DNA of 64,000 bases. It comes from Phycisphaerales bacterium (GTDB lineage Bacteria > Planctomycetota > Phycisphaerae > WQYP01). A program made the translations under genes and the position numbers. The notes beneath the pieces are model-generated. The model had not been told where the DNA came from. It saw only the letters and a program-made list of their open reading frames with translations, and searched no databases. Location of the stretch: contig DAIDJN010000058.1 of NCBI GenBank assembly GCA_027451365.1, positions 32,001 to 96,000 on the forward strand. Direction: 5' to 3'. This document shows, piece by piece, positions 1 to 64,000 of the stretch. The first letter of the stretch is position 1; each line of letters begins with the position of its first letter.

Positions 1-2
1 CC

Positions 3-488
3 CACGGAATGGCGGGAGAACTCGGCCATGTGATCGTCCAGCCGGACGGCGAGGTCTGCGGTTGCGGCAATCGCGGCTGTCTGGAAACGCTGTCCATAGA
101 CCCGGTATTTGTGCGGCGTGTCAATCAACGTGCCGGAAGTAAATGGGATATGGAACAAATTATTGATCGTGTCCGTGCCGGCCAACTGGACGTCACAGCA
201 GACCTGCACGCCACGCTGGACGGATTGGCCACCGGGGTGGCGGCGGCGATCAATATTTTTAATCCGGAACTCGTGGCGCTGTGTACGCGCATGTTTGATG
301 TGTCGCCGGAAGCATTTGATTATCTGGGGCGACGCGTGCGGCAAAAGGCACTCACGCCACTGGCACAGCGGTGCAAGCTGATGCGTGTCGGCGGCGACAC
401 ACTTCGTGGCGGAGTCGCGGCGGCCATACATCATGTTGTTGAGTCGCTTGGCCCGCGGATGAACTGGCTCGGGGAAGATAATTCCTGA
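3..488 (+). CDS. ROK family sugar kinase/transcriptional regulator, 5'-truncated by window edge
   Basis: GMAGELGH and CGCGNRGCLE ROK signatures, INIFNPE motif; frame is open to the window start. Confidence 0.9.
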   Translation, partial: HGMAGELGHVIVQPDGEVCGCGNRGCLETLSIDPVFVRRVNQRAGSKWDMEQIIDRVRAGQLDVTADLHATLDGLATGVAAAINIFNPELVALCTRMFDVSPEAFDYLGRRVRQKALTPLAQRCKLMRVGGDTLRGGVAAAIHHVVESLGPRMNWLGEDNS

Positions 489-578
489 CGAATCGCTTTT
501 CTTTCCATGAATTAAAAAAAACGGCAAATGAGCCGAACAGGTGGGGCATTTGCATGGACCGCTTGTCGCGATTGGCCC

Positions 579-591
579 TGCCAAAATGGCA
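579..591. promoter_or_regulatory. Palindrome TGCCA-AAA-TGGCA, candidate activator site upstream of clpB
   Basis: 5-bp inverted repeat with 3-nt spacer; resembles CCTGTCA-GAT-TGACAGG upstream of the hsp20 pair. Confidence 0.4.
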
Positions 592-653
592 AACCGATGG
601 CCCGGTTTGGTCCAAAAAACGCAATTATTTCACAAATCCGCACCCTTTTCTGT

Positions 654-670
654 TTGGTACGCTCTTTGTT
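654..670 (+). promoter_or_regulatory. sigma54-like -24/-12 promoter (variant GT at -12) for clpB
   Basis: TTGGTACGCTCTTTGTT: GG(656-657)-N10-GT(668-669); near-identical element upstream of hsp20. Confidence 0.55.
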
Positions 671-818
671 ACGCGGAGTGCGCTGGCTGGTAAAATCGGA
701 TCCATGCAAAGGGCATTTGCGATCCGGTCGCCGTCGGCGGTGTCGCCCGCGCCCGGCATCTTCGTGTGGACTCAAACCGCTGGCATCGGTCGGTAGCGGC
801 GCGACGATTGGAGCATAT

Positions 819-3416
819 ATGCGAATGGATAAATTTACTGTCAAGGCGCAGGAGGCGTTGGGAAATGCGCAGTCCATTGCGGCAGGTGACGGCCACAGTG
901 AAGTGACAGCCTTGCATCTGCTGGCGGCGTTGCTGCAGGATCAGGAAGGGATTGTAAGGCCGATTTTATCGCGGATCGGTGGCAGTCCGGCCGGAATCGC
1001 CGAATCGGTAAACAGCCGACTGAGCCGCCTTCCGAAGGTATCGGGCAACGCGCAACTTGGGGCTTCGCGAGACTTAAGCGAAGTTCTTGGCACCGCCCAG
1101 AAGCAGGCTGATCAGTTGAAGGACGAGTACCTCTCAAGCGAACATCTGCTTCTGGCGCTGGCAATGACGGCATCACCGGCGCAGGAAATTCTGTCTGCGG
1201 CGGGAGTGAACCGGGATAAGCTTTTGACGGCATTGAAGGATGTGCGCGGTTCGTCCCGCGTAACGGATGCCAACCCGGAGGACAAATATCAGGCCTTGCA
1301 GAAATATGGCAGAGATCTGGTCGAAGTTGCGCGGCTAGGAAAGCTGGATCCGGTGATCGGTCGGGATGAGGAAATTCGACGCTGCATGCAGGTCTTAAGC
1401 CGCCGAACCAAAAACAATCCCGTTCTGATTGGTGAGCCGGGAGTCGGCAAAACCGCAATCGCCGAAGGACTGGCACAGCGGATTCTTTCCGGCGATGTTC
1501 CGGAAGGACTTAAAAACAAGCGGCTTGTCGCGCTGGATATGGGAGCGCTGATTGCCGGTGCCAAATATCGCGGCGAGTTTGAGGATCGTCTGAAGGCGGT
1601 TCTGAAGGAAGTGGAACAGGCGGATGGGCGGGTGATACTTTTTATTGATGAACTTCATAACGTTGTGGGTGCGGGACGCACTGAAGGGAGCATGGATGCA
1701 TCCAATCTGCTCAAGCCCGCACTGGCCCGCGGCGAACTGCGTTGTCTGGGTGCCACAACGCTGGATGAATACCGGAAATATATTGAAAAAGACCCGGCGC
1801 TGGAGAGACGTTTTCAGCCGGTGATGGTGCCGCAGCCTTCCGTGGAGGATACGATTACGATTCTGCGCGGGCTTAAGCCGCGGTATGAAACGCACCATGG
1901 CGTGCGGATTCAGGATTCGGCGATTGTTGCGGCCGTTACCCTTTCGAATCGCTACATCACCGACCGCTTTCTTCCCGATAAGGCGATTGACCTGATGGAT
2001 GAGGCAGCCAGCAAACTGCGAATTGAAAACGATTCGCTTCCGGCCGGGCTGGATGACGTTCGTCGCCGGATTGTGCAGTTGGAAGTGGAACAGGCCGCGC
2101 TGAAGCTGGAAAAAGATGACTCATCCCGGCAGCAGCTGGAAAAAAACAAAAAGGAACTGGCCGAACTCAAAACCCGCAACGCGGCGCTCACTGCGCAGTG
2201 GGAACGTGAGTCCGGTGTGTTGCGAGCGGTGAAAGCGACGCGTGAAAAAATTCAGGCGTTGCAGACCAGCCTGGAGGAAGCCCAGCGGAAAGGAAAGCTT
2301 GAGGAAGCGGCCCGGTTGCGCTACGGCGACCTGCGGCAATTGGAGGCGGAACTGGCCAGAGGGCAAGCGGAACTTGACCAGATTATTAAATCCGGGCAAT
2401 CAATGGTGCGTGAAGAGGTCACTGCGGAGGAAATCGCGGGCGTGGTGGCGCGATGGACGGGCATACCGGTCACCAAAATGCTGGAGGGAGATCGCCAGCG
2501 GCTGGCCAAAATGGAATCGTTTCTGGAAAAACGCGTCGTCGGACAGGTGGAGGCGGTAAAAGCCGTCAGTGCCGCGGTGCGCCGCAGCCGCGCGGGACTG
2601 GGCGACGCGCGCCGGCCGATCGGCAGTTTCATGTTTCTGGGTCCCACAGGCGTGGGCAAAACGGAATTATGCAAGGCTTTGGCGGAATTCATGTTTGACA
2701 CCGAAGATGCGATGATACGCATTGATATGTCGGAATTCATGGAACCGCACAGCGTGGCCCGGCTTATTGGCGCGCCGCCGGGATATGTGGGTTACGAAGA
2801 AGGCGGCGTTCTGACCGAGGCTGTGCGACGCCGTCCGTACAGCGTCATTCTTTTTGATGAAATTGAAAAGGCCCATCGCGATGTGTTCAATGTGCTGCTC
2901 CAGGTGCTGGACGACGGACGCCTGACGGACGGCCAGGGGCGCACGGTGGATTTTAAAAATACGCTTCTGGCCATGACCAGTAATCTGGGCAGCGGAGTGA
3001 TTCAGGAACTTGCCGGAAAAGAAGGGGCGGAATGGGAAATTGAGGCGGGCGTGCGCGAAGCATTGAAACAGCATTTCCGGCCGGAATTTCTAAACCGTGT
3101 GGATGAAATCGTGATTTTTCACACGCTTAAGAAGTCGCAATTGGCTGAAATTGTGAAAATTCAGCTCTCGCACCTGGAGGCTCGCCTTGCGGGCCGGGGG
3201 AATGCCCTCGTGGTGACGGAGAAAGCCCGGCTGGAGCTTGGTCAGCAGGGGTATGATCCGACCTTCGGGGCCCGACCTCTCAAGCGGGTTATTCAGCAGC
3301 AGATTGAAAATCCTCTGGCGGAAAAAATTCTGGCCGGCGAATTACCTGAGGGTGCGGCCATTACCATTGATGTGGACCGGCATGGGCGGTTTGAATTTGG
3401 CGTGGCGGAGAAATAA
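819..3416 (+). CDS. clpB: ATP-dependent chaperone ClpB
   Basis: MRMDKFT start with GGAG at 810-813; two AAA+ modules ([16 protein letters not shown]), coiled-coil middle domain, RIDMSE, GARPLKR. Confidence 0.97.
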
Positions 3417-3437
3417 GCGGCTGGCCGTGAGATGGTT

Positions 3438-4058
3438 CTAGTGGCTGATTGCCCACGTGGCCATAGCCGCTTGCAGTGTTCGTCCCGGACAGTCGGTTGG
3501 CGTATCAGCAAGCGCTGTGTGGGTAAAGACGCTGGAACTGGGCATTGAGTAAATAATGCCCAGCCAGTCCAGAAACTGCCGAAGAGTCGTTAACTGCAGT
3601 TGGGCCGGTTCCTGCAGTTCAAAGTTTCCCAATATCACAATTCCCAGATTGCCCGCGTTGTGGTTTTTCACATGGGCACCCTGGTATTCCAGCGATCGCA
3701 ATTGCCAGACACGACCGGCACGGTCCACAGCGAAGTGATAGCCGATATCAGCCCAGCCTCGCTGCCCGTCGCCTTTGCCCGTGTGAAATTGGCGGATACG
3801 CTCAAGATAATCCGCGGTTTCGTTCAAAGCCGTTGGCAAAAATGGCTCGGAGAAGCCGCTGTGGTGCAGGGTGATGCGACAGACCCTGCCCAGCGGCTTC
3901 ATTTCTGATACGCGCGGCGCGGCATAAGTGAACATGCGTCTGGGCATAAGGGAAAACGGGAGAAGACCATCCTGTGGCGGCGCCGCGATTCGCCAGGGGA
4001 ACCAAATATCGGCGTGCTCACTGGAGGTCAGTGTCCTGACACCGTGGTCGTTGCTCAT
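3438..4058 (-). CDS. N-acetylmuramoyl-L-alanine amidase (Amidase_2/PGRP-like)
   Basis: ITLHHS, GWADIGYHF, GAHVKNHN, H...T.CPG zinc-amidase motifs. Confidence 0.88.
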   Translation of the reverse strand: MSNDHGVRTLTSSEHADIWFPWRIAAPPQDGLLPFSLMPRRMFTYAAPRVSEMKPLGRVCRITLHHSGFSEPFLPTALNETADYLERIRQFHTGKGDGQRGWADIGYHFAVDRAGRVWQLRSLEYQGAHVKNHNAGNLGIVILGNFELQEPAQLQLTTLRQFLDWLGIIYSMPSSSVFTHTALADTPTDCPGRTLQAAMATWAISH

Positions 4059-4097
4059 TGTGCACCGTCATCATTGTGGTGTGGATACGCCCTTTGC

Positions 4098-4667
4098 TTA
4101 CTGGTCAAGTGGCGCGACGGTAAACTGCTGGCCACCGATCGCGGCCTGCGCCATCAGCCCTGCGGTGGGCTTGGCATATACCACAAGTCCATGTTCATAA
4201 TTGGAGGCGGTTCCGCTACCGGCCTTGATTGCTACGGCAGTGGCCCGTGCGTCAAAGGAAACCGCCCCGATCTTAAAGTCCTGCAATGCGGCGGCGTTCT
4301 GAAACAGAATTAATTCGCGAAAGCTTTGGCCGCCAATTTGTGCGCCAAATGTTCCTTGGGTCATGCGAACATAACCGACCAGTTGCCCCTGTCGGAAAAG
4401 TTCGCCTCGGCCTTCTGCTGCGCCGAAAACCAGCGCACCGGCACCAACCGAAGGCAGCACGGCGTAGCCATAGGCGTGGGCGATCTGTTGAGCGACTGCC
4501 GGGCTGGAACCTTTGAATTCAGCCAGTGCTTCGGCAACCTGAGCATCCATGGCGGACTTGCCGTAGCTGGTCACCGGGGAAATCGGGTGTTCTGAACAGC
4601 CTGCAACAGGAATGATCGTCAGTGCGGCAAGTACCAGAGACGAAAAAACCAGCGAAACAGTACGCAT
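4098..4667 (-). CDS. SYLF/YSC84-like lipid-binding lipoprotein
   Basis: Signal peptide ending VAGC; AYGYAVLPSVG, GAQIGGQ, GLM...IGGQQF; GGAG upstream of ATG 4667. Confidence 0.8.
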   Translation of the reverse strand: MRTVSLVFSSLVLAALTIIPVAGCSEHPISPVTSYGKSAMDAQVAEALAEFKGSSPAVAQQIAHAYGYAVLPSVGAGALVFGAAEGRGELFRQGQLVGYVRMTQGTFGAQIGGQSFRELILFQNAAALQDFKIGAVSFDARATAVAIKAGSGTASNYEHGLVVYAKPTAGLMAQAAIGGQQFTVAPLDQ

Positions 4668-5011
4668 GTAATGCTCCTTAAAAAAAATAAGCCGGGCCTT
4701 TTTGCGCCAAACCAAAAGCCCGTTGTTTGTATTATAGCACGCGAAAGGCGTGGATGGCGTTTTTTTGCAAAAGATAAAAATTTACGCGGATCGGAAATCA
4801 ATGGCAGATTTATTAAGGATCGCAGCGTCTCGGAATTTTTGCCAGGAAGGTGTTTCACACATAACTGACTTGTGGAATAGCGGAAGTGCGAGTCATGCTG
4901 GAAGGCGGCTTTTATATTAGCGGTCTGGCATGATAAATCGGCCAGTTGCCCTGTCATTTATGGCATGTACGCGCCTATGATGTAAAAGAATAATTATGGA
5001 GACCTTTCATC

Positions 5012-5578
5012 ATGCCGGTTGAATATCAACTCTCGTGCCGATTGTGGCTGCCTTTGCCGATTGCGCAGGTATTTCCCTTCTTTGCCGATGCTCATAATTT
5101 GGCGGTTATTACGCCGCCATGGCTGGGATTTGTCATTCACACGCCCGCTCCGATTCATATGCGAGCCGGATGCCTGATTGATTATACGATCCGGTGGCTG
5201 GGAATACCGATAAAATGGCGGACACTGATTTCTGTTTATGAACCACCGGTCCGGTTTGAGGATCGGCAGTTGATCGGGCCATATGCGCAGTGGATACATC
5301 AGCACGAATTTGTCTCCCAAAATGGCGGGACATTGGTGGCGGATCGCGTGCGATATATTATTCGTGGCGGAATTCTTGGACCGTTTGCGCAGGCGGCTTT
5401 CGTGCGACGACAACTGACGGAGATTTTTGAATTCAGGCAGGCCGCAATTAGCCGCCTGCTTATGGTAAACCGTCCCGGAGAATCGCAAATTCTTGAGCCT
5501 GTGACAATCAGCCCGGTTGATGGAAAGATTCAGGATCGCGGGGGAACAAAAGAGCTTTCGAATGCTGGGCAGGTTTAA
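5012..5578 (+). CDS. SRPBCC family protein
   Basis: VFPFFADAHNL..ITPPWL, F.DRQLIGPY..W.HQHEF, IFEFR. Confidence 0.85.
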   Translation: MPVEYQLSCRLWLPLPIAQVFPFFADAHNLAVITPPWLGFVIHTPAPIHMRAGCLIDYTIRWLGIPIKWRTLISVYEPPVRFEDRQLIGPYAQWIHQHEFVSQNGGTLVADRVRYIIRGGILGPFAQAAFVRRQLTEIFEFRQAAISRLLMVNRPGESQILEPVTISPVDGKIQDRGGTKELSNAGQV

Positions 5579-6272
5579 GCCCCGCGAGTGTGAATCGCGC
5601 AAAGCGATGCAGATGGCAGTCAAGCCAGGGTGCCTTGAGCCTGTCGCGCCATGCAAGGGTTTCCTGCACGGTCCATCCTTTGGCGACTGACAAGCGAGCA
5701 TCATGTCGGCTTAGCGGATCGGAAAAGAGTGTCAGTACATAAATTGCTGCCCGCGCCCAAGTGGTGCGCACAAGGTCGTTGACGATCAGCCCAGAGCGGC
5801 TTACGCGAAGCATCTCCCGTAAAACGGCCAACGCGTCTTCATCGCTCAAATGATGCAAAAACATGCTGCAGGTTGCGATATCCACCGAATTATCCGCCAG
5901 CGGCAACCGCAGGGCATCAGCGCGGATGAACGAAAGGTATTCTGTGCCGGAAGTCCATTCCCGCGCAATGTCCAGGGTAATCGGATGCAGGTCAACGCCG
6001 ACAATCTGAACCCGGCGACCGATGTTTTTGGCCCAATTCAGTACCGCCTTGGGAATATCGGCTGATCCGGTGGCGACATCCAGAATAGTGATCGGACCGG
6101 TGGGCAAAAGCCCCGCTGAAGCCCAGTCCTTCAGATGATCGACCACGACACGAGTTCCACCAAGTGAGTGGTTCACCCAGCGGATATAGCCAAGCTCGCG
6201 AAGCAAGTCCTGCCGCGTGACATTCGGGTCATCCATGTATTCGCGCAAGTGTGTTGGCCGGCCCGATTTCAT
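5508..6272 (-). CDS. Class I SAM-dependent methyltransferase
   Basis: EYMDD, ILDVATGSADIP, ADALRLP...SVD, MFLHH, HDARLSV; 3' end overlaps the convergent SRPBCC gene by 71 bp. Confidence 0.85.
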   Translation of the reverse strand: MKSGRPTHLREYMDDPNVTRQDLLRELGYIRWVNHSLGGTRVVVDHLKDWASAGLLPTGPITILDVATGSADIPKAVLNWAKNIGRRVQIVGVDLHPITLDIAREWTSGTEYLSFIRADALRLPLADNSVDIATCSMFLHHLSDEDALAVLREMLRVSRSGLIVNDLVRTTWARAAIYVLTLFSDPLSRHDARLSVAKGWTVQETLAWRDRLKAPWLDCHLHRFARFTLAGLKPAQHSKALLFPRDPESFHQPG

Positions 6273-6287
6273 GATGCACCATACCTT

Positions 6288-6803
6288 TTACGGCATTGTG
6301 GTGGCCGGCATGGTGGCCGGAGTTGTATTTGGACTGCGGCTGCCCAGCGGGCTAAGCGTGTCGGTCGCGCTGCCCGCGGTTGAACTCGTTGGCGCGATAA
6401 CCACATACACATAGGTATGAAACCAACTGTGCTTGACGGTAATGGTGCAGCTTTCCGGCGGTTTGCTGAAGGATTCCACAATGCCCGCCGGCCCCTGTGT
6501 TTCCTGCTGAAGCGCCCAGCCGTCAGTTGGCATGTAATGTGTGTAAAACCGTGCCACGGAAAGCCGCGGGTCGGAACCTTTGTAAACCTGATTTACCAGT
6601 CGAAGATTTGATCCGGGAATAAGCGTGAAAGAAGAATGGCTAAGTTGAATATGAAATCCATCCGGTATTGGAACATCGGCCACGGGCGGAGTCAGCCCGG
6701 GGGCCAGAAGTGTCTGCGGGGATCCACTGGAGCAGGCGGTTAGAAGGCATCCGGCGGCTGCAAGAATCATAGTGCCAATTGTCATGGAAATCGGTTTTGT
6801 CAT
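6288..6803 (-). CDS. Hypothetical lipoprotein
   Basis: Hydrophobic signal with LTAC lipobox; Thr/Pro-rich tail; GGAG upstream. Confidence 0.7.
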   Translation of the reverse strand: MTKPISMTIGTMILAAAGCLLTACSSGSPQTLLAPGLTPPVADVPIPDGFHIQLSHSSFTLIPGSNLRLVNQVYKGSDPRLSVARFYTHYMPTDGWALQQETQGPAGIVESFSKPPESCTITVKHSWFHTYVYVVIAPTSSTAGSATDTLSPLGSRSPNTTPATMPATTMP

Positions 6804-6898
6804 TGTGGTCTCCTGTGTTAAAAAACCCGCTTATTTACCCGTGCGGCCGGCGGGACATTGCCCACACTGCGCTGCCGACTTTGCGGAACCGAGCTATA

Positions 6899-7723
6899 TT
6901 ATAGCCGATAGGCTTGTGTTGCGGTTCTTTCGTAAATCCATTCTTGTTCGTCGGCGCTAAGGCTCGCGGTAATGCAGCCTAGTGCTTTGAACCACCGCTG
7001 ATAGCCGCCCGCCACGGCACACACCGGCCAATCGGAGCCGAACATGATCCGCCGCGGACCGAAGGCTTCCAGTACGGTATCCACGTAAGGCTGCAAAGAC
7101 TTTTCCGACCAGCCCGTCCAGTCCGCTTCAGTCACCATTCCCGATAGCTTGCAATAGACGTTCGGCCGACGGGCGAGATTTCGTAAATCGGTTCGCCATG
7201 GCTCAAGCTGTCCCTTCTTTATGGCGGGTTTGGCAATATGGTCAAGAACAAAAACCTGTCGCGGATGCCGGTCCACCAACTGAATACTGATGGGCAAGTG
7301 TCGCGCGAAAATAAGCAGGTCGTAGCGCAGGCCCAGCGGTGCCAGGCAGCCGAGGCCGGCGCCAAAATCGGCACGCAACATATATTGGTCGTCGGCTTCA
7401 TCATGCAGTACATGCCGTACGCCTTTGAGTCGTGGATTGGCGGCATATTGCTCAAGAATTCCGCCGACACCCGGGTCATTCAGCGGCACCCATCCGACCA
7501 CACCACGGACGAAGGGGTGTTGCGCCGCCAGGTTCAGCAAAAAATCCGTTTCTTTCAGTATTTGCCTTGCCTGTACGCTGACCACGCCTGATATGCCCGC
7601 TGCGTCGATTTCTGTCTTCAGGTGATGCGGGAGATAATCGCGCCGCAATGTGGCCAGCGAATCGTCCATCCAGGGGTATTCGGACTGTTTGTATTGCCAG
7701 AAATGATGGTGTGCGTCAATCAT
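6899..7723 (-). CDS. Amidohydrolase_2 family protein (L-fuconolactonase-like)
   Basis: IDAHHHFW, VLDHIAKP, CKLSG, MFGSDWPV; start at 7723 or 7762. Confidence 0.88.
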   Translation of the reverse strand: MIDAHHHFWQYKQSEYPWMDDSLATLRRDYLPHHLKTEIDAAGISGVVSVQARQILKETDFLLNLAAQHPFVRGVVGWVPLNDPGVGGILEQYAANPRLKGVRHVLHDEADDQYMLRADFGAGLGCLAPLGLRYDLLIFARHLPISIQLVDRHPRQVFVLDHIAKPAIKKGQLEPWRTDLRNLARRPNVYCKLSGMVTEADWTGWSEKSLQPYVDTVLEAFGPRRIMFGSDWPVCAVAGGYQRWFKALGCITASLSADEQEWIYERTATQAYRL

Positions 7724-7768
7724 TGAAGATGTCCGGTGTAAGTGAATATATTTTGTTGACAAGCATGG

Positions 7769-8482
7769 TCAGTCATCAAAAATCTCCGGATCGGTCTTTG
7801 CGGGTTGAATTTGAATCGATGCCGGCTGGGTCGGGCAGGCCTGTTCGCACATGCCGCAGCCGACGCATCCGCCCGGCTTCACCAGCACCCGTCCGGTGGT
7901 ATCGCTGACAACAATGGCCTGTTCGCCAAGTGGGCAGCTTTCAAGGCAGAGGCGGCAATCTTCGCCGTGGTAGCGCAGGCATGTTTCATGGGTGACAACG
8001 GCCAGCCCCATGCGGATATGAAATTTATCCACCAAAGTCAGGGCACCGCTGGGACATATTTTCATACAGGCCTGTTCATCGCATACGACGCACGGAGCCA
8101 ACGCCGGCACGATATAGGGAAAACCGCCGCCGATCTGATTTGTATTGTCCAGTTGAATGCACTTGACCGGGCAGGCCGTGGCACACTGGCCGCATCGCGA
8201 GCAAAGCGTTTCGAATTCGTCGCCCGGCTTGGCACCCGGCGGTCGCAAAAAGATGGTCGGCTCCGGCTGATATGGGGGGGGAGTCACCTCATCCATATCA
8301 TCAGAAAAGGCTTGGGGGAACTTGCCCTGAAGGGCGCTGGTCATTGGTTCCACACGGCGTTCCACAAGATGGGCCAGCGGGTTTAAGGCATCGCGGAATG
8401 CCTTGGCAAAAAAATCGCGGCGGCCGGGATCTTCGGGCGAATCGGCGGGTTGGGGCGTAGCTGGTGTGGAATTCGGATCCAT
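7769..8482 (-). CDS. MauM/NapG-type multi-4Fe-4S ferredoxin-like protein
   Basis: RRDFF, LRPPGA, CSRCGQCATACP, CVVC...CP, CRLCLESCP, CVGCGMCEQACP. Confidence 0.85.
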   Translation of the reverse strand: MDPNSTPATPQPADSPEDPGRRDFFAKAFRDALNPLAHLVERRVEPMTSALQGKFPQAFSDDMDEVTPPPYQPEPTIFLRPPGAKPGDEFETLCSRCGQCATACPVKCIQLDNTNQIGGGFPYIVPALAPCVVCDEQACMKICPSGALTLVDKFHIRMGLAVVTHETCLRYHGEDCRLCLESCPLGEQAIVVSDTTGRVLVKPGGCVGCGMCEQACPTQPASIQIQPAKTDPEIFDD

Positions 8483-8687
8483 AGGCCGCCGATTATAGTG
8501 GATGCGAGAATGATAAAAAACAGCGCGATGGTGTCGTTTACGCGAAAATTTGAAAGTGATGGCGCGTTTAATTGAAACTGGGTCTCAATCGTCTTATAGT
8601 GACTTTTGCTGCGGGCCTTTGGTGCCATTCGGGCGCGGGCATCTTTTGGGTAAGTTAAGCGGACGGCAAGGTAAGGACAATTGATTC

Positions 8688-10046
8688 ATGCGTTCCTCGG
8701 TTAACCGTCGCACCAGAAGTCCCACGTCCGATGGATTGCCAGCCCAGAAATCCGGCGATAATCCCCAATTGGCTTCGGAGGCAAAATTAAATCAAGCCGA
8801 TGGCGCGCTGGCGACGGCGTCAAATGCGGTGCCACTGTGGAAGCTGATGTTGCTGGTCATGGGGCCTGGGCTGGTGGTGATGCTGGCGGACACCGACGCG
8901 GGCAGCGCCATTACCGCCGCACAAAGCGGTGCGCAATTTGCCTATAAACTTCTCCCGTTTCAGATCATTTTAATTCCAATTCTGTATGTCGTCCAAGAAC
9001 TTACCGTCCGCCTTGGGCTGGCCACCCAGCGCGGTCACGGGGAACTGATTAAGGAGCGATTCGGCGCGTTCTGGGCGTGGATTTCCGTGAGCACTCTGGT
9101 GGTATCCTGTCTGGGCGCGTTAATGACGGAGTTCGCCGGAATTTCCGGAGTCGGTCTGCTGTTTGGCGTGCCGCAATGGGCCAGTATTGGTGCCACAATT
9201 TTATTTCTGGTTGTCGTGGTGGCGACAGGCAGCTACCGACAGGTGGAAATTGTGGCGCTTCTGATTGGTATGTTTGAATTTGCGTTTATCGCCGTGGCTA
9301 TTGTGGCCCGCCCGGACCCGCACGCGATGCTTGCCGATTCCATCCGCATGCCGCTGGCCAACAAGGACTTTTTGTTTCTGGTTGCCGGAAATGTGGGCGC
9401 GGTCATCATGCCGTGGATGGTTTTTTATCAGCAGTCCGCGGTGATTGACAAAGGTCTGTGCGTCAGACATATCCGCCCGGCGCGATGGGATACACTGCTG
9501 GGCGCATTTGTCACGCAAATTATCATGGCTTCAATTCTGATTCTTACTGCCGCAACCATCGGCAGGACCAATCCGCAAACGCCGTTGAATTCCGTTCAGG
9601 AAATTGCCAAAGCTCTTACTCCGCTGATCGGTTCCTACTGGGGCCGGGTGGTGTTTGCAATGGGAATGCTGGGTGCGGCGCTTGTCGCGACCATTGTGGT
9701 ATCATTGACCGCGGCTTGGGGGTTGGGCGAAGTTACCGGGTACAAGCGTTCGCTGGCGCACCATCCATTTGAAGCGCCTTGGTTCTATGTTGTGTACACG
9801 CTCAGCCTGCTGTTTGGCGCGGGGATCGTGCTTTCGGGGATTAACCTGGTCAAATTATCAGTCGGTGTGGAGGTGATGAACGCGCTGTTGCTGCCGGTGG
9901 TCCTTGGCTTCTTATTTATGCTTGCAATCAAGGCAATTCCTGAACCATGGCGCCTCAAAGGCCCGTACGCCTGGGTGGTGGGCGGGATTGTGGTGCTTAC
10001 GTCGGTGGTAGGTGTTTATGCCGGGCTGGCCGGGATTTTTTTCTGA
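8688..10046 (+). CDS. NRAMP-family divalent metal transporter
   Basis: GPGLVVMLADTDAG, GAVIMPWMVFYQQS, about 11 hydrophobic segments. Confidence 0.88.
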   Translation: MRSSVNRRTRSPTSDGLPAQKSGDNPQLASEAKLNQADGALATASNAVPLWKLMLLVMGPGLVVMLADTDAGSAITAAQSGAQFAYKLLPFQIILIPILYVVQELTVRLGLATQRGHGELIKERFGAFWAWISVSTLVVSCLGALMTEFAGISGVGLLFGVPQWASIGATILFLVVVVATGSYRQVEIVALLIGMFEFAFIAVAIVARPDPHAMLADSIRMPLANKDFLFLVAGNVGAVIMPWMVFYQQSAVIDKGLCVRHIRPARWDTLLGAFVTQIIMASILILTAATIGRTNPQTPLNSVQEIAKALTPLIGSYWGRVVFAMGMLGAALVATIVVSLTAAWGLGEVTGYKRSLAHHPFEAPWFYVVYTLSLLFGAGIVLSGINLVKLSVGVEVMNALLLPVVLGFLFMLAIKAIPEPWRLKGPYAWVVGGIVVLTSVVGVYAGLAGIFF

Positions 10047-10084
10047 CACTTATCTTCCCGGACACAGTGGCCTACAATCTGGCC

Positions 10085-11263
10085 ATGGGTAATCGTAGCT
10101 CCATTGTCATGTCTTTGCGGTGGTCGGAAGCGCTTAAAGCGATTGAACGCGGTGCCTGCCGCGTGGACCGGACAGGGCGCTGGCCCGCCAAAAATATCCG
10201 CATACTGCATGCCGCCGGGGCTTCGGGCTGGTCGATTCCGCGCCGCTTCGGCGGGCGTCCGCTTAATGCCTTGGCTCTGCATCGACGGTATGAACAGCTT
10301 GCCGCGGTCTGTCTGGCATCCGCTCTGATACTGACGCAACGGGATGCGGCCCTGGAATTTCTTGCCTGCGTTACAGGAAACGCCCTGGCCGAAAAGCTTC
10401 AACGACGGGCTGCGGCCAATCGGATTTTCCTCACCATCGGAATAGCTCAACTGACCACTTCCGGTCAGCATGGTTTGCCGCGTGTGACGGCCCGGCGACG
10501 TTCCGGTGGCTGGATTATTTCCGGGGTTATACCGTGGGCCACCGGCGCGCATCATGCGGACTGGATTGTTGCAGGGGCGACTGTCGCTGATGACGATTGC
10601 AAATCGATGGGCATATCGGGCGGACAACTGCTTTTTCTGCTTTCCACCCGGCGGCGCGGTGTTACCGTTTTGCCAACCGATAAACTTTCCACGCTTAACG
10701 CCACGGACACCGCGGCCGTCCGGCTGAAGGGCGTAAGGGTTCTGGATGAAGAAATTCTGGCCGGGCCGGACTCGAATGTGCTTTCCGTTCGCCAGAGGCA
10801 AAAACGTTTCAGTCTGAATACCTGTATACTTCCACTGGGTGTGGCGGGCGGTGCGCTGGCTATGGCAAGTGAACTTGCGGTGGGCCGGTCAGTGGAAAGC
10901 CGACGGGCGGTGGATCAATTGAATCGGAGGTTTGGCGAACTGCGATCCGCGGTTTACGCCGTTGGCATGGGGCGCCATAGTGCGGGGCCTGATTCAACAT
11001 CTCTGGCGGTGGAATCGGATTCGCGTCCGGCATCCGCATCAGATAAGACCGGTCTGCGGGCTGCGGCGAACGTGCTATGCAGTCAGGCGGCGCTGGCCGC
11101 ACTGGAACTGGCGAAGGGCCGGGGCCTGTCGTTGCACCATGCGGCCCAAAGGCGCGCTCGGGAAAGTCATTTCTTTTTTGTGTGGTCCAGCCCGCCCGCG
11201 GTGATTGACCAGACGCTCGCGATGCTGGCTGGAATAACCGGAACCAGTGACCAGCCATCATGA
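10085..11263 (+). CDS. Acyl-CoA dehydrogenase-like flavoprotein
   Basis: SIPRRFGG, GIAQLTTS, ISGVIPWATGA, AKGRG...H.AQRRARE; start uncertain. Confidence 0.75.
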   Translation: MGNRSSIVMSLRWSEALKAIERGACRVDRTGRWPAKNIRILHAAGASGWSIPRRFGGRPLNALALHRRYEQLAAVCLASALILTQRDAALEFLACVTGNALAEKLQRRAAANRIFLTIGIAQLTTSGQHGLPRVTARRRSGGWIISGVIPWATGAHHADWIVAGATVADDDCKSMGISGGQLLFLLSTRRRGVTVLPTDKLSTLNATDTAAVRLKGVRVLDEEILAGPDSNVLSVRQRQKRFSLNTCILPLGVAGGALAMASELAVGRSVESRRAVDQLNRRFGELRSAVYAVGMGRHSAGPDSTSLAVESDSRPASASDKTGLRAAANVLCSQAALAALELAKGRGLSLHHAAQRRARESHFFFVWSSPPAVIDQTLAMLAGITGTSDQPS

Positions 11264-11327
11264 CGTGTTCCTGATGTGGTCATGATTTTCACACAGGCGG
11301 TTCCGCCGTCGGCAGGCTAAGAATTCC

Positions 11328-14300
11328 TTATCGGAATGTGCTCATGATCTGGCTGGAAAGGTTGACGGTTCGGGCGGTTTGGCGGAAGCGGCTGTCGGAT
11401 TTACCGGCGGCGATCGCGCTTTGAATCTCCTTGACTCTGGCCACGGCGGCTTCCTGTTTGGGATAGCGCACTTCGCGATACCCGGTAACACTTTCGGGTG
11501 CCTTCAGGATATCCAGCCACAAGTTGTAGAGCCACGGTTCATGGAGTTCACAGGTGTCCACCAGGCGGATATACCAGTCGCGGAAGGCCTTTTCTTTTGT
11601 GTGCCAGGCGGGCAGGAGCGATCGCAGGAAACGGCAATGCCGCAAAATGCGCATCTGCCAGTCGTGCCCTTTAAGGTGGAATCGCACCTTGAAGCCGGCA
11701 ACGTCAAATTCTGGTCTATTCAAATGCAGATATTTAATTTTATCGCCATTAGCCGGATTCACATTGAAGCGGCGACGGTCGCGTTTGTACTTTTCCGGGC
11801 TGGTGTACATCATCGCCACGTAAACTTCATCCTTGATCATCATCACTTTGGCCAGGTTCCATATGACGGCTCGCGTCACGGCGAAGTTGCGTCCCGCGTT
11901 GTCCTGCTGAAAGGTTTTAACAACGCGAGCCGCGTAGGACCGGCCATAGGGCAGCGTGCCCCATTGAATGGCGTCAAACAGGCGGATGACAAAATCACGC
12001 CGGGCGGGTTCGTCAAGGTCGCGCATCGCGGCCAGCGAATCACGGCAGATATGCCGATATTGCCGCGCGTTTCCCGCGCCCCAAATGGAACTGACCTTAA
12101 GAATGTTGGCCTTGCGTTCCATGGCCTGATCGACCGTTTCTATTTCATGCGCGGCGGCAACACCGAAAAGGTCGGGCCGAAGCACAATTTTTCGTCCAAT
12201 GTTAAATGCGCGGTAATTGCGTTCAAATTCGCGGCGCACCGCGTGCCGGATGGCCCAGGTGATGCTTTTGTATGAGACCGGAATGAATCCAAGCTGATAG
12301 GCGACTCCCAGCATCATGATGTTGGCATAAAGTTTGGAATCCAGCAGGCGCTCGCACAAATCACCCACGTTGAAACTGAAGAACTGTCCGGGCATGCACT
12401 GCCCGCGTATGGCCTCAGCCAGTGCCTCGGGCGAAAAATCTTCGCGACCCAGCAGAGTCAGAATGGTTGGCGTTTTGCCGATGTTGATCACCGCACGGGT
12501 GTGCTTCGGCGAAGCGACGCGTAAATTATCATTTGGTGATATCGCCCGTGCGGCCTCCAGAGCATCAATTCCAATCAGCAGGTCCGCTTTGCCGAACGGT
12601 GTAATGGCCGATCCCTGCACCGGAGTGCGCGAAAACAGCAGTTGACTGAATACGCCACCGTTGCGGATGGCCAGTCCCTTCTTATCCACAAAGGCAATCT
12701 GATACCCTTCCTTGTGGCCGGCTCGTACCAGAATTTCTCCGGCTACACCGATTCCCATGCCGCCAACGCCCGCCATGTAGCAACGCCACTGATCGCTCAT
12801 TTTCAGCGGCGGCGGTTCGGGCATGCCGGTCAGGTCCACTACTTCATCGGGCATCCGGGGCGGGCGGCTGCGCGTCACGATGACTTGCTCAAAGCTCGGG
12901 CAGGCATGAATACGAGAGCAGGCTCCGTCATTGACGCACGTGGTAAAGTCGGTCTGAATTTTGGGACCGTAATCCGTCTGGGCCACTTTCAGCGCCGGGC
13001 AGCCGGTCTGGTTGGTGCATTCCAGACAGTATTCGCACACTTCCTCGGTGACGTTCATGAAGGTTTTCTGGCGTAAAAATCCCTGTTCCTTCTTTTCTGT
13101 CACTTCGGCGCGGTGCCGTCGCCGATGGAATGTAATACCACATTCCTTGTCTGCAACCACTACTTTTACGCCATCCTGCAGAAGGATGCGTTCGAGCATA
13201 TCGCGGTAGGTGTCCCGATCGGCCGGATTCATTCGGAACACACGCGGCTGCGGCTCGTTGCGGCCTTCTTTGCCGCGGAAGCGCAGCGGCCCGGCGGCGT
13301 CAGGAATCATAGAGCGTACAATCCGTTCTATGTCGTGTGAAAGAGCCTGATGTCCCAGGATGTCCTTTTCCTGTGTTGGGTTGGTCTGATGGCCGGTCAT
13401 GGCCGTGGTACCATTTTGCAGGATAATGTAGGTAATATCCTGTCCCTGATTAATGGAATTGGCGATGGCCAGTTGACCTGAATGGAAAAAGGTGCCATCT
13501 CCCATGAATACGATCTGTTTGTTGGTAATAAATGGGTCCACACCGCCGCCAGTGGCACCGCCGAGCCCCATGCCGCTGTAATTGTGCATTAGCGGTTTGT
13601 TGGGTTCAAACATCATCATCGTGTAGCAGCCGGTGTCACCATGGGCCACAAGGTCAATAGGTCCTTTGCCGTAACGCTGCTGCATATAGTGCGGATCCAT
13701 CATGTCCTTGCGGATTTCGAGCAGAGCGCTGGAAGAATCACGATGCGGACAACCTGGGCAATAGGCCGGCGTGCGCACCGCGACATCCCCCGGCGCGTTG
13801 TTGGCCATGGCGATGGTAGAAAGCTCTTCAGAAAGTCGTCCGTTGGACAATTCATGGGGAATATTGGGTGTATCGCGTAAAAAGCGTGTCAGAATTTCAA
13901 TAAGCATGGAAGGATGCAGGCCGCGGGTGGATGGAATGCCGGGCCGGTCGCCGGGGAATGTTTTGCCCCATACCTGCACATTTGCATTGGGAAGGTCCGG
14001 ATGCAATTGCCGCTGCAGGGCAATATGTTCCGAAACCTGCTTTTCAATAAAGCTGCGACGTTCTTCCACGACCACAATTCGTTCGCACATGCCGGCAAGC
14101 TCATCGACAAGTTTCGTATCAATGGGATAGCTTATCGCAAGCTTGAGAATTGGAAACGTGGCCGAGAGCCCCATTTCGTGCAACGCGTGAACCAGGAATG
14201 TATGCGACATGCCGGATGATATAAAGCCGACCGGACATTTTTCACTGCGTCCGCCGCGCCAGGTGCGTTCGGTCGGGTTAATGATTCTGGAAAGCCCCAA

Positions 14301-15038
14301 CTGCCGGCTGCGTTCAAGGAGGGCGGTGAACCTGTCGGCAAAGGTTAATTCCTGTCGCCAGCTTCGCGGGGGAAGCAGAACGGTGTTCTCCACCGGAATT
14401 TTGCCGGTTTCAATAGCAATGCGATCGCGCGTGGAAATAACCGGCCAGTGGTTTTCCCGACAGGTTACCGTACCGCCACCGTCGGCCAGCGCTACGGTAA
14501 CCATCATTCCCATGTAAAGTTTGGAAGCGGCGGAAAGGTCGAAGGCGTGGGCGACCCAGTCCTTTAATTCCTGCGGATTGGCAGGTTCAATAACCGGAAC
14601 ACGCAGATGTTCAAAAAGAAAGCGCGAGTCTGCGGGGACCTGGGTTGAATCACTCCAGGGGTCGTCCCCGCTGACGACCAAAGCTCCACCCGCCGGATGA
14701 GGCACGCCCGCCAGGTTTCCCAATGCCAGCGCGTCGGATGCAACATGCAGGCCGACGGATTTGAAAACTGCAATTCCCTTTACACCCACCATTTGTGCGC
14801 CATTAAGCATCGCGACGCTGATGGCTTCGTTATTCGCCATTTTGGCGCAAACGCCTTTGCTGTCCAGTAATTCTCCGATATCGCCACAAGTATCAAAAAA
14901 GCCGGCCAATGGCGATCCAGGGTACCCGGTCAGCAGCGCGACGCCACCGGGAGTTTCCAGACAGCCCTTTACCAGCAATTCTGAGCCGCCGAATATTTCG
15001 GTACCGCTTTGGACGACGAACCGAGGGTCTATCTTCAT
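11328..15038 (-). CDS. Fused indolepyruvate ferredoxin oxidoreductase family protein (alpha+beta)
   Basis: TGYPGSP, NE, FKSVGL, YCPGCPH, GDTGC, GDGTFFHSG...NGTTAMTG, CEYCLEC..CP, GVGGMG, KDE.YVA. Confidence 0.9.
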   Translation of the reverse strand: MKIDPRFVVQSGTEIFGGSELLVKGCLETPGGVALLTGYPGSPLAGFFDTCGDIGELLDSKGVCAKMANNEAISVAMLNGAQMVGVKGIAVFKSVGLHVASDALALGNLAGVPHPAGGALVVSGDDPWSDSTQVPADSRFLFEHLRVPVIEPANPQELKDWVAHAFDLSAASKLYMGMMVTVALADGGGTVTCRENHWPVISTRDRIAIETGKIPVENTVLLPPRSWRQELTFADRFTALLERSRQLGLSRIINPTERTWRGGRSEKCPVGFISSGMSHTFLVHALHEMGLSATFPILKLAISYPIDTKLVDELAGMCERIVVVEERRSFIEKQVSEHIALQRQLHPDLPNANVQVWGKTFPGDRPGIPSTRGLHPSMLIEILTRFLRDTPNIPHELSNGRLSEELSTIAMANNAPGDVAVRTPAYCPGCPHRDSSSALLEIRKDMMDPHYMQQRYGKGPIDLVAHGDTGCYTMMMFEPNKPLMHNYSGMGLGGATGGGVDPFITNKQIVFMGDGTFFHSGQLAIANSINQGQDITYIILQNGTTAMTGHQTNPTQEKDILGHQALSHDIERIVRSMIPDAAGPLRFRGKEGRNEPQPRVFRMNPADRDTYRDMLERILLQDGVKVVVADKECGITFHRRRHRAEVTEKKEQGFLRQKTFMNVTEEVCEYCLECTNQTGCPALKVAQTDYGPKIQTDFTTCVNDGACSRIHACPSFEQVIVTRSRPPRMPDEVVDLTGMPEPPPLKMSDQWRCYMAGVGGMGIGVAGEILVRAGHKEGYQIAFVDKKGLAIRNGGVFSQLLFSRTPVQGSAITPFGKADLLIGIDALEAARAISPNDNLRVASPKHTRAVINIGKTPTILTLLGREDFSPEALAEAIRGQCMPGQFFSFNVGDLCERLLDSKLYANIMMLGVAYQLGFIPVSYKSITWAIRHAVRREFERNYRAFNIGRKIVLRPDLFGVAAAHEIETVDQAMERKANILKVSSIWGAGNARQYRHICRDSLAAMRDLDEPARRDFVIRLFDAIQWGTLPYGRSYAARVVKTFQQDNAGRNFAVTRAVIWNLAKVMMIKDEVYVAMMYTSPEKYKRDRRRFNVNPANGDKIKYLHLNRPEFDVAGFKVRFHLKGHDWQMRILRHCRFLRSLLPAWHTKEKAFRDWYIRLVDTCELHEPWLYNLWLDILKAPESVTGYREVRYPKQEAAVARVKEIQSAIAAGKSDSRFRQTARTVNLSSQIMSTFR

Positions 15039-15453
15039 GCTATTTTTCCGTATGCTGATACCATTTTAGCAGGTCACACTGGCATCTGCTAAGTCTTTCA
15101 TATTTAAAGACTTGCACGCGCCATCAACGCTGCGCTTTTACGCTCGGCGCGACACCGGAGGCCAACCTGGTGAAGCGGGCCGCAGCGCTCACCTGTGCGG
15201 CTAAACACACCTGGCGCTGCGGAAAATGTTGCTGCTGTTGCGCGTGCTTGTTTTCGCCACATGCCGCAGCCGCCGGAGCGTCCTGTAATCGACGATCCGC
15301 GTCGTTCACCACAGTCAGCATTATAACAGCAGCCAGCCTGTAAAACCATGGAATTACAGGACCGATAGACCCGGTGGCGGCTATGCCGGCACGGGGCCGC
15401 TTACCGGACGCGGGCACTGGTTTGTATCCACCGCGCAACCGCCGTTTCGCCAG

Positions 15454-17913
15454 TTATGGCAATTGGACACTGCGGCAGTCAAAAAGGCCGCCGGCGAAAT
15501 TGCCGGCTTCTGCCTGCAATCGAACAGAAATTTTTGTTTTGCCATGCGTCAGGCTGGGCGGAATATCGTAAATAATCGTATGCAGGTGGCCAGGATCAAT
15601 GTTATTAAGCTGCTGTGTGGCGATGACTTTTCCATCCACCAAAATGTGGAAGGTTCTTCCCCCGCTGTCGCTGCCCCACCAGGTGCATGCCAGTGCCATG
15701 GGCGAATCGGGTAGTACCTTCAGGTTAAAGGTAAAGCCGCCGCCGTTGTGGGCGTCAATCCAATGGCCGGCCGGTGCGATTCCCTGGTCCACATTCACTT
15801 CGTTTCGCAACTGATGTTCCGCCAGGGATGCCGCATCTCCGATAACCAGCCGGTCAATAGTGTGCTGGCGCACAAGGCGATCCGCTTTACGTTGTAAACT
15901 CTCCAGACGCTTTTCCCGCATCCACTGGGCGGGAGTTACCGGGTTAAAGTAAACCAGGTAGCGCTCATGGGCCACTTTATAAAACGGGACCAGTTTCAAT
16001 TCGTTTGGTCGGCCAACGCCATGGGTATGCCACACTTGGGGCAATTCCGGATCCGGCTTCACCCATTGATCCACCGGAGTTTCATTGACGAGCAGTTGCG
16101 GAATGACGGTCGGGTCAGGCACATTCGCCCATTCATACTGATTTCCATTGGCATAGGGCACTGGCGGAAGCATCAGATCGTTGCCCAGCGTGGCTGCCAG
16201 CACCGTCGGTCCCGCAAGGATGGCGAAAGTGGAGGGATGATGGGCCATTTTTTCAACTCGCAGTGGCATTTTGAGTTCAATCTGCAACTGGTCGCCGTTG
16301 GACCACGTGCGGTTCAAATCCAGGTAGGTGCCGGGCTTGCCTGCATCAATCGGCTGGCCATTCAGGCGTATGTCCATCGCCGGTGTGGACCAGTAAGGGT
16401 GCCGGAGTTTAATAAGCGCGGCTGTTGGCTTTGCACAGGTAAAGTTAATGCGTACGGTGCCTTCGTCCGGAAAGCGGGTGGTCTGGCGGATTTTTATGCC
16501 GGCGGCTTTCCAGTTGAGTTCGGAAGCCATAAAAAGGTTAATCCATAGTGTCTGGCCACTGTGGTAATACACGCCGCGGGAATATTTGGCATGGTTTTCC
16601 ATACCGGTGCTCATGCAGCACCAGCAAGAATCCCAGGGAGTGTTAAAAGTTTTGAAATGGCCCGGCCGCATGGAAAGGTAATATGTCATCATACCGGTGG
16701 CCGGATCTTGGGAGCCAAGAATATGGTTGACCAGGGCGCGTTCAAAAAAGTCCGCCGCTTCCATGGTGGCGTTCCAACTGAAGTAATGCTCGGTAAGTTT
16801 CAGCATGTTGTAGGTGCAGCAGGTTTCCGCCGATCCGACACTGAGTTGTTGCCACGCATCGCCTAAGGGAAAAAAATATTCGTGGTTGCTGTTTCCGCCA
16901 AACACGTAAGAGCGGTGGCGTACGACATTCTGCCAGAAGAATTCCGAACCAATGCGGTATTTATCTCCGCCGCCCAGTTCGTATTGCCGCGCAATGCCGA
17001 TGACGCGTGGAATATATTGGTTGGAGTGGCATCCGGTGAGTATGTCCATTTTGTGCATCAGCGGGTCGAGTTGGGATTTTTCGTTAAAAGCTTCGGCTAC
17101 AGCCAAATATTTGCGTTTACCGGTTATGCTGTAGACATCCGCGAGCACTTCGTTCATGCCGCCCTGTTCACTGATAAGCATGGTTTGCATTTGGGCTGGG
17201 GTAAGTTTGGCCGGGTACTGAGCGCACCAGTCCGCCATGCCAATCAGTATGTCTCTGGCCTTTTTTCGGCCAACATGAAGCCACACATCGCGCAATCCAG
17301 CCATAATTTTATGAATGGAATACCAAGGCGACCACATTCCATTGAGTGAAAACGAAAAGAGGGCTTTTGGGTCGCCCACATTAATGTTTCCAGACAGAGC
17401 CAGCTTGAAGGCGGCGATGCTGCCCGGCAACCCCGCGCAATAGCCACGGAATTGCGCGTCTTGCCGGCCATTGGCCTTCTGGCATTCGGCCAGCCGGGGC
17501 AGGATATAATCAATCTTTTCCAGCAGACGATCATCGCGGGTGTGGGCATACATCATGGCGCATGCGGAAAGATAGTGGCCGCATATGGTGCCGCCCTGCC
17601 CGCCGCTATCCCATCCGCCAAGTGTAGGAGCTTTCGGCGGAATGCCTGCAACTTTCTGGAACGATGCCAGAAGTCTGTTGCAGTCATAAGCCAGCAGATA
17701 ATCCAAATCCCGAGTCATGTTTTCATAAAATGGTCCTGCCAGAATTTTCACATCAGCCAGATCAAAGGAGCGGGCTTTCACGCCGTTGCCGGACACGGCG
17801 TAGCCTGGCTGCTTACCCTGCGGAATCGTTGCCTGGGTGGCGCGTTGTGTAGCAGCTATAACTGTACCGACTGCCGCGCTTGCGATGAGCGATCTTCGAG
17901 ATATATTTGCCAT
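15454..17913 (-). CDS. Tat-exported GH127/GH146-type beta-L-arabinofuranosidase-like hydrolase
   Basis: ISRRSLI twin-arginine signal; GHYLSA, PWYSIHKI, EQGGMNE, HSN, ETCCTYNMLK, CWCC..TGMENH. Confidence 0.88.
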   Translation of the reverse strand: MANISRRSLIASAAVGTVIAATQRATQATIPQGKQPGYAVSGNGVKARSFDLADVKILAGPFYENMTRDLDYLLAYDCNRLLASFQKVAGIPPKAPTLGGWDSGGQGGTICGHYLSACAMMYAHTRDDRLLEKIDYILPRLAECQKANGRQDAQFRGYCAGLPGSIAAFKLALSGNINVGDPKALFSFSLNGMWSPWYSIHKIMAGLRDVWLHVGRKKARDILIGMADWCAQYPAKLTPAQMQTMLISEQGGMNEVLADVYSITGKRKYLAVAEAFNEKSQLDPLMHKMDILTGCHSNQYIPRVIGIARQYELGGGDKYRIGSEFFWQNVVRHRSYVFGGNSNHEYFFPLGDAWQQLSVGSAETCCTYNMLKLTEHYFSWNATMEAADFFERALVNHILGSQDPATGMMTYYLSMRPGHFKTFNTPWDSCWCCMSTGMENHAKYSRGVYYHSGQTLWINLFMASELNWKAAGIKIRQTTRFPDEGTVRINFTCAKPTAALIKLRHPYWSTPAMDIRLNGQPIDAGKPGTYLDLNRTWSNGDQLQIELKMPLRVEKMAHHPSTFAILAGPTVLAATLGNDLMLPPVPYANGNQYEWANVPDPTVIPQLLVNETPVDQWVKPDPELPQVWHTHGVGRPNELKLVPFYKVAHERYLVYFNPVTPAQWMREKRLESLQRKADRLVRQHTIDRLVIGDAASLAEHQLRNEVNVDQGIAPAGHWIDAHNGGGFTFNLKVLPDSPMALACTWWGSDSGGRTFHILVDGKVIATQQLNNIDPGHLHTIIYDIPPSLTHGKTKISVRLQAEAGNFAGGLFDCRSVQLP

Positions 17914-18072
17914 AGGAAAGTCTCCAACTGCCGCCTTTAATTAAATGAGCATAACAAAATGCCATCCTGAATGCTACGTCTTCTGCCCGCCCTCCGGGTT
18001 CGGCATTGCGCTCAAGTTACAGTCGCAATAGCGCGAAGGCCAGGGTTTGCTGATTGTTGGCGGGAATCTGGA

Positions 18073-19221
18073 TCAATTAACAGTTGAAAATGAGGAAAAG
18101 AAACTGGAGTCCACGATATTAAAGAGAAGAAATGTCAAGAATGGGAGAATAAAAGTAAGCCGCTCAAGTGCAATATTGCTGGCCATGGCCCGCGATGTCA
18201 CTTTCAACGTTTTGAACGCGATTTCCAGATGTTTCTGAACGGTTCGCGAGCTGATTTTTAATTCAGCGGCAATCTGGTCATTGGTTTGGCCCCGTACAAC
18301 ACCCAACAAGGCTTCGGCCTGTCGGGGTGAAAGGCCGAGTGATTCCAGCGGTTTGGCGGATGGCTTGGCGGAGCGGTTCCGCAGCATCAGCAGCCGTTGC
18401 CGGTCGGAAGTAAGCAGCAGCCGAATGTGAAGCCGGTCGGTTTCGCGCTGTATTATCAGAGGCTCTGGGGCCAGCGCGGAATCTGACGCGGCGGGTTTGC
18501 CAGCTCGCAGCCACTCAAGAATTTCCTTGGGCAGCGTGGTGGACCGCTTCTGATGGTCTGGAAAAAAAGCCTTTATCCACTGTTGGGCTTTTTCGGTCAT
18601 TAATTCAATGCGGCAGTTTCCGCGCAAACTTATCACTCCCTCCGGCAGACTTTCCAGCGCCGCCTTGTTGCGACGCAGTCGGCGCGATAATTTTTCAAAT
18701 GTACGGGCGTCTTCAAACGCTCTGGTCAGATAGGGCCTTAAAAGATTAAGAATGTCGCGGTCCCGCTCGGTAAAATCTGAATCCTTGCGATTGAACACAA
18801 GTGCCGCAATAAGCGGACGGCGCGCCGGAAGGGTCATGCTGATTTGATATTCGACGCCCAGCGGGCCGTAGAAATTGTGGTACAGGGCGGTATCGTGAAA
18901 CTGTTCCTGGGTAATAAAATCAGTGATTTTCAAGGCCCGTCCGTCACCAGTCTGTGTGTGATGGCAGATCACCGGATGTTCGTCCATGTATTTTGAAAGC
19001 GCCGCGGCGAGCTTGCGGACGTCATACTTGTCCGGTTCAATAAAACCTCTGGATTCATGGGTCACCGGGTTCACTTCTGTATACGATGTCAGATCGGATT
19101 TGAGCAGTTTTGCCAGACCCGGGATCACCTCGCGGGCCAGATCTGTCCGCGAGCCGGCGCCGCGCATATGTGCCAGAAGGGTCATGATCTCCTGGTAGTC
19201 GGTCGAGGATATATTGTTCAT
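18073..19221 (-). CDS. LuxR-family transcriptional regulator with N-terminal sensory (GAF/PAS-like) region
   Basis: C-terminal LGLSPRQAEAL..V.RGQTN.QIA.ELKIS.RTVQKHLE HTH; DFTERDR.ILNLLRP. Confidence 0.88.
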   Translation of the reverse strand: MNNISSTDYQEIMTLLAHMRGAGSRTDLAREVIPGLAKLLKSDLTSYTEVNPVTHESRGFIEPDKYDVRKLAAALSKYMDEHPVICHHTQTGDGRALKITDFITQEQFHDTALYHNFYGPLGVEYQISMTLPARRPLIAALVFNRKDSDFTERDRDILNLLRPYLTRAFEDARTFEKLSRRLRRNKAALESLPEGVISLRGNCRIELMTEKAQQWIKAFFPDHQKRSTTLPKEILEWLRAGKPAASDSALAPEPLIIQRETDRLHIRLLLTSDRQRLLMLRNRSAKPSAKPLESLGLSPRQAEALLGVVRGQTNDQIAAELKISSRTVQKHLEIAFKTLKVTSRAMASNIALERLTFILPFLTFLLFNIVDSSFFSSFSTVN

Positions 19222-19714
19222 CGAAATATGTCCATTTATGTCATTTCAAGTCAGGTGATTCCGTCGCATCCGCCGTGGATGTTTTTCCAGCGGGCATGAT
19301 TCCGTCGCCTGGAAAGCGATGTGTCATGCCGCTGCCGACTGCATATATATGAACCTAAATCAGTGAAACATCAAGTCGCCGGGGCGGGCCATTCCTTTCT
19401 AAAAATGGCATTCATTTTCGCCTGATCCGCGCAAAAGATCGTTCATTTGGGAATTATTGCGAATTAAGCCGGGTGTGATGTTGGTAGCAAAATGGGGCGG
19501 ATTGTCACGGTGCCGGGGTTCGATATGAAAGTATAAGTGGTGAAAAATAAAAGGGTTATAAATAATCAGGCGGGTTTAAGATGCCGCAGCAATCACACGC
19601 ATAAACGCCGGCGATTGGGCTGAATTGACAGGTTAAATAAATCTATTGTGCTATATATTTTGGCCCAAAATCTCCGATAAAAAGGGCTGCCTTTTATAAC
19701 GATACGCTTTTGTC

Positions 19715-19730
19715 TACGTATATAAGCGTA
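19715..19730. promoter_or_regulatory. TACG-N8-CGTA palindrome abutting a possible -35 (TTGCGG 19731-19736, -10 TATGCT 19753-19758)
   Basis: TACGTATATAAGCGTA between divergent LuxR gene and surface-protein gene; same motif at 37592 and 37643. Confidence 0.45.
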
Positions 19731-19871
19731 TTGCGGCGCGAAAAAGTCTGTTTATGCTTACATTCAATCCCGTCTTAAACGGGAGTGAGATTGTGAGCTT
19801 GGTCGCGGATTCGGTTCCATGTATAGATCCTTTTCCCGGCGACTGGTATGATTTTTCAGGGAGTTGCAGCG

Positions 19872-22800
19872 ATGAATAAGAATTCATTTCACTTCATTGG
19901 CCAACGCACACGGAATAGGAATCTTAGCAAAAAAGGATCAGCCTTTCGCCAGGCCAAACGTGCACGTTTAACAATGACGGCATATTGCGGCTTAGCCGCG
20001 GCTTCGCTGTTGCTGATCGGTTCGCCGACGCGGCATGCCGTGGCGGGTACTATTACATGGACCGACAGTACGAATTCGCATTTGTGGAGCGATAGTGGCA
20101 ACTGGAATCCCTCAGGTCCCCCCAGTGGTGACGATGTGGTAATCGGCAGCCCGGCGAGCAGTTCCACGCCGTCTCAGGTGAATCAAAGCTTTTCCATCAA
20201 TTCCTTGACCGTTGATTCGGACAGTGAATTGGATGTGAATGCGGGCAACAATTTGGTGGTTGCCAACAGCATTACGGACAATGGAACGATAAAGCTGAAT
20301 AGCACTGCCGCAAACTCTGGTACCGGGCTGGGAATAAGTGGTGTGGTCACCCTGACCGGTGCAGGCAATCTGATTCTTAACGCCTTTCCCACGGCCACGG
20401 GCACTGCAAATGTATATGATGCCGGCAGCAGCAATCTGACTCAGGATGTGCACCATACCATTGAAGGTACGGGCCAGATTAACGTCAACAGTTTCACAAA
20501 TAACGGCACGGTCGACGCCAATTCCAGTGGCAATACCCTGCTGCTGGACTCCAATAGTTCAACCTACACAAACAACAACCTGATGGAAGCGACAAGCGGT
20601 GGAATTCTGGAGGAATCAAATACCACCATCAATCAGGGCACCAGTGGCCTGATTGAAGCCGCCGGCGGCAATGTGCTGCTTAATGGCGGCACAATTTCCG
20701 GCGGCACGCTGACAAGCCTTTCCGGCAGCGAGATTGATGAACAGAATAATACCGCTTTGGCTGGTGTGACTGTTTCCGGTGGTACCAACCTGTATGTGTT
20801 GGATGGCAACAATCTGGTCCTCAATTCGACGACCCTTACCAACAACGGCACGATTACCGTAAACAAGGGTGGCGCCAATATCGGTACGGGCATCGCCATT
20901 GGTGGGGCTGTCGAACTTGCGGGAACTGGTTCGATTGTACTCAACGCCAACGGCACCGCCCTGGTGGATGCCAATTTCCACGACGGCGGCAGCAGTAATC
21001 TGACGCAAGATGCGGGCCATACCATTGAAGGTACGGGCCAGATTAACGTCAACAGTTTCACCAACAACGGCATCGTTAACGCCAATTCCAGTGGCAATAC
21101 ACTGCTGTTGGCCACTAATGGTTCCGCTTACACAAACAACAACCTGATGGAAGCGACAAGCGGTGGAATTCTGGAGGAATCAAATACCACCATCAATCAG
21201 GGCACCAGTGGCCTGATAAAAGCCGCTGGCGGCACGGTGCTGCTTAATGGTGGCACAATTTCCGGCGGCACCCTCACCAGTGCGATCGGCAGCGAGATTG
21301 ATGAACAGGGAAGCACCAATCTCATTGATACAACGACTTCCAGCGGCAGCAATCTTTTTGTGGTCGCCGGACAGAACCTTTCCCTGAATAACGGCAGCAG
21401 CAACGATCTGATTACCAACAACGGCACGATTACCGTAAACAAGGGTGGCTCCAGCACCGGTACGGGCATCGCCATTGGTGGGGCTGTCGAACTTGCGGGA
21501 ACCGGTTCGATTGTACTCAACGCCAACGGCACCGCCCTGGTGGATGCTAATTTCCACGACGGCGGCAGCAGTAATCTGACGCAAGATGCGGGCCATACCA
21601 TTGAAGGTACCGGACAGATTAACGTCAACATTTTTACCAACAACGGCATCGTTAACGCCAATTCCAGTGGCAATACACTGCTGTTGGCCACTAACAATGG
21701 CTCAACCTACACAAACAACAACCTGATGGAAGCGACAAGCGGTGGAATTCTGGAGGAATCAAATACCACCATCAATCAGGGCCCCAATGGCCTGATTGAA
21801 GCCAATGGCGGAAATGTGCTCCTTAATGGTGGCACAATTTCCGGCGGCACGCTGACGAGCCTTTCCGGCAGCGAGATTGATGAACAGAATAATACCGCTT
21901 TGGCTGGTGTGACTGTTTCCGGTGGTACCAACCTGTATGTGTTGGATGGCAACAATCTGTTCCTCAATTCGACGACCCTTACCAACAATGGCACGATTAC
22001 CGTAAACAAGGGTGGCTCCAGCACCGGTACGGGCATCGCTATTGGTGGGGCTGTCGAACTTGCGGGAACTGGCTCGATTGTACTCAACGCCAATAGCGCA
22101 TCCGTCGGGGATGCCAATTTCCACGACGGCGGCAACAGCAATCTGACGCAAGATTTGGGCCACACCATTTCCGGCACCGGCGAAATTAATGTCAACGCTT
22201 TCACCAATAACGGCATCGTTAACGCCAATTCCAGTGGCAATACCCTGCTGCTGGTCTCCAATAGTTCAACCTACACAAACAACAACCTGATGGAAGCCAC
22301 CGGCAAAGGAATTCTGGAGGAAATAAATACCACCATCAACCAGGGCACCAATGGCCTGATTGAAGCCTCTGGCGGCACGGTACTGCTTAATGGCGGCACA
22401 ATTTCCGGCGGCACCCTCACCAGTGCCAGCGGCAGCGAGATTGATGAACAGAATAATACCGCTGTGGCTGGTGTGACTGTTTCCGGTGGTACCAACCTGT
22501 ATGTGTTGGATGGCAACAATCTGTTCCTCAATTCGACGACCCTTACCAACAACGGCACCATTACCGTAAACAAGGGTGGCTCCAGCACCGGTACGGGCAT
22601 CGCCATTTTTAACGCCGTCGAACTTGCGGGAACCGGTTCGATTGTACTCAACGCCAATAGCGCATCCGTCGGGGATGCTAATTTCCACGACGGCGGCAGC
22701 AGTAATCTGACGCAAGATGCGGGCCATACCATTGAAGGTACGGGCCAGATTAACGTCAACAGTTTCACCAACAACGGCATCGTTAACGCCAATTCCAGTG

Positions 22801-24290
22801 GCAATACCCTGCTGCTGGTCTCCAATAGTTCAACCTACACCAACAACAACCTGATGGAAGCCACCGGCAAAGGAATTCTGGAGGAAATAAATACCACCAT
22901 CAATCAGGGCCCCAATGGCCTGATTGAAGCCAATGGCGGAAATGTGCTCCTTAATGGTGGCACAATTTCCGGCGGCACGCTGACGAGCCTTTCCGGCGGC
23001 GAGATTGATGAACAGAATAATACCGCTTTGGCCGGTGTGACTGTTTCCGGTGGTACCAACCTGTATGTGTTGGATGGCAACAATCTGTTCCTCAATTCGA
23101 CGACCCTTACCAACAACGGCACGATTACCGTAAACAAGGGTGGCTCCAACACCGGTACGGGCATCGGCATTGTTGGCACCGTCGAACTTGCGGGAACTGG
23201 TTCGATTGTACTCAACGCCAATAGCGCATCCGTCGGGGATGCCAATTTCCATGATGGCGGCAGCAGTAATCTGACGCAAGATGCGGGCCATACCATTGAA
23301 GGTACGGGCCAGATTAACGTCAACAGTTTCACCAACAACGGCACCGTTAATGCCAATGTCAACAGCGACACACTTGCCCTTATCAGCAATAGTTCAACCT
23401 ACACCAACAATGGCACCTTTGAGGCCAGCAATGGCGGCACGCTGGACGCTTCCAGCTCAAACCTTTCCAATTATTCAGCCAGCAACACAACGCTTACCGG
23501 CGGAACTTATGAAGTCACTGCCAACAGCACCATGATTCTGCCCGGCAACGTTACCACTAACAACGCGGACATTATCCTTAGTGGTACCAATACAACTTTC
23601 GCAGCCATTACGCCGCTGAACAACAATGAAGGCAGTTTCCACCTGCTGAACGGAGCGACCTTTACTACGGCGGGGGCGCTGACCAATTCTGGCACAATCG
23701 AAACGGCGGCCGCATTAAGTACCTTGACCGTGACCGGAGCGTTTACTCAGACTGCCGGCCTGACCATGGATAACGGAATTATCAACAATTCATCGACTAT
23801 GGAATTGCAGGGTGGCACGCTGGCAGGCACTGGTATTCTTTCTGGAGCGGTCGATAATACCGGCGGCACTATCAGCCCGGGCGATGCACCAGGTACGCTT
23901 ACCGTCGGCTCATTGAACCAGGGAAGCGATGGCTCATTGGATATTCTTCTGGCCAGCCTGTCGTCTTTCGATCAGCTTAATGTAACTGGCTCGGCAAGTA
24001 TTGCCGGTACCTTGGATGTTACCTTGGCCAACGGCTTCAATGCGCCAAATGGTTCGCAGTTTGATATTCTTACATCATCAGGACTTTCCGGAATATTTGA
24101 TAAGGTCGTCCTGCCTTCAGATTTTACAATTTCGTATACAGGTACAGATGTAATTCTGAATTACACGAATAACAGTCCGGCCGCAGCGCCCTCGCCTGCT
24201 TCGTTTACGCTGGCGGCGGCAGGTTTGCTGGGAATTGCTGGTCTTGGCCTGCTGCGGCGTTTTCGGCTGGTTTCGTTCGGTACCCGCTGA
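19872..24290 (+). CDS. Secreted beta-strand repeat protein with PEP-CTERM-like tail
   Basis: Signal region, W......WS...NW N-terminal motif, Asn/Gly/Thr-rich repeats, ISPGDAPGTL, tail APSPASFTLAAAGLLGIAGLGLLRRFR; start 19872 (GGAG upstream) or 19848. Confidence 0.85.
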   Translation: MNKNSFHFIGQRTRNRNLSKKGSAFRQAKRARLTMTAYCGLAAASLLLIGSPTRHAVAGTITWTDSTNSHLWSDSGNWNPSGPPSGDDVVIGSPASSSTPSQVNQSFSINSLTVDSDSELDVNAGNNLVVANSITDNGTIKLNSTAANSGTGLGISGVVTLTGAGNLILNAFPTATGTANVYDAGSSNLTQDVHHTIEGTGQINVNSFTNNGTVDANSSGNTLLLDSNSSTYTNNNLMEATSGGILEESNTTINQGTSGLIEAAGGNVLLNGGTISGGTLTSLSGSEIDEQNNTALAGVTVSGGTNLYVLDGNNLVLNSTTLTNNGTITVNKGGANIGTGIAIGGAVELAGTGSIVLNANGTALVDANFHDGGSSNLTQDAGHTIEGTGQINVNSFTNNGIVNANSSGNTLLLATNGSAYTNNNLMEATSGGILEESNTTINQGTSGLIKAAGGTVLLNGGTISGGTLTSAIGSEIDEQGSTNLIDTTTSSGSNLFVVAGQNLSLNNGSSNDLITNNGTITVNKGGSSTGTGIAIGGAVELAGTGSIVLNANGTALVDANFHDGGSSNLTQDAGHTIEGTGQINVNIFTNNGIVNANSSGNTLLLATNNGSTYTNNNLMEATSGGILEESNTTINQGPNGLIEANGGNVLLNGGTISGGTLTSLSGSEIDEQNNTALAGVTVSGGTNLYVLDGNNLFLNSTTLTNNGTITVNKGGSSTGTGIAIGGAVELAGTGSIVLNANSASVGDANFHDGGNSNLTQDLGHTISGTGEINVNAFTNNGIVNANSSGNTLLLVSNSSTYTNNNLMEATGKGILEEINTTINQGTNGLIEASGGTVLLNGGTISGGTLTSASGSEIDEQNNTAVAGVTVSGGTNLYVLDGNNLFLNSTTLTNNGTITVNKGGSSTGTGIAIFNAVELAGTGSIVLNANSASVGDANFHDGGSSNLTQDAGHTIEGTGQINVNSFTNNGIVNANSSGNTLLLVSNSSTYTNNNLMEATGKGILEEINTTINQGPNGLIEANGGNVLLNGGTISGGTLTSLSGGEIDEQNNTALAGVTVSGGTNLYVLDGNNLFLNSTTLTNNGTITVNKGGSNTGTGIGIVGTVELAGTGSIVLNANSASVGDANFHDGGSSNLTQDAGHTIEGTGQINVNSFTNNGTVNANVNSDTLALISNSSTYTNNGTFEASNGGTLDASSSNLSNYSASNTTLTGGTYEVTANSTMILPGNVTTNNADIILSGTNTTFAAITPLNNNEGSFHLLNGATFTTAGALTNSGTIETAAALSTLTVTGAFTQTAGLTMDNGIINNSSTMELQGGTLAGTGILSGAVDNTGGTISPGDAPGTLTVGSLNQGSDGSLDILLASLSSFDQLNVTGSASIAGTLDVTLANGFNAPNGSQFDILTSSGLSGIFDKVVLPSDFTISYTGTDVILNYTNNSPAAAPSPASFTLAAAGLLGIAGLGLLRRFRLVSFGTR
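20420..23412 (+). repeat. Intragenic tandem repeat, about 5.3 near-identical units of 564-576 bp (188-192 aa)
   Basis: Anchor GCCAAT recurs at 20517, 21081, 21657, 22224, 22788, 23352 (spacings 564, 576, 567, 564, 564); outer limits approximate. Confidence 0.95.
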
Positions 24291-24403
24291 TAAGGGCACC
24301 CAATTCAGCCGTAAAACAGACTTGGGTCGCGCACGGCCGTGGGCGGCTCGGCTATTCTGGTATGCCGGCGAAGCGGTCTTGGCTCACGCTGAAATGTGGG
24401 TGA

Positions 24404-25573
24404 TCAGGCCGTGCGGCCACGCCATTTCACCGGGCGGCCAAGGAACCGGCGGCAGAATGCGTACCATTGAATGATTACCAGCAGAACAATTCCCAGCGGG
24501 TGCAGCACAACGCCCAGCCAGGATTGGCGGAAGCGAACCGCCGCAATGCTGCGCGGCAAATAGACAGCCACGCAACCCACGTAACTTATAAGATACGGCC
24601 AGGGTGAAGGCCACCGAATCGCCCAGATCAGAAAAACAAGCGGCATCACCTGGCCGCCAATCAGAATAAGACTGGCCGGTAAAATAAGTTGCGGATTGGC
24701 AATTCCTTCGGCCGCATTTTTTGCAAGTCCAGTCCAGACCTCGGCGGCGGAAGCATACATTCGGCAGGTGCAAAAGTCGGTTGCATCAAACAGGTCGGTC
24801 CGCAATCCAGCCTGACGGAACGCGCGGGGAAGCGTCAGACCATCATGTCGCGATAAGCGAATGGCCCGGTGCCCATCCGCGGCAAAGTATTCGGTTCGCC
24901 GGGCTAAAAAAAGCTGTCCGCAACCCGCACCAAACGCGGGGCTGGCATTTTGTCGCATTTTCCACAATGGCAGATAGCCGAGCAGAACAAAATGAATCAG
25001 GGGCAGCAGTAATTTTTCCAGGAGCGTTCCGGTGATCTGTCGGGGAAAACCGCTGGCGAGTGGTGCCGTCGATTGCCGCATAAAGCTTTCTGCGCGATCC
25101 AGCGCCTGCGGTTCCAGCCGCACATCGGCATCCATAAACACCAGCAGATCGCCGCGGGATTCGAGTGCCAGCGTCCAACACGCAAACTGCTTGCCGCACC
25201 AGCCGGGTGGAAGGGAATTGCCGGAAATCAGCCGAATGCGCGAATCGGCTTTGGCGATTTCGCGGACGATTGCACCGGTGCGGTCGGTCGACTGGTCGTC
25301 CAAAATGAGAAGTTCCAGTGAAAGGCAATCATTGGCCAAGGCGCTTTGAATAGCGGCCGCAATATTGGTTTCTTCATTACGGGCGGGAATCAGGATGGAA
25401 ACCAGGGGCTTTTCCGGATTTTGGTCCGGCTTCGCGGGCAAAGTCGGATCGGCTGCCAGGGCGTTTTTTTCCGCGGGTGGCAACGCCTTAAAATGCTGGA
25501 GATTCGCCAGAAATATGCCTGCGGGAACCAAGGCCAGAACTGTGCAGACAATTGCAAGAAAAAATATAGTCAC
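24404..25573 (-). CDS. Glycosyltransferase family 2, membrane-anchored (carotenoid glycosyltransferase-like)
   Basis: VSILIPARNEE, DDQSTD, PPGWCGKQFAC, FMDADV, CRMY; GTGA overlap with upstream stop. Confidence 0.88.
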   Translation of the reverse strand: MTIFFLAIVCTVLALVPAGIFLANLQHFKALPPAEKNALAADPTLPAKPDQNPEKPLVSILIPARNEETNIAAAIQSALANDCLSLELLILDDQSTDRTGAIVREIAKADSRIRLISGNSLPPGWCGKQFACWTLALESRGDLLVFMDADVRLEPQALDRAESFMRQSTAPLASGFPRQITGTLLEKLLLPLIHFVLLGYLPLWKMRQNASPAFGAGCGQLFLARRTEYFAADGHRAIRLSRHDGLTLPRAFRQAGLRTDLFDATDFCTCRMYASAAEVWTGLAKNAAEGIANPQLILPASLILIGGQVMPLVFLIWAIRWPSPWPYLISYVGCVAVYLPRSIAAVRFRQSWLGVVLHPLGIVLLVIIQWYAFCRRFLGRPVKWRGRTA

Positions 25574-26403
25574 GCCTGCGGACCCTCGTGGCCGGGAAAA
25601 AAAACGCGGCCCTTGCGCCACGCATTCGTGCGACGCGCCAGGTCATATATACCGCCTATACCGATGCGGCCGGTAAGCAAGGTGGTAAAGCGGGCCGGTT
25701 CGCGGGTGATAACGTTTTGTGCCAGCGCGGTTTGCCCATAACCCAAGGCGTCGGCAAGGTGGCTCGTCCATTGGGCCGCCGTGGTCGGCCCAATGGAATG
25801 ATTCGACTGGTCCTGCCGGGCGATTGTCAGCACGGGCGTACCGAACCGGATAAAGGCCTCCGGCAGCCGCTCCTGCCAGAAGGCATATTCAATGGCCACG
25901 GGTATAAGTGTGAGCGGGTAAATGCTTGCGGCCAGGTGGCCGATGCCCGGCCGCAGCGGTGCGCTGATGTTACGCGGATCGGTGAAGTCACCCTGCGGGG
26001 TAAGCCAAAGTGCCATCTTTTGTTCCCGCAGGATGGCGCGGCTTGTTTGCAGAAATCTCAATGTGCCACGCCGACAATTCCGCTGTATGCCAAAAAATCC
26101 AATTTTCATCATGAACCGATAGCGTTCCAGGGCTGCGGCGTCTATGGGCGCAAAATGTTGATAATCGGGATAGCAGCGGAAGGCGATGGCGGCTGCCACC
26201 AGCGGGTCCCACCAGGATGGATGATTCATATAAAACAGCGTGGGACCGGAAAGCACCGGTACGGGTGTCTGGCGGTCAATCCGCACGGAATTAAAATGTT
26301 TACGCAGATAGTATATGAAATAATGGCTGAAAAATGCGAACAGTGGTGGCGATATGACTGGCGGCCGGCAGCGTTCCGCGGGTTCTTTGTTTGTCCTGGG
26401 CAT
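25570..26403 (-). CDS. PlsC-like lysophospholipid acyltransferase family protein
   Basis: NHPSWWD, LWLTPQG, LRPGIGHLA, ERLPE. Confidence 0.85.
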   Translation of the reverse strand: MPRTNKEPAERCRPPVISPPLFAFFSHYFIYYLRKHFNSVRIDRQTPVPVLSGPTLFYMNHPSWWDPLVAAAIAFRCYPDYQHFAPIDAAALERYRFMMKIGFFGIQRNCRRGTLRFLQTSRAILREQKMALWLTPQGDFTDPRNISAPLRPGIGHLAASIYPLTLIPVAIEYAFWQERLPEAFIRFGTPVLTIARQDQSNHSIGPTTAAQWTSHLADALGYGQTALAQNVITREPARFTTLLTGRIGIGGIYDLARRTNAWRKGRVFFPGHEGPQA

Positions 26404-26575
26404 TGAATAACTCCAGCGCCGCGCCGGCGTCCGGCGGCATCGCGACCATTTAATTATACCCGCGCCGGTTCCAAAGGCATGGACAGCCTGTGGCCCCTGT
26501 CATACCATTTATTCAGCGAAAGATGCCGCCGCAATGGCCGCGGCGGTTGGCCATCCATTTTATACAGGGGATTGC

Positions 26576-27733
26576 ATGGTAGAGTTTTCCACCGCAAAAG
26601 TCAGCACGGGGCCGGGCGCGGGCCCCGCCGGGCGGGTCCCGATGTTCGAGTTGGTCACGCAATATCAACCGCTGCGGGCCGAAATTGAACAGGCCATCCA
26701 CCAGGTGCTGGAAACAACAGAATACATCGGGGGAAGCGCGCTTAAGCGGTTTGAAGAAAACCTTGGGCGTTATACCCAGGCCCATGCCATTGCCGTAAGC
26801 AGCGGTACCGACGCCATTCTGGCCACGCTGATGGCGTTGAACATCGGCCGGGGAGATGAAGTGATTACCACGCCGTTTACCTTTTTCGCCACGGCTGGCT
26901 GTATTTCGCGTGTGGGGGCGGTTCCCGTTTTTGTGGATATTGATCCGGCCAGTTTTCTGATGGATATTTCCAGCGTCGGTGCGGCCATGACCTCCGCAAC
27001 CCGGGCGATTCTGCCGGTGCACCTGTTCGGCCAGATGTGTGACATGGCGGCGCTGGCGGGTCTGGCTTCCGGTGGCCGGATTTCCATTGTGGAAGATGCG
27101 GCCCAAAGTATTGGTTCGCGCGATCCGAACGGCAACCAGGGCGCGCAACTTGGACGGGCCGCCTGCCTTTCGTTTTACCCGACGAAAAATCTTGGTGCCG
27201 CCGGCGATGCGGGCGCGATTCTTACACGCGACGCCGCGTTCGCCGCACGACTGGCCCAGACGCGTCAGCATGGTGAAACCACACGTTACCACCACGCTTT
27301 TGTGGGCGGCAATTTTCGCCTGGATGGGATTCAATGCGCCGTGCTTGACGTTAAATTAAAATATGTTGATAGATGGAATAATCGGCGGCGGGAAATAGCC
27401 GCCATTTACGACGCCCGCTTTGCCGGTACAGATGTGCAGCCGCCCGTTGCGCTGCCCGGGGGCCATCATGTGTATCACCAGTATGTGGTGCGGGCACCGC
27501 GGCGAGATGCCCTTCGCGACCATCTGACGAAATTTGGCATCGGCTGCGCCATTTACTATCCGCTGCCATTGCACCTGCAGGAGTGTTTTGCGCACCTTGG
27601 TTATAAACCAGGTGCGTTTCCTCATGCGGAAAAAGCCTGTTTGGACGTGCTGGCGCTGCCCGTTTTTCCGGAACTGACCGATGCGCAGGTGCATCAGGTG
27701 GCCGATGCGGTTCTGGCTTTTTATCGCGGCTGA
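26576..27733 (+). CDS. DegT/DnrJ/EryC1/StrS family aminotransferase
   Basis: SSGTDA, PVHLFGQ, EDAAQ, SFYPTKNLGAAGDAG. Confidence 0.93.
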   Translation: MVEFSTAKVSTGPGAGPAGRVPMFELVTQYQPLRAEIEQAIHQVLETTEYIGGSALKRFEENLGRYTQAHAIAVSSGTDAILATLMALNIGRGDEVITTPFTFFATAGCISRVGAVPVFVDIDPASFLMDISSVGAAMTSATRAILPVHLFGQMCDMAALAGLASGGRISIVEDAAQSIGSRDPNGNQGAQLGRAACLSFYPTKNLGAAGDAGAILTRDAAFAARLAQTRQHGETTRYHHAFVGGNFRLDGIQCAVLDVKLKYVDRWNNRRREIAAIYDARFAGTDVQPPVALPGGHHVYHQYVVRAPRRDALRDHLTKFGIGCAIYYPLPLHLQECFAHLGYKPGAFPHAEKACLDVLALPVFPELTDAQVHQVADAVLAFYRG

Positions 27734-27756
27734 TCGCGTAATGATGCGAAAGCGTT

Positions 27757-28812
27757 TTACGCGAGGTCCGTCAATTTTTCCGCCTTTGTGGTCGCCTGAT
27801 GCAGCGGATTGGGATCTTTCCGCAGAATCATCCAGATCAGGAATACCAACCCGCCCAGCAGCATCGGAACACTGTAAATGATGCCCAGGCTTATCCAGTG
27901 CCCGAAGATCAGCTTCGGCTGGTCCCCCACACGGAACTGTTCCCCGATGATCCGCATGATTGGATAACCAACGGCAAAAGTTGCCGCCGCAATTCCCTCT
28001 TTCTTCCATTTACGTCCCACGAAAAAGCAGATCAGAAACAGGATGAGGCCCTCAAAAAATGCCTCAATAAGTTCACTGGGAATGCGCGGCGGCAGAATAT
28101 GCCTTAATTGTGCGATGACAAAAGGGTGTCCCTGACGCGAAAGATTCACGATTTCCTGTCGCGGATTGGTCGCCATGGCATGGGCCAGGTGCGGGTGCCG
28201 CAGCAGAATCTGTTCTTCCAGCCGATGCACGGCAATGCTGCTGACCGTCGGCTCGGTTTTTAATTGCGGGGGAAAAATAAGCTCGGTCGGATACTGAACC
28301 GCCAGCGGGCCGTGCCACACATGCCCGTAAAGTTCGCCATTAATAAAATTGGCGATTCTGCCGAAAAATAGCCCTATCGGGGCCACCATGGCGCCACAAT
28401 CCACCAGGTTCAGCCAGCGGTAACCGTGGCGGCGTCCGAAAACCCAACTGGCCACAAACACCCCGATAATTCCACCATGTGCGGCCATTCCCCCATCCTG
28501 CACCATCAACAGGCTCCACCAGGGGAAATGAGATGAAAATGTGGTGAACATGTGCGGGCGGTAGAGTGCCGCTTCCCCCAGCCGTCCGCCAATCATCACG
28601 CCAAAAATGGCCACGAACAGGACGTAATCGAGCAGTTTGTCGCGTGGCAGCAACATGCGACCGGTTTTAATAAATCGAGCCATCAGCAGATACGCAATGA
28701 TAAATCCAGTCAGATAGGCAGTGCCATACCAGCGAATGCCGAATCCGGACTGCCTCCATTGCACAATGAACGGATTCAGAGTTTCAATGTAATACGCAAG
28801 AATAGGGGTCAC
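27757..28812 (-). CDS. lgt: Prolipoprotein diacylglyceryl transferase
   Basis: IRWYG, GGRLG, GGMAAHGG, GRIANFINGELYG, EG, R...EQFR. Confidence 0.93.
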   Translation of the reverse strand: MTPILAYYIETLNPFIVQWRQSGFGIRWYGTAYLTGFIIAYLLMARFIKTGRMLLPRDKLLDYVLFVAIFGVMIGGRLGEAALYRPHMFTTFSSHFPWWSLLMVQDGGMAAHGGIIGVFVASWVFGRRHGYRWLNLVDCGAMVAPIGLFFGRIANFINGELYGHVWHGPLAVQYPTELIFPPQLKTEPTVSSIAVHRLEEQILLRHPHLAHAMATNPRQEIVNLSRQGHPFVIAQLRHILPPRIPSELIEAFFEGLILFLICFFVGRKWKKEGIAAATFAVGYPIMRIIGEQFRVGDQPKLIFGHWISLGIIYSVPMLLGGLVFLIWMILRKDPNPLHQATTKAEKLTDLA

Positions 28813-29073
28813 GTTGCTCCTTTGCCAGCGGGATAACTCAATGCCATTCTACCGTTTGGCGTCGCATCTGGTTCATTCCCAGGTTGCAAAACCGCGCTGT
28901 TAAGCCGTTTGGACATGGCTGATGCCGATTGTCCGGGACTGATACTTTACCGAATAAGCAAAGTTTCTTACACTGCCCCAACTCCGATGGCCCCAAGGTC
29001 GGGTGCAAAAGGTTCGCCAATGTGGTTGAACGGATGGCACGCTTCGGCCCGCGGGTGAAGCTGTTTTAAGGAA

Positions 29074-30261
29074 ATGAAGATGTCATTTGTAAAATCCCAG
29101 CGGTTGCAGGCGTTGCCACCTTACCTGTTTATTGAGATTGACAAACGCAAGCGCGCGCTTCTTGCCGCCGGCAAGGATGTGATTAATCTGGGTGTCGGAG
29201 ACCCGGACATGCCCACCCATGGTTTTATTATAGATGCCATGGCCAAAGCAATTTATGACCCGAAAAATCACCGGTATCCGTTCGATGAAGGCGTACCCGC
29301 CTATCGGCAGGCCGCGGCAAAATTCATGGAAAAGCGCTTTGGCGTAACGCTGGATGCGGACAAGGAAGTTCTCACGACTATCGGATCTAAAGACGGAATT
29401 GCGCATTTGCCCCTGGCGGTGGTGAATCCAGGTGATACGGTGTTGGTGCCACAGCCGGGCTATCCGGTCTATGCCACCGGTACCAGCTTTGCCGGTGGGC
29501 GGGTGTTTACGATGCCCCTGCTGGAAATGAATAATTTTCTGCCGGATCTGGATGCCATTCCGGAAGATGTCCGCAAGCAAAGCCGACTGATCTGGTTGAA
29601 TTATCCGAATAACCCGACTGCCGCCACCGCGCCCCTGGCGTTTTATGAAAAAGTGGTGGCTATGGCCAAGCGGTACAACTGGGTGATTGCCAATGACCTG
29701 GCCTATGGCGAGGTATATTTTGAAGCCGCCCCGCCCAGCATTCTTCAGGTGCCGGGAGCCAGAGACGTCGCCATCGAATTTCATTCGCTCTCCAAAAGCT
29801 TCAATATGACCGGCTGGCGCATTGGATGGGCTGCGGGAAATCCGGCAATTATCGCCGCCCTTGGACAGGTGAAGGGCAATGTGGACAGCGGCCAGTTCAA
29901 TGCCATTCAGGTGGCCGGTGCCGTGGCACTGGAACACTATGATCACGCATCGGTCAAGCGTCAGATGGACATTTACCGTGGTCGGCGTGACGTACTGTAC
30001 AACGGCCTTGTCGCCTTGGGCTGGAAGTTTCGGAAACCGACAGCAGGCTTTTTCTGTTGGGTCAATACGCCCAAGGGTTTGCCTTCGATGGATCTGTGTG
30101 GCCGGCTGATTGACGAGGCGCATGTCGTGACCGTGCCAGGGGCGGGCTTCGGAGCCGCCGGGGAAGGTTACCTGCGCATGGCTCTGACGGTGGATGAGGA
30201 CCGCATTCGTCAGGCAGTGGAACGGATTGGCAATATCAGGGAATTGCGCGTGGGCGGATGA
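29074..30261 (+). CDS. dapL: Class I/II PLP aminotransferase, probable LL-diaminopimelate aminotransferase
   Basis: LPPYLF, LGVGDPD, GSKDGI, NYPNNPT, DLAY, EFHSLSKSFNMTGWRIG; substrate specificity inferred. Confidence 0.75.
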   Translation: MKMSFVKSQRLQALPPYLFIEIDKRKRALLAAGKDVINLGVGDPDMPTHGFIIDAMAKAIYDPKNHRYPFDEGVPAYRQAAAKFMEKRFGVTLDADKEVLTTIGSKDGIAHLPLAVVNPGDTVLVPQPGYPVYATGTSFAGGRVFTMPLLEMNNFLPDLDAIPEDVRKQSRLIWLNYPNNPTAATAPLAFYEKVVAMAKRYNWVIANDLAYGEVYFEAAPPSILQVPGARDVAIEFHSLSKSFNMTGWRIGWAAGNPAIIAALGQVKGNVDSGQFNAIQVAGAVALEHYDHASVKRQMDIYRGRRDVLYNGLVALGWKFRKPTAGFFCWVNTPKGLPSMDLCGRLIDEAHVVTVPGAGFGAAGEGYLRMALTVDEDRIRQAVERIGNIRELRVGG

Positions 30262-30341
30262 CCCATTGCGTTTTTTTTCCCGCGAGGGTTCGTCGAATTT
30301 CGACGGCGCGGAATATCCGCCGTGCCGCCCAATAAAGAGCA

Positions 30342-30367
30342 GGGGGACCCGGAAAGCCGGGTCCCCC
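30342..30367. terminator. Hairpin terminator between convergent dapL and hsp20 genes
   Basis: GGGGGACCCGG-AAAG-CCGGGTCCCCC perfect 11-bp stem; T-rich run follows on the minus strand. Confidence 0.75.
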
Positions 30368-30428
30368 GTTGCCGATTTTTAATCAGCTCAGTTGTATGGT
30401 CACGGGCCGTGTCGCCTGCCGCCGTCAC

Positions 30429-30836
30429 TTAACCCGCATTTACCGTGATTTTGCGGGTCTTGGCGTTGGCCGCCTTGGGAACCTGAACGGTCAGTTCACC
30501 GTGGGCGAGCGTGGCTTTAATTTCCTCGGCGTTTATCGGCGCTTCAAGAGTGAACGATCGCCGGTAGGTTCCACGTTGGTATTCATGTACAAGCACGCGC
30601 ATGCCTTCGCGATGAACAATTTCCGAAGCACGGCCTTCCAGGGTAAGCACGCCATTTTCAAAAGTGACATCCACATCGGTCGGCTTCACACCCGGCATGT
30701 CGGCCAGAAAAATATAATTTTCCGGATCTTCCAGGATGTCAACGGGTGGCACAATCAGGTCCTGTTGGCTGGCCTGGCTGATCTGGCTCGCCGAATCGGA
30801 TGCTGCATGACGGGGTTCAATCGTATTGGAAACCAT
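30429..30836 (-). CDS. Hsp20/alpha-crystallin small heat shock protein
   Basis: PPVDILE, ADMPGV, GTYRRSFTL, A...HGELTV.VPK. Confidence 0.93.
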   Translation of the reverse strand: MVSNTIEPRHAASDSASQISQASQQDLIVPPVDILEDPENYIFLADMPGVKPTDVDVTFENGVLTLEGRASEIVHREGMRVLVHEYQRGTYRRSFTLEAPINAEEIKATLAHGELTVQVPKAANAKTRKITVNAG

Positions 30837-30882
30837 GGTTTAACTCCTTAAAAAAATGGTTGAACGGAACATTCTGAATCTC

Positions 30883-31326
30883 TTAAGCGTGAAGCAGCTT
30901 TATTTTTCTGGGTCTGCTGGACTGCGCACGCGGCACCTGAAGTGCCAGCAGGCCATCTTTCAAGCTGGCCTGAACGTTTTGACTGTCCGGTTCCCAGGGT
31001 AACGTGAAGCGTCGGATAAACTTTCCAGTGACACGTTCGGCCCGATGGCGTCGCGTCCGTTTTGGTTCGTCCATCGTGCGTTCAAATGAAATCCGCACCT
31101 GATTCCCGGTCACAGATACATCCAGGTCTTTTGGGGTTGCGCCGGGAACGGGGATCTCAATGTGGGCCGCGTTATCATCTTCCCAGATATTTACCGCGGG
31201 GTAGCGGGTCTGGTCCCAGCCATCCAGCCGGGAAGCCGGTCCCCCGATGACCGCGTCGAAGAGCGCGTTGACCTGCTCGTGAAGATCCGCAAGTGCATTC
31301 GAGTTTTGCAGATTCAGATTAAACAT
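30883..31326 (-). CDS. Hsp20/alpha-crystallin small heat shock protein
   Basis: YPAVNIWED, ER..GKFIRRFTLP, ASLKDGLL; AAGGAG upstream of ATG 31326. Confidence 0.93.
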   Translation of the reverse strand: MFNLNLQNSNALADLHEQVNALFDAVIGGPASRLDGWDQTRYPAVNIWEDDNAAHIEIPVPGATPKDLDVSVTGNQVRISFERTMDEPKRTRRHRAERVTGKFIRRFTLPWEPDSQNVQASLKDGLLALQVPRAQSSRPRKIKLLHA

Positions 31327-31508
31327 GACAAAAACTCCTTTTTCAAGCTTTTCCGGGCCGCGCCAGGTATGCAAACGCCGAAAAACACAACTAACGAAAC
31401 GTGATGTGTGTATAACTACACTTATTGGTATCGTCCGGAATGCGGGATCGGCGCCTGGACCCCGTGCATCGGTCCGGCCGTAACCAATGTCATCACACCC
31501 TTCAGCAA

Positions 31509-31525
31509 AACAAAACTCGTGCCAA
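31509..31525 (-). promoter_or_regulatory. sigma54-like -24/-12 promoter (variant GT at -12) for the hsp20 pair
   Basis: Minus strand TTGGCACGAGTTTTGTT: GG-N10-GT. Confidence 0.6.
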
Positions 31526-31636
31526 ACCGCGGCTGTGGTCGCGTGCTGACTTCATAAGTCATTCAAAAATAAACGTTTACGTGCCAAGAAGGCATCAGGA
31601 GGAACCACCCTTTTGCCGCCCGAAATTGCCGCAACG

Positions 31637-31653
31637 CCTGTCAGATTGACAGG
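31637..31653. promoter_or_regulatory. Palindrome CCTGTCA-GAT-TGACAGG, candidate enhancer site
   Basis: Perfect 7-bp inverted repeat about 120 bp upstream of the sigma54-like site. Confidence 0.45.
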
Positions 31654-31750
31654 TTATGAGCGCTGCGGCAGGATCATACGGCCGCCTTGGCTGAAGGGGT
31701 GTCACCGGCGTTTCGCCGGAGCGGTGCCCCGCCTTGCGAATGCATTGTTA

Positions 31751-32701
31751 TCAGCCTTCTTCCGTCGGCTCGCGGCGGCTGCGTGGTTCATAGGCGTGCA
31801 CGATATTCTGCACCAGTCGGTGCCGCACGATATCTGATTTATCCAACTCAACAAATGAAATCCCATGAATGCCCGCCAGTTTGCGTTTGGCGTCAATAAG
31901 GCCGCTGGTCTGGCCGCCTTCCAGGTCCACCTGCGAAGGGTCTCCGGTGACGATCATTTTGCTGCCTTCGCCCAGACGGGTCAGGAACATCAGCATCTGG
32001 GCCGGGGTGGTGTTCTGGGCTTCGTCCAGAATGACAATGGATTCATTGAGCGTGCGCCCTCGCATATAGGCCAGCGGGGCCAGTTCGATCATGTCATTGG
32101 CCATAAAGCGACGGATCTGTTCAAAGGGCATGCGATCGTGCAGTGCGTCCAGCAATGGCCGCAGGTACGGATTCACCTTGGCTTGAATATCACCGGGCAG
32201 AAAACCGAGCTTTTCGCCGGCTTCCACGGCGGGGCGCACCAGTACCAGCCGCCGGGCCTCGTTATCGCGCAACATCCCTACCGCCAGCGCCACCGCCAGG
32301 AAGGTTTTTCCGGTGCCCGCCGGCCCGACACAGAACACCATATCATGTTTAAGAATAGCTTCCACATAGCGCTGCTGGCCTGGTGTTCGTGGTTCGACAC
32401 CGCCACCCAGACTGGACCGCGCGATTCCACCATGGTCGCTGCCGCTTCGCTGGCTTACGCTGGCGACCACTGAGGCAATTTGGTCGGCGGAAATATGCTG
32501 TCGCCGATGGGCTATTTTTTTCAGTTCAGCCAGAGCGGCTGCGCAATGCTCCACAGCGACCGGATCGCCGCTGATTCTTAACTCGTCATCGCGAGCGCTG
32601 ATCTGCACATTCAAAAGCTGCCGCAACGTTTTAAGGTTTCTGTCCGCCATTCCGAACAGCGCCAGCCGTCGTTCGGATTCAATTTGCAGGGTAACAACCA
32701 A
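31751..32701 (-). CDS. phoH: PhoH family ATPase
   Basis: GPAGTGKTFLA, RPAVEAGEKLGFLPGD, PLAYMRGRTL, LDEAQN, GDPSQVDL, DIVRH. Confidence 0.93.
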   Translation of the reverse strand: MVVTLQIESERRLALFGMADRNLKTLRQLLNVQISARDDELRISGDPVAVEHCAAALAELKKIAHRRQHISADQIASVVASVSQRSGSDHGGIARSSLGGGVEPRTPGQQRYVEAILKHDMVFCVGPAGTGKTFLAVALAVGMLRDNEARRLVLVRPAVEAGEKLGFLPGDIQAKVNPYLRPLLDALHDRMPFEQIRRFMANDMIELAPLAYMRGRTLNESIVILDEAQNTTPAQMLMFLTRLGEGSKMIVTGDPSQVDLEGGQTSGLIDAKRKLAGIHGISFVELDKSDIVRHRLVQNIVHAYEPRSRREPTEEG

Positions 32702-33034
32702 GCGATCTCCTTTAACCGGAACCTATTCTATGCCCTTGGCGGTCAGAATTCGAGGCCGCCAATGCGGGAAAGTCAGAGCAAGGAATTCGGATGCCGTTGG
32801 TGAACGTCTTTCACGTGTGCTCACTTTTGGAATTTTTGCCTTTCACCTATTCGCCTGCGCCGACGCGGCGGGCACTCTGTCGGCCCGTATCAATCCTTTC
32901 GGGCGGCGGGTTTGACCACCTTTTGATGCGCGATATTCGACAACGCTGAAAGGTTCTCCGGGTGGGGCGCTTTAACCAATCCGGATAATCGCGTATTATT
33001 CCGCAGTGAAATAGTTCTAAAAGGAACGTGCTGC

Positions 33035-36000
33035 ATGAAAAAACTTCTGGTTGCCAACCGCAGTGAAATTGCCATCCGTGTGTTGCGCGCCGCGACCGAG
33101 CTGGACCTGCAAACCGTGGCCATTTACAGCCACGAAGACCGTTATTCACTGCATCGTTTCAAGGCGGACGAGAGCTATCAGGTTGGCGGCCCGGATGCGC
33201 CGGTTAAAAATTATCTGAATATTCCAGCCATTATTTCCCTGGCGCGGGAACATCAGGTTGACGCCATTCACCCCGGTTACGGGTTTCTTTCTGAAAATGC
33301 GGATTTTGCCCAGGCATGTGCCGATGCGGGGATCACTTTCATCGGACCAACCGCGGACATGCTGCGAAGTTTTGGCGATAAAACGGCCGCCCGTTCGATC
33401 GCCCGCAAGGCTGGCGTGCCCATTCTGCCGGGGACTGAACATGGCGTCACGGATGCGGCAAAAATTAGGAAAATGGCGCGTGACATTGGCTTTCCACTCA
33501 TTATCAAGGCCAGTTTCGGCGGCGGCGGACGTGGGATGCGCATCGTCAAAGCCGCTGATGAACTCTCCAGTCGGCTGGAAGAGGCCCAGCGCGAAGCGGG
33601 GGGCGCTTTCGGCAAATCGGAAGTGTTTCTGGAACGTTATATTACCCAGGCCAAACATATTGAAGTGCAATTGCTGGGTGATACCCATGGCAATCTGGTG
33701 CATCTTTTCGAGCGAGACTGCTCCGTGCAGCGGCGGCATCAGAAGGTTGTGGAACTTGCCCCCAGCATCGGGCTGGATGCCGATCTGCGGAAAAAGATAT
33801 GCCAAAGCGCTGTCGATATCGGTCGGCAAGTCGGTTACCGCAATGCCGGCACGGTGGAATTTCTGGTGGATGTCCAGACCGGCGAGTTCTTCTTTATTGA
33901 GGTTAATCCGCGCATTCAAGTGGAACATACTGTCACGGAAATTATCACCGGAATTGATCTGGTCAAGGCTCAAATTCTGGTCGCGCAGGGGCATTCGCTT
34001 CATGCCGCGCCAATTCACATTCCCCAACAGGGTCAGCTTACCCATCGAGGAGTGGCGCTGCAGTGTCGAATCACCTCTGAAGATCCGGCCAACCAGTTTA
34101 TTCCCGATTACGGACGGATTACTTCCTACCGTTCCCCGGCGGGGTTTGGCGTGCGATTGGATGGTGGAACTGCCTACACCGGCGCGGTCATTACTCCCTA
34201 CTTTGATTCACTGCTGGTGAAGCTGACCTGCTTTTCCCCCACGCTGGAAGAAACGGTAGCCCGTACGCTGCGGGCACTTTCCGAATTCCGGGTGCGCGGG
34301 GTGAAAACCAACATTCCGTTTCTGGAAAATGTGGTTTGTCATCCATCGTTTTTATCCGGCGAAGCCACCACTACCTTTGTGGACAATACGCCGGCGCTTT
34401 ACCGCTTTTCGGCACGGCGCGACCGGGCTACGAAATTGCTCAGTTATCTTGGCGATGTGATTGTAAACGGGTCGCCGGAGGTCAAACGGACTCCGGATAT
34501 CTCCCTTATGACACCGGCGCCAGTTGTGGCCTGGCCCCGCGATATGCCGCTGCCCGAAGGTTCACGCGATCGTTTCAAAAAGCTTGGCGCTAAGGCATTC
34601 TGCCAGTCGCTGCTGTCGGACAAGGCGCTGCTGTTTACGGATACCACCATGCGTGATGCCCACCAGTCTCTGCTGGCCACGCGCATGCGTACCGTGGATC
34701 TGCTGGGGCCGGCGGATGCCTATGCCCATCTGCTGCCGAACCTGTTCAGCCTGGAAATGTGGGGCGGTGCCACATTTGATACCGCCATGCGGTTCTTGCA
34801 TGAAGATCCGTGGCGGCGGCTGGCCAAGTTGCGCCAGCGGATTCCCAATGTGCTTTTTCAGATGCTTTTGCGCGCCAGCAACGCCGTTGGCTATACCAAT
34901 TATCCGGACAATGTGGTACGGCATTTTGTGAAAACCGCCGCCGACAACGGGATGGATGTTTTCCGCGTATTTGATTCGCTGAATTGGACCCGCAACATGA
35001 CGGTGGCGATGGACGCGGTGCTTGACAGCGGCGCAATTCTGGAAGCTGCAGTCTGTTACACAGGCGATATTCTGAATCCGCGTCGGGAAAAATATTCCCT
35101 GAAATATTATGTCAAGATGGCCAGAGAACTGGAGAAAATGGGGACGCATATTCTGGGCATCAAGGATATGGCGGGGCTGTGCAAGCCATTCGCCGCGCAC
35201 AAGCTGGTCAAGGCGCTGCGCGATGAAATCAGCATTCCCATTCATTTTCACACGCATGATACGGCGGGCACGCAGTCGGCCGCGATTCTGCTGGCCGCCC
35301 AGGCGGGCGTGAGTATTGTGGATGCCGCCATCAGTTCCATGAGCGGCATGACCTCGCAGCCGAACATGAATTCTCTGGTGGCCGCGCTGGCCAACACCCC
35401 ACGCGACAGCGGGCTGAATTCCGAGGCGCTGGCCCGTCTGGCTGATTACTGGGAAGCCGTCCGCCGATATTACCAGCCGTTTGAAGAAGGCATGCTGGCG
35501 GGCACCGCTTCGGTCTATGAACATGAAATGCCGGGTGGGCAATATACCAATTTGCGTGTTCAAGCCCGCAGCCTCGGCCTGGCGGATCGCTGGAATGAAG
35601 TGGCACGCATGTATGCGCGTGTGAACGAACTTTTTGGCGATATTGTGAAGGTGACTCCCTCCAGCAAAGTCGTGGGGGATATGGCGCTGTTCATGGTCAC
35701 CAATAATCTTGAACCTGAACATGTGCTGGACGCTTCACGCCATATTGATTTCCCGAAAAGCGTAGTCGAAATGCTGCGCGGTGACCTTGGCCAACCACCC
35801 GGTGGATGGCCAAGGGAACTTCAGAAGATTGTATTAAAGGGAAAAAAGCCGCTCAATGGCCGCCCCGGAGCGCGGCTGGAATCCGTTGACTTGGCGGTGG
35901 CTGAAAAGGAATTGAGCGGCAAACTTCACCGCGACGTCAGTCAGCCGGATCTGGCCAGTTATCTGATGTATCCGGAGGTGTTTCTGGCGTTTGAACGTTT

Positions 36001-36472
36001 CCGCCGACAATACGACGATGTCAGTGTGATTCCGACGCCAGCCTTTTTCTACCCCATGCAGCCCTACGTTGAAGTTCCGATTGAACTCGAGCCGGGCAAA
36101 ACCATGCTGGTTAAATTTCTGACTGTGGGCGATCCGGATCCGGATGGCAATCGCACTGTATTTTTCGAACTGAATGGTCAGCCGCGCGAAGTAAAGGTGA
36201 CGGATAAATCGCTGACGGGCAAAGCCCGCGCCAGCCTGCCCAAGGCGGAACGGGACAACGCTTCGCAGGTCGGTGCGCCAATGCCCGGAAAAATTTCCGC
36301 GGTGTCGGTCAGTCTGGGGCAGTCGGTGGTGCGCGGCGATAAACTGCTGTCCATTGAGGCGATGAAAATGGAAACCGCGGTCTATAGCCCACGCGATGGC
36401 AAAATTTCCAAGATTAACGTTCAACCGGGTCTGCTGGTGGCCACGGGTGACCTCCTTATAGAATTTGAATAA
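33035..36472 (+). CDS. pyc: Pyruvate carboxylase
   Basis: ANRSEIA, HPGYGFLSEN, ERDCSVQRRHQK, RDAHQSL, EMWGGATFD, KVTPSSKVVGD, EAMKME. Confidence 0.97.
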   Translation: MKKLLVANRSEIAIRVLRAATELDLQTVAIYSHEDRYSLHRFKADESYQVGGPDAPVKNYLNIPAIISLAREHQVDAIHPGYGFLSENADFAQACADAGITFIGPTADMLRSFGDKTAARSIARKAGVPILPGTEHGVTDAAKIRKMARDIGFPLIIKASFGGGGRGMRIVKAADELSSRLEEAQREAGGAFGKSEVFLERYITQAKHIEVQLLGDTHGNLVHLFERDCSVQRRHQKVVELAPSIGLDADLRKKICQSAVDIGRQVGYRNAGTVEFLVDVQTGEFFFIEVNPRIQVEHTVTEIITGIDLVKAQILVAQGHSLHAAPIHIPQQGQLTHRGVALQCRITSEDPANQFIPDYGRITSYRSPAGFGVRLDGGTAYTGAVITPYFDSLLVKLTCFSPTLEETVARTLRALSEFRVRGVKTNIPFLENVVCHPSFLSGEATTTFVDNTPALYRFSARRDRATKLLSYLGDVIVNGSPEVKRTPDISLMTPAPVVAWPRDMPLPEGSRDRFKKLGAKAFCQSLLSDKALLFTDTTMRDAHQSLLATRMRTVDLLGPADAYAHLLPNLFSLEMWGGATFDTAMRFLHEDPWRRLAKLRQRIPNVLFQMLLRASNAVGYTNYPDNVVRHFVKTAADNGMDVFRVFDSLNWTRNMTVAMDAVLDSGAILEAAVCYTGDILNPRREKYSLKYYVKMARELEKMGTHILGIKDMAGLCKPFAAHKLVKALRDEISIPIHFHTHDTAGTQSAAILLAAQAGVSIVDAAISSMSGMTSQPNMNSLVAALANTPRDSGLNSEALARLADYWEAVRRYYQPFEEGMLAGTASVYEHEMPGGQYTNLRVQARSLGLADRWNEVARMYARVNELFGDIVKVTPSSKVVGDMALFMVTNNLEPEHVLDASRHIDFPKSVVEMLRGDLGQPPGGWPRELQKIVLKGKKPLNGRPGARLESVDLAVAEKELSGKLHRDVSQPDLASYLMYPEVFLAFERFRRQYDDVSVIPTPAFFYPMQPYVEVPIELEPGKTMLVKFLTVGDPDPDGNRTVFFELNGQPREVKVTDKSLTGKARASLPKAERDNASQVGAPMPGKISAVSVSLGQSVVRGDKLLSIEAMKMETAVYSPRDGKISKINVQPGLLVATGDLLIEFE

Positions 36473-36912
36473 TAACATTGGCAGATTCCGGCAATAACAC
36501 GAATTGAAGCGCGTCTGGGAAGGTCATCCTGACTGGGATACGTTGGAGACATTTGCTGGCGCTTGCGGGATTTGAGAAGAGGCCTTTCCGTCAGCCCAAA
36601 AGGCCCGCTTTGGTGTTGTCTGTTTTTCACTTTCTAAAATCTTCCGTTCTTATTCTGGTAGCGCGTTCACTTGCGCGCTGGTGGTTGGGGCGTGCAGGGA
36701 GCGGCAATTGAATGCCCGGTCCCTGATGAATTGTTGAATGCGGCAGATCATGACTTTTCACGTAAGTTTGCCATGTAAAATTAGTTCAAAGACATTCGGA
36801 GAACGCGTCCGATAACACAAACAGTCGATTCCGCATCTTTCCGCACCCGCTCCGCGTGCATACCATCTTAATGATCTGGGAGAGAGTCGGCTCTCTTTTG
36901 GAGGCTTTTGTC

Positions 36913-37329
36913 ATGTCTGGGAATATTACCAGTTATTTCTGGCTGGATTTCGTGAATCTGCTGCGTTTTCTCCGCTGGCGCTGCTTTTTTGCGGCTGTGG
37001 GCTGGATTCCGGTATTTTTTCTTTCCGTTCCACTTTCTCATGGCCCATGGATGATGTTGACCATGGTACTGGGCGCGGTGGCGGGGGCCTTCATTGGCTG
37101 GAATATTGCTGACGGTGCGGGCGACCAGGTCGCCTTCAGTGGGTTTTTCCTTATTTTTTTGCTGGTGCTGGCTTCCTGGGTCACGATATGGGGAGCCGAT
37201 TTTATACTGCAATCGCTCGCGCATCTGGCCTTTGGCTGGCAATTTAACTTTGGCCGTTGGATGACGCTGGCCAGCGCCACTTTTTTCAGCCTTATATCCG
37301 CCGCCAAAAGTGAATTGATGGACGACTGA
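36913..37329 (+). CDS. Hypothetical membrane protein (about 4 TM)
   Basis: GGAGG at 36900-36904; four hydrophobic segments. Confidence 0.65.
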   Translation: MSGNITSYFWLDFVNLLRFLRWRCFFAAVGWIPVFFLSVPLSHGPWMMLTMVLGAVAGAFIGWNIADGAGDQVAFSGFFLIFLLVLASWVTIWGADFILQSLAHLAFGWQFNFGRWMTLASATFFSLISAAKSELMDD

Positions 37330-37591
37330 TAGAACCGTTGTCTGTGCCATGGCGTGCGCATGCCCGGTTTGGTGCAAAGAGTATCAGGTTGGCGGAGCGC
37401 CACTTTTACGGGTGCGCTGACTTGCCATTAAGCGAACGCCGACACCGGTGAAAAACAGCTCGGCAGTGGTCATAAGAGCGGTCGTTGCAATTTACAGGTA
37501 AATAAGAATCGCGCAAAAACGCGGTTTGGCTATGGATGGCGATAAATAATAGTGGTTGGGAATGGCGTTCAGTCCGCCCGCCGACCGGTTA

Positions 37592-37658
37592 TACGCGGTT
37601 ATGCGTAGCGGCATCCGTGCAGTTCACCTGTGGGCCAGTTGGTTCGTAATTTTACGTA
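37592..37658. promoter_or_regulatory. Two TACG-N8-CGTA-type boxes upstream of the giant surface-protein gene
   Basis: TACGCGGTTATGCGTA (37592-37607) and TTCGTAATTTTACGTA (37643-37658); TTGACT-N17-TATTCT follows at 37681-37709. Confidence 0.45.
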
Positions 37659-38121
37659 TCGAATTATCTAAGTATTCTATTTGACTTTCGCGCGGCCATA
37701 ATTTATTCTTTGGCTCGACGACGGTCGAGTTCGTGACTGGTGCAGGCCCGGTCGCTTGCGGTCGTCCGCAAACAGATAGTTTTTCCGGGAATTGAGAGCA
37801 AGTTGCGATTTTCAATTCCCACCATTGCCACGGATCGGCTCGCATTCGTATGTGTAAATCAGTTTAGGAGGCAGGGTGCAACGTACCGCCGCGGATTCGG
37901 TGCCACACGGGAGCAGACGCATGTGTACATGCCTTATGTTTGACGCAGCGCACCGGGCGGAAGCTCAGGGCCATCTGCAGGCGCCGCACGGCCCATCGCC
38001 TTGCACGCCAGAAAATGTAAAGGCGGCTGTTGTCTATACGGCGCGTTGTGTTCCAACTTGAACATATATGATCAGTGCCTGTGCGGTTCTAAATTACCAG
38101 CCTACCCAAAGAGGTAAAAAA

Positions 38122-41100
38122 ATGAAAAGCAAAATGGTCAATCGGTTGATGGCGGCCGCTACGGCGGCGATGTTCGGGACATTCTTGGGGCACACGGCAC
38201 AGGCCAATTCGCCGACAGTCAACAATGTGGATTGGATATTGGCCGGATCCGGCAATTGGAATGCCGCTGGTACCAACTGGTCCGGAGGTATTATACCGAA
38301 TAATACCTCCACCAATGTGTACGATGTTTCCCTCGATCTGGCGGATGGCGGAATTTACAACGTGACGATTCCTTCCAATGCGTCGTACAATGTTGACGGT
38401 CTGACTTTAAGCAACGCGAACGCGGCTTTAACGATTGCCGCAAACGGCATACTGGATATTTCTCAGCCGGACAACAATGGCGCGTCGGGGACGCTATCGG
38501 TTCAGCAAGGCGACTTTACGCTAAATGGCACTTTAGCTAATTCAGTGTTATCTGTTGGTGTCGGCGGAACTTTTTCCTCAAATTCCGGTACATTTGAAAA
38601 TGTTGTTCTGGGCAGCAATCTTTCGGTTGGTTCTTATCAGGCGTTAAATGTTACCGATTCACTGAATAATTCCTACGGGTTAAACGCGGCTGGGGAATTA
38701 ATCACGTTGAATGTCGGCGCGGGGTTGGTTTTCACCGACACGTTTGACCCAAAATTCAACCGATTTGTGCCCAATATATTAAACGGCACAATGGATATGA
38801 CAGGTTACAACAATTACTTAACCGCACAAAATGGCCCGACGGAACTTGCCGGCACGGTGAATGTTCTGGCGGCAAATGGCACGGAATACATGAACGGCAA
38901 TGGGCTTTTATGGAACAATGGATACATTAACGTTGGATCAAATGGTACCATCGCCGATGCGGTTTCCGGCAGCACTTTATATATCAACGCGTCAGCGTTT
39001 AACAATACCGGTAACATAACGGTATTCAATTCATCCACGCTGAATGCCACAGCATTTACGAATTCAGGGACTGTCGCCACCGCCGCCAGCGCGGGTATTC
39101 AGACCGGGACCGGCTCGGCAATTATGGATTTTAAGGGTGACTGGTCGAATACCGGCACCATTGAAGCGGCTGCGGGCGATACAATTAATCTCGGCGGAGC
39201 GTTCAACCCGCAGGACATCGGCCTGTCCACAATGGCGGGTGTAACAAATGGGGCGTTTTCGCCCGATGGGGCGACCGTCAATATTTCCGGAACCATTAAC
39301 AACACCGGAAACAACCTGAATTTTGCGGCCGTCATCGGACCATGGAACCTAAATGGTGCCGTCATTACCGACGGGACGCTCACTGTGCAGAACGGCGCGG
39401 GCGCACAGGACATTAAAATCCTTAACGCCAGCGTCCAGAATACGAAACTTGGTTCCAATCTTATAATTCAAAACAATGGCTACAGCGGCGGACTGACCGT
39501 GAACAATACTGTGGCCAACCCGCTGGGGCTCGATTTTAATGGTTACAACATAACTCTTGCCGGAAGTTATGCCAGTCTCACATTCAACGCCACTTATGAT
39601 CGCGTCTTTGCGGCCTATGTTCCGGAGTCGGTAAATGGCATTATCAACCTTGCGGCGTATCAAAGCCAGTTGAATGGTAATCAGATTGCGATATTTAACA
39701 GTGCCATTAACAGCTATTCGACATCAGGTACCAATTACATCGGTGGCGGAACCATTACGAATGCCGGTGTTGTCCGTGTTGGATCGGACGGCACGCTGGG
39801 CAATACCGTTACCGGCGACACGCTGACCATTAACAGCAACAATTTTACAAATGCCGCCAGTGGAACCATCGCCGTTTACAATGGTGACATCTTGAATTTC
39901 AATTCCTATGGTGGCACCACCAACGCGGGGCTTATCACCACAGCCGGTGCGGCGACACTGCAATCCGGAACCGCTTCAGCCACTATCAATTTTAGTGATG
40001 GTTGGTCCAATACCGGAACTATCCGTGCAACGGCTGGCGATACAATTAATCTCGGCGGTACGTTTAATGCCGCGGATATTGGTATTGCCGGTGCAACCGG
40101 CCAGGGTGCGTTTACGCCCAACGGTGCGACGGTCAATCTTTCCGGCACCATGAATATCCAAGGCGGCGTAGCCACGTTTGACGCGGCCCACGGACTGATC
40201 AATTTGGGTGGGGGAACTTTTGAAAACGGCACGGTTGTTGCGCAGAACAATACGGGAACGCAATACCTGGCCATCAGTTCCGGAACCTTTCAGAATATCA
40301 CACTGGGAAGCAACCTTTCCGTCGCCGGCTCATTGTATCTGACCGGAACAACCGAAAATACGAATGAACTGAATTTTAACGGTTATGCCGTTACCCTTAC
40401 GGGTTCCGGCAGCGTTTTAAATCCTTATGACGTCTCGGTGAATGGCGTGTATGTGCCAGAGGTTCTTTCCGGCACAATTAACCTGGCGGGAAATAACTCT
40501 TCAGTCAACGCCTATCAGGGGCCGCTGACACTGGCGGGAACGCTTAACGCGCTGGCGCCTGGAAATTTTAATTTTATCGGCGGCTATTCCGGTCCGGTCA
40601 CCAACACCGGACTAATTTATGTGGGGTCCGCAGCCATCGGCGGCAATGCCATAAGCGGCGCGGCCCTTACGGTCCGCCCGACATTTATAAATGCCGGTAC
40701 GATGACCGCTTTTAATTCAGATTTTCTGAATCTGAATTCCAACACATGGTCCAACAGTGGCGTTATTCAAACCGGCGTTGCCGCAGGTTTGCAAGCTGGC
40801 CCAGGCTCCGCAACGCTGAATATCGGCGGGGCGGGTGGAAACTGGTCAAATAGCGGTCGCATTGTCGCCGCCGCCGGGGACACCATTAATCTTGGCGGCA
40901 CGTTTAACGCCGCGGATATTGGCATTGCCGGAACGGCGGGGGAGGGTACCTTTGCGCCCAATGGCGCAACCGTCAATTTAACAGGCACAATGAACATTCA
41001 GGGTGGCACGGCAACGTTTGACGCGGCACACGGGCAAATGACCCTTAGTTCCGCGACCATTGAAAATGGCACGCTGGTTTCCCAGGATTCTCGCGGCAAC

Positions 41101-44100
41101 AGCTATCTGAATTTTGGCAGTGCCACATTTCAGGGTGTCACGCTGGGCAGCAACCTGCTGGTGAATGGGAATAATTCCACCCTGACGATTAACGGCACAC
41201 TCGCGGTGCCGCAGGGCCTGAATATTGGCGGCTACGCGGTTACCACATCCGGCTCCGCCACCAATATTGTCGTTAACGATGCGGACCAATATCTGTCTAG
41301 CGGGCTTGTTTATTCGGCCCAAATGCTCAATGGCACAATCAATCTGGCCGGGGCCGCCGATACGCTGACGTCCCAAAATAGCCTTACCCTGGCTGGCACA
41401 ATCAACGCGCTGGCCGCTGATAGTTATGACACTATCAGCAACGTTGCTGGCATCTTAACCAATTCCGGCAGCCTGAATGGCGGCTCGGCGACGGTCAGCG
41501 GGACGGCTTTGAATATCGCGGGTTCAGCTTTTGTCAACAGCGGCACCATTACCCAATTCGCGGGCGACACGCTTTCGCTGGGATCAACCGTTTGGTCGAA
41601 TACTGGCACGATCACTGGTACTGGTGTCGGCGGAGGCGGAATCAATTTTGGCGGTCAATTCACTGCAGCCGATATTGGCATTGCCGGCACGGCGGGCGAA
41701 GGAACGTTCAATCCGAACGGTGCCAAAGACGTATTGAATGGTACCATGAATATTCAAGGCGGCACTGCGACATTTGACAGCGCGCATGGCGTATTCATAT
41801 TTACCGGAACAATCGAAAACGGCACGCTGGTAACGCAGGTCATCGGAGGAAACCAGTTACTCCAAATTAACGGCGGGACTTTTCAGAATGTCACGCTGGG
41901 CAGTAATCTGGCGTTGGGTGGTCCGAATGATCCAAATGCCATCACGCTGACAATTGCCAACACCGCGTCTGACGCCGCCGGCCTTGTGCTTAATGGCAAC
42001 ACGGTGAACTTATTGGGAAATAGCGCGACACTGAATTACGTCGATGCCAGCAATGGATCGGATGTGGCACAGTCCATTGATTCCGGTGTCACCAATCTAA
42101 GTGGTAAAGACGCAGCAATCAATACCAATGGAACCCTCACGCTGGAACAGGGCGCGGTTATTAACAGCCTTGCGGGCAACCATGGCGAAAATATCATAAA
42201 TGGCAATTCTTTTGTGAATCAGGGGCTTATCAATGTTGGTTCGCCAACTGTTACCGGTAACACACTGGAGATTCTTGCCGCCGGTTTCACCAACGCCACC
42301 ACCGGCGTTATCACTGTTTACAACGGCAACGATCTGAACATTTCTTCCGCCAATTGGATCAATGATGGCCTGATTCAAACCAGCGGGGCCGCGGGGCTTA
42401 GTTCCGCCGGAGGCGCCAGTCTGACTTTCAACGGTTCGTGGACCAATAATGGCCAGATTAAAGTCACCGCATTTGATGTGGTGAACTTTGGTGGATCGCA
42501 GCAGACAGGTACGGGCACCATCAGTGTCGCCGGGTATACACCGGTTCAGCTAACGAACACGGGTTCGATTGCCATCGGTTCGGCCACGCAAAACGTGTCG
42601 GCGTTCATCAACGCGGCCAATTTCACCAACAGTTCCACCGGCAAGCTCGAGGTGTTCACCGGCAGTGAGTTGCAAATTGGAGACATTTACACCAACAGCA
42701 ATTCCACCAACAGCGGATTGATCGAAACCAGCGCTGCGGCGGGCGATACTTCGGCTTCCGGAGCCACGCTTACGTTTGCCGGCAACTGGAGCAATACCGG
42801 CACAATTGCCGCAACCTATGGCGATACGGTTAATCTGACCGGCACTTTCTCCATGGCCAGTATTGGGTTAAATGGCGGCGGCACGCAGGGTACGTTTACG
42901 CCCGGCGGGGCCAACATCAATCTATACGGGAATATCGATCAGCAGGGCGGTTCCACGTTGAATCTCGGGCAGACGGGGAATCCGGCGCATATCGGCACGC
43001 TGACGATTGAAAAACATGGTGTGTATACGCTGGAAAACGGAGCCACGCTGGCCAATGCGGTTTTAAGTATCGCATCGGGCGGCGGTTCGAGCAGTTATAC
43101 CGGCACAGTAAGCGTCGCTGGCTACGCCAATGCCACATTCCAGAATGTGACAATCGGTTCATTGCCAACAGGTTCCGGCATCGGTCTGTCCAACACCGGG
43201 TCCACGCTTACGGTGGCCAATACCGTGGCAAATCCGATCGGTCTAAATTTGGGCGGGACGAATGTCTCGCTGGGCGGCCAAAACGATGCTTTGGCCTTCC
43301 GCGATGCCAGCAATGGCGGCAGTGATGTAGCCCAAACGCTTGACGACATGACCACGATTACCGGCGCGGGCGACACCATTACCACCAATGGCTTACTGAC
43401 CCTGGCCGGGACGGTAAACGTCATTATTCCTGTTGGAAATAATAAATCCGGCGAAGCCTTTCTTTCCGGTGCCACAATTGTGAACAGCGGCAACATAAAT
43501 GTCGGCTTTGATGGCACCACCTCCAATACCACGGCAAATAATATCCTGGTGATTAACCCCGTCTCATTCACCAATAACTCAACGGGTGTGATTACCGTTT
43601 ACAACTCCAACGTGCTGGATATTGCCGCGACGAACTGGTCCAACGCGGGAACCATTCAAACCGCCGCCGCAATTGGTGATACCCCGGCCGCAGGCTCGGG
43701 CGCGGTTCTGGAATTTAACGGCTCCTGGACCAACACAGGCACTATCCGTTTAACTTCGTTTGATGAAGTGGTTTTTGGTTCAAACCCCGGCGTCGGTTCC
43801 ACGGGAACTATTGGCACGGCAGGGCAAATAGTTCAGGCGTCAAATGCCGGTAAAATTGATGTTGGATCGGCCGGCACCACGGGACTCTATACTCTCATCA
43901 GTACGAATACTTTCACCAACAGTTCAACCGGAAAAATTGAAGTATTCAATGGCAATACCCTGCTGCTGGGTGATCCCTATGGTTATCCGACCACCTGGTC
44001 CAACGCCGGAACCATTGCCAGCGCCACCGCGGCGGGTGACCAAACTGGCGGCGGTGCAACCATTTATTTCTACGGCAATTGGAGCAATAGCGGCAGCATT

Positions 44101-47100
44101 GCGGCCTCGGCCAACGACAGCGTGATCCTTGGTGGAAATTTCACCACAAAGGATATTGGCATGGCCGCGGGGGGCGGCTCATTTACGCCCGGCGGCGCAG
44201 TTGTCACGCTTTCCGGCACCATGAGCCTGCAGGGTGGCGCGGTCAGTTTCGGCGCGGCGCTCGGAGCCATCAATTTGACCGGCACGTTAGAAAACGGGAC
44301 GCTTTCCAGCGGAACGGATACAAATGGCAACGAATATCTTTCGGTCGGAGCTTATTCCTCAGGCACTTTCCAGAATATTACTCTGGGAACAAATTACGCG
44401 CTGGTCAATAACGGTTCAACTTTAAATGTAAACAATTCGCTCGCCAATGGTGTCGGCCTGGACCTGGGTGGAAAAACGCTTACCTTAAGCGGCCAGAATA
44501 CCACGTTGCGGATCAACAATACCCTGACCAATCCCAATACCCTGCAAAACGGCACACTCACCCTCTCGGGTGCCGGCGCACAGCTATACGCGCAAAGCCA
44601 GATGACTTTGGGGGCCACGCTGACACTCAATTCCACTTCCACCGGCGGCAATGGAAATTTCATCAACGGCTTTGGCGTGGTCAACGCGGGCAATATGAAT
44701 GTGGGATATGACTCCAACTCCGGAACCACCGTAACCGGAAACGCCCTGGCTATTTACGCTGGCTTTACCAACGTGGGTACCGTAACGGTTTATGGTGGCA
44801 ACAACCTGTTCATTGGCGAACCAGCCAACCTCAACGGCGCTGGCAATTACGCCAGCACCTGGAGCAATTCGGCAACGATTCAATCCAATGACAGCTTCGG
44901 CGGCACATCTGGAATTACCCTGCAGGGCAATTGGTCCAACACCGGCACCATCGTCGCCAATCCTGGGGATCTGGTTACGCTGGCGGGCATTTTCCATCCA
45001 GCGGATGTCGCCATGGCCAACGATGGCAGCGCGAATGCAACTTTCAATATGAACGGCACAACGACAACCGCCGGCGCGGTGGTGAACATTACCGGTACGC
45101 TGGTGAATTCAGATGCCGGGGCGTCCAGCAGCTCCAATACACTTTATTTCGGTGCCGTCGGCAGCAGCAAATCGTCCACCGGGTCCGGCAACTACACAAG
45201 CAACGGTTCCTGGAACCTGGGTGCCTCCAATGGCAGTGGTGGATATCTGGCCGGAACCATTCAGGGCGGCACAATTTACCCGCAGGATTCCACCGGCGCT
45301 CAATATCTGAATATTATCAACGGAGTATTTCAGAATGTGACGCTTCAAAGCAATCTTAATCTGAATAATGCCAACAGTTCGCTGACCATTTCCAATGCGG
45401 GTTATGTTTCCGGTTCACCCAACAGCAGTACCGGCACGTATGATGGTTTGGTTTTCGCCGGAACGGGGAATTACAGCATTAATATTTCCGGACAGAACGC
45501 CTCTCTGATTTATAGCGACGCTACCTATTCCGGCGGCGGTTCGGTGCCGCAAACCATCGCCAGCGGCAAAATAAACGTCACCGGAACTACCGATACAATT
45601 TCCATTCACAACGGACCGGTGACATTGGCCGCCAATGCCAGCATCAATGTCTATGGCACCGGCACGTATGTGCCGTCCACCAGCGGAAGTGGCTACGACG
45701 GCTCCGGCAACTATAGCGGCTACTATATTCCGCCATCCGCAACCATTAACGGCAGTGGTAGCTTTTCCAATCTTGGAAATATCAATGTCGGTTCCGATGG
45801 TTCCGGCCATAATTATTCCGGCATCAAACTGACCATTGACCCGGCCAATTTCACCAACTTGGGCACCATTACCGTGTTCGGCGGCAGCGGCAACTACGGT
45901 GCCAATACTCTGCAAATCGGCAATGGCAACGATTCCACCACCTGGACCAACAAGGGCACAATTCAAACCAACGATGCGGATCACGGCGGAGCGTTCATCA
46001 CGCTTACCGATAACTGGTCCAACACCGGCTCGATTGTTCTTTCCGGTAGCGACAGAATTGAACTGGGCGGATTCTTCCACCCATCGGATGTAGCCATGGC
46101 CAACAATGGAAGCACCAATGCGACGTTCATCGCCAATGGAGCTGCGGTTAATATCACCGGCACGCTGATCAATTCGGATGGCAACGGCCCGAACACTTTG
46201 AATTTCAATGGGCCGGGAACCAGTGTTTCCGGAACCAGCACCAGCAATGGCACCTGGAATCTGTCTGGTGGAACCATTATTGGCGGCGTTATAAACATCA
46301 ATGCTGAATCAAACGGCAATCCCTATCTGACCATCGGAAGCGGCATGCTGGAAAATGCAACGGTCAACGGAAACCTTAAAGTCGGCGGAATGCTTACTTT
46401 GGCCAACGTCGCTTTAAATGGCAACATCGATCTGTTCGCCGCCGACAGTGGAATATCTATTTTCAACAGCATCGCCAATCCGCAGGGGCTGGTCTCCGCC
46501 AGTCCGTTCACTATTTCCACGGTTTATGGCGGGACCATCAATTTTAATGATGTGACGGACGCCAACGGTAATCCCATTGGCCAGACTCTGGCCAATGCGA
46601 CGATCAATCTGGCCGGACAGACATATTACAGTGCTTTTATTCGTGGCGGAAATGGCACGCTGACGATTGCCAGTTCCACCGTCATTAACGGAGAAGTTGC
46701 CGGGCAGGGCTATTATGGGAATATTACCTATGGCAATGTGGATATGCTTGGCAGCAGCATTGTGAACTATGGTGCCATCAATGCTGGTGTGGGCGTGAGT
46801 TATCAGGGGCTTACGGTCGGATCTTCAATATTTGTCAACCATGGCATTATGACTGTTGAGGGTGGCAACAATCAGTTGGCATTCACAGCCTACGGCCTTC
46901 CTATCAGCTTGATCAATGCCGCGGATGGAACCATTACCGCCAGCGGGTACGGATCAGATATTTTTATCGACGCGAACTGGAGCAACCTGGGCAAAATTGC
47001 ACTTGGTTCCGGCGATACCATTGAACTTGGCGGTACATTCCACCCGGCGGATGTCGGCCTGGCCACGGATCTTCCTTCCGGTACACCGCAGGGTACATTC

Positions 47101-50100
47101 ACGCCCGGCAATGGTACGGTCAATCTTACCGGCACTCTGGTGAACGCAGATGTCGGCGGTAACGGGCCGAATACCTTGGATCTCGTGACTGGCGGAACGC
47201 CCTGGTATTTTGATGGCGGCACCATCAAGGGGGGCATACTGATTGGCGAGGATGCCAGTGGCAATTCCTATCTTTCCCTCAAGCAATCCGGTCAGGGCAC
47301 CCTGCAGAATGTGACGCTGGGAAGCAACCTTAGCTTAGGTGGCAACTCCAGTACCTTGTATATAGCCAATTCGACCGGCGCGGGAAACCAGAATGGCATC
47401 ACCGGAACCGGTCAACAGGTTGTCATTAACGGCAGTTACGAATCCATCAGCTTTTCCGATGCCACAGATGGCGGCGGTAATGCCATTGGTCAGACACTGG
47501 CGGATCTGACCATAGACCTGGCGGGTCAGAATGCCGGTCTTTCTACCGGCACCAGCCTGACGGTCGCTTCCAATGCCACCATCGAAGGTACCGGCTACAA
47601 CTATTCCAACTACTATCAGAACACTATTTCCGGCGGCAGTCTGGCGAACCTGGGCAACATCAATGCCGGTTCGGCCTCTGCCACCGGCTATCTGATTGTT
47701 GAACCCAAAACGTTCACCAATCAGGTGGGCGGAACGATGATTGCATTTAATGGCTCAACCCTGCAAATCGGCAGCGGCGCTTTCGGCACAACCTGGTCCA
47801 ATGCCGGAACCATCACCACGGCCGTGACTGCGGGGTTGCAAACCGCGCCGGGTACAGCTGTTATCACACTTGATGACAACTGGTCGAACACAGGAACAAT
47901 TTCCGCCAGTGCCGGTGACACCATTAACTTTGGTGGAAAATTCCATCCCGCAGATGTCGGTCTTGCGACCGATCTTGGCACCGGGGCCACACAGGGAACG
48001 CTTTCGCCCAGTCAGGCCACGCTGAATCTCACCGGAACGCTGATTAATTCTGATACCGGTCCGACCGGTTCCAATACACTGAATTTCCCGGTTGGGGGAA
48101 ATATCTGGAATATGACCGGTGGCACTGTTCTGGGCGGATCGGTCATCGCGCAGGACAATTCGGGCAACCAATTCCTGAATATAGCGACCGGATCATTCCA
48201 GAATGTGTCGCTGCAAAGTAATCTGGCTCTGACTCCCAATTATTCCAGACTGACTATTCTTAACAGCGCTGGGACGGGTCTGCAAAATGGACTCGTTACC
48301 AGTGGCCAAACCATTACTCTTTCCGGCTATTTGTCTGAATTGGCATTTACCGACGCAACTGATTCACTGGGCAATCCGATTGGCCAGACGCTGGGCAATG
48401 TCACGATTGATTTTACCAATAGCACCACCAGCACCCTGGCCGTTGGCGGAAGTTTGACACTTTCGGGCAACACCGTGGTTAACGCCCTGGCCGGAACCGG
48501 CAACGCCAATGGTGGCGTGATTAACGGCACCACGTTGATCAATGATGGCAGCATGAATGCCGGTTCGGCTGGCGCTGCTGGTTCGTTGGAAATTGTTACA
48601 ACCAACTTCACCAATTCCCAGACCGGTACGCTTACAGCCTACCCCAATTCTGTCCTTCAAATTGAGCCGACTGCATGGTCCAACGCCGGTGTCATTACCG
48701 GTTCAACCGGATCCACCATTGACCTCGGCGGCACATTCCATCCCGCTGATATCGGCCTGGCGACCGACCTTGCCGGCGGAGCCGGCCAGGGAACCTTCAA
48801 TACCAATGGCGCGCAGGTGAATATTCTGGGTACGCTGGTCAATGCGGATGCAGGCGGTACCGGCGTCAATGATCTTGTATTCAATGCGGCCAGCGGTGTT
48901 TATAACTTGGACGGCGGCACCGTTCAGGGTGGTGCCATCAGTATGGCTACGCAGACTTCCGGCCCGGGCGCGGGCGATGGATACCTGGTCTTCAGCGGCG
49001 GTACTCTGCAGAATGTCACTTTGAACAGTGATCTGATCCTGAACAATGCCGGCCAGCCCGCAATTCAGAATATCAGTTCACTGAACATCAACAACACGCT
49101 GGCCAACCAGGTTGGTTTAAACACCAATGGTCACAATATCATTCTTTCCGGCACCAGTGCAGCGCTGACCTTTAATGATGTGGTGAATACCGGCACCTTC
49201 GCAATTGCAGCGCAGACTCTGGCCAATACCACGATCACCCTGTCTGGAGCCAATGCTACCATTACCGGGACACAGGAGCTGAATTTTGCGTCCACGGCAA
49301 TCGTTAATGCCGTGGCCGCGAATAGCGGTAATATTATCAACGGCGCCATTGTCGATACCGGCGCCCGGGTGAATGTCGGCTCGGCAACGCCTACCGCAAC
49401 CACTCTTTATCTGGATCCAACAACGCTGACCAACAGCGGTGTGATTACTGTGTTTAATGGCGACCAACTGGTGTTTGGCCTGTCCAACGGCACATCTGCC
49501 AATAAGACGGGCGGAATCATTCAAACCCAGACCGCCGTAGCCGGTTCCGGTGCAGGTTCGGCGATTCTCACATTCGTTGGTCCGCTGACCAACTCCGGTA
49601 CCATCACCGCGGCCACCGGAGATACCATCAATCTTGAAGGTTCATTTACCGCTGCGGATGTGGGGCTTGCCACCGCAGGCCCGCAGGGAACCTTTACGCC
49701 AAATGGTGCTACAGTGAATTTCACCGGGACGTTGGATAACACTGGCAATGCTCTTCTATTTGGTCCAACGACAGGCGCGTGGAATATGTCTGGCAATGCC
49801 ACGATTATGGGCGGTAGCCTCTCGGCCAATATGCAAAGCTCCGGCCCTGATGCGGGACAACCATTCCTTGTTATTACCGACGGTACTTTTCAGAACGTCA
49901 CAATCAACAGTGATCTGACTGTTTCCGGCAACCTTAGTTTCGCCAGCACTTCCGCCAACACCACCGGCGTGGTGGATAGCGGCCATACCATTAATATTGT
50001 GGCCGCCGGCGGCACGCTGACCTATGTTGAACCGCGTGATCCGTTTTCTGGCCTGGCACCGGCGCAAACCCTGAATTCCACCGTTAATTTGCTGGGTGCT

Positions 50101-50802
50101 GGATCTACCATAAGTGGTTCGGCTGGCACGGCCCTGACATTGGGAACGTCTGCTGTCATCAACGGTCTGGCTGCAAATTCCTCCAATACCTTTACCATGA
50201 CGGCGCTGACCAATAACGGCCAGATTAACGCCGGATCCGCAGCGGTTACGAACAACACCCTTACTGTGAATGTGGTGCAATTTGCCAACAACGGTTCCAT
50301 TACGGCCAATACCGGTTCTGCGGTTAACCTGGTGTTTGACCCGGCCGCATCGTGGACCAACATGGGCACACTTTCTGCGGATGTCGGCGGTACAATTAAT
50401 GTAAAGAACAACGATGGTTCACCCCTGAATCTGATTCTTGGTACCGGCAGTACCATTGATATACAGATTGGTTCAGGAGGTCAGAGTGGATTGATTGACG
50501 TGCTGAATGGTTCGCTCACCATTGATCCGAATGTCACGCTGAATTTAAGTCTGGCACCCGGTGCTGTCGTAAATGGGCCATACACTTTGTTTAATTTCAC
50601 AGGTTTGCTTGGCGATCATTTCGCTACGGTGAATTCCAGTTTTGGAACGGTGTCCTACAACGCCGATTCGATCACTATAAACGGAGCCAGCACGCCGGAA
50701 CCCGCGGCGCTGGCGCTGTTTGCCGGTGGCAGTGCCCTTTTGCTGATCGGTCGGGGCAAACGCCGCAATGCAAAACGCAACCACGTTCGCGTTGCATGTT
50801 AA
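38122..50802 (+). CDS. Giant (about 4225 aa) secreted beta-strand repeat protein with PEP-CTERM tail
   Basis: GAGG RBS, signal peptide ending AQA, W....GNW....NWS, about 12 degenerate WSNxGxI...GDTINLGGxFxxADxG modules, tail TPEPAALALFAGGSALLLIGRGKRR. Confidence 0.9.
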   Translation: MKSKMVNRLMAAATAAMFGTFLGHTAQANSPTVNNVDWILAGSGNWNAAGTNWSGGIIPNNTSTNVYDVSLDLADGGIYNVTIPSNASYNVDGLTLSNANAALTIAANGILDISQPDNNGASGTLSVQQGDFTLNGTLANSVLSVGVGGTFSSNSGTFENVVLGSNLSVGSYQALNVTDSLNNSYGLNAAGELITLNVGAGLVFTDTFDPKFNRFVPNILNGTMDMTGYNNYLTAQNGPTELAGTVNVLAANGTEYMNGNGLLWNNGYINVGSNGTIADAVSGSTLYINASAFNNTGNITVFNSSTLNATAFTNSGTVATAASAGIQTGTGSAIMDFKGDWSNTGTIEAAAGDTINLGGAFNPQDIGLSTMAGVTNGAFSPDGATVNISGTINNTGNNLNFAAVIGPWNLNGAVITDGTLTVQNGAGAQDIKILNASVQNTKLGSNLIIQNNGYSGGLTVNNTVANPLGLDFNGYNITLAGSYASLTFNATYDRVFAAYVPESVNGIINLAAYQSQLNGNQIAIFNSAINSYSTSGTNYIGGGTITNAGVVRVGSDGTLGNTVTGDTLTINSNNFTNAASGTIAVYNGDILNFNSYGGTTNAGLITTAGAATLQSGTASATINFSDGWSNTGTIRATAGDTINLGGTFNAADIGIAGATGQGAFTPNGATVNLSGTMNIQGGVATFDAAHGLINLGGGTFENGTVVAQNNTGTQYLAISSGTFQNITLGSNLSVAGSLYLTGTTENTNELNFNGYAVTLTGSGSVLNPYDVSVNGVYVPEVLSGTINLAGNNSSVNAYQGPLTLAGTLNALAPGNFNFIGGYSGPVTNTGLIYVGSAAIGGNAISGAALTVRPTFINAGTMTAFNSDFLNLNSNTWSNSGVIQTGVAAGLQAGPGSATLNIGGAGGNWSNSGRIVAAAGDTINLGGTFNAADIGIAGTAGEGTFAPNGATVNLTGTMNIQGGTATFDAAHGQMTLSSATIENGTLVSQDSRGNSYLNFGSATFQGVTLGSNLLVNGNNSTLTINGTLAVPQGLNIGGYAVTTSGSATNIVVNDADQYLSSGLVYSAQMLNGTINLAGAADTLTSQNSLTLAGTINALAADSYDTISNVAGILTNSGSLNGGSATVSGTALNIAGSAFVNSGTITQFAGDTLSLGSTVWSNTGTITGTGVGGGGINFGGQFTAADIGIAGTAGEGTFNPNGAKDVLNGTMNIQGGTATFDSAHGVFIFTGTIENGTLVTQVIGGNQLLQINGGTFQNVTLGSNLALGGPNDPNAITLTIANTASDAAGLVLNGNTVNLLGNSATLNYVDASNGSDVAQSIDSGVTNLSGKDAAINTNGTLTLEQGAVINSLAGNHGENIINGNSFVNQGLINVGSPTVTGNTLEILAAGFTNATTGVITVYNGNDLNISSANWINDGLIQTSGAAGLSSAGGASLTFNGSWTNNGQIKVTAFDVVNFGGSQQTGTGTISVAGYTPVQLTNTGSIAIGSATQNVSAFINAANFTNSSTGKLEVFTGSELQIGDIYTNSNSTNSGLIETSAAAGDTSASGATLTFAGNWSNTGTIAATYGDTVNLTGTFSMASIGLNGGGTQGTFTPGGANINLYGNIDQQGGSTLNLGQTGNPAHIGTLTIEKHGVYTLENGATLANAVLSIASGGGSSSYTGTVSVAGYANATFQNVTIGSLPTGSGIGLSNTGSTLTVANTVANPIGLNLGGTNVSLGGQNDALAFRDASNGGSDVAQTLDDMTTITGAGDTITTNGLLTLAGTVNVIIPVGNNKSGEAFLSGATIVNSGNINVGFDGTTSNTTANNILVINPVSFTNNSTGVITVYNSNVLDIAATNWSNAGTIQTAAAIGDTPAAGSGAVLEFNGSWTNTGTIRLTSFDEVVFGSNPGVGSTGTIGTAGQIVQASNAGKIDVGSAGTTGLYTLISTNTFTNSSTGKIEVFNGNTLLLGDPYGYPTTWSNAGTIASATAAGDQTGGGATIYFYGNWSNSGSIAASANDSVILGGNFTTKDIGMAAGGGSFTPGGAVVTLSGTMSLQGGAVSFGAALGAINLTGTLENGTLSSGTDTNGNEYLSVGAYSSGTFQNITLGTNYALVNNGSTLNVNNSLANGVGLDLGGKTLTLSGQNTTLRINNTLTNPNTLQNGTLTLSGAGAQLYAQSQMTLGATLTLNSTSTGGNGNFINGFGVVNAGNMNVGYDSNSGTTVTGNALAIYAGFTNVGTVTVYGGNNLFIGEPANLNGAGNYASTWSNSATIQSNDSFGGTSGITLQGNWSNTGTIVANPGDLVTLAGIFHPADVAMANDGSANATFNMNGTTTTAGAVVNITGTLVNSDAGASSSSNTLYFGAVGSSKSSTGSGNYTSNGSWNLGASNGSGGYLAGTIQGGTIYPQDSTGAQYLNIINGVFQNVTLQSNLNLNNANSSLTISNAGYVSGSPNSSTGTYDGLVFAGTGNYSINISGQNASLIYSDATYSGGGSVPQTIASGKINVTGTTDTISIHNGPVTLAANASINVYGTGTYVPSTSGSGYDGSGNYSGYYIPPSATINGSGSFSNLGNINVGSDGSGHNYSGIKLTIDPANFTNLGTITVFGGSGNYGANTLQIGNGNDSTTWTNKGTIQTNDADHGGAFITLTDNWSNTGSIVLSGSDRIELGGFFHPSDVAMANNGSTNATFIANGAAVNITGTLINSDGNGPNTLNFNGPGTSVSGTSTSNGTWNLSGGTIIGGVININAESNGNPYLTIGSGMLENATVNGNLKVGGMLTLANVALNGNIDLFAADSGISIFNSIANPQGLVSASPFTISTVYGGTINFNDVTDANGNPIGQTLANATINLAGQTYYSAFIRGGNGTLTIASSTVINGEVAGQGYYGNITYGNVDMLGSSIVNYGAINAGVGVSYQGLTVGSSIFVNHGIMTVEGGNNQLAFTAYGLPISLINAADGTITASGYGSDIFIDANWSNLGKIALGSGDTIELGGTFHPADVGLATDLPSGTPQGTFTPGNGTVNLTGTLVNADVGGNGPNTLDLVTGGTPWYFDGGTIKGGILIGEDASGNSYLSLKQSGQGTLQNVTLGSNLSLGGNSSTLYIANSTGAGNQNGITGTGQQVVINGSYESISFSDATDGGGNAIGQTLADLTIDLAGQNAGLSTGTSLTVASNATIEGTGYNYSNYYQNTISGGSLANLGNINAGSASATGYLIVEPKTFTNQVGGTMIAFNGSTLQIGSGAFGTTWSNAGTITTAVTAGLQTAPGTAVITLDDNWSNTGTISASAGDTINFGGKFHPADVGLATDLGTGATQGTLSPSQATLNLTGTLINSDTGPTGSNTLNFPVGGNIWNMTGGTVLGGSVIAQDNSGNQFLNIATGSFQNVSLQSNLALTPNYSRLTILNSAGTGLQNGLVTSGQTITLSGYLSELAFTDATDSLGNPIGQTLGNVTIDFTNSTTSTLAVGGSLTLSGNTVVNALAGTGNANGGVINGTTLINDGSMNAGSAGAAGSLEIVTTNFTNSQTGTLTAYPNSVLQIEPTAWSNAGVITGSTGSTIDLGGTFHPADIGLATDLAGGAGQGTFNTNGAQVNILGTLVNADAGGTGVNDLVFNAASGVYNLDGGTVQGGAISMATQTSGPGAGDGYLVFSGGTLQNVTLNSDLILNNAGQPAIQNISSLNINNTLANQVGLNTNGHNIILSGTSAALTFNDVVNTGTFAIAAQTLANTTITLSGANATITGTQELNFASTAIVNAVAANSGNIINGAIVDTGARVNVGSATPTATTLYLDPTTLTNSGVITVFNGDQLVFGLSNGTSANKTGGIIQTQTAVAGSGAGSAILTFVGPLTNSGTITAATGDTINLEGSFTAADVGLATAGPQGTFTPNGATVNFTGTLDNTGNALLFGPTTGAWNMSGNATIMGGSLSANMQSSGPDAGQPFLVITDGTFQNVTINSDLTVSGNLSFASTSANTTGVVDSGHTINIVAAGGTLTYVEPRDPFSGLAPAQTLNSTVNLLGAGSTISGSAGTALTLGTSAVINGLAANSSNTFTMTALTNNGQINAGSAAVTNNTLTVNVVQFANNGSITANTGSAVNLVFDPAASWTNMGTLSADVGGTINVKNNDGSPLNLILGTGSTIDIQIGSGGQSGLIDVLNGSLTIDPNVTLNLSLAPGAVVNGPYTLFNFTGLLGDHFATVNSSFGTVSYNADSITINGASTPEPAALALFAGGSALLLIGRGKRRNAKRNHVRVAC

Positions 50803-51091
50803 ATGAAATTTGGGTTCGGCGGTGAATCAGCCAGAAGGGCCTGACCGCAGGCGGTCGTCCGGCCCGGTGGATAATCAATGGCACGGGCGTTCATTCTGCC
50901 AGCCTTCTGATATGCCGTTGCCAATAGCCACCATCTGAATCCGGATCGCAATTTTTTTTACCTGCCTCCACTGTCAATTCACTTCATTCGGCCCTACCAT
51001 ATAGACGAATCGCCCGGCTGAAATCCGCCTGGCATGAAAGGTATGGATATGCCGAGAAAGGGAATCGGCTGACTGGTTTCAGGGTGAACAG

Positions 51092-52252
51092 GTGATATTG
51101 GAAAATCCGCTGCAAAAATGTCATGAACAGGCGGAGGCTTCCTTTTTGCCTTATGGCCCGCTGATTCAGATCGTTGAAAGTTTTGGTCAGCCGGAAATTG
51201 AATATGCCGCAATCCGTAAGGGAACCGGCCTGATGGATTCCCCGCACCGGGGGGTGCTTGAGATAACCGGTAAAGATCGGCTCGCATTTTTGAACAATCT
51301 TTTGACCAATGATGTCAAGTCACTGGTTCCCGGTTGCGGCTGCTATGCGTTCCTGCTGAACACCAAGGGCCGGATTACCGCAGATATATATGTGCTTAAT
51401 TTGCCGGACCGCACGCTGCTGGAACTTGATGCCCGGTTGACCGATCAAATTTGCGCATTCCTGAATCAGTATCTGTTCGCGGAAGATGTTCAAATCCAAA
51501 ACCGTTCCGCCGTTTTCCGGCGATTAACACTCTGCGGGCCGGCCAGCGCCCTGCTGCTGGCCCGGCTGACGCCGCCGGGGGGATTGTCGCTTTCCGATGG
51601 CCTGTTTACCGTTCGCGAGGGATTGCTGACTGCCGAGGGCAAAACTTTTGGGGTAACTGCGTTCAAGAACGACCTCTGTGGCGAACCGCAGTGGGATTTA
51701 CTGGTTCCCAATGAAGCCGCCCCGGTGCTTTGGGATTCGCTTCTGGAATTTGCCCAGCGTACCGAAGACCGGCCCGGATCAGAATTTAATCTGCGAGCCA
51801 TCGGCTGGTCGGCATTTAATATTGCACGGATTGAAGCCGGCACGCCGCTATTGGGTATCGACATTGGCGATCAGGCGCTTCCCCTTGAAACCTCGCACTG
51901 GTATGCCCGCGCCGTACATCCGCAAAAAGGATGTTATCTTGGCCAGGAAGTAGTGGCCCGCATGCATGTGCGGAACCTGTGTGCCCGGCGAATTGTGGGA
52001 TTGAAAATCAGTGGCCACGCCGTCCCCGTGGCCGGTGCCGAATTGCGTATTCCGGATAAAACTGTCGGTATGGTCACCAGCAGTTGCATGTCGCCTCTGC
52101 TGGGTAACACGCCCATCGCACTGGCCTATATGGAAAGTGCGCACAGCGTTGCGGGCCGCGAATTTGAAGTATATACCAGCGGCGGTAAAACGACTGCCAT
52201 AGTTGCGGACCTGCCGTTCGTGCGTGGCCGAGCGGCGATTGGCTCTCCATAA
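51092..52252 (+). CDS. ygfZ: YgfZ/GcvT-family folate-binding protein
   Basis: GKDRLAFLNNLLTND, KGRI, ARIEAG, KGCYLGQEVVAR signature. Confidence 0.88.
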   Translation: MILENPLQKCHEQAEASFLPYGPLIQIVESFGQPEIEYAAIRKGTGLMDSPHRGVLEITGKDRLAFLNNLLTNDVKSLVPGCGCYAFLLNTKGRITADIYVLNLPDRTLLELDARLTDQICAFLNQYLFAEDVQIQNRSAVFRRLTLCGPASALLLARLTPPGGLSLSDGLFTVREGLLTAEGKTFGVTAFKNDLCGEPQWDLLVPNEAAPVLWDSLLEFAQRTEDRPGSEFNLRAIGWSAFNIARIEAGTPLLGIDIGDQALPLETSHWYARAVHPQKGCYLGQEVVARMHVRNLCARRIVGLKISGHAVPVAGAELRIPDKTVGMVTSSCMSPLLGNTPIALAYMESAHSVAGREFEVYTSGGKTTAIVADLPFVRGRAAIGSP

Positions 52253-52274
52253 TTGACCCTGAAGGATTTCAACC

Positions 52275-52667
52275 ATGACTCAACCATTGCGCATTCTGGA
52301 TGTGGGCCAGTGCGGATTCGATCATTCCGCAATTGCTGATGTTGTGCACAAACAGACCGGCGCAATTGTCGAACAGGCTGGTTCCGCTGCGCAGGCCGTG
52401 GCAATTCTGGCTTGCCAATCCTACGACCTGGTGCTGATTAATCGCATTCTGGATGGCGACGGAACCTCAGGTGTCGATCTGATTGCCCAGTTAAAAACCA
52501 ATCCCAATTGCCCGCCGCTGATGATGGTCAGCAACTATCCGGACGCCCAGCGGGCGGCCGTAAAAGCCGGAGCGCTGGAAGGATTTGGAAAAAACGCCTT
52601 GTATCTTGCGAGCACCGCGAAAATTCTGCAGGCGGCTGTTGAACGAAAGACCGCATCCGGTGGTTGA
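52275..52667 (+). CDS. Single-domain receiver-like protein (atypical)
   Basis: ILDVGQCGFDH, YDLVLINRILD, MMVSNY, GA..GFGK; Asn at the usual phosphoacceptor Asp position. Confidence 0.75.
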   Translation: MTQPLRILDVGQCGFDHSAIADVVHKQTGAIVEQAGSAAQAVAILACQSYDLVLINRILDGDGTSGVDLIAQLKTNPNCPPLMMVSNYPDAQRAAVKAGALEGFGKNALYLASTAKILQAAVERKTASGG

Positions 52668-52689
52668 TTCACAACCTGCCGCGATCGGG

Positions 52690-53358
52690 CTAGTCAGGTA
52701 GACCGAATTTATAACGAAGAAGCTGCACTAAAAACATTTGACGGCCGAAAGACAGCCCGGACCCGAAGCGGGTATTAGAAGGTCCTTCGATGATAATGTT
52801 CGCATTGTTACTGCCGGGATACTGGAAATGAATACCCGATGTATACACGCGCGATGCTCCGGTAATCGTGATTTTCTTTTCCCAGCCCAGTTTGCCCACT
52901 CCGGCAAAAATAGTCAGGTCTTCGCCGCGGGCGGTTAATTCCACTTTGCCCGCCACGCACAGGATTGCAAAGCTCCAGAACAATATGGAACCAAGTAAAA
53001 ATGGAATCCCGAAAAGCGACATGACCAGGTCGAATTTGCCCGCAATAATTTGGCTGCCGTAAATGCCGCCAAGTGAACCACCCGACCAGACGCACATGAA
53101 CGGTATAAGAAAAAACGCCACGGGTGAACGTGTGGTTGCGCCGGCTGTCCAGCCGTCCATTGTCTCCCGGTACCAGCACCCTTTGGGCGGGTTGGTGGTC
53201 GGATCAAACCTCGGGGGTGATTTGGTTGCGGGCACCGCGCCGACCAATTCACTAAGTTGATAGGCATGGCTGCAAGCGCGGCAAAAGGCCACATTGTTCG
53301 CCACGTTCACGTCGGTATCACCCAAGGGTGCCCCGCAATTGGGACAAACCAGTTGCAA
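52690..53358 (-). CDS. Hypothetical membrane protein with N-terminal zinc ribbon
   Basis: CPNC...CRAC, two hydrophobic segments, TTG start with GGAG. Confidence 0.75.
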   Translation of the reverse strand: MQLVCPNCGAPLGDTDVNVANNVAFCRACSHAYQLSELVGAVPATKSPPRFDPTTNPPKGCWYRETMDGWTAGATTRSPVAFFLIPFMCVWSGGSLGGIYGSQIIAGKFDLVMSLFGIPFLLGSILFWSFAILCVAGKVELTARGEDLTIFAGVGKLGWEKKITITGASRVYTSGIHFQYPGSNNANIIIEGPSNTRFGSGLSFGRQMFLVQLLRYKFGLPD

Positions 53359-53390
53359 ACAGCAAACTCCGAAGGAATCGAATAAAGGAA

Positions 53391-53431
53391 TGCCACACCC
53401 AACACAATGAGGCCGCTGGGGATCGAACCCA
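53391..53431. repeat. Left att core (duplicated tRNA-Lys 3' 24 nt plus 17 nt of downstream sequence)
   Basis: TGCCACACCCAACACAATGAGGCCGCTGGGGATCGAACCCA, identical to 62073-62113. Confidence 0.97.
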
Positions 53432-53598
53432 CCACTCCCATAGCCTTATCATCGGGAAATACGCAAGGTTCCAAAGTTAGTGAGCCATCTGTGATACCAT
53501 TTGACCCGGATTTAGACGCCATAATCAAGTCATGGCCGACCCTGCCTGAACCGATCAGGCTGGCCATTGCGGCATTGGCCGGGACTGGTGCGAAATGA
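53407..53598 (+). CDS. Detached 3' segment of the integrase gene (alternative C-terminus restored on excision)
   Basis: Begins MRPLGIEP in the same frame as the integrase crossing the right att; continues ...DPDLDAIIKSWPTLPEPIRLAIAALAGTGAK. Confidence 0.8.
   Translation: MRPLGIEPTTPIALSSGNTQGSKVSEPSVIPFDPDLDAIIKSWPTLPEPIRLAIAALAGTGAK
53490..53501 (+). repeat. Putative integrase arm-type site
   Basis: TGTGATACCATT, identical to tandem copies at 61936-61959; degenerate copy immediately upstream. Confidence 0.75.
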
Positions 53599-53792
53599 GC
53601 AATACCAATTTACAAATTCGCAATGCCGACGATTTACGAAAATACTTCGCAAATGCGGACCCGAAAGACGTGGCGGCACTTTGGGAGGTTATTCGGGCTT
53701 GGCCGGCAATGCCGCCAGGTGTTAAGAAAGCGATTTTGTCGATTACATTGATTGATTGGGAGGCCGCGCGCAAGCTGGCGGCTAAAAAATAG
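53595..53792 (+). CDS. Small protein paralogous to the integrase alternative tail
   Basis: VIRAWPAMPPGVKKAILSI aligns with IIKSWPTLPEPIRLAIAAL; ATGA overlap with the preceding stop. Confidence 0.7.
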   Translation: MSNTNLQIRNADDLRKYFANADPKDVAALWEVIRAWPAMPPGVKKAILSITLIDWEAARKLAAKK

Positions 53793-53853
53793 GATCAAAT
53801 ATCGCGTTGCCACCGGCGATAACAGGTGGCATATCCGTGTTGGAGTGTTTTTT

Positions 53854-54084
53854 ATGGTTGCCAATGTTGAAAACTTTCTGCGAGCGGTTAAGCGTAACGG
53901 CTTTATGCTTTCGCCCGTGGTGCCGGGGTTGGCCAGCTTATCGCCGGTTGGATGGAAATGTGAGCCAGGCGATTTTTGCGTCCCTTATGTGATGGTGCGG
54001 CCAGCCGACCTTAAAACGCCAGAAGCTGTCATTCGCAAAATCCAATCCCGTTTTGCGAATCGCGAGGCATTAACCGCCGCGTGA
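53854..54084 (+). CDS. Small hypothetical protein
   Basis: GGAG upstream of ATG 53854; co-oriented with neighbours. Confidence 0.55.
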   Translation: MVANVENFLRAVKRNGFMLSPVVPGLASLSPVGWKCEPGDFCVPYVMVRPADLKTPEAVIRKIQSRFANREALTAA

Positions 54085-54177
54085 CATTACAAGGCCCATA
54101 GAAATGAAGCCTGGCGTTTTTTTTCTTCGCGTTGCGGAGGGGCGCCGGGCTTTTTTCCTTCTATACAAGGCGTATCC

Positions 54178-55104
54178 GTGAAGATTATTGGTGTAACGAT
54201 TGGTACAGGCGGCCAGTTTCCGGCGATGGCGGAATTGGCCGCAAAGCGGTTTGAGGCCGCAACCGGCCTTGAATGCCGGCTCTTAAAACCATCCGACTAT
54301 TTCCCGCGGGCAGGAAAACTTGAATCAATGTTAGCTCGCTATAAGACGTTTGAAGCGTTTCCTGACGCGGATGCCGTGGTCTACTTTGACGCCGATCTGG
54401 CCTTTGTCCGCAAATGGAACCCTGTTGAATTGTTTGCCGCAGAAAGTCGGCTGATGATGGTTGTTGACGGACATTGGGACGGTCTTGAGGCTGAAGCAAG
54501 AAAACTTGGGATGCCCTTGACGGACTACCATAACGCGGGCTTTCACCTGGCCAACCGTGAACATCACGCGGAATTGTTCCACCGGTTTTTGAAATGGTTT
54601 AATGAAATTCCCCGAATGGAATACGGCGATCAATCCGCGTTTAATCTTTTCCTGCAAATGACGGGCACGCCAGTTGCAGATTTGCCGGCAACGTATAATT
54701 TTTTTGCCCATGAATGGCCGAACGCGAAAGAGCAAATTGACCCGATGGGGGTTATTGGATGGCATTGCGCGGCGAATGAAAAGCCTTTATTCCTTGAAAT
54801 CGCTTCTTTGGGTGTAAGAGAGTGTTTTAAGCCGGATCCGGTCCCGGACGGTCTATGCAATCGCCGTTTTTGGTACAACTACGGCGGCGCATCTGACCGC
54901 ATCATGGTATTAAGCCCTGACGGGCGAATTGTCCATGGATGGGGCGGCTACGAGATGTTTTGGTGGATGAAAAATGGTGATCTGTTATTCTCTAACCATA
55001 AACGAAAAACGTGCAGTTTCGTTCGAGTAGGCGATGGATGGGCGGGCCACTGGTTGGTGGATTCCCTCCCGGCGTGCACACTAAAACCAGTCTTGCTGCC
55101 ATAA
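54178..55104 (+). CDS. GT-A fold glycosyltransferase (GT8-like), element cargo
   Basis: RYK, VYFDADL (DxD), YHNAGF, GDQSAFN, LPATYNF, WH. Confidence 0.8.
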   Translation: MKIIGVTIGTGGQFPAMAELAAKRFEAATGLECRLLKPSDYFPRAGKLESMLARYKTFEAFPDADAVVYFDADLAFVRKWNPVELFAAESRLMMVVDGHWDGLEAEARKLGMPLTDYHNAGFHLANREHHAELFHRFLKWFNEIPRMEYGDQSAFNLFLQMTGTPVADLPATYNFFAHEWPNAKEQIDPMGVIGWHCAANEKPLFLEIASLGVRECFKPDPVPDGLCNRRFWYNYGGASDRIMVLSPDGRIVHGWGGYEMFWWMKNGDLLFSNHKRKTCSFVRVGDGWAGHWLVDSLPACTLKPVLLP

Positions 55105-55114
55105 GGTGGTGCGA

Positions 55115-55768
55115 CTACCTTGAAACTTCAACCGTGAGGAAACCTGAATCGTTGGCGAGATTGCCGGTGTAGTTATACATTTGCATTTTAAGCCTGCCGT
55201 CTTGGCTTGCCCGCAGGTGTGCGTAGTCGCCTATTTTGAAGGGTTTGCCGTTTCCGATCTTGCCCTCAAGGTAGCCGTGAAAAATATGGTTCACAGGATC
55301 ATTCAATCCATCTGGTCCGCAGGCATACCGCAGATGCTTTCCCCAGGTGCTCCAACGTCCGCTGGCGCTGATCGTCACTGATTCGCCTTTCCGCAGGGAA
55401 ATTGTGGTCTGCCAGTTTTTTGTAGCATAGATGCGAAACTTCAATCCGTGAGCGATTTGGGGTTGTACGGCCGCGATCCATTTCTGTATCAGTACTGCGT
55501 CTTTCAAATTTCCGCGTTGCATGACGTGTTTTTCCGCAATCTTGAGCCGCGCGACTTCCTGGCGACGGGCCGCTGCGACGGCATCCTGATATTTCTGGCG
55601 GGCCACGCGGATCGCGATCCGGGCACGATTGATCGCGGCTAAAGCCGTGATGGAATTTGGCAATGGAAGCGGTGGCGGATTAACGGGCGATGTCCAGGCA
55701 TTCAGTATGGACGACAGGCAAACAACCGTGGTGAGTGAAACAACAACAACAATTCGAGCAAACTTCAT
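55115..55768 (-). CDS. Secreted protein with helical region and C-terminal PA-IL/LecA-like beta-sandwich
   Basis: Signal peptide; ATKNWQTT.I.L.KGE.VTISASGRW...GPDG...L.GKIG.G.PF.IG...G.L...N.G pattern. Confidence 0.6.
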   Translation of the reverse strand: MKFARIVVVVSLTTVVCLSSILNAWTSPVNPPPLPLPNSITALAAINRARIAIRVARQKYQDAVAAARRQEVARLKIAEKHVMQRGNLKDAVLIQKWIAAVQPQIAHGLKFRIYATKNWQTTISLRKGESVTISASGRWSTWGKHLRYACGPDGLNDPVNHIFHGYLEGKIGNGKPFKIGDYAHLRASQDGRLKMQMYNYTGNLANDSGFLTVEVSR

Positions 55769-55885
55769 GACTGGTTCTCCTTGATTCGCAGAATTCGCAC
55801 TGGCTAAAACCAATCGTATCACGCGCGGGCGCCGCGTGCAAAAGCGTTAAGGGCCGTGCGAAGCTAATTTTTGCGATATATAGGT

Positions 55886-56098
55886 ATGGAAGACCGTGTC
55901 CGCATAATCCTGTCATGCCCGCGAAGCCAGGGGGCGTTTATTCCGATTGAACCGGCTGCGCCGGAGCCGCCAGAGACGCCAGATTATTCCGATGATGAAC
56001 TGGAAATTTTAAGGCTCTCAACTCAAAGGCGTGCCGACGCCGGCGAACCATCCGCAATAACCCGCCGCATGGCCGATCTGGCTTATGCCGGCCAGTAA
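55886..56098 (+). CDS. Small hypothetical protein
   Basis: ORF MEDRVRII...; no recognisable motif; start approximate. Confidence 0.4.
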   Translation: MEDRVRIILSCPRSQGAFIPIEPAAPEPPETPDYSDDELEILRLSTQRRADAGEPSAITRRMADLAYAGQ

Positions 56099-56213
56099 AA
56101 CCAAGTCTAAAAACGCGCATGCGCGATTCTGCGATTGAATAGCGATTAACCAATGTAAGCCAACGCACAGTGCCTTGAATCGGCACCGCTGGCTTGTTTT
56201 GGAGAATCGAACC

Positions 56214-56414
56214 ATGGAACGCGAGGAACAGCCCGAACTTCAAACGCTTCTGACCCTTGAGCAATCCGCACAGGTCTTGCAGGTAAGCCTGCGGACGATT
56301 TGGAAGCTGATCTCTACGGGCGAACTCCCCAAGCCGTTGCGGATCGGCCATAGCCGCCGATTCCGGCGTGCCGATCTGGAAAACTATATTGAGACCCTTA
56401 CCGCGGCGCGTTGA
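56214..56414 (+). CDS. Excisionase/AlpA-like HTH protein
   Basis: LLTLEQSAQVLQVSLRTIWKLISTGELPKPLRIGHSRRF; GGAG RBS. Confidence 0.85.
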   Translation: MEREEQPELQTLLTLEQSAQVLQVSLRTIWKLISTGELPKPLRIGHSRRFRRADLENYIETLTAAR

Positions 56415-56664
56415 TTATTCTAAAAAAATAGGCCGTTGGCATCCGACAAAAAACACCAACGGCCATAAAAATCCGGAGGCCGCGAAGTTATGCGGTATCG
56501 GCCGCACACTTTTTTTGGGCCTCGTTTCAAGCGGACGCGCACCGGCACCTATCCGGCTGGGCGGTAAACGCTGCGTCTGGCGAAAACAGGAGCTATCGGC
56601 CTGGGTGGCTGCCGGATGCCCGACGCGGGACGAGTTTAAAAAACTGCAAAGTCTGAAAAAGTGA
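56368..56664 (+). CDS. Second AlpA-like HTH protein; start unclear, possibly 5'-damaged
   Basis: EAAKLCGIGRT.......GRAPAPIRLGG...WRKQELSAWVAAGCP; only in-frame start is a GTG inside the previous gene. Confidence 0.65.
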   Translation: MPIWKTILRPLPRRVDYSKKIGRWHPTKNTNGHKNPEAAKLCGIGRTLFLGLVSSGRAPAPIRLGGKRCVWRKQELSAWVAAGCPTRDEFKKLQSLKK

Positions 56665-56725
56665 TATTAAAAAAAAGGCCGCCAAGTGGACTAAACCTGA
56701 CGGCCTGAAAATTTAGGATAAAGCA

Positions 56726-58783
56726 ATGATACACATTCCTAATGCCACACACAAGTTGAAGGAATCGCTTTGTCTGATTCCGACCGAACTCAAAGAAATT
56801 CAGCAATGGGTTATGTGGCGAATAGTTGACGGGCGAAAAATTCCGTTCACCACCACCGGGCGCTCCGCTTCCTCAACCAAACCTAAAACGTGGGCCAGTT
56901 TTGATGCCGCGATTGCCTCCTATCGGTCTGGCGGATTTGCGGGCATTGGCTTTGTCTTTGCAAAGGATGATCCGTACTGCGGTATCGACCTTGACCATTG
57001 TATAAAACCGGATGGCACACTTGAAGCGTGGGCCGCGAAGATCATTCAAGACTTCGCAAGTTATGCGGAGGTGTCACCAAGTGGTACCGGCGTAAAGATT
57101 TTTATTCGTGGTAAGAAGCCCAGTGCTAAATGCCGCTTCGAGATTAACAAGGCCACCGGCCAGCATATCGAGATTTACGACAGTGGCCGGTATTTCACGG
57201 TCACGGGAAATCGCTGGGCGGATTGCCCATTGGTTATTTCCGATCGGCAACCGAAGCTTAATACTCTGTTCGCAGAATACTTTTCAGGGCAAGCGCCGCC
57301 AGTAACAAAGCCAGAATTACCACCCCTTACTGAGCATGTGAAAAATAATGCTTCCACACATGAGCGGTGCCACAGGTACTTGGACACGATTCCGGGGGCC
57401 ATTTCCGGGCAAGGTGGCCACAACCGGACATTGGAGGCCGCGGCAACATGCTTTCGTTTTGGGCTGTCCGAAAGCGACGCATGGAATCTACTGACCGAAT
57501 TCAATGAACGATGCCAACCCCCATGGAATGAAAGGGAACTCCGCCACAAGTTGGCTGACGGCGAAAAGCTTGTACGGGGCGCCGGCGAATTTGGAAAATT
57601 GCTAGATGGGCGGTCCGAACCAGTAGCCGCGGCACCGAGGCCCACAACGGCGGCGCCCGCAGCGGTTCCGAAAGCTCCCGCGTTGAAGTTTCTGGACGTT
57701 GCGAATTGCCGAAATTATTCCAAACCACAGGCGTGGGCGTTCAAGGGATGGATCCCATCGGGCCTTGTCACGGTTCTGGGCGCCCATGGCGGCACGGGAA
57801 AAAGCATGTTCAGCCTGATCGCGGCTATTTGCTTGGCGGCTGGTCATGAATTCCTTGGCCAACAATGTGAGCCAATAAAGGCGTGCTACTTCTCCGCTGA
57901 AGATGGTCCGGATATTCTTTATCCAAGGATGGCCGCGATCTGCGACGCCCTGGATGAAGACCCCGCAACGCTGGCTGACCGCCTGACGGTCATTGACGCC
58001 GAAAGCAACCCAGTCCTATTTGAGGAAGTCACAACCGGCAAAAGCGCGATGATCACCACGCCGACCTATGCGGCTCTGCTGGAACACATTCAGCAAACCG
58101 GCTGCAAGTTTGTGATCATTGACGGCGCTTCCGACACTTATGATGGTGAGGAAAACGCACGCCGGCAGGTGCGGGCATACATGCGAAGCCTGCGGATTCT
58201 GGCACAGGCAACAAATGCTGCAATCGTCCTACTGGCACACGTCCCAAAGACCAACACACGCGGCCAAAGCACGGAAAGTTATTCCGGTTCAACCGCCTGG
58301 CACAACAGCGCCCGGTCAAGGCTGGCGCTGGTTGTGGATGAATTTGCGCCCGGGATAATTGAACTCCGGCACGAAAAATGCAACGTGGGAAAACTTCAAT
58401 CCGCATTTCAATTCAAGTTTTCAGATAGCGGCATTTTATTACCGGTTGGCCAGTCCGGCGAGGTTAATTCCAACGCCGACAAACAGGCGATATTAAGAAT
58501 AATCATGGAATTTAACGCCCGCGGAGAGACCCTTTACGCCTCGACCGCGTGTGCGCAGAACGCATTCAAGGCAATGGCTGGCGAGCCTGGATTTCCAAAG
58601 AAAATGCGCAAGCCAGCATTCGATAGCCTGATGCGGTCCATGGCGAGAGAGGGTCTTATTCAAATAGAACAAATTCAAACCAAACAGCGGCGATTTGTGG
58701 ACGGATGGCGAATCGCAGAACTGGGTATTGCCGCGATAAATGTAGACCTTGCCACCGGCGAAGTTTTGGAGTCGCAGCCATGA
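56726..58783 (+). CDS. Primase-polymerase (NrS-1-like AEP) fused to a RepA/AAA_25-type helicase
   Basis: QWVMW, GIGFVF, GIDLDHC, EVSPSGTG, IEIY..GRYFTVTG; helical linker CQPPW..REL; GAHGGTGKS, SAED, IIDG, H, GSTAW. Confidence 0.88.
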   Translation: MIHIPNATHKLKESLCLIPTELKEIQQWVMWRIVDGRKIPFTTTGRSASSTKPKTWASFDAAIASYRSGGFAGIGFVFAKDDPYCGIDLDHCIKPDGTLEAWAAKIIQDFASYAEVSPSGTGVKIFIRGKKPSAKCRFEINKATGQHIEIYDSGRYFTVTGNRWADCPLVISDRQPKLNTLFAEYFSGQAPPVTKPELPPLTEHVKNNASTHERCHRYLDTIPGAISGQGGHNRTLEAAATCFRFGLSESDAWNLLTEFNERCQPPWNERELRHKLADGEKLVRGAGEFGKLLDGRSEPVAAAPRPTTAAPAAVPKAPALKFLDVANCRNYSKPQAWAFKGWIPSGLVTVLGAHGGTGKSMFSLIAAICLAAGHEFLGQQCEPIKACYFSAEDGPDILYPRMAAICDALDEDPATLADRLTVIDAESNPVLFEEVTTGKSAMITTPTYAALLEHIQQTGCKFVIIDGASDTYDGEENARRQVRAYMRSLRILAQATNAAIVLLAHVPKTNTRGQSTESYSGSTAWHNSARSRLALVVDEFAPGIIELRHEKCNVGKLQSAFQFKFSDSGILLPVGQSGEVNSNADKQAILRIIMEFNARGETLYASTACAQNAFKAMAGEPGFPKKMRKPAFDSLMRSMAREGLIQIEQIQTKQRRFVDGWRIAELGIAAINVDLATGEVLESQP

Positions 58784-58808
58784 CCCATAACACCGATTTA
58801 CAGGGTTT

Positions 58809-58895
58809 TGCGCGGAGTGCGCGGACGTTGCGCGGACGCATGTTTGCACGGTCTGCACAAAAAGGTGTGGATGTGGTGTCCCGCTTCTGCGCGGA
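58809..58895 (+). repeat. Iteron-like TGCGCGGA repeats, putative replication origin
   Basis: Exact copies at 58809, 58818, 58829, 58888; variant TGCACGGT at 58845; directly after the primase-helicase gene. Confidence 0.6.
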
Positions 58896-59048
58896 CACAC
58901 ACAGCCTATGGGGTATGGGGGACGTCCGCGCGGTCGAAAATCAGGCTTTGATCGGCGAGCTGTTTTGTGAGGAAAATAAGGCGACGCCACCGGCCTTAAA
59001 CATGTGGTATTTTTCAAACGCCGCTTAGGCGGCAGAATAGGAACTCAA

Positions 59049-59477
59049 ATGAGTGTTTCAGAGTTACTGGCGTCCAAACGCGAAGCCGCACAGAAGCCGG
59101 CACGCGGTCGATACTGGACCATGATCCGGAAGGTGGCCGGGAAGGCGGACGTAACCACGGCTGAAGCGGCCGCACTGGCCAACGCGGCCGGTGAAGCTGG
59201 TATTCCGGTTGACCGCATTGATGGCGACATTGCCCGCGCCCGGTCCGTGGCGGACGCGAAAGCTTTTATCGCGGCCAATGATAGCATTTCGCAAAAGCAG
59301 ATTGCCCATGGCGAAAAGCTTCTGGAAATGCAAAACACCGCGGAACAGGCACAGATTGCCTTGGAGAATTTCCGCATTCCGTGGTCACTGGAAAATCAGA
59401 GGCTGACGGCGATTGCCAACCGCCTGACCGAATTTGAAGGCATGATCGCCATGTTCGAAGCGGAAATAACCGCATAA
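59049..59477 (+). CDS. Hypothetical alpha-helical protein
   Basis: AGGA RBS; Ala/Glu-rich, coiled-coil-like C-terminal half. Confidence 0.65.
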   Translation: MSVSELLASKREAAQKPARGRYWTMIRKVAGKADVTTAEAAALANAAGEAGIPVDRIDGDIARARSVADAKAFIAANDSISQKQIAHGEKLLEMQNTAEQAQIALENFRIPWSLENQRLTAIANRLTEFEGMIAMFEAEITA

Positions 59478-59490
59478 TTTTCTGGTGTCG

Positions 59491-59552
59491 CCGGCAGGTG
59501 GCAAAGGGTTCTGTTGCGGCTGATTCTGCAACGCCGCCTGCCGGTTTTTTTT
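59491..59552 (+). terminator. Terminator-like stem with structured loop and T8 tail
   Basis: CCGGCAGGTGGC pairs with GCCGCCTGCCGG (one G-U), followed by TTTTTTTT. Confidence 0.6.
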
Positions 59553-59566
59553 AAGGAAATGCAAAA

Positions 59567-59932
59567 ATGAATCTTGGATTTTTAGATTTTGTCGGGGAGC
59601 TACGCCGGTATGGCATTCAAATCCGGTGCCGTGGCACGAGTTTGCAATATCGGGCCGACCGACGCCGCCAACTGTGCCCCTTGGATATGCTGTACTCGCT
59701 TTTCTGGCGATCCCACGATATTCACGCGGAGATTAGCGGTAATGGGCAATTCTACCGGGAAAGCCCTGATCCGGATGGTTGGCATTCTGTTTCGCCTGAA
59801 AGGTGGCACCGGGAGCTAATTGAACGCGGCATAGGGTGCCTGGCGACATTGATAAACTCGGAACTTGGCCGCCGCAACGCCAGCCACGCTGGCCGCCAGA
59901 CTGGAGCAAGCGGGGCGTCCTGCAAAAGTTAG
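59567..59932 (+). CDS. Hypothetical protein, N-terminus resembles TubC_N-like small domains of mobile elements
   Basis: ELRRYGIQIRCRGTSLQYRA pattern; AAGGA RBS; domain similarity is weak. Confidence 0.55.
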   Translation: MNLGFLDFVGELRRYGIQIRCRGTSLQYRADRRRQLCPLDMLYSLFWRSHDIHAEISGNGQFYRESPDPDGWHSVSPERWHRELIERGIGCLATLINSELGRRNASHAGRQTGASGASCKS

Positions 59933-60021
59933 CCCCTTGGCCGACTACCCCGCCCAGGACGGTCAAACGGGCCTGTATGGGCGTCTAATAGCGTCATTTT
60001 TGAGTAAAAAGGGTGTAAACC

Positions 60022-60354
60022 ATGGGTAGACCGCAAAAACAGATTGACGCCAGGGCCGTTGGCGCATTGGCAATGGCGGGGCTGTCTAACAGGCAAATTT
60101 CCGAAATTTATGGCATTGGTGAAGCCACAATCCGCCGACGTTTTGGCGCGATTGTCAAAGAAAACAGGCTGGCAATGCGGATTAACCTGCGGCAAAAGCA
60201 AATCGAAACCGCCATGGCTGGCAATACGGCCATGCTGATATGGCTTGGCAAGCAATACCTTGGCCAAACCGATCGGCCTGCGGAAACATTCCCTGCAACG
60301 GTTCAGGTTGTGCACCCGGTCGGGTTTAACTTCAGGAAGGTTGGCCGCAAATGA
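60022..60354 (+). CDS. Terminase small subunit-like protein
   Basis: MGRP, HTH (GLSNRQISEIYGIGEATIRRR), A..GNTAMLIWLGKQYLGQTD motif that I recognise from phage TerS-like proteins. Confidence 0.7.
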   Translation: MGRPQKQIDARAVGALAMAGLSNRQISEIYGIGEATIRRRFGAIVKENRLAMRINLRQKQIETAMAGNTAMLIWLGKQYLGQTDRPAETFPATVQVVHPVGFNFRKVGRK

Positions 60355-60572
60355 TATTATTCCGGTGCACCAAATGCCGCCAACGATTGCATGATGCGGT
60401 CTGGTACTTTTGCCGGGACTGCCAACGGTCATTGTGTGGATGGTGTGCATACACGATTGACGGGCCGCGTGGTGAGACTGCATTTTGCGAAAACTGCTGC
60501 CGGCGATTGGTGGATAACCTGACCAGTGAATTAAACCGCCGCGAGGAACTTGACAAAGCGGCCGCAGTGTAG
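60351..60572 (+). CDS. Small protein with four CxxC pairs (zinc-finger-like)
   Basis: CTKC, CRDC, CGWC, CENC; ATGA overlap with terS-like gene. Confidence 0.65.
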   Translation: MILFRCTKCRQRLHDAVWYFCRDCQRSLCGWCAYTIDGPRGETAFCENCCRRLVDNLTSELNRREELDKAAAV

Positions 60573-60578
60573 GATAAT
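60550..60578 (+). promoter_or_regulatory. sigma70-type promoter for the HTH-integrase unit
   Basis: TTGACA-N17-GATAAT; ATG lies 7 nt after the -10. Confidence 0.7.
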
Positions 60579-60585
60579 AAACTAT

Positions 60586-60780
60586 ATGAAAAACATTGAA
60601 CAGGTTTTGAAGCAGGCAATAAAGGATACCGGCCTGACGCATTATGCCATTTCCAAAGCCACTGGCGTACAAGCCCGGTCACTGGATCGGTTCATGGATG
60701 GAACCCAAAGCCTGCGGCTGGATAAGGCCGCACTGCTGGCAATGCACCTGAATCTTGAACTTAAACGCAAAGGACGGTGA
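60586..60780 (+). CDS. XRE/Cro-like HTH regulator
   Basis: LKQAIKDTGLTHYAISKATGVQARSLDRFMDG...LRLDKA..LA..LNLEL. Confidence 0.82.
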   Translation: MKNIEQVLKQAIKDTGLTHYAISKATGVQARSLDRFMDGTQSLRLDKAALLAMHLNLELKRKGR

Positions 60781-60783
60781 ACC

Positions 60784-62151
60784 ATGCCAAACGTATTCAA
60801 AAGGCGTATCTGGATTGATGCCAATGGCGTCCAGTGTTCCAAAACAACACCGGGGGCCAAGGCTAAGATTTTACCTGACTGGTATTTCCGTGTGATGACT
60901 TCAACGGGCCGCAAACTTGTGCGAGGATATTCTGACAAGGGCGCGACTGTCGCCAAACTCAATGATATGGTCAAACGCGAGGCCCGTGGTGAACAGGGGC
61001 TTGTCAATCCATTTGAATCGCACAATAAAGCACCGCTGTTGGATCACGTCCGGCAGTATGTTGCCGAACTGGCCGCCACGGGCCATGACACGGCCAATAA
61101 CCGCATTGTGGAACTGCGGCTTAATAAAATGGTGTCCGCGTGCGGCTGGAACAGGTTGGTGGATGTTTCCGCGGCAACATTCAGTAAGTTTCGGGACACG
61201 GGCGACATGCTTAAAGCCGCGCCAAAGACCCGCAATGATTATCACCAGACAGCGCGTCAATTCTGCCGCTGGTGTGTTCGCAATGGCCGGATGGCTATTG
61301 ACCCGTTTCAAAGTCTGGCCACCGTCAAAAGCAATGGCGACGTTCGCCGGCAACGCCGGGCAATGACTGATCAGGAAGTCCAGCGACTGCTGACCGTGGC
61401 ACCAGAGCCGCGTAGAACCGTTTACCAAACCGCGCTGCTGACCGGCTTACGCCGTGCCGAACTTGGCCAGTTGCGGCTTGATGATATTCACCTTGACGCA
61501 CCAAAGCCGTTCCTGACAGCCAGAGCCAGCACCACCAAAAACGGCAAGGCTGCGGTTATCTTCCTCCGCGACGATCTTGTTTCAGCCTTGCGACGGTTGC
61601 CGGCACGGACAGATGGGCTGCTGTTCCGCGTTCCAAAAATTGAGACGTTCTATAACGATTTGCGGGCCGCTGGGATTGACCGGACAGACAGCAAGGGCCG
61701 GATACTTGATTTTCACTCCATTCGGCATACGCTTGCGACCAACCTTGGCCGGGCTGGCGTGTCCATCAGAACCGCAATGGAAGTGATGCGGCATTCCGAT
61801 GCCCGCCTGACCACTAAGACCTATACCGATGCCAGCCAGTTGCCCACCATAGACGCGATTGAGTCTTTGCCACGTTGGGAAGTCCATCAGCAGGTGCAGC
61901 AAGCCGTTGCCACCGGCACGGATGGCCAAAAAGTTTGTGATACCATTTGTGATACCATTTACCCCGCACAGTTAGGCGTTTGTACGCATTCAGACGCACG
62001 GTTGACAGTAAATGCCACTGATGACCAAACCACTGTAATACAAGGGGAAAACCTGCAAAACAAGCTGTTTCCTGCCACACCCAACACAATGAGGCCGCTG
62101 GGGATCGAACCCAGGACCCACAGATTAAAAGTCTGTTGCTCTACCAGCTGA
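60784..62151 (+). CDS. int: Tyrosine integrase (integrated form, reads through att into antisense tRNA)
   Basis: TGLRRAE, TTKNG, FHSIRHT, MRH, TYT catalytic set; ORF crosses the att core. Confidence 0.95.
   Translation: MPNVFKRRIWIDANGVQCSKTTPGAKAKILPDWYFRVMTSTGRKLVRGYSDKGATVAKLNDMVKREARGEQGLVNPFESHNKAPLLDHVRQYVAELAATGHDTANNRIVELRLNKMVSACGWNRLVDVSAATFSKFRDTGDMLKAAPKTRNDYHQTARQFCRWCVRNGRMAIDPFQSLATVKSNGDVRRQRRAMTDQEVQRLLTVAPEPRRTVYQTALLTGLRRAELGQLRLDDIHLDAPKPFLTARASTTKNGKAAVIFLRDDLVSALRRLPARTDGLLFRVPKIETFYNDLRAAGIDRTDSKGRILDFHSIRHTLATNLGRAGVSIRTAMEVMRHSDARLTTKTYTDASQLPTIDAIESLPRWEVHQQVQQAVATGTDGQKVCDTICDTIYPAQLGVCTHSDARLTVNATDDQTTVIQGENLQNKLFPATPNTMRPLGIEPRTHRLKVCCSTS
61936..61959 (+). repeat. 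Tandem putative arm-type sites inside the integrase ORF
   Basis: TGTGATACCATT x2 (encodes CDTICDTI). Confidence 0.75.
62073..62113. repeat. Right att core
   Basis: 41-bp identity with 53391-53431; overlaps tRNA T-arm and acceptor stem. Confidence 0.97.
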
Positions 62152-62162
62152 GCTACGGCCTC
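62090..62162 (-). tRNA. tRNA-Lys (anticodon UUU), CCA not encoded
   Basis: GAGGCCG/CGGCCTC acceptor stem, TAGCTCAG-TGGTAGAGC D arm, ACAGA-CTTTTAA-TCTGT anticodon arm, GGTTCGATCC T loop. Confidence 0.97.
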
Positions 62163-62413
62163 AGAGATTGGGGCACCCGATTGAATTCCCAATCGAGAGC
62201 AACGTATTTTACGCTTTAAGCGGTGATTGGCAAGACGGCGGCAAAAAAGCCAATTTTTCGACTCCATCCGGCGGCTAAAAGCTGCCCGCCGGTCCGGGCC
62301 GGGGATTGCCGGACTTGACGAACGGTTAATCTCCTACTATTCTTATCGGAATAGTTCCAAAGGGTTGGAGATGTGCCCAGCCCCTTGGACTGTCACCCGG
62401 CAGGAGCTACACT

Positions 62414-63373
62414 TTGCAGAATATGCAGGAATCATCCAAAACCGCCATTATCTCCGGTCGTGGCAAGAGTGACGCCCCCCTTACCCATTTGCGCGAACTG
62501 GAAGCCGAGAGTATTCATATCATTCGAGAAGTAGTTGCCGAATTCGCCAATCCGGTCATGCTGTTTTCCAGCGGCAAGGATTCCTCTGTCATGCTTCATC
62601 TGGCGCGGAAGGCTTTTTTCCCCGCCAAGGTTCCCTTTCCATTCCTGCACATTGACACCACCTGGGACTTTCAGGAAGTGTATCGGTTTCGGGATTCCCA
62701 GGTTGCGGAATTTGACCTGAAATTGCTGGTGAACACCAATTGGGACGCTATTAAAGCCGGAATCAATCCCTTTGATTCGGGCAGTGTGAAATACACCTAT
62801 AACATGAATCTGCAGGGGTTGCTGCAGGCTCTGCGGCAGCATCAGTTTGACGCGGCCTTCGGCGGCGCCCGCCGCGAAGAGGAAAAATCCCGCGCCAAGG
62901 AACGCATCTTCTCCTTCCGCGACCGGCATTATCAGTGGGATCCGAAAAATCAACGGCCTGAAATGTGGAATCTGTACAACGCCCGCATTAACAAAGGGGA
63001 TTCCATTCGGGTGTTTCCGCTTTCCAACTGGACAGAGCTGGATATATGGCAATATATTCATTTTGAAAAAATCCCCATTTGTCCGCTCTATTTTGCGGCT
63101 CCGCGGCCCGTCGTACGTCGCGATCCGCAGCTTATTTACGTAAATGACGACCGCTATCCTCTGCACGAAGGCGAAAAGCCGGAAATCAAAATGGTTCGCT
63201 TCCGTACCCTGGGCTGTTATCCACTGACCGGGGCGATTGAATCTCGGGCTGATACCCTGGAAAAAATAATTGAAGAAATGCTGTTGTTCCGCCAGTCGGA
63301 ACGCTCGGGCCGCGCCATCGACCATGACGAACAGGGGTCCATGGAGGCGAAAAAGCGTGAGGGATATTTCTAA
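62414..63373 (+). CDS. cysD: Sulfate adenylyltransferase subunit 2
   Basis: [58 protein letters not shown]. Confidence 0.96.
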
Positions 63374-63451
63374 GCCGTCCGAAGGCCTCACTTGCGGCGA
63401 CGGCAGCCGCCTGGTCCGACATTCGCATTGAACACAAGGAAAGCCCATACC

Positions 63452-64000
63452 ATGACCGCCATTGAACAGGCTCTGAACAACGAAGATATTCACAGTTATC
63501 TGGAGCGCAACCAGCGTAAGGAAATGCTGCGCTTTTTAACCTGCGGCAGCGTGGATGACGGAAAAAGCACGCTTATCGGGCGACTGTTGCATGACACCAA
63601 AATGATCTATGAAGACCAGCTTGCCGCCATCCGCCGTGACAGCGTGAAACACGGCACCACCGGCGGCACCGTGGACCTGGCCCTGCTTACCGACGGCCTT
63701 AAGGCCGAACGGGAACAGGGCATCACCATTGATGTCGCCTATCGCTATTTTTCTACCGACAAACGCAAATTCATAATCGCCGATACGCCCGGTCATGAGC
63801 AATATACCCGTAATATGGCAACCGGGGCTTCCACCTGTCAGTTGGCAATTATTCTAGTCGATGCTCGGCATGGCGTTCTTGCCCAAACGCGCCGCCACAG
63901 CTTTATTTGCTCGCTTCTGGGCATTTCACATCTGGTGGTGGCCATTAACAAAATGGACCTGATGAATTTTTCCGAATTGCGCTTTAATGAAATTAAGGCC
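63452..64000 (+). CDS. cysN: Sulfate adenylyltransferase subunit 1 (CysN or CysNC), 3'-truncated by window edge
   Basis: [60 protein letters not shown] (translated by eye; absent from ORF track). Confidence 0.95.

Follow-up and report, generated by a model that had tools for sequence, protein, structure and literature searches.

The integrase gene (int) of an integrative element from a Phycisphaerales bacterium contains the crossover core of the element's own attachment site within its reading frame, and integration exchanges the C-terminus of the encoded protein (Int). The element lies in the window, by which is meant the whole 64,000-nucleotide stretch of DNA that was analysed (Table 1). 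A first-pass annotation had proposed this anatomy, and ORF, tRNA and repeat searches recovered every feature it described at the same position. We consider it quite likely that the integrase rewrites its own C-terminus by recombination, that both resulting isoforms are made, and that a conserved two-helix hairpin at the end of one of them favours the integration-competent form made from the circle. An int gene that spans its att site was known before in one myxophage; what appears from genome comparisons to be new here is its recurrence across a clade, with a conserved hairpin tail.

The element and the two endings of its integrase

The element is bounded by a direct repeat (53391-53440 and 62073-62122, spacing 8682) that is 92% identical over 50 nt and whose first 41 nt are identical. 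The right copy overlaps an intact tRNA-Lys gene; in the left copy, positions 53407-53431 duplicate the 3′ 25 nt of that tRNA and positions 53391-53406 duplicate the 16 nt downstream of it. Nearly all genes of the element lie on one strand, so the excised circle would form a single unidirectional array in the order int, core, tail, paralogue and onward. The two HTH_17/AlpA-like genes, which match their Pfam family at E=5.4e-13 and, under the curated cutoff, at E=1.1e-4, respectively, are candidate excisionases. A search for the empty attB in one genome of the same genus gave no clean empty site; the left flank is conserved there (76% over ∼1.2 kb), and past it there is just a 23-nt core-like match, with no tRNA called in a 2,962-bp stretch.

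Table 1. Features of the element and its integration target in the window
Feature	Position	Strand	Remarks
attL, left 41-bp att core copy	53391..53431	.	Repeat search
Tail ORF, 63 aa	53407..53598	+	Core-derived residues, then linker, then conserved module
Integrative element	53432..62113	+	8,682 bp; nearly all genes on + strand
Third exact copy of 13-nt repeat	53490..53502	+	P′ side of core, inside tail ORF; repeat family D4
Conserved two-helix hairpin module	53506..53586	+	Consensus DxxLxxVIxAWPxLPxxxKxAILAIV (alignment)
Stand-alone paralogue of hairpin module, 65 aa	53595..53792	+	63 bits by tail profile
Two overlapping small HTH_17/AlpA-like genes	56175..56414 and 56368..56664	+	Pfam PF12728
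685-aa replication-type protein	56726..58783	+	AAA_25 ATPase, Pfam PF13481, E=8.5e-33; weak BT4734-like N-terminal match
Promoter-like site 5′ of int	60550..60578	+	TTGACA, 17 nt, GATAAT; 11/12 matches; consensus match only
Integrase gene, integrated state	60784..62151	+	455-aa tyrosine recombinase
Post-catalytic extension of Int, also P arm of attP	61837..62072	+	Poorly conserved save short TGTD-like motif
Two tandem copies of 13-nt repeat	61936..61960	+	P arm, inside coding sequence
attR, right 41-bp att core copy	62073..62113	.	Within int frame; overlaps 3′ part of intact tRNA-Lys
tRNA-Lys(UUU), integration target	62089..62163	-	ARAGORN (ttt); convergent with int, int frame overlaps tRNA
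Promoter-like site near tRNA-Lys	62233-62206	-	10/12 matches; consensus match only

The window's integrase is a tyrosine recombinase, probably of the λ-Int-like kind. Its residues 194-351 match PF00589 (E=1.1e-18, 68.1 bits against a curated cutoff of 27.1), and the nearest homologue shares 64% identity with it over 100% of the length. The catalytic R-K-H-R-H set and the tyrosine nucleophile are present as R223, K252, H311, R314, H337 and Y347, all invariant columns in an alignment of 56 sequences. The AlphaFold2 model of a naturally fused homologue, P0089, has an N-terminal β domain, and its best Foldseek match is full-length λ Int (1z1b_A, E=1.5e-10). The likeness to λ Int seems to extend to the three-domain fold of the body, and repeats, candidates for arm-type sites, flank the core on the two arms; however, λ int ends before attP, whereas here the candidate arm sites and the core appear to be translated.

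In the integrated state the int frame reaches attR without meeting a stop and terminates within tRNA-Lys, on the opposite strand, the last 12 residues of the 455-aa protein being an antisense reading of that tRNA. The equivalent frame at the left att copy is that of the 63-aa tail ORF (57 bits by the tail profile). Its first eight residues are those encoded by the core in Int, and in silico it corresponds to Int residues 436-498 of the circular form. A scripted join of the ends reproduced the first-pass figures, namely an Int of 498 aa against 455 for the native protein, with 443 residues shared. The catalytic residues all lie in the shared part, as the first-pass annotation had stated (the six invariant positions are at or before 347). 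The catalytic domain is intact after integration, and in this the gene is of the Mx8 type. Because the integrated frame ends in the tRNA and the circle frame ends in the hairpin, recombination rewrites the enzyme's own C-terminus.

The att-spanning frame in related bacteria

In 65 of 80 related loci from PVC bacteria some 80-160 codons follow the catalytic tyrosine in the int frame before a stop, and the frame overlaps an antisense tRNA gene, the tRNAs belonging to 16 types. Both att copies could be located in 20 loci, counting the window and a second element of the same genome. Of these 20, 15 give on joining an open frame that terminates in the tail motif, at nine tRNA species; two are conditional and three negative. 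Expressed against the 18 loci that have both repeat and tail, 15 are in frame (binomial tail 1.9e-5 at p=1/3), the loci being not fully independent since several of those in frame are related to one another. For the conditional loci L022 and L075 the frame is kept only if crossover occurs 3′ of an indel within the repeat. Among the negatives, L044 has a frameshifted int extension with a stop 98 nt before the repeat, L055 has its repeat ∼560 bp upstream of int and lacks the tail, and L060, which is counted here although a masked stretch and stops make its frame not evaluable, completes the three. No second att copy was found in ∼10 kb around 47 of the 65 overlap loci, so the in-frame count rests on a minority of them.

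The second element in the same genome is integrated at a tRNA-Ala with an 86-nt repeat; its joined frame is likewise in frame, and its Int is 34% identical to that of the window. Natural fusions also exist. With a profile built only from the loci, the tail was found at the C-terminal end of seven of 120 listed Int homologues, six at E<=2.2e-8 and one at E=0.0021. The first-pass annotation had proposed a genome search for relatives integrated at tRNAs that carry the tail in frame on the far side of the element, and this was borne out. Judged by gene sequence, a large clade of Ints in Planctomycetota, Verrucomicrobiota and their relatives is normally encoded in this way, by an int that spans its att site. 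A search of part of the literature did not find the arrangement described for Planctomycetota or Verrucomicrobiota, and the best match to this Int in a phage collection was only 26% identical, with no close relative there.

The hairpin tail and the linker before it

The tail was said in the first-pass annotation to be helical, and the models agree: AlphaFold2 run on the tail alone places helices at residues 10-21 and 24-36 of a 39-aa segment (pLDDT 94-96), and in the P0089 model pLDDT exceeds 90 in the body and is 88-95 in the two terminal helices. The high pLDDT of the tail in the full-length model was rejected as evidence of docking, the tail alone scoring equally high. In the alignment it is the hairpin that is conserved within the tail, and the final residues vary in length and sequence. 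Nucleotide identity in the tail is 0.42, 0.58 and 0.30 at the three codon positions, and an invariant leucine is specified by five different codons; this pattern, together with the tail-profile matches, indicates that the tail is conserved as protein and is under protein-level selection. Among 27,121 ORFs the profile finds 20 matches at E<=1e-4. They come from 18 loci and, in addition, from the window and the second element, and every one is upstream of int and on its strand. Against Pfam and PHROG the tail reached no family's curated cutoff.

Beyond these genomes, the tail profile matches 11,730 representative proteins at E<=0.001, the best 150 of which are all short (42-223 aa); a search in longer proteins gave, among the matches listed, only the seven from which its profile was built. 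In 80 tail-selected metagenome loci Int and tail never share one open frame (0/80). At four of these contigs (L146, L158, L167 and L175) int lies directly before the tail in a different frame, and in two of them it stops just 5′ of the core. With these mismatches and the window's stand-alone paralogue, whose start codon shares bases with the stop codon of the tail ORF (ATGA), it may be that the module also works as a separate polypeptide; and since the hairpin folds confidently by itself and a separate overlapping ORF encodes its paralogue, fusion is perhaps dispensable for function. (A protein atlas search with the 65-aa paralogue was uninformative, with a best score of 0.77.)

Taken further, the same four contigs, the short lengths of the best 150 of the 11,730 matches, the paralogue's start-stop overlap and the confident model of the tail alone would suit a hairpin encoded by a small accessory gene directly past the att core from int, say for a recombination cofactor or regulator, co-transcribed with int only in the circle and acting in trans, with fusion secondary and adding nothing. 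We regard this as unlikely. Such a gene, with its own start just before the hairpin, would not require an open frame back through the tRNA-derived core, yet between a T-loop-antisense motif and the hairpin the tail frame has no stop in 40 of 41 tail-selected metagenome loci, compared with open frames in 16/41 and 6/41 for the other two frames across that stretch. Short ORFs are in any case expected at attL ends, and a T-arm-antisense-like peptide occurs in 40 of the best 150 short matches, versus 1.9% of control ORFs. The agreement of frame without a stop at 15 of 18 repeat-and-tail loci with nine tRNA species, and the seven listed homologues called as single fused proteins, likewise argue for the tail as an end of Int.

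Between the catalytic domain and the core lies a linker of ∼100 residues, which is modelled as disordered; the counterpart residues (377-458) of P0089 have pLDDT below 50. The DNA encoding it is also the P arm of attP. A 13-nt repeat occurs there in tandem and again on the P′ side, and these three exact copies, all beside the att core, are the only ones in the 64 kb. When up to two mismatches are allowed there are six matches, compared with a shuffle mean of 1.29, and none of 100 shuffles reaches six. We read these repeats as candidate arm-type Int-binding sites, and this stretch would then be dual coding, with a disordered protein linker also serving as attP arms. A poorly conserved, disordered linker bearing DNA-level repeats might also be expected if the open frame past the catalytic domain were untranslated or meaningless, an accident of att DNA. 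That explanation is disfavoured and seems barely credible in view of the length over which the frame stays open in 65 of 80 loci, the contrast between the tail frame and the other two in the metagenome loci, and a hairpin with the codon-position pattern of coding sequence.

Known systems and a proposed working

The precedents named in the first-pass annotation are in print. Myxophage Mx8 is reported to have its attP in the coding part of int; after integration at a tRNA-type site the gene acquires a different 3′ end and is not inactivated (PMC6070905, PMC4383910). This is the closest precedent to the window's Int, and an analogous one, in that the crossover core is in the int frame of both; counted on its sequence, Mx8 Int also has a T-arm-like peptide, followed by 112 further residues. 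The Mx8 tail is ∼2 times as long as the window's, however, and here a whole clade, spread across PVC phyla, has the trait, with a short conserved hairpin as the ending. Homology between the two tails was rejected: the best BLASTP E value between the Ints is 1.3, and the tail profile does not match Mx8 Int at any threshold. The SSV1-type archaeal integrases also have the att site within the int ORF (PMC7253208), but there integration splits int in two, whereas the window's integrated gene stays whole. A suicidal integrase of that type was rejected for the same reason, the integrated gene keeping all its domains and the catalytic residues all lying upstream of the core.

In mycobacteriophages BPs and Brujita recombination at an attP inside a coding sequence yields different free and integrated forms of a protein (PMC3694055), and in this they resemble the window; the gene there is the repressor and the exchanged part a degradation tag, whereas here the gene is int and the exchanged part a two-helix module. 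An immunity system of that kind was considered and rejected, attP being in int, the conserved part of the tail being the hairpin and the terminal residues varying. It could still be that the swapped C-terminus governs the stability of Int and not its recombination chemistry, one isoform carrying a degradation signal. In BPs and Brujita integration removes a C-terminal degradation tag from the repressor, and Int is tagged too (PMC3694055); the Brujita Int structure (5vfz) is among the Foldseek matches. We think this very improbable, as the last residues of the tail are its variable part, and the integrated ending depends on the tRNA that is read antisense and is not the same across the 16 targets.

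Separate excisionases are the usual explanation for how the direction of recombination by tyrosine integrases is controlled. Here, if the reading we favour is right, recombination would edit the enzyme's own gene, adding or removing a conserved folded module. In the integrated state translation would cross the P arm (the linker) and the tRNA-derived core and stop 12 residues on; in the excised circle it would pass from the core into the P′ arm and end with the hairpin. Both isoforms would be produced. The hairpin, on its long flexible tether, may be a protein-protein module for oligomerisation or partner binding, and could switch directionality, stability or the binding of partners. It would favour an integration-competent state of the Int made from the circle, and the prophage form, which lacks it, would by analogy with the Mx8 report be biased to staying put or to HTH_17-dependent excision. 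What was a single phage curiosity (Mx8) would then become a principle for a whole clade, including elements in records labelled Akkermansia. Thousands of short "hypothetical proteins" beside tRNA fragments would be recognised as displaced integrase ends, which would aid the calling of island boundaries.

A broader reading, which we put forward tentatively and hold to be possible though somewhat doubtful, is that the hairpin, as a widespread module not described before, senses recombination state and sets the direction of recombination in the circle. It would always be coded just across the att core from int, and so would be attached to the integrase only in the circular state of the element, through in-frame fusion in this clade and elsewhere perhaps through co-translation or frameshifting. 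Thousands of protein clusters would then make self-rewriting integrases a general design. A scan of IMG/VR with the tail alignment returned three loci; the stretch examined at each of them contained no Int of this family. The scan with the Int alignment returned 25 loci, two of them with tail matches: L105 has its tail ∼1.1 kb past a distant int, and L097 has it in frame, with the tRNA read in sense.

The integrase frame and the attachment core in the window

The frame of the tyrosine recombinase gene int remains open across the right copy of a direct repeat, and its stop falls within the tRNA-Lys gene, which is read antisense. This is the single long direct repeat that the repeat finder reports within 52000-64000, and the first 41 nt of its two copies are identical. 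The left copy opens an ORF that leads into the tail, the conserved module across the att core from int; its first eight residues are the ones that Int reads through the core. When the right flank is swapped by script for the left, the joined frame encodes an Int of 498 aa versus 455 aa. Catalytic residues R223, K252, H311, R314, H337, and Y347 do not vary across an alignment of 56 sequences, and all lie N-terminal of residue 443. The first-pass annotation had placed the att site inside int and proposed that integration swaps the Int C-terminus; the features it described (tRNA, repeat, int ORF, left ORF, and 498-aa join) are all present in the sequence. The self-spanning integrase is real, and two alternative int 3′ ends are encoded according to recombination state.

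The 13-nt repeat in the table occurs as three exact copies and no others in the whole 64 kb; with one set on each side of the core, these repeats fit candidate arm-type sites.

Features of the self-spanning integrase region (window coordinates)
Feature	Position	Strand	Remarks
tRNA-Lys(ttt)	62089-62163	minus	ARAGORN; sole tRNA in the window
Direct repeat	53391-53440 and 62073-62122		Repeat finder; spacing 8682
int ORF, 455 aa	60784..62151	+	PF00589 domain = residues 194-351
Tail ORF, 63 aa	53407..53598	+	Opened by left repeat copy
13-nt repeat, two tandem copies	61936-61960		Inside int extension
13-nt repeat, third copy	53490-53502		Inside tail ORF
65-aa ORF, paralogous tail motif	53595-53792		Start overlaps tail ORF stop (ATGA)

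Conservation of the joined frame

A search for Int homologues gave 325 proteins at E≤0.001 among 8,000 candidates scored. Among the 120 of these listed, 86 have a T-arm-antisense-like peptide within their last 45 residues, and seven carry the tail at the very C-end when scored with A4, a tail profile built from genome loci only (six at E≤2.2e-8; the match of the seventh, P0110, is weak, at E=0.0021). All seven have the order T-arm-like peptide, linker, motif; these are natural fused forms.

Among 80 related genome loci, mostly recorded as Planctomycetota/Phycisphaerae, Verrucomicrobiota, Lentisphaerae, and Kiritimatiellales, 65 have an int frame that continues without a stop for about 80-160 codons after the catalytic Tyr and overlaps a tRNA gene in antisense; these 65 cover 16 tRNA types. 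ARAGORN placed the tRNA on the int strand in 3/80 and called none in 12/80. Such same-strand tRNAs are found by ARAGORN at L078, L079, L087, and L097 (one of them a contig from IMG/VR, the others recorded as Sedimentisphaerales or Pirellulales), so the int frame there reads the tRNA in sense. The IMG/VR contig, L097, has its tail in frame, and a 45-nt repeat covers the 5′ part of the tRNA, which is read in sense.

An att repeat, sought between the int 3′ end and upstream DNA of 10 kb or less, is present in 18 of the 80 loci, or 20 with the window and a second element from the same genome, and joining the ends of 15 of these 20 yields an uninterrupted frame that finishes with the motif. For L022 and L075 the frames match only when the crossover is placed 3′ of an indel within the repeat; the int extension of L044 is frameshifted, and its joined frame is not open into the motif; L055 lacks a tail and looks like an int-only remnant; and L060 has a masked stretch and stops. 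The comparative expectation of the first-pass annotation, that relatives carry the tail in frame with int, held in the window's Int clade: 15/18 loci with both repeat and tail are in frame (binomial tail 1.9e-5 at one in three, for loci that are partly related), and the in-frame set covers nine tRNA species. Scored over 27,121 ORFs, the tail profile gives 20 hits at E≤1e-4, and every one is upstream of int and on the same strand as int. In this clade the int-through-att arrangement is under selection.

At L044 a 176-nt stretch at the left end (4669-4843) matches the right-end int 3′ extension (10947-11123) with 81% identity; the frame is intact into the tail in the left copy and shifted in the right copy. 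The duplicated stretch may have been left behind by a tandem or earlier element.

The second element of this genome, L013 (3042-9282 of another contig), is of the same design, and its Int is 34% identical to that of the window. Its integration site is tRNA-Ala(cgc), and its exact repeat is 86 nt long; its 498-aa int frame reads antisense through the tRNA-Ala core, and an ORF at the far end carries this frame on into the motif. The L013 core is flanked on each side by a copy of a 22-nt exact repeat, and both copies encode the same peptide.

A metagenome scan with the tail alignment of another, high-scoring tail subgroup returned 80 loci, and in none of them (0/80) are Int and tail in one open frame. 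The tail ORF is closed upstream with no Int on that strand in 68, seven reach a contig edge, and five have Int on the same strand in another ORF. At four of these five, L146, L158, L167, and L175, int directly precedes the tail in a different frame, and the last 67-191 nt of int are also covered by the tail frame; L158 and L175 have Ints of a distant clade, and their int stop falls just 5′ of the core. This mismatch may reflect assembly indels, hybrid junctions of tandem elements, separate genes, or another cause. A T-loop-antisense DNA motif lies ≤330 nt upstream of the hairpin in 41 of the 80 metagenome loci. Between this motif and the hairpin no stop interrupts the tail frame in 40/41, against 16/41 and 6/41 for the other two frames; thus the tail frame nearly always extends back through the tRNA-derived core, as would be expected if translation entered from the int side.

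The tail hairpin and its linker

A comparison of 19 tails over 36 columns gives pairwise nucleotide identities of 0.42, 0.58, and 0.30 for the first, second, and third codon positions, and five different codons encode the invariant Leu, which indicates selection at the protein level rather than DNA conservation. No Pfam or PHROG family matches the tail above its curated cutoff. AlphaFold2 predicts the tail alone (19 rows) as a two-helix hairpin with pLDDT 94-96.

The AlphaFold2 model of the natural fused homologue P0089 (70-row alignment) has a mean pLDDT of 84.7. Its N-terminal beta, core-binding, and catalytic domains are mostly above 90, residues 377-458 fall below 50, and terminal helices 461-472 and 475-488 reach 88-95; since the tail alone is predicted with equal confidence, these last values are uninformative on docking. 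The best Foldseek match of this model is full-length lambda Int (1z1b_A, E=1.5e-10). Before and after the core, the low-confidence linker of the natural fused proteins contains short peptide repeats in tandem, which are the translated candidate arm repeats. The distal module is a conserved protein hairpin, carried on a linker that also holds the candidate att-arm repeats.

At E≤0.001 the tail profile finds 11,730 representative proteins (175 at E≤1e-10). The best 150 of the 11,730 are all 42-223 aa long, and 40 of them have a T-arm-antisense-like peptide before the motif, versus 171/9,226 control ORFs; we read most of these short proteins as probable attL-side ORFs. Some tail-matching proteins carry two to four tandem motifs in single ORFs (e.g. 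P0121, P0123, and P0215). In P0215 (223 aa) the N-terminal stretch is hydrophobic and ends in Cys, and the motif is present four times, so repeats of the module are also found away from int.

Known systems, proposed mechanism, and the rest of the element

This kind of system is already known from one phage. In Mx8, according to PMC6070905 and PMC4383910, attP lies within int and integration gives a new 3′ end without inactivating the enzyme; on that description the two systems are alike in having attP in int and an Int C-terminus altered by integration. The Mx8 Int sequence has a T-arm-like peptide followed by 112 residues, but BLASTP finds no similarity between it and the window's Int, and the tail profile does not hit it; thus the window's system is analogous to Mx8, but its tail is not a sequence relative. 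The SSV-type integrases, as PMC7253208 describes them, are split by integration, whereas the window's int is not. In integration-dependent immunity, the part swapped is the repressor's degradation tag (PMC3694055). No description of the present arrangement in PVC bacteria was found in the literature searched. What is new is its breadth across loci, a conserved hairpin module without family assignment, a linker that doubles as attP, and the coexistence of fused and apparently separate Int/tail forms.

It is proposed that both Int forms would be translated and that the hairpin would be a protein-protein module, which could make Int from the circle assemble differently from prophage Int, bind other partners, or differ in stability. 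The switch role put forward in the first-pass annotation would be a possible function of the hairpin. A single transcription unit of the circle would span int, the tail, and the 65-aa paralogue, and integration would break it. A consensus scan finds a sigma-70-like site upstream of int and none between the host flank and the tail ORF. The second module copy was found in the window alone among 82 loci scanned.

The repeats enclose 8,682 bp, which make up a small integrative element. It has two HTH_17/AlpA-like genes, a 685-aa AAA_25 replication-type protein, several small HTH proteins, and a GT8-like glycosyltransferase; none of the ORFs scanned was recognised as a virion gene. Two cargo-like genes lie at 54178-55822: the GT8-family glycosyltransferase (PF01501, E=2.8e-9) and, on the opposite strand, a gene for a 235-aa protein that weakly matches a PA-IL-like lectin (E=0.0063, under the cutoff). 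The right flank (62414-64000) has a sulfate-assimilation-type gene, whose product has a PAPS_reduct domain (E=6.1e-50), and after it a GTPase-like ORF cut off by the window end; both are ordinary host genes.

Follow-up and report, generated by a model that had tools for sequence, protein, structure and literature searches.

Organization of the element and its target site

The window, a stretch of 64,000 nucleotides, contains an integrated element of 8,682 bp whose ends are formed by an exact 41-bp repeat and whose target is the 3' end of a tRNA-Lys(TTT) gene on the minus strand (Table 1). Its gene content is that of a phage satellite. The HTH protein encoded upstream of the xre-int unit, which may be small-terminase-like by a C-terminal motif only, gave weak HTH matches and no terminase match in NCBIfam. 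The promoter that the first-pass annotation had placed at 60550 is a good sigma-70 match (11 of 12 consensus positions) and points into the gene for the 64-aa XRE regulator and int; transcription is predicted to begin close to the XRE initiation codon (ATG), so that the message may be leaderless.

On the host side, a membrane-protein gene (52690-53358, minus strand) begins 33 bp to the left of the element and would directly adjoin the tRNA in the empty site. A gene at 38068-50802 (plus strand) codes for a 4,244-aa repeat-rich protein, probably a surface protein, with what is presumably a PEP-CTERM-like end.

Table 1. Features of the 8,682-bp element and its integration site (coordinates of the window)
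Feature	Position	Strand	Evidence or remark
Left att core (41 bp)	53391..53431	.	Exact repeat of 62073-62113; holds displaced 3' fragment of tRNA-Lys, minus strand
P' side of attP	53432..53502	+	Low-complexity linker in circle-form Int; candidate arm-type repeats at 53480 and 53491
W-P-x-L-P hairpin, last 31 residues of the 498-aa attP-form Int	53503..53598	+	In frame across core; family profile 56.8 bits
65-aa ORF, diverged hairpin copy with its own predicted N- and C-terminal helices	53595..53792	+	14.9 bits against a null below 10
ORF, function not assigned	53752..54084	+	Start 53752 or 53857; no family match
Cargo glycosyltransferase family 8	54178..55104	+	PF01501, E 2.8e-9
Cargo 235-aa protein	55115..55822	-	Weak PA-IL-like match PF07828, E 0.006, under Pfam cut-off
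Two excisionase/AlpA-like HTH genes	56175-56414, 56368-56664	+	PF12728, phrog_66, phrog_2790
Primase-polymerase / AAA_25 helicase	56726..58783	+	PF13481, phrog_1829
HTH protein	60022..60354	+	Weak HTH matches
Sigma-70-type promoter of xre-int unit	60550..60578	+	TTGACA-17-GATAAT, 11/12 consensus
XRE-type HTH regulator, 64 aa	60586..60780	+	phrog_8 and related profiles
Tyrosine integrase, integrated form, 455 aa	60784..62151	+	PF00589, phrog_1
Right att core	62073..62113	.	Within int, overlaps tRNA 3' end
tRNA-Lys(TTT), integration target	62089..62163	-	

Two forms of the integrase

The catalytic domain of the tyrosine integrase Int (PF00589, residues 194-351, E 1e-18) ends around residue 351, and the att core ends at residue 444. 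The integrated form passes through the right core and stops 12 codons further on, in the tRNA gene read in antisense. When the ends of the element are joined in silico to represent the circle, the frame continues across the 41-bp core to give 498 instead of 455 aa, ending in a W-P-x-L-P two-helix hairpin; the last residues of this tail are Gly-Ala-Lys. The first-pass annotation had described the tail as specific to the excised state, and this holds. The two reading frames that it had reported (53407-53598, 63 aa; 53595-53792, 65 aa), overlapping by ATGA, are likewise confirmed, and joining the ends places the 65-aa ORF directly behind int, an arrangement found only in the circle, as had been proposed. 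Judged from the sequence, integration is an event that cuts the hairpin off Int and leaves the catalytic domain whole, and the swapped-in end would consist of a few tRNA-derived residues in place of the hairpin.

A 9-bp repeat, GTGATACCA, occurs at 61937 and 61949 in the 3' region of int and again at 53491, before the hairpin, where a variant, GTGAGCCA, lies next to it at 53480. These repeats are candidate arm-type Int sites and, if they are read in this way, the linker of Int would be attP read as codons. Automated detection of arm repeats worked for no more than 4 of 22 elements.

A hairpin family tied to att sites in Planctomycetota

The tail, proposed earlier as an uncharacterised module, is a conserved one and belongs to a very large unannotated family that extends across Planctomycetota and is tied to att sites, a larger point absent from the first-pass annotation. 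The family comprises 12,117 clusters at 50% identity (E <= 0.001) in a representative protein library, the best 150 of which are all short proteins of 37-223 aa. Among 301 genomes of the phylum, a single-sequence search found the hairpin in 27 and a profile in 67, the profile having been built from hits in these same genomes. In a sample of the class, 292 of 401 genomes (G567 included) match the profile at E <= 0.02; 25 of these, counted by hand, reach nothing beyond 0.001, a range in which the weak hits include dihydrolipoamide dehydrogenase, so that about 267 is the safer number. Planctomycetota account for 76 of the 80 named records recovered by a DNA pattern scan, and the other four may be mis-binned or transferred; by this distribution the host of the window probably belongs to the phylum too. 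Three loci (L122, L123 and L167) sit in non-planctomycete bins.

About ten hydrophobic positions are conserved within 27 residues of the hairpin, which AlphaFold2 models as two helices (residues 5-16 and 19-33, pLDDT 89). No Pfam, PHROG or NCBIfam match was obtained for the tail or the 65-aa ORF, and the hairpin alignment compared with Pfam gave no family, only three scattered single-member rows; a PDB sequence row for the same alignment, PvuII, was discarded as spurious. Foldseek found no match in PDB for the tail model and none in BFVD at E <= 0.001 for the 65-aa ORF, while VIA-align returned no row at Z >= 5 for either model. Its top rows for the tail included the C-terminal domain of CFAP410 (8r9t, Z 4.4, rmsd 1.9, 33 aligned), the dimerisation domain of TP901-1 CI (6fxa, Z 3.9, rmsd 1.8, 30 aligned), the C-terminal domain of CapH (7t5w, Z 3.6, rmsd 2.9, 33 aligned) and, weakly, NblA (2q8v, Z 3.2, rmsd 2.5, 34 aligned), and such values below 5, usual for any two-helix piece, are a lead only. 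The ESM Atlas held unnamed clusters only, below 0.9. A word-index protein search found nothing for the tail or for long motif-bearing proteins, tblastn with a family member gave no match in phage or plasmid collections, and a search of viral contigs found no relative of this Int. We found no published description of the hairpin in a search of mainly open-access literature.

The C-termini of the tails mostly end in R, K or G, and only 5 of 296 end in Ala-Ala; the tmRNA tag of the host ends in LAA. An SsrA-like degron, considered as a role for the tail, was rejected on this count. The motif also occurs in other settings. A 223-aa protein (P0003) combines an N-terminus resembling that of lipoproteins with four hairpin repeats in tandem and seems unconnected with any integrase. 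In locus L006 (about 200-1650, plus strand), a 481-aa frame that is not an integrase has a hairpin-like end and looks to us like a primase and HAD-like fusion.

Int, att and hairpin in other elements

In 22 of 26 elements Int runs through att and on into the hairpin without loss of frame, the 26 being those for which the fetched DNA contained both an integrase on the same strand and a repeat common to the two ends. By eye, L080 also keeps the frame at the tRNA core; the frame is not kept in L134, and no usable core was present for L140 and L170; within the 26, L065 and L066 are near-identical and L045 and L082 degenerate. The loci were picked by the presence of the hairpin, and the count applies to such hairpin-bearing loci. 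Five further loci have an integrase and no repeat, and for most tails the fetched DNA ended before any integrase. A tRNA T-arm motif lies within 450 nt upstream of 169 of 244 tails, against 303 of 3,260 random windows of the same loci, and the frame is open from this motif to the hairpin in 150 of the 169. The first-pass annotation had suggested examining the co-occurrence of the motif with tyrosine integrases and tRNA att sites, and these counts tie the hairpin to both. Many tRNA types in both orientations serve as targets. In some loci (L061, L068 and L037) the tRNA is read in sense with the hairpin frame kept, and the frame is also kept in L061 where the core is the 5' end of a tRNA.

Nineteen integrase sequences fall into two subfamilies, with 25-51% and 40-47% identity within them and 15-23% between them. 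The hairpin is present on both, at a median of 135 residues past the catalytic Tyr. The genome studied here harbors a second hairpin element of 6.1 kb (contig C60, 3042-9115) at a tRNA-Ala, again in frame, and two further tail copies (C18 near 2810 and C57 near 8675).

Excised forms are present in assemblies: intact fusions of Int and hairpin are found in two circular contigs, L094 from IMG/VR (9,200 bp, 99-nt terminal repeat) and L141 (8,171 bp, 55-nt terminal repeat). Fused frames also occur in L155, L062 and L041; the long frames of L078 and L045 were rejected as intact fusions. L094 also encodes an HK97 capsid, a P27 small terminase and a helicase, and resembles a capsid-forming satellite. 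L141 comes from an actinobacterium-labelled bin, through mis-binning or cross-phylum transfer. Xis/AlpA-like genes are present in 16 of the 26 elements. At four loci (L050, L055, L056 and L153) two or three tails are stacked at one site, probably scars of repeated integration.

The 65-aa reading frame downstream of the tail

The pattern that the first-pass annotation saw in both the tail and the 65-aa ORF reflects homology, although the pairwise similarity is weak. A profile made from 27 tails, the 65-aa ORF excluded, gives the significant similarity listed in Table 1, whereas reversed six-frame translations amounting to 3.45 million residues contain no hit at or above 10 bits and the reversed text of the genome itself reaches a maximum of 10.1 bits. 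Compared directly with the tail, the ORF gives no BLASTP alignment and a Smith-Waterman score of 47 across a 19-residue stretch, which 6 of 20,000 shuffles attain, and the two have no detectable DNA similarity. The ORF looks like a real gene by its codon score (0.19, like the genes of the element and the best of the six frames); an open frame of its length arises in 121 of 5,000 shuffles. It keeps most of the conserved family positions, including the Trp and both Pro, and deviates at three, with Met for a 99% conserved Leu, Ser for Ala and Thr for Val/Ile. From its sequence it is a true but diverged and rare member of the family. Its model, built with the tail alignment, has three helices. A terminator considered after the ORF was rejected (z 0.29), and none is listed there.

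No homologue was found for the parts of the ORF beyond the hairpin in the protein word index, metagenome contigs or a genome search; the word-index search with the ORF returned only itself, and the metagenome contigs held no relative. It matches 24 other genomes at E <= 0.05, and the nine loci checked comprise four ordinary tails, the rest being unrelated. Just 2 of the 234 distinct tails with 400 nt downstream, those of this window and of L153, are followed by a complete second hairpin with an ATG that overlaps their stop. Full or partial second copies lie nearby at 10 of the 234 loci, and the eight beyond these two look like scars of repeated integration or duplication. Since ATGA is common at tail stops (67 of 296 tails), the overlap of the two frames alone says little. 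The pairing of a tail with a free copy, as first proposed, is supported as a homologous gene at this locus and is not supported as a general design. Given that a coupled free copy accompanies so few tails, the directionality factor that had been suggested is not a conserved one. The element already has two excisionase/AlpA-like genes. Complex prediction for the tail with the 65-aa protein, both supplied as alignments, scored 0.25 and 0.26 against a mark of 0.32, with controls not folded, and speaks neither for nor against an interaction.

Possible role of the hairpin

We tentatively favour, with a probability of about 0.45, a reading in which self-association of the hairpin promotes integration and is lost on insertion. 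Int of the circle would carry, beyond a long low-complexity linker that holds attP as codons, a C-terminal two-helix hairpin acting as a tethered oligomerisation module. By raising the valency of Int on the circle, this module would make it easier to build the attP complex and to capture attB; its loss on insertion would lower activity and stabilise the integrated state, excision being handled by the Xis/AlpA genes of the element. The 65-aa ORF would be a rare local duplicate of the module, co-transcribed behind int only in the circle, which may dampen Int and would not be a standard part of the system. An interaction surface is suggested by the conserved hydrophobic positions of the hairpin together with a tether of about 135 residues, and self-association by the fact that these positions, about ten, seem too many to bury in a monomer; the weak structural rows, a lead only at Z <= 4.4, include dimerisation hairpins and point the same way. 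The integration-promoting direction is favoured because the truncated integrase of Myxococcus phage Mx8 is described as less active than the excised form (PMC4701971), so that the direction of the effect, activating rather than damping, is borrowed from a system whose tail is not homologous.

The conserved stretch could instead serve attP as a signal in the DNA, or be a helix motif arisen by chance, with no functional part in the protein, as arm-type repeats just upstream in the same frame and scores of about 11 bits for unrelated proteins, for example dihydrolipoamide dehydrogenase, might suggest. However, all synonymous codons are used in the hairpin, stops interrupt the other five frames in 13-63% of cases, the hairpin stays in frame with Int and ends at a median of 24 residues past its Trp, and intact Int-hairpin fusions exist. 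Codon-position information over 180 tails (0.92, 1.21 and 0.43 bits for positions 1, 2 and 3) also places the conservation at the protein level, with a bias from a search pattern in which third positions were unconstrained. This very improbable reading is largely refuted. The main rival to self-association, which we consider possible and somewhat unlikely, is that the hairpin docks on a host protein (a protease adaptor, nucleoid or replication factor) and so sets the lifetime or location of circle-form Int. The motif varies far less than the integrases that carry it and is nearly restricted to Planctomycetota (76 of 80 named records), in keeping with a host partner that is itself conserved. 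The weak structural rows include NblA (2q8v, Z 3.2), a protease adaptor that is small and helical. Proteolysis dependent on attP is also described for mycobacteriophage BPs (PMC4557955); against such a role, the C-termini of the tails are not SsrA-like (Ala-Ala in 5 of 296).

Another reading gives the free 65-aa protein the leading part, binding the Int-tethered hairpin after excision and blocking re-integration. This would resemble SinI/SinR, a titration pair in which the free small protein is homologous to the oligomerisation domain of its target. The retained Trp and both Pro among most conserved positions, the gene-like codon use, the place of the ORF behind int in the circle and the second coupled free copy in L153 are all consistent with it, and the lack of detectable DNA similarity to the tail suggests an old divergence under selection. 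Yet a copy found at only 2 of 234 tails cannot be the normal switch of the family, and partial or scar duplicates of the tail are commoner (eight further loci). In addition, 13 of the best 150 proteins have two or more stretches, so that duplication takes place with no obvious function. The searches described above found no homologue for the remainder of the ORF, the ORF is off-family at three conserved positions, and Xis/AlpA-like genes occur both in this element and in 16 of the 26. We regard titration as possible in this element but unlikely.

A wider form of the self-association reading, which is speculative and which we consider improbable, is that the elements of Planctomycetota have a portable directionality module in common. 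This would be a hairpin that self-associates, lies beyond attP, is swapped between distant tyrosine integrases and is toggled by recombination itself. Some elements, the present one among them, would add a free copy made only from the circle, which would poison the hairpin and so bind the element to replication. If this were true, the hairpins of co-resident elements could cross-talk.

The result that stands most firmly is an unnamed domain, spread across the phylum, which tyrosine integrases lose on integration, as read from the genomes; the att-in-int layout is here common in a whole bacterial phylum, with one conserved domain. It explains thousands of short 'hypothetical proteins' near tRNA fragments as severed integrase ends, and makes the hairpin a sensitive marker of element boundaries in Planctomycetota. 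The same integrase with and without its 31-residue tail offers a clean experimental comparison and, for planctomycete integration vectors, the two forms of Int may behave differently.

Comparison with known systems

The present element resembles phage-inducible chromosomal islands and phage satellites in its size of 8.7 kb, its tRNA site, and its int, XRE regulator, AlpA/Xis and primase-helicase genes without structural genes; it differs in having attP inside int and no divergent repressor pair. With pairs of the SinI/SinR type it shares a homologous free small protein, oligomerisation of the domain being inferred for the hairpin; the free copy, however, is not conserved beside its target (2 of 234 tails).

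In the integration-dependent immunity of mycobacteriophage BPs, recombination at attP takes off a C-terminal segment and acts as a switch (PMC4557955), and the removal of such a segment is common to both systems. The BPs attP sits within the repressor gene, and what is lost there is an SsrA-like tag; here attP lies in int, the XRE gene is 1.3 kb away from the core, and the segment lost is a predicted folded hairpin without an Ala-Ala end. The suicidal integrases of the archaeal elements SSV1, pTN3 and pT26-2 are likewise described as having att inside int, a tRNA target and a gene split on integration (PMC8371274), all features seen here. In the SSV type, the catalytic domain goes to Int(C) and is parted from the N-terminal portion, whereas in the present element it remains complete and behind its promoter, and the loss is limited to about 55 residues.

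The tyrosine integrase gene of the Myxococcus phages Mx8 and Mx9 crosses attP, and on integration the protein receives another C-terminal end while its catalytic domain is retained (PMC6070905, PMC4701971). The latter, a review, presents an att site inside the cognate integrase gene as a feature of very few elements; the Islander report also notes integrases extending across attP (PMC4383910). The Mx8 sequence has the same order of catalytic domain, linker, att and helical end as the element studied here, with the att core in the 3' end of int past the catalytic domain and C-termini that differ between the two forms. However, Mx8 Int scores -0.2 bits on the hairpin profile and its tail is not homologous. 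Mx8 is moreover a 49-kb phage, whereas the elements here are of 3-18 kb and carry one short domain on two distant Int subfamilies, in thousands of clusters. The att-in-int layout was already known from Mx8-like systems, and what is added is a conserved hairpin without a Pfam family.
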